A stretch of DNA of 61,028 nt, the filler included, from Jimgerdemannia flammicorona (taxonomy: Eukaryota), in the NCBI GenBank assembly GCA_003990765.1. It is 3 parts of 3 records of this genome, joined end to end, with 100 filler letters (N's around TTAATTAATTAA, not from the genome) between each part and the next. Parts side by side here need not be neighbours in the genome. Positions count along the whole stretch, not along the records: positions 20,382 to 40,658 come from RBNJ01001718.1; 2 more parts are not named here. One strand, given 5' to 3'. The notes under the pieces are model-generated. The model saw only the letters and a program-made list of their open reading frames with translations, made no database searches and was not told where the DNA came from. Shown one piece after another: positions 1 through 61,028 of the stretch. The first letter of the stretch is position 1. Each line of letters opens with the position of its first letter. The position numbers and the translations under genes are program-made.

Positions 1-640
1 CCCCCCCTTTTTTTTTAGGCGAAACTTCACTGTAAAAATATCTATCAATTTCACTCCTGATTCCCTCATCCTGCGATATCATTGTCTGTCCAGGCGGTAT
101 ATCTGGCGCTCTTACCGCCTCCTTCTCGACGGGCAGCGGCTGCTGAACGACCGCGCGTCGGTGAGCCAGCTAGGGATTAAAAACGGGACGGTACTCAAGT
201 TCTCGCGGTTCGACGCAAGGAAGGAGAGGAAGAAGAGCAAGGGGCGATGATGTGGAGGGTGTATGTGTGTGTGTGTGTTAGGGCGTGGCTCCTGTAAGTC
301 ATGGCGGAATGAATGAGGATGATGGTGTCGTTTTGTATGTACCGATTACGTGACAATAACAGATTGCGTTCTAGTTTCTGTTTATGCACATGAGTTCGAA
401 ACGAACAAATTTGGAACTGACAGTTGAATTTAATAGTGTCATTTTTCGAGACAAAATTACAATAATATCCTCAAACAAGACACCCCCTGCTCTTTAGTAT
501 ACTCTATTATGTCGCGAAGATAGAATTTAAATACAATTGACATCTCCCGTACTGAGCTCGTGTTTGCAAGTCGGTGACGCCATCCTTTTTTTAAAAATAT
601 ATATATTCTCCATCCAACAATCCTTCACACCGAGGGCCAT

Positions 641-1562
641 CTACCCCAAGCTCCACATCGTGCTCAGCTCCTTGTAGGAGGTATACGCATCCGGCAGGCT
701 GCAGTCAGCAGCGCTGCCCTTGCTTTGGAGCTACGAAGGTACGGAAAAAAAAATGTAATGGAAGATGTAAGCGCGATGAACAAAACCAACAAGAACCAGG
801 CGAGAGTCCTTTTCCAAACAGTAAACCATATCAACAAATACAACAGAACCAAAAGAAGACACAATCCACCCACCCTAGGCATCATGAAGGTAGTTCCATC
901 CTTATTCGAATGGAACGCAGCGAGCTTCCCATACCCCTGCTTCGATACGACCCTATAATCGGTATAACTGAGCAGCCAATTCTCGATGACTGCGGCCGCG
1001 ACATCCCCGAGCATCTGATCCTCAGTCTTTTCCACCGGGTTCGTGATATTGATATACTTTGCAACCTGTGAAGGTTCGGTGTGGCCGATGGGGAGGCCAG
1101 TGACGAGAACGGAGGTGTTGGGGCCAAGGAACTTGGCGGCGCCTTCGGCGTCGTTGTTGAGGGAGACGACCTCGTCGCGGAGCTTGAGGGAGTCGGTGAT
1201 GAAGAAGTAGATGACACGCTTGTGCGTGGGCTTGCGGTAGGTGGCTGCGATCTGGTTGGCGCAGGTCAAGAAGTAAGAGTAGGTGTCTACCGTCAGGTTA
1301 TCGTCTTGAGGGTTCACGATTTGGTTGTCGCCTGTGCGGATCTGAGAACGGGCGGTCAAAGAGTAAGGACGGTTTGTGACCAAAGTGAGATAAGCCATTT
1401 GTTTCGTTTCAAAATATGAACACCCACACCATAAGTGTATACTTCTCTCCCCAGAACCCATCCAATAATAGTAATAATTCCTCGGCCTACCACCATCACC
1501 AACCTTCTCACAAAACTCATCTCCTTCTAACCACCGCCACCACCATTACCACCACCACCCCA

Positions 1563-1598
<36 letters not shown>

Positions 1599-1995
1599 CT
1601 CACTTGTATCCCGACAGTGAACACAGTATCCAGCTCGAACACATTCTTATACACGTCGATGAACTGGCGGGCGCCGAGGGTGGGGCGAAAGAGGAAGTCG
1701 GTCAGGCAGCCGAACGTGTTCTCCGGATTCAGGCCCATGCCGGTCAGCTTGGGGAGGTAGACGGTCGAGCGAGCAAAGGTGTGCAGGATGATGGCACGGT
1801 TCGAGACCACCCTGAGGAGCTGCCGTGGTAAGAGACGCGAGAAGGATGAAGTCGATGGCAAGGGATTGTTAGCTTCGCGTTTCGATAACTTTTAGATCGA
1901 AGCGAGTCCGCACCTAGTCCGCCTGTTCCTTATTTCCCCGTCTGCCACCCCCAAACCCCCCTTCCTTCCCATCTTCCTATCACCACCCTAATAAC

Positions 1996-2027
<32 letters not shown>

Positions 2028-3699
2028 TCACCCACCGTCTCATTCCACATAGTTTCCCACTGTGTCGTTGGTCCATCCTTAAAATAGATTTTATCCATGC
2101 CATCCAACTTTGCGTTGAGGGTAACGACATCCTTGTATGTGGTCTGAGGGCTCTTGTTGTCGAAGACAGCGTCAAAACCATCAGGATCGTAGCGCCAGTC
2201 GATGAAGGGACTGTCGAAGAGCCGTTGCAGTGGGAAGGGGTTGGTCGGCGACCAGTACGAGAAGTACGTGCGCTTCGTCAGGAGCGAGTAGAAAAAGGTC
2301 GAGATCATGCCTGTGGCGAGGGATTGAAGAGGAGTGGAGATGAACGGACGGCATAGTTATCACAACTCCTTCCCAAAATACACAAAAAAAAAAAAAAAAA
2401 AAAAAAAACTAGAAATGACCTACCACTCATCCGATCCGCCAATCCACCGCACCCACGATGGCCACTCTTCGCGACGTCGTTGCACATGTACACTGCGAAC
2501 TTGGCGCTATCCTCAAATTCCCCACGTTTCGTCTTCTCAAAACTCTCCAAACCCTGCCTATGTAGCTCGATATAGTCCTCCTGCCAATTCCCACACTCGC
2601 CCTCGGTATTATAAATATACCTATCCACCTTAGTCGCCTTCACCACCTGGTTCCACTGTTCACAATACGACTGCTGCTCGTCCGTAGGTAAAAGTGACAT
2701 GACCTCGAGCACGGACGAGTGAGCAGGCGGCGGCGCGTAGCTAGCGTCCTCTGGCTTTGGAATGACGAGCTTAAGCGGAAGAGTACAGACAAGCGGCTCA
2801 ACGAACTCCTCATATTCGTCGAGGGTCTCCTCCTGGGGGACGACTACGCCGTCATCCTCGGGGATGTTAGTCTCGAGGTCGTCCTCGGAGGGGTCCTTGG
2901 GCGACTCGTTGGTGGGGTTGTTATCCTCGAGGTCGTCCTCGGAGGGGTCCTCGGGCGACTCGTTGGTGGGGTTGTTGTCCTCGAGGTCGTCCTCGGAGGG
3001 GTCCTTGGGCGACTCGTTGGTGGGGTTGTCCTCGAGGTCGTCCTCAAGATCGTCCTCGGAGGGGCCCTTGGGCGACTCGTTGGTGAGGTCGTTGTCTTCG
3101 AGGTCGTCATCCAAGGTTTCGTTTTCGTTCTCGTCTGCGGCGGGGATATCGAGAAACTCGGTTGACGGGGGTTTTTTGTCCCCGGAGGTAGTGGGGGTGG
3201 GAGTTGGTTTGGTGGGGTTAGAGTGCGTGGGGCCGATGAAGTTGTCAGTATCGTCTATGGCGCCTTCTATAACGGGTTTTCGTGAGAGTGATGCTGAAGA
3301 AAGATATAAATAAATGAGATTAGAGAGGAAGTTGCTTCTGAATGAGGATTTTGTGTTCTCTTGAGCAAGTTTCCATGACACTGGTGATCAGTTCCAGTTT
3401 GATAAACAGCGTCCTCTAAAAAAGACGCCAGCGATGCGCATTCTGCCGAGGAGAAGGTCTCCTCCACCTATATCTTTTATCGCCTTCTGGAGCTCAAATC
3501 CTCTAATGTTATACTGCAAACTTTCCCACGGCCACAACTGAGATAGCCTACCTTCATCGGAGAAGAGGTAAGAAGTAATGACGACCACGAAGAAGGCAAA
3601 TCCAACGAAGGTGAGGATCTTGATAAGGCGGGGACCGGACAGAAAGCTGCCACCGGTTGAATTGAGAGGACGGTATCCTCTTACGGTTTCAAAGACCAT
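641..3699 (-). CDS. Putative type-II membrane glycosyltransferase, fucosyltransferase-like (GT23/GT37-type fold); 6 exons, ~688 aa
   Basis: Hand-spliced GT-AG exons 3699-3552, 3293-2424, 2310-2036, 1819-1604, 1341-874, 730-641 give one continuous frame. N-terminal TM (ILTFVGFAFFVVVITSYLF), acidic repeat stem, then GCGGLADRMSG, VGIQIRTGD, FFITDS and GYGKLAA motifs typical of GDP-fucose-binding fucosyltransferases. Confidence 0.75.
1563..1598. repeat. (AAT)n microsatellite in an intron of the glycosyltransferase gene
   Basis: About 12 perfect AAT units read directly. Confidence 0.95.
2872..3112 (-). repeat. Coding minisatellite, ~54-bp unit x ~4 (PTNESPKDPSEDDLEDNN)
   Basis: Repeated ctcgaggtcgtcctcggaggggtccttgggcgactcgttggtggggttg units inside exon 2. 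Confidence 0.95.
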
Positions 3700-5329
3700 G
3701 GCGGAATAACGAAGTGTCAAAGAGAAAATGATCCACTGACGGAATTTATACGGGATTGGTATTAAATTTACCCATGCTAACCTTATTGTCATGTTTCATC
3801 TTTAGGCCCCTCATCCTTCTCAACGTCCTTGTCCACATTAACCTCAAAATTCTTGTATACAGTTAATCATACAGCACACTGAATCCCAGGGAGGAGCGTC
3901 TGCTATACCATGCGGATAATATTTTCTTAATCTAAGTCAACAAGACGGCGCACCCGATGTATCAGAAGGAATCTCCTGCCCAGGTTTCACATTTATCGCC
4001 ATTGGCACCAGAAAATGAGTCTTATTGCGTTTGTGCATTCCGGTTAGCTTATTCGACACGTTCTAACAAAGATAAACATGACTACAGATAAAATCCTTGT
4101 GAATGCGAACAATAACCAAAAAAGATCGAAAAAAAAAAAAAAAAAACCCCCCCAAGTGATCTGCTGATGTCGTTTAATTTTATTCAACACAAACGCATAG
4201 AGAGATCGAAATGTAGGGGATGACAAACTGTCCCTATGTAGTGCCGTTTCGTTAGGATACAACAGAAATATCAGCAAAAACAATGAAGACAGTAATAAAT
4301 GTCGAAGCATCGAAGAAACGATGGGCCATTATACGTCCTCAGTGATAGATAAAATTAATAGAGCGAGTGCCGGTCATTTTCTTGCAAGATAAGACCAGGT
4401 TTCTGATAAATACCTTCTGTATCTTCATGAACTGACATGAAAGTAAGATATCTCCAGGACAACTCCTTGGAATGCGGGATGGCCCAGCCATTTCGCATGG
4501 TACCTAGGTGATTGACAAGAAGAGGGTTATCACAATTGAAGCTGAAAGAAGAGAAGGGAACTCCATGAAAAGAGAGAAAGACGCACTCTAACGAAATAGT
4601 TCCGAACACGGCATTAAAAGTGATGTCATTTTAGTGAAGTACATCATCTCCATTAAGGAGTCTAAATATAAGCCTCATGCGATGCGGACCTAGAGCTTTA
4701 GGTGGGAGGTACACTCGGTCTCACAAGTGCTCAGTCTACTTAGGTGGTTGCATTCGATACTCCCCCTATCTCCTCCGCGCCACTATAACAAAATAAATTT
4801 CATACCCGCCCTTACTACGTTTTCCAGCCACTAAACGCTCGGTTTCCGAAACGTGAGAGATTTGGCAATAAAAACAGGATGCATATTGGGTACACAGACA
4901 CAGAGATCGACCGACGCGACGCGACTTGAGGGTTTGGTTTGACACCTTAATAATGACATGTCACGTGATAAACATCAAAAAATCTTTTACGTCACCAAAA
5001 AAGAGACTATAATCCGACACCTAGTGGTCGTCGAGAATATTGAAATGAAATTTTCACTGTCTCGCAAGAGTTGAGGAGGTCAGAATTGCTGAACAACTTG
5101 GCGGATTGAGACGGTCAGAGCTCATTCGAGGTAGTCAAGCATGTATATAATGAGGGCAAGCCGTCCAGCGCTACAATACAAGTTCTTTTTGCTTACAAAC
5201 GGCTTGTAATCTAGTCATTAGATAACCTAGTTGTCCACTGCAATGCTTTCTTCTCAAGTTGCATTTCTAACCGAAATCCAGTCCAACATGTCCTATTTCT
5301 CCATTCTTCTAATACATCCCCTTCATTCA

Positions 5330-5372
5330 CCTATACCTACACCTATACCTACACCTACACCTACACCTACAC
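5330..5372. repeat. (ACCTAY)n hexamer microsatellite just downstream of the ETF-alpha stop
   Basis: acctatacctacacctatacctacacctacacctacacctacacc read directly. Confidence 0.9.
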
Positions 5373-5389
5373 CCTCGCACCCCCAAACT

Positions 5390-6999
<1,610 letters not shown>

Positions 7000-7701
7000 T
7001 TCGACTTGATTTGAGGGGGGATCGAGTCAAAGGAAGAGAACACGGTGGTGATCGGAGCTGGGCCATTTATCACATGACACTGGGACAATTCAAGATGGTG
7101 ATGTCATCTTCAGATCTCATCTAATGTTCATCCACCCAGCCAATGAGTGCAGTAATTGGCCAGGTGGAAATTCCGCTCGTAACTTTGGAGGATTCCACCA
7201 ATCCGCCGAATTGACAATCAAAAGGATCCAAATTCTCATAACATGAAAACGCTCATACGCGGTCATCGCATGGATTCTTTGGTCACAGCAATTTAGAACT
7301 ACTGAAACGGTTCTTCAAGAGTCGACGGAACAAATCATACCAGCATTGGAACCATACGCCCACAGGAATAATCAAACCCCAATCCAATCCATGCGCCCTC
7401 TGCGCCGATACACATTACACACCTTCTCATTCGCATCACATTCCAAACCAAAGAGTGCATGTTCCAACCCTCTATTTTCTGCGAACAAACGCGTCGAAAA
7501 TCCCAGCCATAATATTATCTACATTGATGAAGGATGGTGGGATCGACGAATCCGTCGTCGGGGAAGGGGAATGTTCTAAGGGATGCTACATCGCGGACTA
7601 GTTATCCTACTTTTTGTTTGTTTTTTAGGAGCAAATTCGATCAGGTCGGCCCAAAAGTGTTTGTTTTTCATAGGTAGAGTTGTTGCCTAAACGTGAACGT
7701 C

Positions 7702-8235
7702 TCACGCAGTCGCCTCTTTGAGGTAGGCGATGGTCTGCGGTTTAAGTTAGAGGAAAGCGGTGTCAGTAATTGAGCCAAACAGAAAGATCACCAATCTCAC
7801 TTCAATAAAACCGACCCAAGCCCAAACCAAAGAAACATAATATTTACGTCGGCACGCTCCTGGGGCTTCTTAAAGCCGGGAAAGGCCATCTTGGTGCCCG
7901 GGATGTACTTCTTGGGGTTCTCGAGGTAATCGAACAGGGTCTGTTCTTCCCAGATAATGCCCGCCTTTTGGTTTTGGGTGGTGTACGAGAAGCCAGAGAC
8001 CGTGCCGGACTTGCGGCCAAAGAGACCGTGGAGGTTGGGCCCAACCTTGTTGGCGCCGCCCTGCATTTTAGGGTGTCAAAAAAAAAAATACGTGTCAACT
8101 TTTGACGGCGTCGCGTCGAGAACTAAGGGGAAAAACTTGATTGAAGAAACTTACGGCCTCAACAGTGTGGCACAGGGCGCAGCGAGTCTTGAACAGCTTG
8201 GCACCGTTGGTAGCGTCACCGGCAGGGATACCCAT
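7702..8235 (-). CDS. CYC1: Cytochrome c; 3 exons, 108 aa
   Basis: Exons 8235-8155, 8060-7848, 7734-7702. Haem motif CALCH, then [12 protein letters not shown] and [16 protein letters not shown]. Confidence 0.98.
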
Positions 8236-9587
8236 AGTTGTGTTTTTAGGGAGGGAAAGGGGTGAAGAAAGGTAGGTTTGATCAAAAATTTCTTTAAAGA
8301 GGGCAGTTGTTGTCGTGATTGGGTGATTCCGAGCCATACAGAAGGCGTCCCGATTTTTCCCTAGCAGGACCGACGTCATAATCACTGCATCCATCTGGTC
8401 TTACATCCGATCAAATCATCGCATCGTGAAAGGGCATCCAATGCTTCCTTCTCGTCCTCCGTCTCTTCCCAGTCCCGAGATGCTGGAGCGCAACAAGCAG
8501 CCGACCCTGGAGGCGTACGTCAAGGCCCAATGTGTCGCTGGAGGGAACTAAAGGAGGAATCCGAGCGCATGGTCGCCGAGGATCAAGGGAAGGTAAGGGG
8601 TTGGAGTGCAGTGCAGGCATTCGTGGCGGAGGAGGATGGAGACGGTAACCTTGGGGTTTGCGTTATCGCGATTGGCGTCTGAAACATATCCAGTCTCGCA
8701 AACAATGGAATCCCCGCGCAATTGCACCCTTCACCTTCAGCATAGCAATCTGCAGTATACATACATGATACGTGCATTTGATAGATAGGATCCCGTCGCC
8801 CTGAAAATTCTTGGTCTTTTATCTCAAGTTTTACAATCATTTCTGTCTGATCGGGATATGGCATACCTTCGGCGATACATATATATTCCTCAAAACCGCA
8901 AACACGACAACCGTTCCCACCAGCCCATCCGACCCTAGCGCCCACGTGATATTTGACTTTACGTTGCGCTCAAGACCCGTGTACGTCTTGGTTATTTCAA
9001 TCCGCACGCAAACCGCCGGAGCTTCAAAGTTCCGCAATTCTCGTGTCAATTTTATTGAGGCTGACAGACATACCAGGTGAATGGGAAACAGAATATAATG
9101 TCCTTTTTCATGCGAGGCCGATTGAGCGAGGACGGATCTATGCCATAATTCGTTTGAACGGGTGAGGGATGTAAGGTGACAAAAAAAAAAAAAAAAAAAG
9201 GATTTGTGATGAAGGTACGAAATTTCTAGACATTATTTACGATTCCTGAAAACTATATAAAAATTTCCTTGATCATCCCATTGTCTTTGCTGGGGAGGGA
9301 GGGGTCCCACAGCATTTCCATCCTACCCCATCGTCCCGAAACATAATTGTACATGAAACCAACAAAAAAAGCCCTCCTAGCTAGACAATCCAAAAACAAA
9401 TAAAAACGAGGTGATTTGCGTCATAGTCCCTTTTTGGTTCTTAATCCTACCCACAGTCAGTACCCATCATCCGCCCGGCTTCTCTCGAGCTCGCCAGTGC
9501 TTGGCAGTGATAGACGCGATGCGGTGCGAAGGAGCGCATTCCTTCTTGCTTCTCTCCTCTCCATAGACCCACATGCGACTGCATGGC

Positions 9588-9906
9588 TCATGATTTCTTG
9601 GCCGAGGCAGCTTGCTGGAACCGTCTGTGGGGGTTGACGGGATAGTGAGCTCGTCGTTCGATGAAAGAAAAGCGTGACCTCCCCGACTGACAGACATCAA
9701 CCCTGGTGCGCAACGTACCTCTGGGAGATGAAGTATCTCTTCTGGCTCCCGTCCCTCATATCTGCACTTATCCACCACACGATGTCCTGGCTCCCGTGGC
9801 TGCCCCTCCTGTCCGACGCGGAAGACGCGGACGACGAAATGGGGGGGGGGGTGGTGCGCTCCAGGTAGGCCGAGTAGAATGACACGAGCTGCTTTATGAA
9901 GGACAT
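9588..9906 (-). CDS. Small orphan protein, 2 exons, 74 aa (hypothetical)
   Basis: ATG at 9906, donor AG|GTACGT after 9719, acceptor CACAG| at 9624, TGA at 9590-9588; the joined exons total 225 nt in frame. No recognisable family. Confidence 0.5.
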
Positions 9907-9924
9907 GGGTGCAAGGGGGTGGTG

Positions 9925-9968
9925 GACTCTGTGATTGTTGGTAGGAGACTCTGTGATTGTTGGTAGGA
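9925..9968. repeat. Perfect 22-bp tandem duplication in the putative 5' UTR of the small gene
   Basis: gactctgtgattgttggtagga x2. Confidence 0.9.
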
Positions 9969-10297
9969 GGGCAAGAGAGGGGAGGGAGAATGTCGGAAGG
10001 GATATTTTTCTGTTCGTGCGCGCAGGGATGATTGAGTCATCGGACGGGTCGGCACTTTGGTCATTTCGGTGATTTTGCGGGACGGACCCTAGTCACATGG
10101 CTTATCGACGGGGAAAAAAAATTCGCGGCTTTTATTGAGGTGGTCGATTTGCTCCATTGGGATATATTTCACGAAAAAGAAAAAGGGTCCCCCTAAATAT
10201 GTTGCACCCGTCAACCTTCTCCACGCCTCGGCTCGCAGCCCTGATCAGACCTGTTGCTCTTCGCCGACGTCCCTCACCAACTCAAACGTCGGACTCA

Positions 10298-10786
10298 TCA
10301 CCGGCCCGGGATCACCGGCACGTCCATCTGCTGCCCGGATTGAGGTTCGACATTGCGTTCCAAGGCCTTGGGCTTCTTACCACCAACCATCTGCACCAAC
10401 TCAAACGTCCGGCTCACCACCGGATCGGGCGTAAGCACGATCGACGGCACGTTTGTCTTCACCGCACTAACAACTCTCGTTCTCGTAGTCGCCTCAATCA
10501 AGTACCTCTCGACCGGTGGCTTTGGGAACGCTGGCTGCACACCACAGTAAACGCAGTACCACCTGCGGGGATTCAGGCGGCACGACTGAGCGCGGCTGCA
10601 GATGTAGTTGAGGCATGTGCGATGCGGGGAGGGGACGGTCTTGCTGGAGGGAGGGGGGCAGAAGGCGTCTTGGGTGGAGGGTTGGCCGGGAGGGAGGGCG
10701 TGGACCACGTAAGGTTGAGTGAGGAGGGCGAAAGCGAGGAGCAGCAAGAGAAGGAGGAGGTTGGTGACCGCGGATGGAGTTGGCAT
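10298..10786 (-). CDS. Putative small secreted cysteine-containing protein, 162 aa
   Basis: Intronless ORF with a hydrophobic signal-peptide-like N-terminus (LLLLLLLLAFALL...VHA|LP), 6 clustered Cys and a Pro/Thr/Val-rich tail. Confidence 0.6.
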   Translation of the reverse strand: MPTPSAVTNLLLLLLLLAFALLTQPYVVHALPPGQPSTQDAFCPPPSSKTVPSPHRTCLNYICSRAQSCRLNPRRWYCVYCGVQPAFPKPPVERYLIEATTRTRVVSAVKTNVPSIVLTPDPVVSRTFELVQMVGGKKPKALERNVEPQSGQQMDVPVIPGR

Positions 10787-11189
10787 GATTTCGCACCGGT
10801 GGAATGTCGTGAGACGACAGGAAATAAGAAGGTCGATTTTCTCTGGGGTGTATTTTCCGAGAAGTTGGAAGCACCGGATCGAGATTATTGGGTGCCCCCC
10901 CCCTCCCTTTGTTTTGGCATTCTCGTGAACTATGTATCAAGTCGGTCTGCCTCATCCCAACATCATCGTATGTTCACTTTCCGCTTTTCATTGAGTGCGA
11001 TATATTACACATGTAAAGCGCAGACCTCTCCGTCGAAAAAGATAAATCTCAACCATTCTAACCCCATATACACGCTTATAATTATGCTACCGCGACTCTG
11101 GTACATCGCTCCATCGGCAATCACTAACCATGCGATCATATCGTCGGGTATGATGGTATCACATCAATCGTCGAGAACGGACTCAAGTG

Positions 11190-11259
<70 letters not shown>
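11190..11259. repeat. Long poly(dA) tract (~70 nt); others at ~11995-12036 and ~13373-13417
   Basis: Read directly; homopolymer lengths may be inaccurate. Confidence 0.9.
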
Positions 11260-11261
<2 letters not shown>

Positions 11262-11994
11262 AGCGGTTTGCACACCGATGTGGAGATGAGAAGATCCAGA
11301 CAATGCCGGCTGCACTGACCGCCATCTCCACAAAATGGATGGCGAGGTAGTCTGTGCTTTAGAGAAATTTCGAGGATTCTGGCCCGTCATTATGAGCGCA
11401 ACCAGCATCGACACATGTATGTCTGGTTATCTGGTAACAATGGTCTCAGGGAATTATTGCCAGTCCAGCATCCTCTCCTACCAACGTTCGGATATCATGC
11501 AAATACAAATTGAATTAGATGGTAAATCGGTTCTCCCGACATTTTCCAGGATTGCCAGCTCCCTAACCTCTCTCATTCATGTACCAGTCCATCCCGCAAC
11601 TTGATAAGGACTCTTACCAACTCCGTATGTCGATGCTTCAGAACGTGAGCCCAATGGATTTTCGCTAGGAGTCCCGCTTTGCGCTATCCTCAGATGGATC
11701 GCGACTCGAATGTTGACAAGAAGAGCGGTGTCCCATCTGCCAGCGCGCCGGCGAATGCCCGCTCCTTGAGCATATTTAACCCTGCAGCATCTTGACCACC
11801 CAGTATGGAAAAGCAAATACCTTGAAGGCTCGGCCTAATCATGTTGCGTATCTGCGAAAAGTAAACGATGAGGTTTCGTCCATAGGACAGTTGCTCTAAA
11901 ATTTGAACAGCAAAAGCCTCGGAATGATACATTCAGCCTAGTTGGGGTGTTGATCTGACGCACCAGGTTACCTTGACACGGAAAACGTCACGCG

Positions 11995-12038
<44 letters not shown>

Positions 12039-12235
12039 AGATTATCCGCTATCCACACGAGGTGGCGATCCTGATTGTCACGTTTCTACGGGAAATGGCG
12101 TGACTGTCATATCGTAAATGCCCAAGCCCATATAAAAATAAAAATAAAAATAAAAAAAAGATCCCGCTGTGCTGTTTCCAATCCCTCTGTCTAAACCCGT
12201 GCCTAATACTCACCCTCAAGAGCTTTTCGAACATC

Positions 12236-13187
12236 ATGTCGACCGAACAAACCACAACATCAACAAAGCCCAAATGGACGATAGGGACGCTGATGAAGCT
12301 ATACGCAATCGACGCCGGCTCTGCGTTCGTCGCATCGTTCAGCGTAGCCCCGTTTATCTCCATCGTTGATCGGTATGTTGTTTTACACTGCTAAACTGGA
12401 ATGGCGAGCCATTGGTCATGTTCGGAATGGTGGCCCACATGAACGCCTCAAACTCACGTCGCAACCCCTCCCATTCAGTTCCATTGTCGAGAATACCAAC
12501 GGCAAAACCCCCTTAGTCAAAGGCCTCCTCCAAGGTCTTCGCCACTTCTTCACGCGACCGCACCACTTCATCGCGACCCCGCAGTTCCGGCTCGTCCTCA
12601 CGGTCTACTTCAGCACGTACCTGACGGCCAACACGATCATGACGACATGCGAGGGGTTAGAGCAAGACTCCGCGATGCCCAAGTTCCTCGGCACGACGCT
12701 GACAAACATGAGTCTATCCATATACAAAGATAGGGCCTTCACGCGGATATTCGGCACGACGGTGGCGCACAGCCTCCCCCTCGCGTCGTATGCGCTGTTC
12801 TGCTCTCGCGACGCCCTGACCGTGGCTGCGAGCTTCAACGCGCCGGAGCATGTGAGCGGGCACCTGCAGCGAGCGGGCATCGTGGGGAGCAAAGGGGTCG
12901 GGGATAGTGTGGCGCAGCTCGTATGTCCGGCCGCCGTGCAACTCCTATCCACGCCCATGCACTTATTAGGGCTGGATCTATACAACCGACCGGTCGTCAC
13001 GCCCTCGCAGAGGGTCGGGCTGATCAGGTTGGAGTATCTCAAGAGCGCGCTGGCAAGGATTGCGAGGATCGCGCCGGCGTTTGGAATTGGTGGGATTGGG
13101 AATGCGAAGTGCAGGAGTTTGAGGCAGACAGTGTTGAAGAGGGCGGAGGCGTTTGAGGAAAAAAAGATGGCTTTCCATAGGACCTAA
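12236..13187 (+). CDS. Conserved uncharacterised multi-pass membrane protein with divergent mitochondrial-carrier-like motifs; 2 exons, 281 aa
   Basis: Exons 12236-12372 and 12479-13187 (CG|GTATGT...TTCAG|T) are in frame. Motifs VAPFISIVDRSIVE, RDALTVAASF, STPMHLLGLDLYNR, RIAPAFGIGG. Confidence 0.8.
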
Positions 13188-13372
13188 TTATGTTTGGGGG
13201 TTGGTAACGCCTCACAAAATATAGACAGTAATAATTGGCAACATCAACACGTTCACCAGGCGCCAAATATATTATTTTGATGGCCATTGTATTTTACTAG
13301 AGTGTGTCAAACATATTATTCGCTCGGCGAGAGACAGCGAGAGACAACGAGTGAGAGAATAAAAAGAAAATG

Positions 13373-13419
<47 letters not shown>

Positions 13420-13519
13420 AAAATTCAATTAGTCAACTTGAACATCTGTCTAGACCAATTAAAATCTTTACTGAAAAAGAAAGTAACCCCCACTCTGCTC
13501 CCTAACCACTTGCACACAA

Positions 13520-16500
13520 TCATGGCCCAGCCACGTACTTATGCGAATTGACCTGCTTCTCCACGCTAACCACATCCACCACGGCCTCTCCATTCACAAC
13601 CCCATTAACCCCAGTCCTGCCCAGCTCCGCCCGTCCGACGCCCACAACCCCAACGGTTGACAACAACCTTCCCTTGCACGTGAACTTGACGGCCACAGCC
13701 TGAGGGGTCCCCATCGTTGTGGTCTCGAATTTCGCCAATAGCTTCTTGACTTCGCCGCCATCCCCTCCGTCCTCAGGTATGACGATATCGTCTGCGTGCC
13801 AGAGCATCTTCTTCCGCTCGGGGTTCCACGCCCCGGACGGTTCGCTCTGTGCGTTTGTGACTTCGCCGTCAACGGGGACGAGGAAAGTGAGGTTGGTGAT
13901 GACGGTGTTGGAAGCGGCGGCGTCTGGTTCGGCGACGAAGTGGACGCCGTGGTTCGCCTGGTATCGGATGACGAGCAAGGTTTGGTTGTCCTCACATTTC
14001 CACAATGGATGAATGATGAGCGGGACAATGCGGCTCTCGTCGTCCTGGTCGACGCGGGCCTGGTACTTCAGGACGACGACGGGGAGGCCGCCGGCCAGGC
14101 TGAACATGTTAACGTCCAGGGTATAGACGCCCGGGTGTTTGTCGAGCGGGTTGATGTACGAGGTGTTGGGAACGACGCGTTCGAGAGCGTCGACGTTGGT
14201 GATGCGGAAGCAAAGCGGTGTTGAGGGCGAGGGTTCCGAGGGGCCCATGTAGACGAGGCTAATCTCGCCCGTGAAGTAGGCACGCGCGACTTGCCCGGCC
14301 TTTGAGAGCACGCTGACGTTCTCTGTAATGTAGGCTTTGAGCTGCGGCCGCACATGCGGAACTTCTGTGTGTAATGTCGCCGGTTCCAACATCGTGACCT
14401 CCTCGCTGGTGATGGGAATGGCTGGCTCGAACGGGTTCGGTGTGGGCGAGTTGAAAGGATTGCTCACGTTTGTTTCGCTCGTCGATGACGTCCTGCGATG
14501 GTTGAAGTCGAAGGAGATGGGGGAGGACGGGCCCGATACATTTTGAGTGGATTCAGACGAAGGCGAAAGGCGACCGCTCGGGAGCTCGGGGGGGTTTGTG
14601 GAGAGCGTTGTCGCACGAGCCGCTCTGATGTTTCAAAGAACATGTTAGCTGAATGAATGAAATAAATACAAAGCCATGGATTCAATACTCACTCTCTCCG
14701 CCCACGCGCCTTCTTCACGATGGTATCTTTCGCTCGTAGAACTGTCACAACGCGAGTTAGCGCCGACGAAGCGTCTTCCGACGGCTCCTGCATCACGGCT
14801 TGGTCCTTGATCTCAACACGCATTCGGCCCCCACCAATCATACTATTATTTCGTTTTGTTTGTTCAATAGCGTAAGCGCATAAGTTAGCATGCTAGAACT
14901 GCTGCCAATTCCTATATTCAAGCAAGTAACCCACCTCCCGGCGTCTGACTCGTCCTCTGCAAAGTCAGTCGAGATCTGGCTACCGCTCATATCCGTCCAT
15001 GCCGTACGATCCGGCGGGATGGTGTAGCCCTCTATGTCCACGAAGACCTTTGGCTACAGCCAACAAAAATCAAAAATTGGTAGAGGAATGTCGTTAAGGT
15101 ATAGGACCACTCTGCCATCAGATCACACATCCCAAAAAACAATTTTTCCCGCATCCCCACCCCACCACGCTCCTCCATCCCCCTACCACTCGCCATTGCC
15201 AACGCCCCTAAATAACACCTACAGTCTGGCCTTGCCTCATGGCCGTCGAGTTGGATGAATATATAGATGTGGGCGAGCTGGGCGCGTTCGAACCAGTGGA
15301 GGCGGCGTTGCTGTGCTCGTCGTTCGCGGTGCCACTGATGTCGATGGCGAGGCTATCTGTCTTGAAGCCACTGTCATTGCTTGGGACTGGCCCGCTCTCG
15401 CCGAAGAAATCGTGGACGAACTCGCCGTTATCGGAGCGAGCGCCCTCGCTAAGTATGAGTTCGGTTTTTATATGAATCGGGTGTAGGCAACATGAGGGAT
15501 CAGCGCTTTCGATTCATTCAGTAATCTCTCAAGAGCTCCCGTGTCTCCTGAATCTCAAAACGGGACTCACCTTGGAGTCCAACTAGACTCTGTCCTAGTA
15601 CGCCGCCTAATGGTAAACGCCTTGCTGATCACTGTGTACATTCAAATAGAAGATCAAATGAATGACGTGTAAAACTACCTTCCATTTTTGGTGCTTATCA
15701 AACGAAGTCCATAATAAACAGAAACTGGCACGTTGTACAAGATACGTACTACCAACGTCTCGTGGCCCTGAGTCATCCGCCGGGTTGGCTAATATGTTGC
15801 GAGTATCAAACAAACAAATTAACCAACATATAGGTATTGTCAAGCTTTCACGACCTTCAATATCTCAATCACGTGAGGACAACAATGCAACTCATAAAGA
15901 AAGGAAATCGGGCGGAGTACGTACATTTTGACATCCTTGTTATGACGACATTCCTTGCCGAGCAGAACGACTCGATCTCCGCCTGCACGTCGAACGCGAT
16001 AGTCGCGGAGAGGGTCGAGTCCGCGACCTGTGTCGGGTGTGCAAGAGGTTCGCGCGAACGGACAAGAAGGGGGGTTCGAATCGCAGGAAGTTCAGTGATA
16101 GATAGTTCTTAGGTATGAAAGGATGGCACGACGGCATCCAAATTCCCTCAAAAACACTTCAGACAACTAGATCACCATGACGGCCGGCCCCAAAAAATCT
16201 GTACCTCTATCCGCTTGAGCATTTGCTCGGACTGAATATTCTCGAACCGGGTCACGATTTCCTTGAGCACCTGCAAACGATTCTCATCCACGGTTTGGTG
16301 TCTCTATAAAACCCAGAATCAACAGCATCCATGTACGATCAGAAAACAACGTCATGACACTCTAAAAGCCTCCAACTTCTAAATCTGCAAATCCCCGCAA
16401 GCTCCCATTCCTTCCTTCGCCTTCCCACATAAAACCCACGCCTCCCATCATCATTCTTACATCTTTCCGCGGCCTCTGCCGAAACATGACCCAGCCGCGC

Positions 16501-18019
16501 CGAACACGACCAAAACGACGTGCATACCTCAAGGATCTCGGGCCCATCGCGATGCCACGCAATCCGCACCTCCTCCATGATCTTGTGCGACTCCGACAGC
16601 TTGGCACCTAGACACGATGGGAGAATATGGTATTAGCTCGAGCAACGTGTCGGAGGTCGATTTTTATGCCTTGTGACGAAGGCCCGCATACCCCCATTTC
16701 CCAAGCCGTCCTCCTGCCGGTCTCCCACGGCAGATCCATAATACTGCGAGTCTTGTGAACGAGAATATTTCGACTCGTACCTGCATTATCATGCTTTTTG
16801 GAGTTCGCCTTGTCTGCAGTTTTTTTATGCTGCTGCCAACGAAAATGTTAAATTCCAGTCTGCGCTTGAAGAGGTGCCGAGACAACGTGGAATACCTCCC
16901 CGATTTTCGAAACAACCGTCCATCAAACTCCTGTCTCCAGAATTAACCTCACGCCATAAAGTCATCACCCGCTACTAGCCTCACCTTCATCACCTTCGCG
17001 AACCGCTCGTCATAATCCCTTATATGCTTTTGTATGTTAGGCTCCATCTAAACGACCGACAATACATGAACAGGAAAAGCAGTGTTTGTTTGAGCCACAA
17101 CGCGCTACCCCGGATGTTCTCCCACCACTCGTCAGCCCTTCCCTAGCGCACGTCCGCCCGGGCCTCGCCACCATAAACACCACAAACCCCCAACCCCCAA
17201 ACCCCCGCGCGCACACACCATGCGTATCCGGTTGAAGTCTGGGTCGTTCGCCATCCTCGACCGTAGCGGCTTCTCAACTTCGTCGACGATCTTCTCGGCC
17301 ATGGTAGCGTGCGCCTTCGCGATGTCGTTAACCTCATTAAGGAGCAGGTCGTAGACGATAGAAAACACGCTGATTGATTGAAGGGAGTTGTGAACGGTGA
17401 GCGCGAGGACTGAGGGTCGTGAATTGAGGATGAAAAGCGAGAGACCCCGTGCACGATGCATTTCCGTGACGGGAAATAGAACGAGTACCCTACCCGAGCG
17501 CCGATCTGTCGGTGACGAAAGGCTTCTTGGATAGCTTGGCGAGGCTCTTCGCGTACTGATCCTCGATATGGGCCCTGTTAGTGTTCGGCGCATCCGGGAT
17601 TCCAAGAGTGTCCGAAGAATCAGTCACACCGCCGTACACACACCCTGCCAACCGGGAGAGAATCGCTGCGTGACCTCCTCACCGCTCCCAGCGCATGCGA
17701 AAAAACTGGCACCGAAATTAGCTCGGGACACATACCTCTCCTTGAAATATTCTGCTAGCTCATCGTTCAGGACCTTGGCTTTCTTCAGCCTGGCCTGGAC
17801 CATGTCGAGGCCGTCCTTTGGTCGCTCGGTCTATCGGCAGAGCGACGGTGGATGCGTACGTGGTTAGCATAGGCGTCGTCGATCAAGCGACGTGACTTGG
17901 TCATAAATCATGGGCCGCGACGAGAAAGGCGAGAGGGGAAGACACATGCGACCTACCAGGAATGCCTCGGCGTACCTAGGCTTCGTGGTGTCGTCGGGCA
18001 CGGCGAGGGTGTCCATCAT
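13520..18019 (-). CDS. SYP1: Muniscin family endocytic protein (Syp1/FCHo): N-terminal F-BAR, Ser/Pro-rich linker with NPF motifs, C-terminal mu-homology domain; multi-exon
   Basis: First exons give YAEAFL|TERPKDGLDMVQARLKKAKVLNDELAEYFKERAHIEDQYAKSLAKL (F-BAR). The last exon (ORF 13520-14467) has NPF twice and LKAYITENVS...GEISL...LKYQ...W..ED (mu-homology). Not all internal exon boundaries were fixed. Confidence 0.85.
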
Positions 18020-18538
18020 GCTTAGACGGACCTACGGTAGGGTGGGCGGATGGGGTGGTGTGTGGTCTTGTATGCGGTTTTTCCTCCGTAAGCGAGTGTT
18101 GTGTTGTGTCGTCGAGTGAAGGAACAATGAAACTGGCACTACAGCATTCGGCCCACCCAAATCGGCGCACTCACACGACGTCATCCCACGGGCTGCTAAG
18201 TGTCCAGCCAAATGGGGTCACAGCGTGCCTACAAAGGGTGCCACACAGCGTGGTAGGTCCCCGCAGCGACCCTAGTGGCCCCATCCACGCGGCGGTTGGA
18301 CCACTTTGTCGTGAAACCCACGAGCCCTATCTTCACAAAAGTAGCTTTTCTATATTGCCTTATTTCTTTATCGTTACCAGTGTGGATCTATGTCGTAAAT
18401 GTGCTACAAGACCTCGCACAGAAAGTTTCGCTGGCTAACTATATATTTGAATTATGCCTTTCATCTATGCCATGCAAAAAATATGGGATTTAATTTTCAT
18501 ATTTGTAATTTCACGTCGCGCTCCCGTAGCACCGCTGC

Positions 18539-20259
18539 CTATTTCTTAGCAGGATCGAACTTGCTCTCGATGCCGGCCCAGGCCTTCCAGTAGTCGTCCT
18601 GGACCTTCTGGCAGGTGTTGAGGCCCCACTCAGTGGTGGCGAGCATGTAGCAGCTCTCGAACATGAAGGCCTGGGTTCCCTCGGCGACACGCACGGGTTT
18701 GAGTTCGCCCGTGATAGCCTTGTCAACCGCGCCAGCGTCCGGGCCGTGCGGGGTCATAATACTGTGGAGCGAGCCGCCGCCCGGGAGGAAGCCGCCCGTC
18801 TTGCCCTCGTAATCGCCGAGGATTAAGCCCATAAACTCGGACATGCAGTTGCGGTGGAAATAGGGCGGCCGGAACTTTAGGGGAAAATGAGGCGAGGGGG
18901 GATGAAGCCAGAGTTTAGATGAACACAAATGAAACGTATGGGGAAAAGAAGCCTACCGTGTGTTCCTGGACGGCCCAACGCGGCGGGAAGATGACAAAGT
19001 CCGCGACCGCGACGCCGGGACGCTCGGACTTGCAAGTCAATACCGTGAAGATGGAGGGATCCTACAAACAGGCCACATCAGTATCCCACTATAAAAACAC
19101 CCCCTCATCCAGCATCTGCCTACACACCCACAATCCCCCCGGCCCATCACGCCGCACACATACTATGTGATCGAACGACACCGAGTTGATGACGCAGAAC
19201 TTGGCAAGGTCGTACTTGTAAGGCACATAGTTGCCATGCCACCCGACGACGTCGAATGGCGAGTGGTCCTGCTCGGCCACAAACAGTTGGCCCACGTATT
19301 TATTGACGATGTGCCAGTCGACTTTGGCATTTTCGTAGCGCGCTGTTGGGGTCAAAAAGTGGCGCGGGTCCGCGAGACCGTTGGCGCCTAGGTGAGGGAG
19401 GAATTGGCCATGAAGATGAGAATGATTGGATGGAATGGCGGAGAGGCACAGCACTGATAGAGCAAGGTGCGCCCAAAATACATACCGATGGGGCCTAAGT
19501 CAGGGAGCTCAAAGTGGCCATTATACACCTCGAGGATGTAGCCGCGGCTGTAAATATCGTGATAAGAAAATGATTGAATATTAGCATCGCCCACGACGAC
19601 ATCATTTCACACGTTCACCTGGAAGTTTCACGTCCGTAAAACCGATCCTACCTCGGCCCATCGGGCAGTGCGACCGAGAAGCGCATACCGCGCTGGATGA
19701 CACAGATCTCGTTGGGATGGACCATGAGCGGACCGAACTCGGTGGTGATGTCAAGACGACCGTGCTGGGGAACTGTAGAATGATGGCAGGGAATTAGAGG
19801 AAAGTTGATCGACGGAAGGCGTGCGAGTTGGGTCAAGATACGATCGCATGGTTTACTCAAAGCGAGACGCAAGCGATGGAGTATCGAACCACCTATCAGA
19901 TACAAAAATCAAGACAACCCTTCCGCCCCGCCCACCCACTATCAAACCCACCGATTAAGAAATCGCCATCTGAGTTATAGAATGCCTTCTTTTTCATCCC
20001 AACATTAGCTGTGAACACGTGAATGGCGATCCCATGCCTGGTACTCGGCTCGCCGGCACCTGCGACCGTGCGCAATCCGGCGATAAAGTCAACCTTATCG
20101 CCGTTGCGCGGGAGGTCGAAAGGAGACCAGCGGAGTTGGCTCGGAGTGAGGCTCACATGCGGGGATCCGGGGTGAAAGGCGGAGACGAGATGCGAGGGCG
20201 AGGGTATTAGTGGGCGGAAGGGACGGTGCACGGCCGAGGGGTGAATGCGATAGAGCCAG
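18539..20259 (-). CDS. hmgA: Homogentisate 1,2-dioxygenase, 5'-truncated by the contig end; multi-exon
   Basis: Exons encode [92 protein letters not shown] and AFMFES. Confidence 0.96.
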
Positions 20260-20281
20260 CTGGCGGTTTTTTTTTTTTTTT

Positions 20282-20381
20282 NNNNNNNNNNNNNNNNNNN
20301 NNNNNNNNNNNNNNNNNNNNNNNNNTTAATTAATTAANNNNNNNNNNNNNNNNNNNNNNNNNNNNNNNNNNNNNNNNNNNN
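20282..20381. other. Artificial contig spacer (N44-TTAATTAATTAA-N44)
   Basis: Exactly 100 nt with a palindromic all-frame-stop core; an identical spacer sits at 40659-40758. Confidence 0.97.
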
Positions 20382-21930
20382 TTTTTTTTAGGAGCCTTTG
20401 CTCTCTCTGCTTTATTCTCTCACTCTCTATTTCTTATAGCTCAAAAAAGGCTCTAATTCTTGTAGCTCAAAAAAGACTCTGATTCTTATAACTTAAAAAA
20501 GACTCCAATTCTCACAGTTCATCTTCAACATATATAAGAGGGTTACTTATTAAAGTAACCATTACATAGTTCTGAAAGGGTTTTCTGGAGGTTCTGGATA
20601 TTCTGAAAGACTATTTTCTTAAGGTCAAGATCAATTTCATATGGAGTATGTTCTCTATACTTATTGATTTTAAATTTGGATTGACATCTCAACCAAAGTC
20701 CTTATTTAGACTAGTTCTAGATATTCAGGATTTTCCATATTTCAGGAAGTTCAAGAAACTAAGACCAGCTTAGTTGAATTGGCATATCACTGCAGATAAT
20801 ACTCAATTAGGAAATTTCATGATAGGGTTAGGAGTGGGACCTAACAGAGAGCAGATTTACTTAAGAGTAGTTTATGGGGTATTAAATAGATTTATTTGCT
20901 ATTCATGATATTGCTATACTAGAAGTAGTTGTGTGAGAGAGTATTATGGAGAATGTTCTTATGTATTTAAGTCTGTTTAAGTCTGAGATTCTGAGGTCTA
21001 GAGAAGAGAGTATTTATACTAGTGAGGGGCTATCTGAACTATACTAGATATAGATATAGTACTTAGTACTTTACTGAGTCAGAATACAGTCACATAGTAC
21101 AAGTATAATCTGATATATCAAGGAATTGTCTGACTGCTAAGTCAGTTCACAGTTACATCATACAAGGCTAATCTAACTTATACTATGACTGCTAAGCTAT
21201 TTATAGATTTAGATACTGTCTGGTTAGTCTTTGATAACATTATCTCTGGCAAAGTCTGAGCAGTTTTCTGACTTCTGATATCATTAGTTTCAAAGGTATT
21301 ATTACCTCTATCTCTTGCAAAACTAAGGCTGTCCTTGGTGGTGGTAGTTGTACAAGGATAATAGGTCTTGGTTCTCTTTTTTTTTGAACTGCTGGCACAT
21401 TTGTGAGGACTGGTCATTCTTGTCTAGGACAAGGGCTCCCAATATCATAGCTGGGGGTTCAAACCTCTTGAAAATGATATTTTCTATAATCTGAGACAAT
21501 TTCTAATAGTAATATCTATCACATAGATGGGCTTGAGATTGGTTTTGACAATATCAGCTTTTTTAAGTTCAGATGAAGTATCTGTTATTCTCCAATAGAG
21601 GTGATATAGATAGAGTGAATAGAGTTATTCAAATGTATTTTGCTTCTGCTAAGTAATGAGATCTTTGTATAGTTGCAGTATATCTTGGTCTTAAGTTGAT
21701 AAGTACAGTTTATGAATCTTTGATGGATGAGATTGTCTCAGTTGAGTTTGGTACTTCAGTTTCCTTTTATAATAGTATATGGTATACTAAAACTAGTTGT
21801 AGAGATTCAGGGTTAGTCTTATGGTTATAGTACTTCTTCTGGTATTCTTATATCTTAGCAGTATATTTACATATCTGCTGGCATATTTTGTATAATCAGA
21901 TGATCTCTTCAGTAACTTGTTTTGTAGTCT
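20382..21930 (-). mobile_element. Decayed 3' remnant of a family-A-like Gypsy element (integrase C-terminus plus probable LTR)
   Basis: 21391-21930 aligns by eye with 33721-34300 (tgctggcacatttgtgaggactgg..., gggcttgag..tggttt). Many transitions and no open frames. Confidence 0.65.
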
Positions 21931-22244
21931 CACATGTGGTTTCCAAATTAGTTCTGAGGATAATATATAATTTTGGTGGCTTAGAGGTTATATGCTTACA
22001 ACTCTCCCCTTCTTAGCTTTCAATGTCCTTATTGGGGCCTTCTAATTTAATCTAGTATTATTGTACCATTTGAATGATTCTTGTAACTATGTTTGTTGAG
22101 GGTTTGTTCAACTTTGTATTCTTCTTAGTCATTAATAATAACAGGTGTAGGTGGTTTTGCAGTATCTTTCTCTGATACCATTTAGGTTACACAACCTTTA
22201 AAAGGTACTTACAATATTGTTTTTGGAGAAAAGAGACTAACAAC

Positions 22245-24268
22245 ATGGCAACCGACAGGCAATCTGAGGTGCATACTGGGCAGGGTGGCCTAAGTGCTTT
22301 TGAATGGCAGTAGGTGGGAAGGGGCCCAGGCCTGGGGGGGGGGCATGAGGGGGCTGCTGGCAGAAGGATATGGAAGGGGTGGAGGTAATGGTGGAGGCCA
22401 AGGGTCTGGGAGGGCAAGCTTTATAGAGATAGTGAAGAGAAGACAGCAGGCATTAGGGCTGGAGGGCTGGCTGAGGAGGGGCAAGGAGACTGAGAAAGTA
22501 GCGGTATATAGGAGAGTAGCCCTTAGAAGGGGGGGGCAGTGGAGCTGGGGGAGTAGTGACTGGGGGGAGTGTGACTGTTGATGGCAATGGAACTGCCAAT
22601 CTGGAAAAAAATCCAGATGTGACAGTTGATAGCAAGGCTGAGCAGCTGAGGCTTGGAAGACAAGAGGATTTGGTAGATGGCGTAATGGGTCTGGCAGTGG
22701 CCTCATTACTCAAAAAATCAATCTCAGTATTTGTGGTTACACTGTACTTCTGGGACTTAGTGGTGATGGCAAAAATGGTGCTGGGGCTTATTACTAAGCA
22801 GGTGGCAGGAGCCATATCAGTGAAGTTTTTGAAGGAACTGGAAGGTGTGGAGGTGGGTTTTGAGGAGGCTGAGCTACTGGAGGAGGCACTGAAGGTTGGG
22901 TTAGTAGTTGGGGAGGTGTGTGTTCCAATGGTATGATGCCTGAAATGGGATCCAAGGGTGGTCTAACTGCTGGTGAAAGGAGTGCCCATAGTGATGGTAG
23001 TGGAGATAAGAAAGAGAGTTGAGGAAGTCATGGCAGAATATGAAGAGGTGGTGGATATTGGATTCAGGGTCTGGGAAGGGACCTTGCTCAGGACTGGTCA
23101 TATGGATGTGAGGATTTGGCTGGCTGGGAAAGAAGCTTCTGAGAAGGTGAGAGACTGGCCTTCAGTGATGGTCTGGGGAGTGATCTTGTGCAAGGTGACA
23201 AGGGTGAAGGGAAGTGAGGAGGAGGAAGAGGATTTATTGGAAGTACTTGAAGAATTGAGTGGTGCTGTAGAGCAGCAAACAAAGACTTGGAAGGCTTTTG
23301 TGGAGTCGACATACTTGGAGGTAGTGGATGGAAAGCAGATTCAAGTAGACAAGGTGCAGTGGGAAAGGGCTCAGGGGTGTAAGAGACAGAAGGATCTGCT
23401 GGCTAAACTGGGAGGCAGACCACTGGAGGATGCAAGCAAGGTGACAGGTATAGAGGGGGCCAAAGCAAGTGCCTGGGCTGGTGAGAGGGGTGGGAATTCT
23501 GGGAAGGAGACAGGGAAGGAGAAGGAGGTGAAGATTAATGATCTGTATGCTGATGATACCTTTGAGGTTTGGGAGGAGGCCTGAGAGGACTCCCCCACTT
23601 CTTCTTCTCTTATTAGACAAGGCCCAGCTTCCAGAAACAAGATAGTGGAGGACATGATAATGCTGGGGGCCCAATGGGTGAAATTTGGAGTTCCAGAAAT
23701 AATAAATGGGGGACATGTGGTGGCAGCCAGAGAGGAGGAACTGGTGGATGTCCCGGAGGTATGGGATGAGGCTACAAGTGCTGGAGCTGACACCATGATG
23801 CTGGATGGAGGGAGGCTGGCGACCCCTGGAGGGAAGGAGGTGGGGAACCTTCTTTGGATATATAGGATGATGAATAACCTGGTGGCAGAAGAGTTGGGGG
23901 AAGTGGACTTACAAATGATGAGTGATGAGCACTGGGCATAGATATTGCAGGGAGATGGAGTGATGATGGCACTGAAGGCAGAAATTCTTGTGGTGTATCT
24001 AGAGGAGGAAGGATATGAGGTGGACAAGAAGTGGGAGGCAGAGATGGCAGTTGTTGCTGGGGAGAGGGCTGAATACTGCTGGAACAAGCATCATGGATTG
24101 CAGCTTTGGCAGGAGGCTTGCATTGAGTACTGGGAGGAGTTTGAGGAGAAGGCAGATAGGGAGATGAATGAGCTGTTGGCTGGATTGGAGGCTCAGAGGG
24201 CTGAAGAGGAGGAGGTGATGGCAGAACATAATCTGGACATGGCACAGGAGATGAATATGGGGCAGTAG
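22245..24268 (+). pseudogene. LINE ORF1 (Gly-rich N-terminus, RRM-like central part, acidic C-terminal part), disrupted
   Basis: ATG at 22245 (MATDRQSEV...), SFIEIVK motif, LVKGVP...YEEVVDIGF...WPSVMVWG; premature stops and a frameshift. Confidence 0.75.
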
Positions 24269-24298
24269 AAATCAACTGATAACAAAACGTATTTCATT

Positions 24299-27200
24299 AT
24301 GAACAGTACAACTAACATTTTTTCTTTGAATGTGAATGGGTTATGGGGTGCTGTTGGACATAGGAACATTTTTACTTGGCTGAAGGGATTGGAGGCTGAT
24401 CTCTTCCTCTTGCAGGATGTCAGGTGTGAGGATGATTCTGATAGGATAGAATGGACAAAAGAATGGGGAGGCATGGCGATTTGGAAAGACAAGGTCGAGA
24501 TTCTGGTTCAGAAGGGCAGAGGGGAGATAAGAGATATGAGGAGCTGGGGGGAGAGACTGGTCTGGGGTTAGTGGATTCATGCAGGCTGGGAGCCAGTTAC
24601 AGTTGACTCCTGTTACTACTCTACTATATGGGGTGAGTATGTAGATTGGGTGAAGGGTCTCCAGGAGAGTGGGATTCTTGCAGAGACTGGGGTGGATATG
24701 CTTGGAGGAGATTTCAATATGGTTCAGGATATGCTGACAGATAGAACAGATGGAGGACGGGGTACTGAGGGCAGGAGTGGAGGGCTAGTGATGTGGGAGG
24801 AAGTAGAAAGACTTAGTGTATTGGTGGATGCTAGCAGGGAGTACTGGGGGAATAGAAGGGTTTATATGCATTGGGCTGGGGGTCTGGGGACAAGGATCAA
24901 CTGGATTCTGATGGCCAGCTGCTGGGGCCAAGATGTTTGGAAGTTGCTAGAGGTGAAATAGTACCCATGGTCAGATCACTGGGATAGGGGTGCTTTGGAG
25001 GAAGTGGGGATGGGCCTGGACATTGGTGCCTAAATTCCTCTGATAATAAGTTCTGGTGGGATGAGTGGGCTAAAAACATTCAGCTGAGGGTGGAGAACTG
25101 GCAACAGAAAGGTGCCTCAATTGGGGTTCAGTGGATGAGGATGAAAGAGATGACCAGGATTTACTGGAGTGAGGCTGGCAAGGAGACAGGGAAGCAGAGA
25201 AGGCAAAGAGTGCATTGGGCTTCTACTCGATTGGCTAGACTTCTGAAGGAGTGGGCGAGACTGGCAATGTTGGAGGGAGAAGAAGATTGGTGATTAATGA
25301 GAGTAAAGATAGAGGTTGGGGAACTACAACAGGTACTGTGAGAAGAGGAAGAGGTAAGGGTGCAAAGCTTGGTGGCATGGCTTTATTGGCAGATGCTGGA
25401 GGAAGGAGATAGGCCTTCCAAGTTTCTCATAAGGGCCCTTATGGCAAGAAGAGTACAGCAATGGTGGGATGAGGTACTTGACTCAGATGGTGTGCTAGTA
25501 TATAGTGTGCAGGACATTCTTGGATTGTTGAAGGAGTGATAGAGTGGATTGTGGAGTGAGGAGGAGAGTGGAGTGGATGCTGATGCCATTGACTGAACAT
25601 TGGAGGATTGGCACCCACCACAAGTAGAGGGGCTAGGTGACCTGGTGATATGTATCTGTAAAGGAGAATGAGATCCACCAGGTTCTTGCCACAACAACCC
25701 CAGGTATGGCACCTGAGGAGGATGGTCTGCCCTGGGACTTCTGGAAGTGAATGATTGGAGTCCCAGGTGTGATGGGAGAGATGATGGCATTGTGCGACTT
25801 TATACTACAGACAGGGAGATGGGTGAGGGAGCAGGATCTTGGGCTGGTGATACTGCTTTATAAGAACAAAGGAAGGTGAGAGGATTGGAAGAACTGGTGG
25901 CCAACAATGTTGCTAGATATGGACAGAAAGTTGGTGACTAAGGTGGTAGTTACAAGGCTACAGAAGGTGGCCCAGCAAGTTGTGGGTGTTGAGCAGAGAG
26001 GATTTGTGGGTGGTCGGCTCATTAGAGATGGCACAGCCTGGATATATGGAGTTATTGAAGGGGTGAGAGCCTGTGGACTAGATGGGCATCTAGTCTTCTT
26101 GGACTAAGAGAAGGCTTATGACCGGGTGTGATGAGTCTGGCTGGAGAAAGTATTGGATAGAACAGGGGTTCTGCACCAATTTTGGTCAGCAATGGTCAGC
26201 CTACTGAAAGGGAGTAGGGCTGCACTCATGTGTAATAGACATAGAGGAGTTGCATTCCCCCTGGGTAGGAGGGTACCTCAGGGGGACCCACTGTCCCCCA
26301 TTTTGTACACTCTTTCCCTAGAACCTCTAATGGACAGAATTAGGCAGAGGATAGTAGGGCTTGCTATCTATGAGATTGGGTGGAAAGTTGGGGCCTTTGC
26401 AGATGATATGGTGGTTGGTTTGGGATCGATTGATGATGTTGAGGAGCTCAAGAAGACAGTGGAGTGGTATGAGGAGAACTCTGAGGCTAAGCTGAATTGG
26501 CATAAGTATGAAACAATGGTGCTAGGCAACAGCCTGATGGGAGGAGAAGTTATAGGAGCAATTGTCCCCACCAGTGAGGCAGTGCAGTACTTGGGTATCT
26601 ATTTGTCAGTCTATGGATCAGTTTTGCCCAGACTTTGGTGGGAGCAGAGGATTGGAATCTGGGAGGAGGACCTGTGGGGTTGGGGGGGAAGATAATTTTC
26701 TCTGGTGGGGTGGGTCTCGATTTTGAATATATATTGGCTGCCAAAGCTGTGGTATTTGGCTTATCACCTGGACTTCCCAGCCTGGGTAGTGAAGAGATTG
26801 ATGAAGGTAGCAAAGGGATGGATTTAGGCTAGCAGATGGAGTCAGATTGGTTGGGAGACATTGTCCCTATTGGTGGCAAGAGGTGGTCTTGGGCTGGTGG
26901 ACTTTCTCAAATGACTATACTGCTTGAGGGCATGGTGGCTAAAGAGGGTGGTGGAGTTGCAAGAAGGTGGTTGGGTTCCCCTACTGCAGAAGATCTAGAA
27001 GAGGCAGTCATTGCCGAGAGGCTCAACTGGTGATCTCCTCTCATTGGTTGGACTTTGGAATACTGAACAATTGCGATATAAAAGATTCTGGTGGGGGATA
27101 GCAGAGGGGGCACACCATATTGGTATTTGCTGGTAGAAGAATGAGGGGGAGGTGGCTTGGGACCCGGTGATGTAGAGATGGGATAGTATACTGCTGAGTG

Positions 27201-27942
27201 GCATTCCTTTAATTGAGTTCGATATTGGTGATGAAATAGAATACCAAAGGGGACTGGGCCAGGATCTGTGGCCTAGTGGTTGGCAAGGAGTTGGAATTGG
27301 AGAAAAATGGGACTGGCATGGTGTTTGGACTGGAGTGCCACAGTGCAAAAGTGGATACCACTGAAGTACTGGGTGGTCTGATGGTGTATGCTGAGGAGGA
27401 ATATAATGCTCAACTTCCACTCAGGGTACCTTATCATAGGGGGTTGCTTCAACTGTGAGGAGTGCCATAATATAGGGCAGGAAGGGGGCTTTGTACAGAT
27501 GCTAGAACATTGGCTGAGAGAGTGTGAGGTGTTGGGAGACTTTTGGCAGGCTATCAGAGACCACTTGGGGGTGAGGGGTAGGAGAGATGAAGTATGGAGG
27601 AGGTGGGAGGACTTGAGGGATTGATTGGTAGAGAGGGTAGGAAAGGAGTAGCTTACCTTAGGCTGGGTGTTGGCCATTTGGGTGAGACTGGCCAATTACT
27701 GGCTATTTGTTTTTGAGGATGAGAGGAGACAGAGCTTGGGGAGCTGGTTGTTGCAGTGGCAGAGTCTTATAGAAGACACCTTGACAGGCTGGTGGCTTGG
27801 TTGGAGGCTGCAGAGTGGTCAGAGGCACTGCTTGATGGAGAAAATCTGTAAACAGAGTGATAAGAGAGTTGGAGTCATTGGTGAGAGGGTGATCTTTATT
27901 TATGAGGAGGTGGGGAGGGGCTCCCCTATGGGGATTGGGTAG
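24299..27942 (+). pseudogene. LINE ORF2: APE endonuclease, reverse transcriptase and C-terminal CxxC..H..C finger, disrupted
   Basis: SLNVNG, LLQD, GGDFN, SDH (APE); PQGDPLSP and FADD at 26396-26407 (RT); CFNCEEC...EHWLREC. Many TGA/TAG stops. Confidence 0.92.
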
Positions 27943-28031
27943 TAGGTAGTGATACTGTATACTTATTCATAGACTGATAATAAAGACAGAGTCCAAGTGA
28001 CTATAAAAAAAAAAAAAAAAAAAAAAAAAAA

Positions 28032-28768
28032 GGTAATCTATAGTCTGTGAGCTTATAGTTAGTAGATATTAGCAAAAAGTAGAATTGGGCTAAAATCTAA
28101 TTTTAGAGTACTGAGGTATAGTAGTGATTTTTTTCTAAGTTTTAGATAGTGTAGTAGCATATTTTATAGAGAATATTATATGGAACTTTAGGACTAATCA
28201 CTTGGTAGATAGTGGGGTCTTCAAGTGTGAAAAATGTTTCAATATTGAGCAGGAGAAGAGAGTGGTACAGACTCTAGAACATTGGTTAAGAGAGTGTAAG
28301 ATACTTAGTACCTTCTGGAAGATAATTAGAAATTATCTTAAAGTATAGTATTATATTAGTAGGAATATGAAAAGGTGAAATAACCTGAGAGAGAGACTGG
28401 AGGAGAGTGTTGGTAATGAGTAACTTATAATTAGATAGATATTGGTAATATAGATAGAGTTGACTAAATACTAGCAGTATATATTTGAGAATAAGTAACA
28501 GATATTATTAGGAGAGAGGGTAACAAGATGAGAAAGATTAATAGTAGACATACTATCTAATTAGTGGAGAAGATAGGGCTCTAAGAGAAATCACTATAGA
28601 TAACTAGTGAAAAAGATATATAAGAAAAATAAGAGACAGATTGTAGTAGTCAGCAACTTAGTAGTATTTTGAAGAGAAGGTGAGAAAAAGAGAATGAGTA
28701 TTAGAGTAAAATAGAGAGAGATTATAGAGCTACCAATATGAACATATTAAGAAAGAGACCTAGTGCTC

Positions 28769-28803
<35 letters not shown>

Positions 28804-28832
28804 ATTAAAAAAAAAAAAAAAAAAAAAAAAAA
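28032..28832 (+). mobile_element. Older, AT-shifted 3' fragment of the same LINE family with a poly(A) tail
   Basis: 28214-28280 (ggggtcttcaagtgtgaaaaatgtttcaatattgagcaggag...gaacattggttaagagagtgt) matches 27440-27530. Ends in A tracts at 28772-28832. Confidence 0.75.
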
Positions 28833-28959
28833 TAACTAAAAGTTATACTCTTTCTATATAGAATTTAAATATACTATATGAAGTATATTGATAACTACTA
28901 TCAGTATATAATTAAGACTAAAGAGATTTATCATTAAGAAAGAAAAAAATTATTAGAAA

Positions 28960-30180
28960 ATATAAAAATAAAGAGAAAAATCAGTAGAAAATAGTAATGA
29001 TGATGAAGAAATCAAAGTTAAGATTTAGATAATCTACTCTAGTATAGTTCTCAAATCTTAAATATCAATTTTACATATTTGCAATTAGTCTAAAGATACT
29101 ATTTTAAAAGACTATATTAGAATTCTCAAGATAAGAAGTAGTCTAGCTAAGAGTGAAATTTCTATAAAAGAGAAGTTATCAATTTAGATTACATTAAAGA
29201 AGTTCTACTCATTATTAGAAACTATAATTTTACATCTCTTTTATAATTAAGAAAAAAGATTAGCTAGTACAGATGTTAATTCTCTCAATATTACAACCTA
29301 AGATATGAAAGTTAAGAAGTTGGAGGAAATAAAAAAAGAAAGAAAAGAATTTAGATCTATAGGAAGAGAAGTCTTCATTAGTATCAAAATTACTAAATTA
29401 AACTATAAGAAGAAGAGAACTATAGACAAGTATAGTTATATTATTAAAAATGAATATTTTTACTCAAAAAGAAACTTAAGAAGCTACTTCATAAATTTGA
29501 AAATATTCTTATTACTGATTTCAAAAATATATATTAAGAGAAGATATTATATTACTATTATAATATTAATATAAGGAATACTAAAATAATTTATCAAAAG
29601 ATAAGACTAATTCAACTAGTATATTATAGATAACTCAAAAAGAAGATTAAGTAGATAAAAGAAGTTAGTATTATTAATTTATAGTTATTACTAATTATAC
29701 TAACTCTAAAGAAAAAAAATAAGTTAGGAGAATTTGCTTTAAAACTTTATATAGACTATAGAAAGCTCAATAAAGTAACTAAGAAGAACTATTAGCTTCT
29801 ATCTCTTATTAGTGATATCTTATTATATATGTATTAGAAGATAAAGTCTAATATTATACTATCTTAGATTTTTACTCAGAATTTTACCAAATTGGTCTCA
29901 CTAAGAAAGCTAGTAAGAGGTCAGTCTTTATTACTCTAGATAGAATCTATATTTATCTATAAATATTATTTAGAATATATAATATATTTCTAGAAAATAA
30001 TAGATAAGATTTTCTAAAATATATAAATAATATTATTATCTTTAGTAAAATAGTCAAAAAATACCTATACTATATTCAGTAAATTTTAAAAAGATTACAA
30101 AAATATGATCTGTCTATTAAGTTTAAGAAATATAAGTTTATAGAAGTTAAAATTTCCTATCTTAGATATATCATTAATTA
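28960..30180 (+). mobile_element. Extremely AT-rich relic of a family-B-like Gypsy pol (dUTPase-RT region)
   Basis: Alignable by eye to 51870-53160 (e.g. agaattctcaagataagaagtagtc vs agaatcctcaagacaaggagtagcc; gactatagaaagctcaataaagt vs gactatagaagactcaacaaggt). Confidence 0.75.
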
Positions 30181-32169
30181 GACTAAAAGCTATATATATT
30201 CTTATTGTAGAATACTTAAAAGAGCAGAGAGAAGAAAGAGAGTATTGTTTATTGATGCTAACTTATATACTTTTATATATATTGATAATATTTATATAAT
30301 AATATAGTTAGGCTATACTACTATATATTGAGTTACTATAACTAAGATATTTCAATACTCTTGCTCAATGAGATATGTATGTTCTAGAATATGTAAAATA
30401 TGTAAATAAAAGACTAACTAAACATAACTAACTAGATACTATCTAGATGATCAGAAAAGGTTAAAATTCTCTGCTTATAAGTATGAAATTAGATCAAAAA
30501 TATAGTAAAAGACTGATAATATAGATTTAGAATAAAGAAATATAAGCAATATTAGAGAAATATATATAAGATATATAGAAATATAGAGATATATATATAT
30601 GTAAGATGTGGTAGAAGACTTTTAGAAGTCAGAAAGGTTGTATAATTTTTATCAAAATACTTAAATATTGATTATTGATATATAGTTTCTATTAATATAG
30701 AGTTACCTGTTATAAGTTCTATTCCTTATATATATAAGCCAAACTTTGTCTTTAAAAGGACTTTAGTCAATAAATCTACTATTATATACTTTATTAGAAT
30801 GTATTCTAGATATATAGTACTATTTTCCATACATTCTCATACAAAATAATGCTGTATATCAATATGCTTCATTCTAGTATAATATATAGGGTTCTTTACT
30901 ATAGCAATCATAGACTAATTATCTTATTGGAGTAGTATAGAGTACTATTGATCATATTCTAACTTCTTTAGAAGTTTTCAAAGCTACATATATAGCTTTC
31001 TTTATTACTATAGATAATACTTGATACTCTACTTATATAGATGATATTACCACTGAAGATTACTTATATGTTTGTTTTGAAATAGCTCTATTTTTACTGA
31101 TTTTAAAGAGATATCTAGTTGTAGAATACCAAATGTCAAGATCTTTAACTCAGTCTATATTATATATACTAGATAATCTTATAATACTCTCACTTGATCC
31201 ATTATCATCACTTAAATATAGTATATAGTATGCTATATCTTTGATATACCTTACTTAATTGTCATCTAATATAAATTATCATAGCAGAATGAGTATTATA
31301 CTACTTTGTTAGCTATATATAATATATATTGTGGCGTTGGTTATGTATAATAAACTTCGACTGCATGGCTCAATGTGTGCCACTTGGTGGAGTGTGTGAT
31401 GGATATGAGTGCATTGGTGACGTTCGCAGGTCGATAGTCACGTGATTGGGTCATTCAAAACATGTGATAATAGCAGGACTTTGATTATTCAATGATGGTG
31501 GCTCAATTGTTTAGTGAAAAGGCATTTTCCTGGTGGCAATTAACTTGGTGGCAAACTTGAATTTATGTGGTGATGACAGGCTTGCTCTTTGTGCAGTCAA
31601 TTAAAGCAGGCGATGGTCTTGACTTTAAGCGGTTCATGGCGTAGTAGGTCGGGAAAATGGAGGTTGATGGCTCACTCGTCCATCTAACTTGTTAACTTGA
31701 GGGTGAGTTTACTGGGGTCCTTGGCAGTTGTTCTTGCTAGCTGGCGGGTCTTGTATTGGTATCCTTGAGTTCCTTGGCTTTTCGGGGTCTTGAATCTCGA
31801 ATGGCAGTGAATGGCGGTCTCGAATGGTGACGGTTCTTGAATCCTTGGCTGGGTCTCAGGTCTCGAATGGTGGCGGTCGGGTAACGTTTTCTTTCTGTGG
31901 CCAGAGAAAATTCTTTAACTCAAACCTCGAGCAATCATTACTCTAGTTATCTTGTTCTCAGAATTTATCTGGTCTCTTGGAGGCAGTGGTTATTTCTCAA
32001 AATCAATTGACTGAGGTTTATTCACTCTAAGAATATGGGTTATTTATACAAGTTTGCTAGCTATGGGAGAGGGGGGCACGACTAAGGCTAAGGTATACTA
32101 CATTGTGGCGAACTTATGCTATTGGTTTGCACGATGCGAGGTGCAGGCTATTGTTTACTATGGATTGGG

Positions 32170-32415
32170 TTGTAGGGGATAGCAACACTGGATTCAGACT
32201 TGCTGACAAAATGCTGAAAATGGTGGCACTGGATAGCAATGCTGAAAACGGTTGTGCTGGGTAGCAATGCTGAATTCGGATGAGCTGACATGATATGATG
32301 ATTGTTGCCAGAAACGGTTGTAGAGGGTGGCAATGCTGAATTCGGATCTGCTGACAAGATGCTGAAAATGGTAGTACTGGATAGCAATGCTGGAAACGGA
32401 CTTGCTGACAAAAGC
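32170..32415. repeat. Degenerate tandem repeats in U3 of the family A LTR
   Basis: Recurring ggatagcaatgctgaa / gctgacaa units; related repeats at 57690-57890 in the other LTR copy. Confidence 0.7.
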
Positions 32416-32443
32416 TGGGTTCTCACGGCTGATGGGCAGTACT

Positions 32444-33430
32444 CTAGAGGAAATGGTACCCTTCGTCCATGGTGGGCAAATCTTGCTGGGTTGTGATTTC
32501 TTCTTCATCATATCTCTCCTCAAAGGGGGGAAGCACTGGCCAAGAGGTGAGGGGGTAGAAAAGTGGCCAGTCATCTTCAACAACATTCTCCAACCCTTGA
32601 ACAGCTTGAATGTGGACAGAGGACTGGTAGACTCTCTGTTGCTCCTCTTCTTCTTCTGAAGACTCATCAGTTTCAGTGTCAGAGGGGATTTCTTCAGGGG
32701 CAGGGCCTTGGAGTTCTTGGGCCTCCTCTTTAAAGACAGGAACTTCTTGGGCTTCTTCTTGATTCAGTTCCCAAATGATGAGGTGTGAATTGTGGCTGAC
32801 AAGGTGGTGGGTGATTGGGGTAGCTCCAACAGGTACTTCTACGGTAATGGGCAGTCCTTCAAATATCTCCATAAGGCTTATTAGGTGACCTTGATGGTTG
32901 TCTCGGAGTGGGGTGGTGTGGAAACCTGGCTGAGTAGGTTCGGTTTGTTGGCTTCCTACAGCAATGCAGTTGCTGCCAATAGCATTGGCTACTTCAGATT
33001 CTATCCAGTCAGCATCTTCAGTTGAAAGGTGGGAGAGGCTGCCAGCTGTTACTCCTTGCAAGTGTGCTATAGCCCAAGAAATATGGCGGAAGATTTGATG
33101 GACACAGAGGGCTCTCTTGATTAGCCGGCTGGTGGTTAACATTTCGGCAATGAGGTCTTCCTGGTCACCTTCTTGAGTCTCATTGCGAAGGCGGTGTCTG
33201 ATTTCATAGTCATGCCAGAGGGTCATTCGTTCGGTAGTGTCTTTGAGCTATTGGGTCATTATATACCGGTAGTTGATGAAGTGTCCAAGGTCCTCAGTGT
33301 AGAAGTTCAAGTATTCGGAAGTATCTGGGTGCCAGATGGCCTTCTTGATAGCTTCAAAGATCAGGGTCTTTGGGCCAGGCAAAGGGGTAGAGCGGCGGGA
33401 GGTCTGGTTGGTTCGGCGAATGAGAGGCAT
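32444..33430 (-). CDS. LTR(U3)-encoded ORF of unknown function, ~329 codons with one in-frame TAG (33248-33250)
   Basis: ORFs 33248-33505 and 32444-33226 are in the same frame, 7 codons apart. A homologous, disrupted copy lies at 56723-57615. Confidence 0.65.
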
Positions 33431-33698
33431 TGTATGGTGGGTACTTGGTTCTTTGGTGCCGATCCTTGAGGTGGAGTATGGTTCCTTAAATAACGTGGTC
33501 TTCATTTTGGCTCAGATCATCTTGTCTTCTTTTGGGATGATCACCTAATGGATCAGGCTGTCTATTTGATTGTCACGCCATTATGTCATCTGATCTTAGC
33601 AGTCACCGGTACTCTATTGTCAATTGTGTACGTCACATCTGCCCCTTGCAAAATTAGAGCTGTCCTCAGTGGTGAGGGTTACACAGAGTTGGGTGGTC

Positions 33699-36600
33699 TT
33701 AACTCCAGGGACGAGCGGAATGCTGGCACATTTGTGAGGACTGGCCATCCTTGTCTAGGGTGAGGGCTCCCATAGTTGCGGCTGGGGGTTCGAACCCATT
33801 GGAAATAGTATTACTTGTAATCCGAGGCAATTTCTTAGTAACAATGTCTGTCACGTGGATGGGCTTGAGTCTGGTTTCAACGTTGTTGGCTTTCTTGAGT
33901 TCCAAGTGAAACGTCCATCGTATCTCCAGCAGAGATGACACAGACAGAGTGAACAGGATTGTTCAAATGTGTTTTGCTTCTCTTGAGTAGTAGAGTCTTA
34001 TGTGGTTGTGATATATCTTGGTCTTGAGTATAACTCCATCCAAGGTCTTGAGTTGATAAGTGTGGTTTGAGAACACTTGATGTATGAGATAGGGGCCTTC
34101 CCATTTTGGTTCAAGCTTGGCACTCCAATTTCCTTCTATGATGGTACAGTACACCAGAACCTTTTGTCTAATGAGCAGGGGTTCGAGGTCGGCTTTGCGG
34201 TCATAGTACCTCTTTTGTCATTCTTGTGCCTTGGTGATAAATCCTCGTGCTTGCTGGCATATATCGTGTAACCAGGTGATCTCTTCTGTGACTCATTTTG
34301 ACAGATCTAGCTGGACTGGTTCAGTAGGATCTTGTGCTTCTTGGCCATATACCAAATAGAAGGGGGTCTGTTAGGTAGCGGTTACCTTAGAGGTATGGAT
34401 GCTGAACAGAATTGCCAGTAGATAGATGTCCCAGTTTAGTTGATCTCTGGTTCTACTGAGACCTCGCTTGATGGTCTGGTTCATTTGTTCAGTGAGTCCA
34501 TTTACCTGTGGGTGGTAGGCTGTTGTTGGTCATAGCTTGATCTTGAAGTTGCTCGCAAAGGTCTTTATGGCTTGGTTGACGAATTCTTGGCCTTAGTCTG
34601 TAATGATTTCCTTGGGCACACCATGGTGGGTGAAAATTTCATCTTATAGGATCCCAATAATTGTCTGGGCATCGGCAGTCTCAATGGCAAAGGCTTCGGG
34701 CCATTTTGTCAAGTGGTCTTCGATGGTGAGGATGTAGCGTCTTCCTCGGCTGGTTACTGGTAGAGGTCCAATAATGTCTATTCCCAGTCTTTGAAAGACT
34801 CCAGCTGGTGCTGCGATCAGTATTAATGGTGCTCTGTTGGTAGGCTTTTGTCGGTATCTTTGGCAGATATCACATTGTTGAATGTGTGTTGAAATTTGTT
34901 TTCTCATCTTGGGTCACCAGTATCGCTTCTTGATTCTTGCAATTGTGGTACCAATTCCTCGGTATGTATTTTGATCATGATTTGTTGTCAGGATCTTCAA
35001 TATTTCTTCTTCTCTTGGAACTTGAGTGTATTGCTCTCCTTCTACTCTCCAAAGTTTGCCATCACCTTCTTGGAATTTCTTGAAATTCCTTTGGATAAAC
35101 AACTTGTGGGCTGGTTGGATTCCTTTCTTGAAGCTTCTATGGTGTAGACTCTAGGTGAGGGCGAGGCGCAATTCTTGGTTCATTTGGGTGAGCGGGAAGC
35201 AGCCTTCTCTCGTGGGGGCTCCTTCCCTTCTTGTTGGTTTCGCGGAATTCTTGACAGGATATTGATGTTGAAATTCTTAGTACCTTTCTTGTAGACAATA
35301 GTGAACTGATATTCTTGCAGAGACATGATCCATCTAGCGAAGATTCCTGAGGGCTCCGGCTTATTGAACAACTATTGTAGAGCTTGATGGTCAGTGATGA
35401 GGGCAAATCTCTTTCCCAAGAGATAGTGTCAGAAGTGGTCCACAGCCCAAACTACTGCTAGGCATTCCAACTTAGTGGCTCCATAGTTCGCTTGTGTTTC
35501 ATTCGTGGCCTTGCTAGCATATTCAATAACATGCTCCCTCTTCTGGTCATCTTGCTGAGACAGAATTGATCCAAGTCCTAAGGCTGAGGCATCAGTTACC
35601 AGGATGAATGGTTTGCCAAAGTCTGGTCACACCAGGATGGGGGCTTCAGTAAGGGCCTTCTTGAGTAGGTCGAATGACTGTTATTGTTCTTCTTTCCAGT
35701 AGAATGGTTGGTCCTTCTTGGAGATATCTCGGAGAGGTGCTGCCTTATCTGAAAACCTTGGGATGAATTGTTGATAATAGGATGCTAGCATAAGGAAGGA
35801 TAGGGTCTCCTTTGCTGAGGTTGGGGTTGGATAGTTCTTGACTTTCTCCACCTTGCGGGGGTCGGCATGCATTCCTTGAGCTGAGACAACATATCCCAGA
35901 TATTCGACTTGATGTTTTCCGAAGAAGCACTTCTTGGCATTGAGTCTGAGTCCTGAATTTCGAATGGTATTGAATACTTCATGGAGGTCTTGCAAATGCT
36001 GCTTAAATATCTCAGAGTAGATAATGATATCATCTATATACACTAGTACATTTCTTCCAATGAGGTCCCGGTAGACATAGTTCATCATTCGTTGGAATGA
36101 GGCAGGTGCATTGCAGAGTCCAAAGGGCATTCAGAGATATTCATACTGTCCTCATCTGGTAATGAAGGCTGTCTTGCAGATATCTTCTTTGGCAATGGGT
36201 ATTACTTGGAATCCTTGGAACTGGTCAGTAGTGGTCATGTATTTGGCTTTTCTGAGGGCATTGATGAGGTCATCAATTCTTGGCAGTGGGTAGGCATCTT
36301 CTGTAGTAGCTTTGTTGAGTTTTCTGAAATCCATGACTAATCTCCATCCTCCTTTCTTTGGTACTATGATTGCTGGTGAGGCCCAGGGGCTTGATGATGG
36401 TCTGATGACTCCATTTCATAGCATTTCATCTATATGTTGTTGTTCGAATTCAATCAGATGATGTGGTGTTCGGTAGGGTCATTGTTGGATTGGTCTTGCA
36501 TCTCCAGTATATATAGGGTGTTCTCCATATTGATATGGTGAGAAGTTATCATATGTGGTGGTAAATATATCTTTGTACTCCTCTATCAACTCCTGTATTT

Positions 36601-39600
36601 GTTGTTACTGGTCCTTGGTTAGAGTTGTCTCGATGTCGACAGCTTTGATTGCTGAATTTGCTGAGTCTTCCTCTCTGGTACCGTCAGTCTCACTGGAGAG
36701 GGCTTGCCATTTCCCAAGAATTCGAAGACTTCTTCCTCGTAGATGTCTATCAGTGGTTCGAAATATCCCAGTGTTGTTCCCTTGGGGATAGTTATTACTT
36801 CGAAGCCTGAGTTTCTGATAGGGATGTGGATTGGTGACATCTGGTCATGAATTCATTCTTCAGCCAGGAGGATGTGGTATTCCTTTTGAAGCTCCAGTGA
36901 TGGTGCAAATATCAAGTTGTTTGCTTCTACTGGTAGGTGCACATCTAGGCCTTTTTTCTGGTAGGGCTGCAGGAGGATGTCTTCTCTTGCTCAGATTGGG
37001 CGGCAGATGTGGGGTCTTATTTGTCAGAATTGAGCAACTGTTGCCAAATGAACCTCGATAGGTGGTGTCCGTAGATTTCTATTGGTGCTTCCAAAGCCTC
37101 CTTGTCTTCTGTTGGTATCTTCTAGTTGGTCTATCTCTTGGATGGTCGGCTGTAATATCTTGATAAACAGAATTTGGCAGATGGCTTCCATAGGACTGAA
37201 GAATCAGCTGGTTCTACTAGAATTGCATATAATGACCTTCAAGGGACCTCGGTAGTCCTGATCGATGACTCCTCCTTCTACTGTGACTCCTTTGGTTGCC
37301 AATGAGGATCTTGAGGCCAATTGTCCATAATGCCCCAGTGGTATAGCGAGTGCGATCTATAGATCAAAAGTCCTGGTACTTCTGGGTCGGATTCTTGCTT
37401 GGTAGGGGAGGCAGAGGTCATAACCAACTGATCCTTCTGTTTGTGCAAGAGGTGGCTGTGCCCAGGGTGAAAGCAGCTTGACCTGGATAATTGGTTGAGC
37501 TTTGAGAAATGGCACCTCAGCTGTTGCCAGTATAGGTGAGAAGTCCATGTGCTCCAGTTTGAAGAAAGGCCAGTGAGCTCCCATCTTTGAGTTTCTTGTG
37601 TAATTGAATCCAGTCTTTCCTAGAGGGTCCAGAGCTTCCATAAGGATGAAGGCAAGATTGATACCTTCGTTTCCTTGATGAGGGTGGCAGTACCAGTGAA
37701 TGATGGCAAGAACTTCCAATGGTAGATCCCAGATAGAGGTCTTGCTCTTGAACTTACAATCTCCTTCATAGTTGATTTCCTTGCACTTCCGACAGGCCCA
37801 GCAAATTCGAGGTTCTTGCAGGGTGGGGTCCTTTCTCTTAACTCGGCTCTTGTAGACATCTTCACTGAGGTGAACATCTCGATGTTCACACCAGTAGCAG
37901 GTAAAGGTTTTTCCACAATCACAATGTCCCTTCTTGACAAAGTCTTCATTTCACTGTTTGACCTCCCTACTGGTAGGGAATCTCTTCCGATACTTGTCAT
38001 AGGTGGGCTGTGTGATCTGGAGGGCCTGAGTGATAGTGTAAGAGCTGTTGCTTTCTCCTTCAATGGTAAGGGACTTGAATGTTTGGCGGGCGAGGATCTT
38101 CTGTCCTTCCTTATAGGTCTTCTTGAAGGTCTTTGGGGTTGGAGGTTGCATTCGGCTGTGGGATGGTGCTTGCTTCAATTTGTTCTTGTTATTAATTTCT
38201 GGCATTGGAACCTTCTTGAGATCCAGGATTCAGCAATTGCTGCAATCATCTCTTGGTGAGTGGAAGCTGATGAAGTGTTCGCATATGCCTCAACAAAAGG
38301 CTTGCATGATCTGATTTTCTACCAGTGGTGGTGGTGGTTGAGCAGAAGGTCCTGCAAACTCAAGTGCTGCCCTTGCATTAATGGCTCTATCAATGCTTTC
38401 TTCCAGGCCTTCAACACCAATAACTCCAATGAAAGAGTCTTCTTGTTCGCTTTCTTGGTCCCTTGGGGCATCAAAATCACTTCCTAGTTCTTGTAGGAAA
38501 TTGGCCTTGCTTTCATCCTCAGTAGTAGTGGGGGTGTCGCCATGTCCTTGCCATTCTGTTTCTGAGGCTTGATTCATCTTTTTAGATAATCCTTTCGAGT
38601 TAATGGGCATCTTGTGCTTCTGTCCATGAGTGGAGAAGACCAGGAGTTGTTTCTTGATATCTACATTGGCTCCCACTCGGCTTAACCAGTCAGTTCCCAG
38701 GATCAGGTCATAGGAGGTTGTGGGGGTCATGACAGCTTTGGGTACATTGAGGCGGGCCTTTCCAACTTGAATGGGGATGTCTCTGACAAGTCCAAGGGGT
38801 GTAGAAGCTGATCCGTCGGCCATGATAACTCTTGCTTTGGTTCCTTCATCTATTCTCCATCCAATTCGCTCCAATATCCTTTGGGTGATGATGCATACTG
38901 CTGCTCCAGTATCGATGAGAATTCTGGCATTTTCACCATGCACTTTTCCATCGGCGAGTCTTGTAGATTGATGTTCATGTCACTGGCTCTCATGGACTGT
39001 GTGGATAGTGCTAGATTCTTGAGTGTGTGGTCCTTGGACTAGAAGTCTCTTGGTGTCTTCCTTGGCTTCTTTCAGGAATTTTTGCCTGACCTCTGGTACT
39101 TTCTTGAGGACTTGCTCAACTGTAAGACCAGCATTCTGTAGGTGGATATGTTCCCAAAGTGAGGCTGCTGCATGGGGCTTGCTGCTTCTTCGGTGTCTTG
39201 GTCCCTTGGGGTGTAGTCTCTCATTCCTGATGGGCATTTCATCAGCTGAAGATTCTATACTCATATGCTCATCTTCTTCAAGGTCTGGCAGGGTAGAGCT
39301 GGGGGTTGTCCTAGATGGTCTGGCTTCTGGTTCAGGAGTATCTCTTCTAACTCGCTTCTCCTGTTCTTGTAGAGTATCTGAAGAAGAATAGCCATGTCGA
39401 GGATGCTTGCCTGTGGATATAGTTACTGGCAGTTGAGGTGGGGGGTTCCTTCATGGTCTTCCTCGCCCTCTGGTCTCTGCGGGGGCAGCTTTCCATATCA
39501 CCTTGGATGGAAAGGCCTCGAAGTACGGGTAGATGTCATCTTCCTGACCATGGAGTCAGGCTGCTTCTTCTTCCATCTCCTGAGTCTCTTCATCTACCTG

Positions 39601-40620
39601 AAAGAGGTTGACATTTCTGTCATTGGACTAGGTGGATTGGTTCCTTGGACAATTCCTCTGGATGTGGCCTTGATTTCCACAGCTGAAGCAGGTGGGACCA
39701 TAGAAACCAGTCACTGATGAGGCTGTAGTTGCAGCTGATAGTGTGGGGGCAGGACCTCTGTTGTCTTGTTGCCAGTAGTCTGGTCTGTTATCACAACAGT
39801 AGTCTTGTTGTCTTCTACCTTGGTTGTTCAGCTGGGCAACCGTGATGGCCAGGTCCTTCATTTGCTTGGTGAGCGTTATTATAGGGTCTTCTTGAACTCT
39901 TGATGGTGGCTGCTGCTGTGGTTGCCTGAATGGAGTCGGATTTGTAGGTGCTGGTCTGTTCTCATAGTTGGTTATCTGGGCTCTGAGGAAGGCATTCTCT
40001 TGCTCCATAGTTGTTCCTCGGGTCCTTGGGGGTTCGGCTCAGATTGGCTCAGGATAGCCTTATACTTGTTGTACTGGTCTATAATCTGCTTCCCAACATC
40101 CTTGTGCTCCAGCAACTTGCTGTTCAATGTTTCGATATCCCATCCTGATAACTTGCCTTTGTAGTTCTGGATATAAGCCATTGAGGAAGGTAGTTGAGGC
40201 TAGGGCCAGTTGGACTGCTGGTTGAAGGTTCGCCTTGATCATTTGAGCTTAAATCCGATGATAGAAACTCTTGGGAGTTTCATTGGCAGCTTGGCTCATA
40301 TAGGTCAAAGCCTCCTGTGCTTCTTGTTGGCACTCGAATCCATTGAACTGGGCATGGAGCCAGGCTTTGTGAATCATGTACCTTGCTACATGGTTCCTAT
40401 CAGGTTGAAGGCCGTCATTCAGTTCCTCTGTATAGATTCCTCCTCCGGCTTGCTTGGCTTGATTATACCTCTGTAGGGCCGGTCCTCTCAGGAGTGACTC
40501 CACGATTCTGAGTTTTCTTGCAGCATCCCATTGTTTGGCGGCTGCTTGAACTTCAATTTCTCCAAAGAATTCCTCGATATCTTCATTGTCTGCACCATGG
40601 AACTTCTGAAGGTAGCTCAT
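33699..40620 (-). pseudogene. Family A gag-pro-dUTPase-RT-RH-IN polyprotein, interrupted by premature stops
   Basis: The ORF fragments join through TGA/TAG/TAA stops that mostly sit at CGA/CAG/CAA-compatible positions. Confidence 0.9.
37081..37495 (-). pseudogene. dUTPase domain of family A pol
   Basis: All five trimeric dUTPase motifs: VGYDL, SRSS, GVIDQDYRG, ICQIL, RRQGGFGST. Confidence 0.92.
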
Positions 40621-40658
40621 GTCTGGCTTGTCTTCACTATCTGAGTATTGTTCAGGGG

Positions 40659-40758
40659 NNNNNNNNNNNNNNNNNNNNNNNNNNNNNNNNNNNNNNNNNN
40701 NNTTAATTAATTAANNNNNNNNNNNNNNNNNNNNNNNNNNNNNNNNNNNNNNNNNNNN
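40659..40758. other. Artificial contig spacer (N44-TTAATTAATTAA-N44)
   Basis: Same structure as 20282-20381. Confidence 0.97.
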
Positions 40759-41360
40759 CCCCTCTCACTCTTACTTCTCCCCCCCACCTCCTCACAATGA
40801 AAGACCACTTTGTCAAACATCATCTCTATCTGTCTGTTCACAGATCCCTTTTACTAGATGGTGATATCACCTGCCCTAGAGACTCCAGCCGACCCACCAC
40901 CTAGTCAGCAGATCTCCCAACAACCCCTCCCACCTTAACAACTTCTTCTACAGACCTATCTGTTACCCATCCTTGAAAATGAAGAGCCAATGTCCAGCCA
41001 ACCCTACCCACACTGCTAAAACCCACTCTACAGTGAGTCACCTATTATCAATACCTCCTACTAGTTGAGATTTCAAATCCTCCCAGTGATCTCTCTCTCC
41101 ATCCAACCTCCTCTCTACACCCAGCTGGTCTCCTATAGCTATCCAAAAGTCTCCCAAAACCTCACACTCTCCTAGTCAATGTTCTGGCATTTATATAAAT
41201 CCCCCAACCTGCCCTACATTATAACACTCCTTACAATCCAGTTGGCCCCTATCTACCAGATGCCCAGTACAGAAATTCAATATAATATTCCTCCACAGTA
41301 TCCACTACTATACTACTCAGAACTTGGGAGGAAGCCACCTCTATACATCAGCACTCAATA
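40759..41360 (-). mobile_element. 3' fragment of the LINE family (C-terminal finger region), reverse orientation
   Basis: The reverse complement of 41161-41250 matches gagtgttacaatatagggcaagttgggggtttggtgcagatgccagaacattgg at 51081-51135. Confidence 0.8.
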
Positions 41361-42694
41361 ATATTACCATCAATGATCTCATCTCTGATAAAGTAGTCAT
41401 CTAGAAAGAGTTGTTCATGGATTAATTCTCCTTATTCACTGAGATAATAATACATTGGGACTTCATTACTATTCCATAGGATAGCATCATCTGTCTTATA
41501 TGCTGGATAAGATATTGGTAGGCAAAGGAGGGGTACATCATCTTCACTTTCATCAGATTCACAGTCTGTATACCTTCTATAAGTTATGGCACTATGAGTT
41601 GCTGGGTTGTAGTAAGCTGGTAACTGTGGTTCATGTTACTCATACTTAGATAGTGGACTTGTTGGTTTGATCTCAAGAGTTATCTAGAGGTATAGATTGT
41701 GTTCTCTAGTCTTTTCATTATAGTTGAAGTAATTAGGAGTAAATGTGGGTTAGTACTCATACTAGTGATCATTGTCTCAATAAGTTTTGTAGGTGGTTAT
41801 GAACTGTTGTAAGTTCATTGGCAAGGTTGGCAGTATGATCAGAGTTGGCAGAGATCCTTGGCTTGAGATCATATTGATATCAGAGGAATCATTGTCTTCT
41901 GCTTTGTCTTCATCAAATCAGATTATATTATAGATATCCTTCATAGCATATTTAACTTGAGGCATTTGTAGGATATGATCATTGAGGTGTAAGAAGGTTC
42001 TGCCTATAGTCTGAATGTATTTGAGATACTTATAGTTGAGTTCTTATATCATGTCACTTATTTGGCTGTAGGACAGGATAGCAACCATTTCAGTAGTAGT
42101 AATTTGGAGGTAGGAGATAACAGTGCTATACTCATAGAAGAGTTCTCAATGTTTGCAGACAATAAGTTTCTAGTGTTGAGATATCTAGATAATATCTGTA
42201 TCATGATAGTGTTCAATTATATCTTTCAGGAGGCAGCTGATCTGATAGTAGCTTGAGATTTGTCCAATTTGGTGAGCTTTGCTAAGTATGTTCAGGGCAT
42301 TCTATTGGGCTTTTACAAAGTAGAGGAGTGATAGGCTATGGATATTCATGAGGGGCAGAGGGGGTGTGGCTTAGTTGATAATGAAATTCCAAATATCAAC
42401 ATAGATGTAATTGTAGATCTCAGTAGTCATATTTGTATATGTTCAGGAGTTAGAGTTATTTGTTTAGTTTGTTTTAGTTCTTTGTTTTGATATATCTTGG
42501 TGCTTGGTATATATACATTTGGTCCTAATTGGTAAGATTCTATTTGTATGAATCTTATATTCTATGACTTTATATTGACTCAGCTTTGTGCACTATGACT
42601 TCAGTTTGACTCAGCTTCATAATCTTGCAGGTGATTTCCAGATTTATTCAGGAGTCACATGTAATTTCAGTGGCTTGGAGGTTGTATGCTTATA
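41361..42694 (-). mobile_element. Decayed probable LTR of a third retroelement family, containing a disrupted ORF
   Basis: Minus-strand start tataagcatacaacctccaagccac matches tgtaagcatataacctctaagccac at 22000-21976, which follows a PPT-like ggggagagt. Confidence 0.4.
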
Positions 42695-43402
42695 GAGCAT
42701 CAGTTACTTCTTGATTTGAGAGTTGTTTTAGTAACTTTTAGAATTATAATCCTACTTTTTTTGCAGATATAGTTTTATTATATATTGTTAGATAGTCTTT
42801 TATAAAAGAGTTAAGTATAGTAGTACAGAGTGCTTCTTAGATAAATATATATTTTTTGAAGAGAAAGAGAAGAGTAGATAGAAGTTTAGTTTAAAAGAAG
42901 AAGATAAGAGACTAAAATTGAAAAAAAGTAAGTGATAAAATATTGTTTATTTAATATAATCAAAATTATAGCATTTAATTGATTAAGATAAGAAATATAT
43001 ATGCTATTTTTCAAATTAGCTTATAATAGTAAATAAAAATAAATAAAATTAAAATAGAAAATAATTTTTTTTTATATATATCTAAAACTTATCCATTCTT
43101 TCTCAACAATGGTAGTCTCTGTTTAAGTTAAAACTGAAGAGAAATAGAATGAGATAATTTTTTATTTAAAAATAAGAAACTTTCAATAGCTATAACTTTT
43201 AAAAAATATTTAATAATATAGCTAATTTATTGTGAAGTATAACTCTGAAAATTCTAACAAAGATATACTATTTCTGAAATTTTCACCTATGTTTTTAATA
43301 TCTAACTTTCAAAAGAAAAGATATGTAAAAATTTTAGCTAAATTTTATATAAAAATAAGCTATAGTAATTATTATAAATCTTTTACTAAAATCTGAAGAT
43401 AT

Positions 43403-43846
43403 TGTGATAGTACAGCCAAAGTTGGAAGAAGGAAATAGGGAATAGACACTCGATTGCACCCAGTCCCAAAGTAGTATAGCCTTATAGTTAGCAGTTCTCA
43501 ATTTCGACATTGTTTAAATTCTTAGACATCATCCAAATCGAACGTTCCAATTTAGTATTATTTAGACATTGTCCAAATATTTCGACAAAGTCCAAATGAC
43601 TCATTTATTATTTAGCCACCTTTACATAGCTAGCAAACTTGTATAAATAACCCAGTATCTTGGAGTGAATAAACCTCAGATTGAAAGTGTTAGAAAAAGA
43701 ACAAGTATACTGATAAAAGGACCTTCAGGATTACCTCTTTAAACACATTTGGCCTTAAGGAACTACTGACTCTGGGAGTCAAGAAGATAAGAATTCAAGA
43801 TAAAAAAATCCAACATACTTGCCTGTCTTAGTGTCCACTAGTTACA
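43403..43846 (+). repeat. Family B 5' LTR (444 bp)
   Basis: Direct repeat of 55507-55972; TATAAATA at 43642, AATAAA at 43668; followed by PBS-like TGGTGCCCATTGG at 43850. Confidence 0.95.
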
Positions 43847-45766
43847 ACTTGGTGCCCATTGGCTGGTGATTCAAGATGAATCTCTCACTTTCAAGCTGAA
43901 CAATGAACAACTGCAACAAGAATCCACACAACACAATCAGACAAAATGGATATAAGACCACCCGTATTCCATAGATACATCTCTGATGAATCAATCATCA
44001 CCTTCATCAATGATTTTGAGCAGTATGCTGCCATAAGGATCTTAAGCGCAGTACAATAAGTAGCCCTACTCCCTGTAAGCCTCAGAGATCCAGTGAGAAC
44101 TGCATTTATTGCAGCCAATATTGTGGAAAATGATGATCCAACAAGACTCCTAACTTTCAAGGCCTAGCTCCAAGCAACTTATTACACAGATGAAATCAAA
44201 CAGGCACTCAAGGATCAACTGAATACTATCTGCCAAGAAATGTCCAAAGATCCAAACACATTCTATACAAGAATCCGACATCAAATAGTCCTTGCTGACA
44301 CCCCAATGCAGTTCAAGACCAAGTAGTGGAAAATACCTTCATGAAAGACATTCATCAAGAAATTGCTTTAGCTATCCGATCTACTCCAACAGCTCTGGAC
44401 CTGAGCCAGAAGGTTACCTACACCCAAAGATACTAGACTGCCAGATACTCTCAAGGCCATACAATAGAAAGAATAATAGGAGTAAAAATCAAACAAGCAC
44501 CAAGAGTCACCAATACAGTCCCAGCTACCATAGTCAACCAAAATACTCAATGACAACCACAAGAACAGAGAAGGGCTGACCCAATGGAGGAACTGGCTAA
44601 ATAGTTCACAGAAATGACTGCACACCTCAGTGATATAGTCAAAGAGTTCAAGAAGAAGCCAGTACAGAAGTTTGCTGCTACAAATACAAGACAATCAATA
44701 ACATACTACAACTGTAGAGAAGAAGGCCACTATGCCTCTAAATGCATGACAGAAACCAAGCGAAAGGCCAATTCAAGCAATACAACCAGAAACCACAAGC
44801 AGGCAAACACTATCACCTTCGAGGAGATTGGAGAATCTGAGGAAGAGAGAGAGATATGGGAAGCTTACTCTGCCACCTCAAGCAAGAAGAATGTCTGATC
44901 CAGTCCCTACAAAAGACCTCCAGGCAGACCTCCTAAGAAGGCCCAGACACAAACAAGACAACCAGAAACAGTTATCGAAAAAGAGAACCAGCAGAGTGAA
45001 GCTGATCAAGATATGGAGCTAGAACAAGATGCTGAACTTGAATGAGTGATAGAAGATATCATCAGAAATACCACCCCATCAAGTGAAGGAAAGAAGGAGC
45101 AGAAATTATGCAAGAGCAAGACCTTCAAGTATGATATCTTCAAGGACCTCAAGGACCAAAAGGTCAATGTAACCTTTGGCCAACTAGCAGAAATCCCAAC
45201 CTTCAGACAATAAATGAGGACAGGAATCTCAGATATCAGCAAAGACCAAGGTTGGAAAATAATTGAAGCCAATAATGCATAAGAAGATTCAGATGAAGAG
45301 AGTGAAGATAATCAGAAAACATCAGCCTATGCTACCTACCAGATCGAGGATTGAGTCTTCGAAGCCATTATTGATATAGGAGTAGGAGAATGTCTCATTA
45401 CTAAGAAAGCAGTAGACTGCCTAGGCTGGGAGATAGAAGAAGCCACCAAACTGGTATTTGTCACAGCTGATGGAACATGAGCAACACTCTTGAGAAAGAT
45501 CCAAGATGTACTAATCAAGTTCGGAGAGGCCACTATTCCTGTAAATGTCATCATCACCAATGCAACCAACTATGATATCCTCATCGGCAATCAATGGCTT
45601 CATAAAGCCAAGGCAATGATTGACCTCAGTGTACAGAAGATGCAGATCATTTACCGGGGAAAGAAGATCAGAATTCCCATCAATGTCCATAAAGGAGTCT
45701 GCCCTGAGATAGAGGAAGACCAAGAAGAAGAAGCCTATATGGTTACTACAAAGAAAGGAAAAGGCA

Positions 45767-48700
45767 TACTCGACTGGTAACATTCAGGTGACACGAGACT
45801 CAGACAACACTTTTAATAACATTTTGGTGAAAGGCGACTAGCAACATAGAGAGCAATGACCATACAGATGTGCATACTAGGTCGGGTGGATCTAGGGCCT
45901 TCGGCTGACAGCAGGTGGGAAGGGGTTATGGCCTGGAGATGGGGGCTTTCGGAGGACCAAAGAATGGTGAAGGCTCTGGAGGGGGACTGATATCCAGTGG
46001 CAATGGAGGAAGATCTGGTCCCCCTAGCTTTGCCGACAAGGTTAAGGAGGGTGGGTGGCCACCTGGTAGTAGGGCTGGTGCTGCTGAGGGGAAAGGCAAG
46101 GTGAGTCTTGAGAGGGGGGGGGCAGTGCTCCAGTTGGGAGTGCAGGTGTAGGGGCTGGTGATGCTGTGGCTGGGGGTGTGACTGTTGATGGGAGTGTGAT
46201 GGGGAATCAGAAAAAAAAAGGAGATGTGATGGCTGATGGCCAGGGGGGGCAGGGGTTCCCAATGAGGAAGGGGGACCTGGCAGATGGTGTAATGGGGCTG
46301 GTGGTAACCCCATTGCTCAAGAAGTCAATCTCGGAGTTTGCAGTGACCTTGTGCTTCTGGGGCTTGGCAGTGATGGCAAGGATGGTTCTGGGGCTTGTCT
46401 CGAAGCAGGTGGCTGGGGCAGCCTCAGTGAAGTTCTTAAAGGGCCTGGAGGGAGTTGAGGTGGGATTTGAGGAGACTGGTCCACTGGATGAGGCACTGAA
46501 GACTAGAGTCATGGTTGGGGAGGTGGTGGTCCCCATGGTGCAGTACTTGCAATGGGACCCCAGAGTGGTGCAGCTTCTGGTGAAGGGGGTGCCCACGGTG
46601 ACCAAGGAGGAGACTAGGAAGAGGGTGGAGGAGGTGATGATTGAGTATGGTGATGTGGTGGACATTGGCTTTCAAGTGTGGGAGGAGACGATGATCAGGA
46701 TGGGTAATATTGATATCAGGATTCAGCTGGCGGGAAAGGAGGCCATGGGGAAGGCAAATGACTGGCCTTCTGTGCTGATGTGGGGGGCATTCATCTGTAA
46801 GGTGTTGAGGGTGAAGGGGAGTGAGAAGGAGGAGGAGGACTTGTTAGGGGCACTGGAGGAGATGAGTGGAGCTGTGGAGAGGAGGGCGAGGGCCTGGAAG
46901 ATGTATGAGGAGTCGACACATCTGGAGGTTATGGAGGGGAAGTGAATCTACATGGGCAAGGAGCAGTGGGAGCGGGCGCAGGGGCGCAGGAGGCAGAGGG
47001 AGCTACTGGCAAGTATGACAGTCGAGGCAAAGAAGAAGGCAGTTGGGGCTGAGGTGTCTGGGGGCATCAAGGCCAGTGTCTGGGCTAGTAATGGGGTAGG
47101 GGAGGTGGAGGTTGGCAAGGAAGGAGATGGGAAGGTACTGGGTAAGGACCCTTTTGCTGATGGCACCTTCGAGGTCTGGGAGCCAGAATTGGACTCCACC
47201 CCCCCCCCTCTGATCAGGAGGGGCCCAGCTACAAAGAGAAGGGCATCAGAGGATGTGCTGATGAAGGGAGCCCAGTGAGTGCATTTTGGGGTCCCTGATG
47301 TGGCAAAAGGGGGCCAGGTGGTGGCAGCTGGTGAGGATGAGCTGGTGGATATCCCTGAGAAGGAGTGGGATGAGGCTACCAGTGTAGGTACTGACACCAT
47401 GATGTTGGATGCAGGATGGCCAGAGACTCCTGGAGGGAAGGAGGTAGGCAACTTGCTGTGGATGAGCAAGGTGATGGATAACCTCGCAGCTGATACATTG
47501 GGAGAAGTGGACCTGTGGGTTATGCCAGAGGGGTACTGGGAGAGGATTCTGAGTGGTGAAGAAGTTGTAGAGGCACTGAAGGGGGAGATTCTTGCAATCC
47601 TCTTGATAGAGGAGGGATATGAGGTTGATGAGGTGAGGAAGGCAGAGCTGGTGGTGGCTGCAGGTGAGCAGACAACATACTGCTGGGCTGAGCAGCATGG
47701 TTTGCAGCTCTGGAGGGAGGCCTGCCTGGAGTATCGAGAGGAATTTGAGGAGAGAGAAGATGAAGCGATGGTAGAACTCCTGGGAGGATTGGCGGCATGG
47801 AAAGCTGGGGAATGAGAACTAGCTGCTGAACATGAATTGGACTTGATGCAGGAGGAGCTGAATGTGGACTTGTAGAGGATGGGATCACTTTTTAACATTA
47901 TTCCCTATGAATAGTACAACTAATATTTTCTCTTTGAATGTGAATGGGCTGAGGGGGTCTGGATGGCATAAGAACATTTTCACTTGGCTCAAGGGATTGG
48001 AGGCTGATCTCTTTTTACTACAGGATGTGCAGTGTGAGGATGAGGGTAATTGGGTAAAGTGGTCTAAGGAATGGGGCAGAGCTTCTGTTTGGTTTGGAAA
48101 GGTGGCAATTCTGGTGAGGAAGGATAGAGGTGACTTGGAGGGAATCAGGAGCTGGGGTGACCATTTGGTCTAGGGTGATTGGCAGCAGCCAGGGTGGGAG
48201 TCAGTGAGGATTGGCTCTTGCTACTACCCTGCAGTTAGGGGTGAGAGGATTGCTTGGATTAAGGAGCTGCTAGAGGAGGGTGTTCTCTTGGTGGAAGGGG
48301 TTGATGTGATTGGGGGGGACTTTAATATGGTTCGGGATCAGCATCTGGACTGTACTGATGGTGGGAGGAGTACCAGAGGGAGAAGTGGAGGCCTGGATGT
48401 ATGGGAGAAGGTGGAGAGGTTGAGCTCCTTAGGGGATATGGGTAGAATGTGATGGGGTGACTCCAGGGTCTATATGCATTGGGTGAATGGCTTGGGTATA
48501 AGGATTGACTGGATTCTGATGGCAGAATGCTGGGGGTCTGATGTCTGGAAGGGATTGGAGGTGGAATGGTGCCTATGGTCTGATCACTGGGGACTGTTGG
48601 GACAGGGGCTGTTTGGGGGGAGTAGAGATGGACCTGGACATTGGCACCTCAACTCCTCCCTACTAGCTGAGAAGGGGTTGTGGGATTCATGGGTAGAGGA

Positions 48701-51626
48701 CATTCAGGTGAAAGTTTCTCACTGGCAGTGTGAGGGTTTGTCAGTGGGTATCAGGTGGATGAGATTGAAAGAGGCTGCAAGGGTCTATTGGGGAGAGGCT
48801 GGGAGAGAAGCTGGGAGAAGAAGGAGGAAGCACATGAGGTATGCTTCCAGCAGGCTGAGGAGATTGCAGATGGATTGGGCTGGTTTGCTTACTTCTGATG
48901 GGGTGAAGGATTGGAGGTTAGCATGGATTAGATTGGAGGTATTGGAACTGCAGCAGGTGCTGTGAGAAGAGGAGGAGGTATATATGTGAGATATGGCTGC
49001 TAGGCTACAGTGGCAGGGGCTTGAGGAGAGTGAGTGGTCTACTAGATATTTATCCCATCTGCTTAGTGCTAGGAGGGTGAGGCATCAGTGGGATGGAGTC
49101 CTAGATGCCGATGGAGACATGGTGCATGGCACACAACAAATCCTAGGAGTTTTGAAAGAGAGATGGTGGGGTCTGTGGAGTGAGGATGAAGGAGGTGCTG
49201 ATGAGGCAGCTATTGAAGAGGCATTAGGAGAATGGAGGCCACTACGGGTGGCGGGCCTGGCTGACTTGGCCCTGCTGGTGCGTGGTGAGGAAGTCCAGAG
49301 TATCCTTGCAGCAACTCAAACTGGAACAGCACCAGGGGAAGATGGACTACCGTGGGACTTCTGGAAGAAGATAGTCAAGGTCTCTGGCATTCTGGGGGAG
49401 ATGACTGCTCTCTGTGATCATGTTCTTCAGAGCAGTGAATGGGTTGGGGAGCAGGACCTCGGGCTAGTGGCTTTATTGTATAAAGACAAGGGGAGGAGAG
49501 AAGACTGGAAGAACTGGTGGCCAATCATGCTTTTGGACATGGACAGGAAGATGGTAACTAAGGTGGTTGACACAAGGCTGCAGAAGGTTGCCCAACAAGT
49601 GCTGGGGGAGGAGCAGCGGGGCTTTATTGGAGGAAGGCTTATTAGAGATGGGACTGCTTGGGTGCATGGTATCATTGAAGGGGCCCAGGCTTGTGGCCTG
49701 GATGGGAGGTTGGTCTTTTTGGATCAGGAGAAGGCCTATGACTGGGTCCAGTGGGTTTGGCTGAGCAAGGTGTTGGATCGTATTGGTGTTCCTCCTGGAT
49801 TTTGGGCTTCTATAGTGAATCTGCTCAAGGGCAGTTGGGCGGCACTATTATATAATGGTCACCATGGTCGGGCTTTTACCTTGCAAAGAGGGGTTCCTCA
49901 GGGGGACCCCTTGTTCCCTATTCTCTATGCTCTCTCATTAGAACTGTTAATGAATAGGATTCGCCAGAAGGTGGTGGGGCTCTCTATCTATGGTATAGTG
50001 TAGAAGGTGGGGACCTTTGCAGATGATATAGTGGTTGGCCTTGGGTCTGTGGCAGATGTCAAGGCACTTCAGGAGACAGTGGAATGGTTTGAGATTCACT
50101 CTGGGGTGAAGCTCAACTAGCATAAGTATGAGACTGTGGTACTAGGAAATAGACTGGTGGGTGGGGATGTCATTGGAACAATTGTCCCTACTGGTGAGGT
50201 GGTGTGGTATCTGGGCATCTTCCTCTCTGTGTATGGTTCTGTCTTGTCACAAGTGTGGTGGGAGAGCAGGGTGGCTATTTGGGGGGAGGCCCTTCAAGGG
50301 TGGGGAGGCCACCATATCTCTCTAGCAGGGCGGGTCTCGATTCTGAATGCATACTGGTTTCCCAAGCTGTGGTATGTGGCATATCACCTAGACTTCCCAG
50401 CTTGGGTAGTGAAGAGGCTGATGAAGGTGGCTAGAGATTGGATCTGGGCAGGGAGGAGGTCCCAGATCAGTTGGGATGCTCTTGCAATGCTGGTGGACAG
50501 GGGAGGTCTTGGCCTTGTGGAATTCCCTAAGAGGTTGCACTGCTTGCGAGCTTGGTGGCTGAAGAGAGTGGCTGACCTGCAGGGAGGGGGTTGGGTACTT
50601 CTGATGCAGAAGGTGTAGGAGATGAGAACCTCCCCTCAAGGGTCCTCTGGAGATCTACTCTCTTTGGTAGGGCTCAATAGAGTTCGGCAGCTGCGATTTA
50701 AGGGCTTTTGGTGGAGAGTGGTTGATGGAGCACACCAAATTGGCCTGCACTGGCAAGGCAATGAGGGGGAGGTGTAGTGGGGTCCTCATATGTAGCGATG
50801 GGATAGACTGCTTCTGGGGGGTGCTCTACTTGTTACTTTTGATATTGGGGATGGAGTGGAGTGTCAGCAGGGTCTTCGACAAGACCTTTGGCTGAGTGGC
50901 TGGCAGGTAGTTGGAATTGGCGAGGAGTGGGACTGTGCTGGTATCTGGTCTTGGAGTGCTGAGGTGCGGTGGTGGCTTCCCCCCAAGTTCGGGGTGGTGT
51001 GGTGGCAACTACTGTAGAGAAATGTCATGCTGAATTTCTGCACCAGGCATCTGGTGGATGGGGGCTGTTTTGATTGTGAGGAGTGTTACAATATAGGGCA
51101 AGTTGGGGGTTTGGTGCAGATGCCAGAACATTGGCTGGGGGAGTGTGAGGTTTTGGGGGACTTTTGGGTTGAGATAGGGAATAGATTGGGTGTGGGGCAC
51201 AGGCCAGTGGGTGAAGGGGATCACTGGGAGGGCTTGAGATCTCGGCTGGTGGGGGGGGTGGGTGATAGTTGGCTTACTGTTGGGTGGATGTTAGTGGTTT
51301 GAGTGGGTCTGGCAGGACATTGGCTATTTGTATTTGAGGAGAGGTGGCAGATGAGCCTGCAGGAGAAGGTTGTAAGATGGGAGGAGCTGTTGGGGGATTT
51401 GTTGACTGGATGGTAGATAGGTTGGGGTCTCTCAGGGGGGAGGTGGTGTGGTTTGGTGGTGAGGATATGTGAACAGAGTAGTGGGAGGGTGGGTATTGAA
51501 TTTGATAGAGTGGTGTTTTATCACGAAAGGATAGGGGAGAGGGGCCCCCCTAGGGGGATTGGATAGGGGGTGGGTTTACTGTATTTATATAGGGTAGATG
51601 GTATAATAAAGGATGAGTCCAAGTGA

Positions 51627-51654
<28 letters not shown>
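45767..51654 (+). mobile_element. Full-length L1/Tx1-type LINE, copy 2, nested in family B pol with a 17-bp TSD
   Basis: TSD aaagaaaggaaaaggca (45750-45766) / aaagaaagaaaaaggca (51655-51671). ORF1 ~45846-47875; ORF2 47907-51566 (SLNVNG, GGDFN, SDH, PQGDP, FADD at 50016). AATAAA at 51605, poly(A) from 51629. Confidence 0.96.
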
Positions 51655-51659
<5 letters not shown>

Positions 51660-51895
51660 AAGAAAAAGGCAAGCAATTAATAGAGGAAGAATGGTATACA
51701 AGAATCGCAGATGGATACGCCCCACTAGGAAGGTGCCCCCATGGTGAAAGAATGTACTGTACCCAGCACTTGGATCGCTGCTACTCTTATATTATTGAGG
51801 TGAAGAAGATCACCAACAAGCCAAAGAAGAACCACGAGGAACTAGAAGATGGACCACCAGAGTTATTGGATGACAGTGATGATGAGGATGAAGAT

Positions 51896-52308
51896 ATCAC
51901 AGTCAAGATACAAAGGATTCACCCTGATACAGTCATGCTACAGTACAAGTCAGAGAATGCAGCTGGAATAGATCTATATACTACTATACACATAATACTC
52001 GAACCACAGACCACTACCATTCTAGGAACAGAAATTGAAGTAACCATCCCACCAAACCATGTCAGAATCCTCAAGACAAGGAGTAGCCTGACGAAAAGCA
52101 AAATATCTATAGAAGGAGGAGTCATCGATTTGGATTATACTGGAGAAATTCTTCTCCTTACCAGGAACCATAACCCAACAATCCCATTTGAAGTAAGGAA
52201 GAAGGATCGGCTGGCGCAAATGCTCATCCTACCTGTCCTTAATCCAAGAATCAAAGAGGTCGCAAATATCAGACAAACTCAATGAGAAAGAGCTAGATTC
52301 GGCTCTAC
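51896..52308 (+). pseudogene. dUTPase domain of family B pol
   Basis: Motifs AAGIDL, TRSS, GGVIDLDYTG, RLAQML, *ERARFGST. Confidence 0.9.
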
Positions 52309-55032
52309 AGAAAGAGGAGTCCTCACAGCAACTAAGATCACCGAATTGGAGCACAAGAAGGAGGAAAGCCAAGACAAACACACCTATACAATCAGAAGAA
52401 ACTTTCCCCTCAGGGAAGAATTTCAGAGCCTCTTGCATACATTCGAGGATGTACTGACCATAGATTTCAAGGACATCAAGATTAAGAAACTCTTGTATTA
52501 TTATGATATCAATACTGGAGATGCAAAGCCAATCTATCAGAAGGCCCACCCCATTCCACCAGCATATAGAGAATGGCTCAAGACAGAGATCAAGGAAATG
52601 GAGGAATCTGGTATCATTGAAGAAGCCAGCAGCCCATGGTTCTCCCTCATTGTCCTTGCACCAAAGAAAGGAAGCCAACTAGGAGAATTTACACCAAGAC
52701 TCTGCACAGACTATAGAAGACTCAACAAGGTCACAGAGAAGGACAGACAACCATTGCCAAATATTGGTGATATTCTCATCATGCTGGGGAATGAATCATA
52801 ATTCTATACCACCTTGGATCTTTTCTCAAAATTCTACCAAATCGGCCTTATACCAGAAGCCAGCAAAAGATCAGCCTTCATCACCCCTGATGGAACCTAT
52901 GTCTATCTTCGCATGCCCTTTGAAATGTGCAATGCACCAGCAAGCTTCCAGCAAATGATGAACAGCATCTTCAGAGATATTATGGAAAAATAGATGATAG
53001 TATATGTAGATGATGTGATCATCTTCAGCCGAACAGCCAAGGAGCACTTGCAACATATTGAGGAAATCCTCAGAAGGCTTCACAAACATGGCCTCTATAT
53101 CAAGCCCAAGAAATGCAAGTTCGGAGAAGAAGAGATCACATACCTCAGACACATTATCAACTGTGAAGGAATATATACAGACCCTACAAAGGTCAAAGCA
53201 GTAGTAGCATACTCAGTACTTACCAGTATCACTGAAGCCTGAGCCTTCATGGGACTTGCATCCTACTATAGAAGATTTATTAGAAGGTTCTCCCACATTG
53301 CCAGTCCTATCTATGATCTGTTCAGAAAAGAGGTCAAGTTCCAGTGGACTCAGCAGCAGCAACTAGTCTTTGACGAGCTCAAGACCAGATTGACCTAGGC
53401 CCCAATCCTGAGAAGACCTGACTGGACTCAAGAGTTTATTCTGCAGACAGATGCCAGTGCAATGGGACTTGGAGCTGTCCTTGTACAAAAGAAGAATAGT
53501 GCCAAATATATGGTAGCTTATCTCAGCCAAGATATCTGAGGAGCCAAGCAGTCCTATGAATCATACAAGTTGGAATGCCTTGCAGTCATCTGGGCTGTGA
53601 AGAAGTTCCACTACTATCTGGCTGGAAGACACTTCACCATCCAGACAGATCATTCAGCACTTACCTGGTTGCTCACTATCAGTGAGCCCAAAGGAATCTA
53701 TGCCTGATGGATTATGAAGCTACAAGCATATGATGCCATGATTACCCACTGCTCTGGAAGAACCAATGCCAATGCTGACACCCTCTCATGGATACCCCAA
53801 AGGACCCCACTCCCACAAAATCACCATGAATAAGGAACTGTATTATGGAATCATCAGCTACCTGAGGCAGCGAAAGATGCCCCCATATCTGGAAGAATGG
53901 ACAAAAACAATTATTAATTGGACATAGAAACAATTTGAAACTGATAGAGAAATACTCAAAAAAGGACAACAATTAGACATCCCTGAGCATCAGAAGAATC
54001 AAGTAATGAAAGAAGTACATGAACAGGGTCATGTAGGAGGAACAAATACATATGACAAAGCAAGAAGAACTATGTAGTGGCCCAGAATGGAAGAAGATAT
54101 CAGACAATTTGTCAGGACCTGTGACAAATGCCAGAAATAGAAACAAGACTGATGGGATCAAGCCCCAGGATCAGCAGACATCGAACCAATACCATTTGCC
54201 CACATTGCAATGGATGTAATTGGCCCTCTACCCCTAACATTGACCAGCAACCGATATATCATTGTAATAGTGGATCTATTTACAAAATGGGTAGAGGCCA
54301 AACCCCTCAAGGAAGCCAATGTATAGTCAATTACCGATTTCTTTCACAGAGAAATCATCTGCTGATTCAAGACCCCAAAGCAAGTTACTACAGACAGAGG
54401 AACAGAATTCATCAACCAGTTCCATGAGGTTCTTTACAAGAAGTACAAGATCCAACACATCAATACCACAGCCTATCACCTACAAGAAAACAGACAAGCA
54501 GAAAGAACCAACAAGACCCTCAAGAACATCATTGCTAAGATCTGTGATGAATATGGAAACTGGGACCACTATCTACCAATAGTATTATCCACTCTGTGAG
54601 ATATATGATCACAAAGCACCCATTTTACACCACAAGAAATGCTATTTGGTGAAGAAGGTTCTGGTGAAAGTTTGTCAGCAAGTAATGATGCAATCTGGAA
54701 GCATGTGGACACGGAGATATGGAGATTGCATCAAATTAGGAAAAAGGCTGAGAATTACATAATCAAGGCCCAGGCACTACAATGGAACAATGCGGAAAAA
54801 GCCCACAAGCCCCTGGAGATTATCAAGATAGGAGATGAAGTCCTAGTATATTGGAATGTAGTAGAAGCTTCTTGGTCACGAAAACTGGAGCCTAAGTGGG
54901 AAGGACCTTATTTGATACAAGATATAAAAGGGACTACTTTCCAGCTACAAAAGCCCTCAGGCACAATAATCCCCACCACCATTCATCGAAACTGACTCAA
55001 GAAGTACCATGGCCAATAACTGAAGCACTGTA

Positions 55033-55469
55033 ATGGCACTCAAGATTACTAGTGCTGCCCAAAGAGTCATCAAAAGACAATGTCACACCACTGAGCCTCC
55101 GACCATAGAGGCATACTATGGGGATATTCAGAGTATTATACAGACTCATCTCTCTTGGATCTTGCACTTTAGAGCCTATCAATATTGGGCAGAATTCTAA
55201 GAGTACTTCAAGCTTGGACAGGTGCTCAATCAGGATCCAGCAAAGACCAAAGAGAACTGGTTACCAAGTGTCAACTCTCCCACTCACAGATCACTATTGC
55301 CAAAAGAATCCACAAGTTATTCTGAGAAGATGAATCAGCAATAGACCACCTGAGAGGAGTAACCCCCACTGACTTCGAGAAAGTGAGAAGACATCATTGG
55401 GAAACAGTCATGCAGCAAATTGCACAGTATAAGACCATACAGACGGTTGAAGCCTGGGAGTTTGAATAG
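55033..55469 (+). pseudogene. Accessory ORF between integrase and PPT of family B (~145 codons, disrupted)
   Basis: MALKITSAAQRVIKR...EYFKLGQVLNQ, then a frameshift into ...ITIAKRIHKLF*EDESAIDHLRGVTPTDFEKVRRHHWETVMQQ...FE*. Confidence 0.55.
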
Positions 55470-55506
55470 ATGCCTCAGGGATGAGACCATCTATTCAGGA
55501 GAAAGT

Positions 55507-55972
55507 TGTGATGGTACAGCCAAAGTTGGAAGAAGGAAATAGGGAATAGACACTCAATCGCACTCAGTCCCAAAGTAGTATAGCCTTATAGTTAGTAGTC
55601 CTCAATTTCGACATTGTCTAAATTCTTAGACATTGTTAAAATTCTTAGACATCATCCAAATCGAATGTCCTGATTTAGTATAGCATTTAGACATTGTCCA
55701 AATATTTCAACAAAGTCCAAATGACTCATTTATTACTTAGCCACCTTCACATAGCTAGCAAACTTGTATAAATAACCCAGTATCTTGGAGTGAATAAACC
55801 TCAGATCGAAAGTGTTAGAAAAAGAACAAGTATACCAATAAAAGGACCTTCGGGATTACCTCTTTAAACACATTTGGCCTCAAGGAACTACTGACTCTAG
55901 GAGTCAAGAAGATAACAATTCAAGATAAAGAAATCTAATGTACTTGTCTGTCTTAGCATCCGCTATGTTACA
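55507..55972 (+). repeat. Family B 3' LTR (466 bp)
   Basis: Preceded by purine tract caggagaaag; carries one extra unit of the internal gacattgtctaaattctta repeat relative to the 5' LTR. Confidence 0.95.
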
Positions 55973-56516
55973 ATATATAAGTATGTTATTATATATTATT
56001 AATTTTGATAAAGAGTTTAATTTTGAAATTAATAGAGTTATTGATTTTGAAATTGAATTTCAGATATTCTATAAGCTGAGGTAGCTGAGTATATATAAAA
56101 TTGTCTCAATTATACATAGTTAAGCTTTAATATTAAAAAAGATAATAACTTTACTCTAGTTATAACCTGAGCTCCTATGGAGTATCTCTAGATAGATCTT
56201 ATTGATATAAGTAAGTTTGAGACTGAAAGTAATAGTTATTATTAGATTTTAACTATTATTAATATTTTTTTAAAATACTTATAAATAATTTTATTATTTA
56301 ATATATAAGAATTAAGTAGATATTAGTAATATACTATTATAGCTATTTGCAATTATTGATACTTGTAAAATTCTTCTGTTTAATAATAGTAAAAAATTTG
56401 CTCAGAGGATAATTGAGCTATTATATGAGATACTCTATTAAGTATAATTTGGTTTAGTTTTATTTAGTTTTTAAATTTTGAAATTATAATTATTGTATCT
56501 TATTTTCAAAATATAT
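55973..56516 (+). mobile_element. AT-rich relic of an rve integrase (Ginger-like DNA transposon or retroelement)
   Basis: 56157-56290 translates VIT*APMEYL*IDLIDISKFETE..Y.*ILTIINIFLKYL, which is restorable to the integrase motif P.E.LQIDLID...Y.WILTIID.FSKY. Confidence 0.5.
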
Positions 56517-58464
56517 TATGACATATGTAATTGACAATGGAGTACCAGTGACTGCTAAGATCAGACGACATAATGGCATGACAATCAAATAGACAGCCTG
56601 ACCCATTAGGTGATCACCCCAAAAGGAGCAATGATAATCCGAGCCAAAAGAAAGACTATATTATTTAAAGAATCATACTCTGCCTCAGGAATCAGCACTA
56701 AAGAACAAGTACCCACCATACAATGCCTCCTATCCACCATCCCAACCAGACCTCCCGCCACTCTTCCCCCTTGCCTGGCCCAAAGACTCTAATCCTTGAA
56801 GCTATCAAGAAGGCTATTTGGTACCCAGACACCTCTGAACATCTGAACTTCTACACTGAGGATCTTGGACACTTCATCATTACCAGTACATAATGACCCA
56901 ATAGCTCAAAGATACCACTGAATGAATGACCCTCTGGCATGATTACGAAATTGGACACCATCTTTGTAATGAAACCCAAGAAGGCAACCAGGAAGACCTC
57001 ATTGCCAAAATGTTAACCACCAGCCGGCTAATCAAGAGAGCCCTCTGTGTCCACCAAATCTTCTGCCATATTCTCTGGGCTATTGCACACTTACAAGGAG
57101 TAACTGCTGGAAGTCTTGCCCATCTCTCAACTGAAGATGCAGACTGGATAGAATCAGAAGTAGCTGACTCTATTGGTAGTAACCGGGTCATGGTAGGAAG
57201 CCAACAAATCGAGCCCACTCAACCAGGCTTTCACACCACTCCACTCTAAGACAACCATCAAGATCACCTAATGAGTCTCATGGAAATCTTCGAAGGACCA
57301 CCCATTACCATTACAACACCTGTTGGAGCAACCCCAACTACTCACCACCCTGTCAGCTACAATTCGCACCTCATCATTTGGGAACCAAATCAAAAAGTCC
57401 CAGAAGTCCCTACCAACATGGAAACTGAAGGATCTGAGGAAGAAGAAGAGGAGGAACAAAGAATCTACCAATCCTCTGTCCACCTTCAAGCAGTCCAAGG
57501 GTTGGAGAATGTCATCGAAGATGATAGGCCACAATTCTACCCCCTCACCTCCTGGCTGGTGCTCTCACTCTTTGAAGAATGGGATGAAGAAGTCATAATC
57601 CAGCAAGATGATTGAATCACTGATGAAGGGTACTTTACTATTCAGTGATCCAACGTCCGTTTCCTCAGTCTGGTCAGCCAACATTTGTCAGCAAGTCAGC
57701 AACACCTGTTTTCAGCGATACCACCCACAACATCCATATCCAGCACTAGTACTTATCTTATCCAAATTCAGCGTAAATAATTGTTACATCCATTTTCAGC
57801 GATACTACTCACAACATCCATATCTAGTACTAGCACTCATCTTATCCCAATTTGGTGCAAACAATTATCACACCCGTTTTCAGCAATTAAACCACTACAA
57901 TGTAGTATACCTTAGCCCCCCCCCTATAGCTAGCAAATTTGTATAAATAACCCTATATCTTAGAGTGAATAAACCTCAGTCAGTTCTAGTTTACAAAGAA
58001 ACCACTGCCTCTAAGAGACCGGAAAATTCTGAGAACAAGATAACAACCTAGAGCAATGGATTGCTTGGAAGTTTGAGTTAAGGAATTTCTCTTGCCACCC
58101 AAATTTCTAGTTTTGCCACTACGAAAAGGATTCAAGATCATGGACCGCCCACAATTCAGTCAGTTTGTGTTTAAAAGTAAAAAGGATTACAAAGAAACCT
58201 CACTGCCTCCAAGAGACCGGATAAATTCTGAGAACAAGATAACTAGAGCAACGATCACTCGAGGTTTGAGTTAAAGAATTTTCTCTTACCATCACAAAAT
58301 GTTCAAGATTTGCCACTAAGGAAAGCCACATGAATCAGATGAACCGATCATGTGACCATCGACCCGCAACCATCGCAAATGCACTCAGTCATATACCACA
58401 TGCTCCACCAAGTGGCACATTGAGCCATACTTGAAGCAACTAGAGATACAAACTGTACACGACA
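56517..58464 (+). repeat. Family A 5' LTR (~1.95 kb)
   Basis: Starts t(a)tgacatatgtaattgacaat, matching tgtgacgtacacaattgacaat of copy 1; ends ...CACGACA before the PBS. Internal ~105-bp duplication at 57991-58100 / 58187-58293. Confidence 0.85.
57927..57979 (+). promoter_or_regulatory. LTR promoter/poly(A) core (TATAAATA plus AATAAA) shared by both Gypsy families
   Basis: tagctagcaaa(c/t)ttgtataaataaccc...tctt(a/g)gagtgaataaacctcag also occurs at 43627-43679, 55752-55804 and (minus strand) 32011-32063. Confidence 0.7.
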
Positions 58465-58467
58465 TTT

Positions 58468-58485
58468 TGGGGGCTCAACTGGGAA
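58468..58485 (+). promoter_or_regulatory. Primer-binding site, probably tRNA-Pro
   Basis: TGGGGGCTCAACTGGGAA 3 nt after the LTR end; resembles the tRNA-Pro PBS TGGGGGCTCGTCCGGGAT. Confidence 0.65.
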
Positions 58486-61028
58486 CATTTTCAAAAGACT
58501 TGACCATTTGGCTCAAGAACCCAGCTATCTACAGTGGAGAACTTAGCAGGACCAAGTCAGCAACCAAACCAGGGTCAGCAACAGCCCTCCTCAGCAGAAA
58601 AGAAAGCCCACACTCTTGTCAGAACAGTAGCCAGGACCCTATTCAACACCAGTAGCCAGAAAACCGAATCAGAAGAAAGAAGTGACCCAGATTACAGTTT
58701 GACTTCAAGAGAAAGAAGACAACTCAGAGGACAACCAGAACCGCCCCTTCAGATCTAAGACTTAGCCCAAGAAGAAGAAGAGAATATCCCTAAGAAGTAT
58801 CAGACCCTTATCCATAGGAAGAACTCAGACAGAAGTAACTACATAACTACTGTCATTACTCGAGTCACTCCACTGGACTGGGTATACTATGAAACATCAG
58901 AAGGAGAAGAGGACTACCATCCATATCAATCAGAGCAAGATGACGATTGGGGATCAGACCATCAAAGGGACGAATTCGACCTACACTATTATCCAGACAG
59001 TAACACAAACCCACAACAAGGTGAACAAGACCTCACTACTTCACAACAGTAAGGGGCAGATGAACTCACTATCAGTTATATCAGTCCACTCCCACCACCA
59101 GTTGCTCGAACTTCAGTACCCTGGTCACTCACACCTTGTCACTATCACTAGTCAATCAGAAGATCTCCACCACTACTCAGGACTTCAACCCCAGTATTAA
59201 TTAGAAGAGCCAGATTACTCTCCCTCACCAAGACACCACCCTCTGCCAGCACCACTAGTTCATCAAGTACTAGCACCACCACCTTCCCCATTACCCTGAG
59301 AATCTGCCAGATCTCCTACCCCTGAACAATACTCAGATAGTGAAGACGAGCCAGATATGAGCTACCTTCAGAAGTTCCATGGTGCAGACAATGAAGACAT
59401 CAAGGAATTCTTTGGAGAAATTGAAGTTCAAGCAGCTGCCAAACAATGGGATGCTGCAAGAAAACTCAGAATTGTGGAGTCACTCCTGAGAGGACCAGCC
59501 CTACAGAGGTATAATCAAGCCAAGCAAGCCGGAGGAGGAATCCATGCAGAGGAACTGAATGATGGCCTTCAACCTGATAGAAACCATGTAGCAAGGTACA
59601 TGATTCACAAAGCCTGGCTCCATGCCCAGTTCAATGGATTCGAGTGCCAACAAGAAGTACAGGAGGCTTTGACCTATATGAGCCAAGCTGCCAATGAAAC
59701 TCCCAAGAGTTTCTACCATCAGATTCAAGCTCAAATGATCAAGGCGAACCTTCAACCAGCAGTCCAACTGGCTCTAGCCTCAACTACCTTCCTCAATGGC
59801 TTATACCCAGAACTCTGAAGGTAAGTTATCAGGATGGGATATCGAAACATTGAACAGCAAGTTGCTGGAGCACAAGGATGTTGGGAATTAGATTATAGAC
59901 CAGTACAATAAGTACAAGACTATCATGAGCCAATCTGAGCTGAAACCCCAAGGACCCAAGGAACAACCATGGAGCAAGAGAATGCCTTCCTCAGAGCCCA
60001 GATAGCCAACTATGAGGACAGACCAGCACCCACAAATCCGACTCCATTCAGGCAACCACAGCAGCAGCCACCATCAAGAGTTCAAGAAGACTCCATGATA
60101 ACACTCACCAAGCAAATGAAGGACCTGGCCATCGTGGTTGCCTAGCTGAAAAACCAAGGTAGAAGACAACAAGACTACCGTCATGATAACAGACCAGACT
60201 ACTGGTAACAAGACAACAGAGGTCCTGCCCCCGCACTACCAGCTGCAACTACAGTCTCATCAGCATCTGGTTCCTATGGTCCCACCTACTTCAACTGCGG
60301 AAATCAAGGCCACATCCAGAGGAATTGTCCAAGGAACCAATCCACCCAGTCCAATGACAGAAATGTCAACCTCTTTCAGGTAGATGAAGAGACTCAGGAG
60401 ATGGAAGAAGAAGCAGCCTGGCTCCATGGTCAAGAAGATGACATCTACCCATACTTTGAGGCTTTTCCATCCAAGGTGACATGGGAAGCTGCCCCCACAG
60501 AGACCAGAGGATGAGGAAGACCACGAAGGAACCCCCCACCTCAACTGCCAGTAACAATATCCACAGGCAAGCATCCGCAACATGGCCATTTTTCTTCAGA
60601 CACTCCACAAGAACAGGAGAAGTGAGTTAGAAGAGATACTCCTGAACCAGAAGCCGGACTATCTAGGACAACCCCCAGCTCTACTCTGCCAGATCTTGAA
60701 GAAGATGAGTATATGAGTATAGAATCTTCAGCTGACAAAATGCCCATCAGGAATGAGAGACTACACTCCAAGGGACTAAGACACCGAAGAAGCAACAAGC
60801 CCCATGCAGCAGCCTCACTTTGGAAACATATCCGCCTACAGAATGCTGGTCTTACAGTTGAGCAAGTCCTCAAGAATGCACCAGAGGTCAGGCAAAAATT
60901 CCTGAAAGAAGCCAAGGAAGATACCAAGAGACTTCCAGTCCAAGGACCACACACTCAAGAACCTAGCACTATCCACACAGCCCATGAGAGCCAGTGACAT
61001 GAACATCAATCTACAAGACTCGCCAATG

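Follow-up and report, generated by a model that had tools for sequence, protein, structure and literature searches.

A probable accessory protein gene within the LTRs of a dUTPase-bearing Gypsy lineage from Jimgerdemannia flammicorona

A protein gene within a long terminal repeat (LTR) is an arrangement known from a few retroviruses and is not usual for retrotransposons. In MMTV, the superantigen ORF sag lies in the U3 of the LTR and specifies a type II membrane glycoprotein, and nef of HIV and SIV overlaps U3; to our knowledge, coding LTRs are textbook material only for a few retroviruses. Other viral proteins provide a functional comparison. Foamy virus Tas/Bel1 and HTLV Tax are element-encoded nuclear activators with an acidic activation region, and foamy viruses have a second promoter dedicated to Tas/Bel1.

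Additional ORFs (aORFs) of LTR retrotransposons include the env-like ORFs of Athila and Bagy2, the antisense ORFs of Grande, RIRE2 and Retand, and that of Boty (PMC7264820), and an ‘add. ORF’ is drawn for some fungal elements (PMC2864245, Figure 3). Fungal Gypsy elements that bear a dUTPase include PosPlaTy3-5 of Postia placenta, elements of Phanerochaete chrysosporium and Tmt1 of Tuber (PMC2864245). The Cassandra TRIMs carry, within the LTR, a 5S rRNA-like gene that has its own promoter (PMC10886601). In crapaud of Podospora, a conserved internal region goes together with U3 sequences that have diverged into subfamilies, which exchange LTRs (PMC10787394). A search of article text for an ORF in a retrotransposon LTR returned MMTV alone for the LTR location. 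Retrosat2 ORF0 was considered as a precedent and has an internal position in the text available (PMC3485330), and literature matches for Talaromyces and crocodilian ERVs were irrelevant to an ORF within an LTR.

The window analysed here, a stretch of 61,028 nucleotides in all, contains two long LTRs of one Gypsy family. The 3' LTR of copy A (31330..33637, minus strand; 2308 bp, TGT...ACA) has a polypurine tract (PPT), the plus-strand priming site, on one side and AT-rich flank on the other. By sequence reading it starts with TGTGACG at 33637, directly after the PPT AAGGGGCAGA (33638..33646, minus strand), which itself comes after the pol stop (33701-33699), and it ends with ...CGCCACA at 31330, adjoining the AT-rich flank. 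The 5' LTR of copy B (56519..58464, plus strand; 1946 bp) is homologous with it from end to end. The base homologous to the copy A LTR start, at 56519, is the first base after the AT-rich host flank in copy B, and this LTR ends with ...CACGACA at 58464, followed by the PBS-like TTTTGGGGGCTCAACTGG at 58465-58485. The initial TG of copy B is mutated to TA, and otherwise the TG...CA ends, PPT and PBS expected of Ty3/Gypsy elements are present. A first-pass annotation had set LTR boundaries at 33637 and 58464 and lengths of about 2.3 and 1.95 kb, and these are borne out by the TGT after the PPT and the ACA before the PBS-like sequence. It had also joined the two LTRs into a single Gypsy element, which they are not, as they have opposite orientations and come from two separate copies, both incomplete.

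The internal region of copy A (33638..40710, minus strand) is degenerate, and Pfam matches on stop-to-stop pieces identify gag, protease, dUTPase, RT, RNase H, integrase and an SH3-like domain. Gag includes a zf-CCHC, the PR-RT-RNase H-IN order is that of Ty3/Gypsy (Metaviridae), and the dUTPase (PF00692 at 37356-37027) lies between PR and RT. Homology between A and B stops abruptly at 40658; copy A is a 5'-truncated element, and the window holds no 5' LTR for it. The leader and gag of copy B (58465..61028, plus strand) run off the window end, with gag 94% identical to that of copy A. A RIP-degraded 5' LTR of copy A hidden in 41357-43401 was considered and rejected: transition-blind local alignment scored 172-191, compared with shuffle maxima of 212-219 and 1115 for the A-B control. 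A transition-blind BLAST for the same purpose gave nothing but noise. With either LTR as the query, BLAST matches copies A and B alone in the window. The window contains no solo LTR, no tRNA genes and no Rfam matches.

Each LTR contains the same accessory ORF, in the sense orientation and upstream of a TATA core, as the first-pass annotation had noted. Its further description of 33430-32444 as one open frame does not hold. The copy A ORF (32444..33430, minus strand) spans 329 codons, and a single TAG interrupts its frame at 33250-33248 (codon 61), a position that is Q in all five close homologs covering it; the uninterrupted stretch is 260 codons from 33226. The homologous ORF of copy B (56723..57615, plus strand) is likewise present but not intact. 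This dead copy has lost one nucleotide at codon 53, which shifts the frame, and has premature stops at codons 61 (TAG), 68 (TGA) and 176 (TAA), together with 57-nt and 6-nt deletions and an early TGA at codon 319.

Despite this decay, the ORF is a genuine coding gene that purifying selection has maintained through a long divergence. Of the 329 codons, 304 align without gaps; over 300 of these, with stop codons dropped, dN/dS between the two copies A and B is 0.177 (bootstrap 0.12-0.26), far below 1, and it is 0.11-0.26 in all four quarters of the ORF. The other two frames give 0.92 and 0.98, and A-B differences at the three codon positions number 42, 32 and 90. It is very hard to believe that the ORF is no gene but a frame left open by chance in a long LTR. 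That both window copies are interrupted, and that neither family nor fold is recognised for the product, would fit such a frame, but this reading is contradicted by a dN/dS of 0.18 in the accessory frame only and by the existence of open relatives at 30-80% identity.

These relatives were found in metagenomes. A single-sequence search with the accessory protein gave three clusters (the largest with n=6), a profile search gave 13 related proteins and a representative library gave six matches at E<=0.001. An open frame, the lack of which would have told against the first-pass proposal, does exist in relatives; full-length open forms are P0001 (325 aa), P0004 (324), P0008 (331), P0013 (342), P0014 (271) and the ORF of locus L001 (291). 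The relatives form three subfamilies that are mutually ~30% identical, and the start MP..R is kept in all three. All come from short metagenome records (P0006 and P0013, for example, from contigs of 19 kb and 4.8 kb), and genomic context is seen for L001 only, the one locus returned by a metagenome DNA scan with P0013. A similar scan with P0001 gave 586 matching stretches and no relatives, and viral contigs scanned with P0001, P0014 and the L001 ORF contained no relative.

Transduction of a host gene, or of a passenger without a role for the element, is an improbable origin for the ORF. LTR elements are known to capture genes (PMC7264820), and the protein has no retroelement domain. However, every context seen is retroelement-linked (A, B, C, a related element described below, and L001), the same architecture is found in three subfamilies only ~30% identical, and selection has lasted over a dS of 0.64. 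In addition, none of the 21 related proteins has a name other than ‘hypothetical protein’ or is from NCBI or UniRef, and longer or fused forms were not found among 8000 candidates, which is weak evidence. Independent insertion of the ORF into the LTRs, raised with the original proposal, is not borne out, as the ORF has homologous junctions in both LTRs.

Between the copy A ORF stop and the core promoter, within U3, are tandem repeats (32168..32408, minus strand) with ~148-bp units and 28-nt sub-repeats; copy B has a tandem array at 57702-57884 (plus strand; 84-bp x 2.2). The core module, ...ATAGCTAGCAAACTTGTATAAATAACCC...GAGTGAATAAACCTCAG (32010..32068, minus strand), is the putative U3/R junction. 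In copy A it has TATAAATA at 32048-32041 and AATAAA at 32022-32017, and in copy B TATAAATA...AATAAA at 57942-57973. The module is the same in A and B at 52 of 59 bases and is also present in both LTRs of element C. Because the ORF lies upstream of this conserved TATA core, between it and the LTR start, the ORF is placed within U3, U3 being defined here by homology. The gene quite likely belongs to a dUTPase-bearing Ty3/Gypsy lineage as an accessory gene inside the LTR, after the PPT and LTR start and before the TATA/poly(A) core. As such, it would be duplicated with every LTR, and the earlier suggestion of an accessory gene carried in U3 and copied with the LTR is upheld by the dN/dS, the open relatives and the position before the core. 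We infer its presence in both LTRs of one copy from two copies, because neither A nor B shows both of its LTRs in the window.

How the gene is expressed may be indicated by the first part of the LTR, a conserved non-coding segment (33431..33637, minus strand in copy A) that is a putative promoter and 5' UTR of the ORF. Of the 204 bases of this 207-bp segment that align, A and B share 175 (85.8%). Their identity is ~57% at synonymous sites and likewise in the spacer after the ORF, and it is 89% at nonsynonymous sites. A TATA-like TATTTAAG lies at 33492-33485 (minus strand), 62 nt upstream of the copy A ATG, and TATTTAAA is in the same place in copy B, at 56662-56669, so that the boxes of both copies are 61-62 nt before the ATG. 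In L001, a canonical box, TATAAAAG, lies 80 nt upstream of the ATG. A segment as conserved as the nonsynonymous sites and equipped with a TATA-like box leads to the suggestion that the LTR is a self-contained transcription unit for the accessory ORF, which on these sequence features has about an even chance of being correct. The TATA-like promoter in the constrained 207 bp would drive a monocistronic mRNA of ~1.3-1.5 kb, ending at the LTR's own AATAAA, and 5' LTRs, 3' LTRs and solo LTRs could each express the protein. Some part of the 207-bp conservation could instead reflect integrase recognition or enhancers.

The gene may be real and in the LTR and yet be expressed in the retroviral way, as the 3'-terminal cistron of RNAs that start at the 5' LTR core promoter. 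Expression would then rely on splicing to a subgenomic mRNA or on internal initiation, as for env-like aORFs, sag and nef, and the 5' LTR copy would be carried along without being expressed. The accessory ORF directly follows pol in A and L001 and has the classical pol-to-PPT position in element C, and splicing of aORF messages is known in plant elements (PMC7264820). Against this stand the constrained 207 bp, with a TATA-like box at a fixed distance from the ATG in two diverged LTRs, the canonical TATAAAAG in a third lineage (L001), and the need for an intron of ~7 kb; the retroviral route is possible on this evidence but somewhat doubtful. It could also coexist with an own promoter.

The location of the gene differs in a related element of the same window. 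Element C, also a dUTPase-bearing Gypsy (43403..55973, plus strand), has short LTRs of ~450 bp at ~43403-43847 and 55507-55973 and is interrupted by a LINE-like insertion at 46166-51658. Its dUTPase (PF00692) is at 51617-52282, its Pfam domains also follow the Ty3/Gypsy pol order, and its proteins are colinear with those of A through PR, dUTPase, RT (~44% identical), IN and the SH3-like domain. Short LTRs that exclude the ORF, which would have told against the first-pass proposal, are not seen for the A/B family, both of whose LTRs in the window contain it; they do occur in C, a distinct though related element, whose short LTRs are gene-free.

A decayed homolog of the accessory ORF lies in the interior of element C instead (55033..55470, plus strand), with the pol stop (~54996) upstream and the PPT and 3' LTR start (55507) downstream. 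The profile-matched part, 55173-55466, is the sole extra match of a six-frame profile search and covers only ~65-98 residues of the core. Read through with X, the remnant scores 27.1 bits, compared with a maximum of 8.6 in 5000 shuffles. When the remnant is split at the stop, its two halves rank above every other non-self piece of the 1487, with E of 0.038 and 0.16, where the best reversed-sequence control also reaches 0.16. By these comparisons, element C carries the accessory gene in the classical aORF place, upstream of the PPT and outside the LTR, a position that the gene does not have in A and B. The occurrence of the same accessory gene inside the LTR in A and B and, as judged from the profile match, outside it in C is new.

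Related elements with the gene on either side of the LTR boundary point to a shift of the priming site. The PPT would relocate across the accessory gene, in one direction or the other; since both ends receive a copy of the whole stretch from the PPT to R, a gene in that stretch would be found in both LTRs. On balance, relocation of the plus-strand priming site is probably how the gene crossed the boundary. The motif CAA(A/T)GTAGTATA(G)CCTTA follows the ORF in all three elements. Colinearity of the A/B post-ORF spacer with the U3 of C was considered and dropped, as the two have this one short motif in common and nothing more; the score of the spacer against the U3 of C was reached by 0 of 300 shuffles for A and 8 of 300 for B.

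The protein itself belongs to an unnamed family, for which the searches made gave neither a Pfam model nor a relative of solved structure; the first-pass annotation had not recognised it. Pfam gave no family for the window ORF and 13 aligned members, including the Sag and Nef families, HTH families, and RNA-binding or known adaptor domains; Rep_fac-A_C (E 0.22) and ATG5_HBR (2 of 13 members, E 0.088) were noise. A sequence-profile search of the PDB had no matches at E<=1, and Foldseek with a predicted model had none against the PDB at E<=0.001. ESM Atlas gave no usable match with P0001, and with the L001 core only unnamed or unrelated clusters (0.90-0.93, <170 shared features). Both AF2 models have a helical core at low confidence (pLDDT 44.8 and 50.1). 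A wide VIA-align search with a low-confidence model gave 50 rows, mostly HTH or winged-helix domains on model residues ~70-115, the best (Z 5.1, rmsd 4.2, 59 aligned) being below the tool's noise line for helical models. The tail has a net charge of -15 to -28 in all six sequences examined (five open full-length proteins and copy A with its TAG read as Q), and none of six proteins has a membrane-type segment (maximum Kyte-Doolittle mean 1.09).

This architecture suggests a soluble protein whose N-terminus is short and basic, whose core (residues ~60-200) is helical and conserved, and whose disordered, strongly acidic tail is studded with aromatic residues and leucines. The first-pass annotation had proposed an anti-silencing or trans-activating function. 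The most likely role of the protein, put forward tentatively, may be that of a nuclear regulator or transactivator acting on the element's own core promoter or nearby chromatin; the role is a guess, because it is drawn from composition and low-confidence models. It is also quite conceivable that the protein serves as a replication or integration cofactor and not as a transcription regulator, for example as an import-export chaperone or adaptor for particles or genomic RNA, as an integration tether replacing a chromodomain, or as a suppressor of host silencing. Chaperones can have acidic tails, purifying selection in a transposing lineage fits any role in the element cycle, and no chromodomain at the pol end was found at E<=0.01 among 119 ORF pieces of at least 45 aa from these degenerate copies. 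An accessory protein with a role in RNA export is described for another element, Cer1 CERV (PMC10309623). Nothing specific speaks against a cofactor; the protein has no RNA-binding or known adaptor domain and no structural match.

A selected protein gene in a Gypsy LTR means that a solo LTR can be a gene and not a promoter alone. Annotation pipelines for transposable elements would miss such genes because they treat LTRs as non-coding, and LTR age and divergence need to be read differently, since purifying selection acts on part of the LTR. That related elements carry the gene on either side of the LTR boundary also provides a concrete, testable mechanism, PPT relocation, for LTR growth and gene gain, and if it is correct, the PPT shift would be a general, so far undescribed route for loading genes into retrotransposon LTRs. 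More speculatively, a move of the PPT across the accessory gene may have turned the LTR into a gene cassette that is autonomous, having a promoter, the ORF, enhancer repeats and a poly(A) signal. Every LTR, solo LTRs included, could then supply the whole family with a nuclear protein that acts in trans, and the LTR-borne protein would be open to co-option by the host.

In its position the gene resembles sag of MMTV and nef of HIV and SIV, each a sense protein ORF within U3, present in both LTRs of the integrated element. Unlike these genes of vertebrate retroviruses, it has a TATA-like box directly before it and specifies a protein without sequence relation to theirs, and unlike MMTV Sag this protein lacks a membrane segment (6 of 6 proteins). 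With Tas/Bel1 and Tax only a functional analogy is proposed, homology not having been found. The gene is like other aORFs in being a lineage-specific extra gene of unassigned function kept across the copies of a family, and the element C copy, sense and between pol and the 3' LTR, is in exactly the classical aORF place (PMC7264820). In A and B the ORF lies beyond the PPT, inside the LTR, unlike the internal aORFs described in the sections available (PMC7264820, PMC3485330, PMC2864245), and in contrast to env-like aORFs its product has no transmembrane domain (PMC7264820). The dUTPase of A and C lies between protease and RT, as in the dUTPase-bearing fungal Gypsy elements, for which the available descriptions do not mention an ORF in the LTR (PMC2864245). 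As in crapaud, a conserved interior is combined with a diverged LTR, here with a dS between A and B of 0.11 for gag versus 0.64 for the LTR ORF, but the crapaud LTRs are 339-443 bp long and non-coding (PMC10787394). The Cassandra elements come close in another respect, as a gene with its own promoter, here a putative one, is embedded in the LTR and duplicated with it. Cassandra, however, is a non-autonomous plant element and its gene a pol III RNA gene (PMC10886601), whereas the gene described here is of the pol II type, encodes a protein and lies in a Gypsy element of the autonomous type.

The accessory ORF carried by the long LTRs of Gypsy copies A and B is, judged by its pattern of substitution, a real gene. 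Between A and B the ORFs differ at 42, 32 and 90 first, second and third codon positions, respectively, which corresponds to a dN/dS of 0.177 (bootstrap 0.12-0.26; dS 0.64, dN 0.11) over 300 of 304 gap-free aligned codons, the 4 stop-bearing codons being dropped. Applied to the other two frames, the calculation yields 0.92 and 0.98. The first-pass annotation had placed an ORF in each LTR; what stands is a coding gene under selection, but not its integrity in these copies. In A, the frame from 33430 has 329 codons with a single in-frame TAG at 33250-33248, leaving a longest unbroken stretch of 260 codons. In B (56723-57615) the ORF is dead, with a 1-nt deletion (codon 53), TAG (61), TGA (68), TAA (176) and an early TGA (319), and is further damaged by deletions of 57 nt and 6 nt. 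The TAG at codon 61 is common to A and B, and the corresponding codon is glutamine in all five close homologues that cover it, so the stop in the window is a C-to-T hit on CAG.

Both copies in the window are decayed, and neither is a complete element. Retroelements are nested here with AT-rich blocks on either side (28000-31330, 41400-43400, 55974-56518 and about 20400-22000; GC 0.23-0.35). The LTR of B is more C-to-T/G-to-A mutated than that of A (187 changes versus 132 in the reverse direction), and CpA is the commonest context for its C-to-T changes (45 of 106). Together, the AT-rich blocks and the transition excess in the B LTR suggest RIP-like decay. Upstream of the nest lie host genes on the minus strand for electron-transfer flavoprotein alpha (6026-7066), a muniscin mu-homology protein (13520-14632) and homogentisate 1,2-dioxygenase (19896-20333), whose long uninterrupted exons suggest a compact, fungus-like genome. 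The RIP-like AT-rich blocks and the presence of Gypsy elements with a dUTPase likewise point to a probable fungal host.

Copy A lies on the minus strand and contains, in order, gag with a CCHC knuckle (40710-39631), protease (38979-38293), dUTPase (37356-37027), RT (36415-35684), RNase H (35626-35432), integrase (35150-34647) and an SH3-like domain (34217-33966), every one interrupted by numerous stops. A purine tract (33646-33638) directly precedes its 2308-bp LTR (33637 to 31330). Copy B, on the plus strand, has a 1946-bp LTR (56519-58464) followed by a sequence resembling a primer binding site (PBS), a leader and gag, and then exits the window. The boundaries proposed in the first-pass annotation for the start of the A LTR and the end of the B LTR are confirmed from the sequence: the A LTR begins TGTGACG immediately past the polypurine tract (PPT), and the B LTR ends ...CACGACA before the PBS-like sequence. 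The other two ends agree, B starting at the homologous base (TATGACA, with the TG mutated) immediately past an AT-rich flank and A ending ...CGCCACA before another. However, the assignment of both LTRs to one element has to be abandoned, as the arms are inverted repeats and come from two incomplete elements. BLAST finds no LTR copies in the window other than A and B.

Homology between A and B ends abruptly at 40658, past which there is a LINE-like 3' fragment (40874-41356, minus strand) and then AT-rich DNA. This fragment, adjoining the point where homology is lost, matches 50954-51437 in the opposite orientation at 73% identity. Nothing in A corresponds to the 855-bp leader of B (58465-59319). 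A hidden 5' LTR of A in the AT-rich DNA beyond the fragment was sought and rejected, transition-ignoring scores of 172-191 falling within those of shuffles (positive control, 1115). A further fragment at 21390-21924, oriented like the 3' end of A pol (33721-34300), is 68% identical to it and is followed by no recognisable LTR or ORF.

The gene is not confined to LTRs. Element C, a third Gypsy (about 43403-55973, plus strand) with LTRs of ~450 bp, is colinear with A at the protein level through PR, dUTPase, RT (~44% identity), IN and the SH3-like domain, and is interrupted by a LINE-like insertion at 46166-51658. A six-frame family-profile search of the window found A, B and one extra place, 55239-55433 (plus strand), between the C pol stop (about 54996) and the C PPT and 3' LTR start (55507). 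With the window's own row removed from the profile and the stop read as X, 55173-55466 scores 27.1 bits, against a maximum of 8.6 in 5000 shuffles. Cut at the stop, it yields two halves that outrank every other non-self piece among 1487 (E 0.038 and 0.16), though each is weak by itself, the best E of a reversed control also being 0.16. The region upstream of the C 5' LTR has no homology to this segment, which argues that the accessory gene is internal in C.

As side observations, A pol runs ~120 codons past the SH3-like domain (34074-33701, minus strand) and C pol only ~23 (54926-54996, plus strand). The LINE-like insertion sits between the protease and dUTPase of C and is one of two plus-strand copies of an RVT_1-bearing element (the other at 22556-28032; 68% identity), both with a very strong sense-strand excess of G over C (GC skew 0.41-0.48 at ~50% GC).

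In the A and B LTRs the ORF is followed by tandem repeats and then by a module, ATAGCTAGCAAAYTTGTATAAATAACCC...GAGTGAATAAACCTCAG, identical at 52 of 59 bases between them. The same module occurs in both short LTRs of C, ~285 nt from the LTR start, and so can be read as a common promoter and poly(A) core. This homology puts the ORF, which is upstream of the TATA core, putatively in U3, as had been proposed. A, B and C run alike through pol, ORF, GTAGTATA motif and core, and differ solely in the PPT and LTR start, which come ahead of the ORF in the first two and behind it in the third. This is most simply read as a relocation of the plus-strand priming site. Such a move would automatically make whatever lies from the PPT to R part of both LTRs, and may have run in either direction.

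LTR and interior appear to have separate histories. The gags of A and B (38949-40658 and 59319-61028) are 94% identical, with a dS of 0.11 over 152 codons, whereas the dS of the LTR ORFs is 0.64. This disparity indicates that LTRs have been exchanged or recombined between sub-lineages, much as described for the U3 of crapaud in Podospora (PMC10787394). The ORF-bearing LTR thus has at least two old variants, and selection has maintained both.

For relatives of the ORF protein, single-sequence search of large protein collections gave three clusters (the largest with six members), a 50%-identity library gave six representatives at E<=0.001, and a profile search gave 13 related proteins, all from JGI or ENA records and carrying only the name 'hypothetical protein'. 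The open full-length relatives (P0001, 325 aa; P0004, 324; P0008, 331; P0013, 342; P0014, 271; and an ORF of 291 in L001) form three subfamilies with mutual identity of ~30%. All share the start MP..R, a conserved core (W..YEI, A..HQ[IV]F.H.P, LS......E..VA, DN.DQ.L..L...F.G..I) and an acidic tail. At the start of L001, a metagenome contig of 1535 bp, is a pol C-terminal tail with homology to the A tail, and the intact 291-codon ORF of the contig opens ~290 nt past the pol stop, as in A, with TATAAAAG 80 nt upstream of the ATG. A distant lineage thus appears to retain the A-type order of pol tail and ORF. The end of the A-type pol tail is conserved in L001. The contig also has a 33-nt direct repeat (170-202 and 1481-1513; 82% identical) on both sides of the ORF; one copy is close to where the LTR presumably starts, and the other lies past the presumed core.

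Across the 207 bp from LTR start to ATG, A and B share 85.8% identity, compared with ~89% at nonsynonymous and 57% at synonymous sites of the ORF, 57% in the post-ORF spacer and 63% in R/U5. This constrained stretch holds a TATA-like box 61-62 nt before the ATG, TATTTAAG in A (33492-33485) and TATTTAAA in B (56662-56669). A transcript begun there would reach the core AATAAA ~1.3-1.5 kb on, in any LTR. These features favour the LTR being a self-contained transcription unit, to which we give an even chance. The main rival, a retroviral route by spliced RNA from the genomic promoter, is possible but rather unlikely; it is compatible with the LTR also being its own unit.

The protein opens with a short basic N-terminus, followed by a helical core and then by a tail of net charge -15 to -28 in which W, F, Y and L are abundant (motifs include DLISFED, VLNFL and EDDWPLFYPL); no membrane segment was found in the six proteins examined. 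Two structure models were poor (mean pLDDT 44.8 and 50.1), the second reaching 68-90 only at residues about 20-35 and 100-165. Foldseek gave no match at E<=0.001, and VIA-align rows against residues about 70-115 were mostly helix-turn-helix regulators with Z<=5.1, the tool's noise range for helical models, and so a lead at most. The architecture recalls nuclear regulators that carry an acidic activation region, an unlikely though possible role. A replication or integration cofactor, or a silencing suppressor, is, taken together, only slightly more likely.

Sag, Nef, Tas and Tax provide analogies for the ORF, but analogies only, the accessory protein having no sequence relation to them. In the article text searched, MMTV was the only case found of an ORF in an LTR; an earlier description may exist, for instance in figures, supplements or Repbase. 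A review places the additional ORFs of LTR retrotransposons in the internal region (PMC7264820), and ORF0 of Retrosat2 is likewise internal, upstream of gag (PMC3485330). Fungal Gypsy elements with a dUTPase between PR and RT, as in A and C, are already known (PMC2864245).
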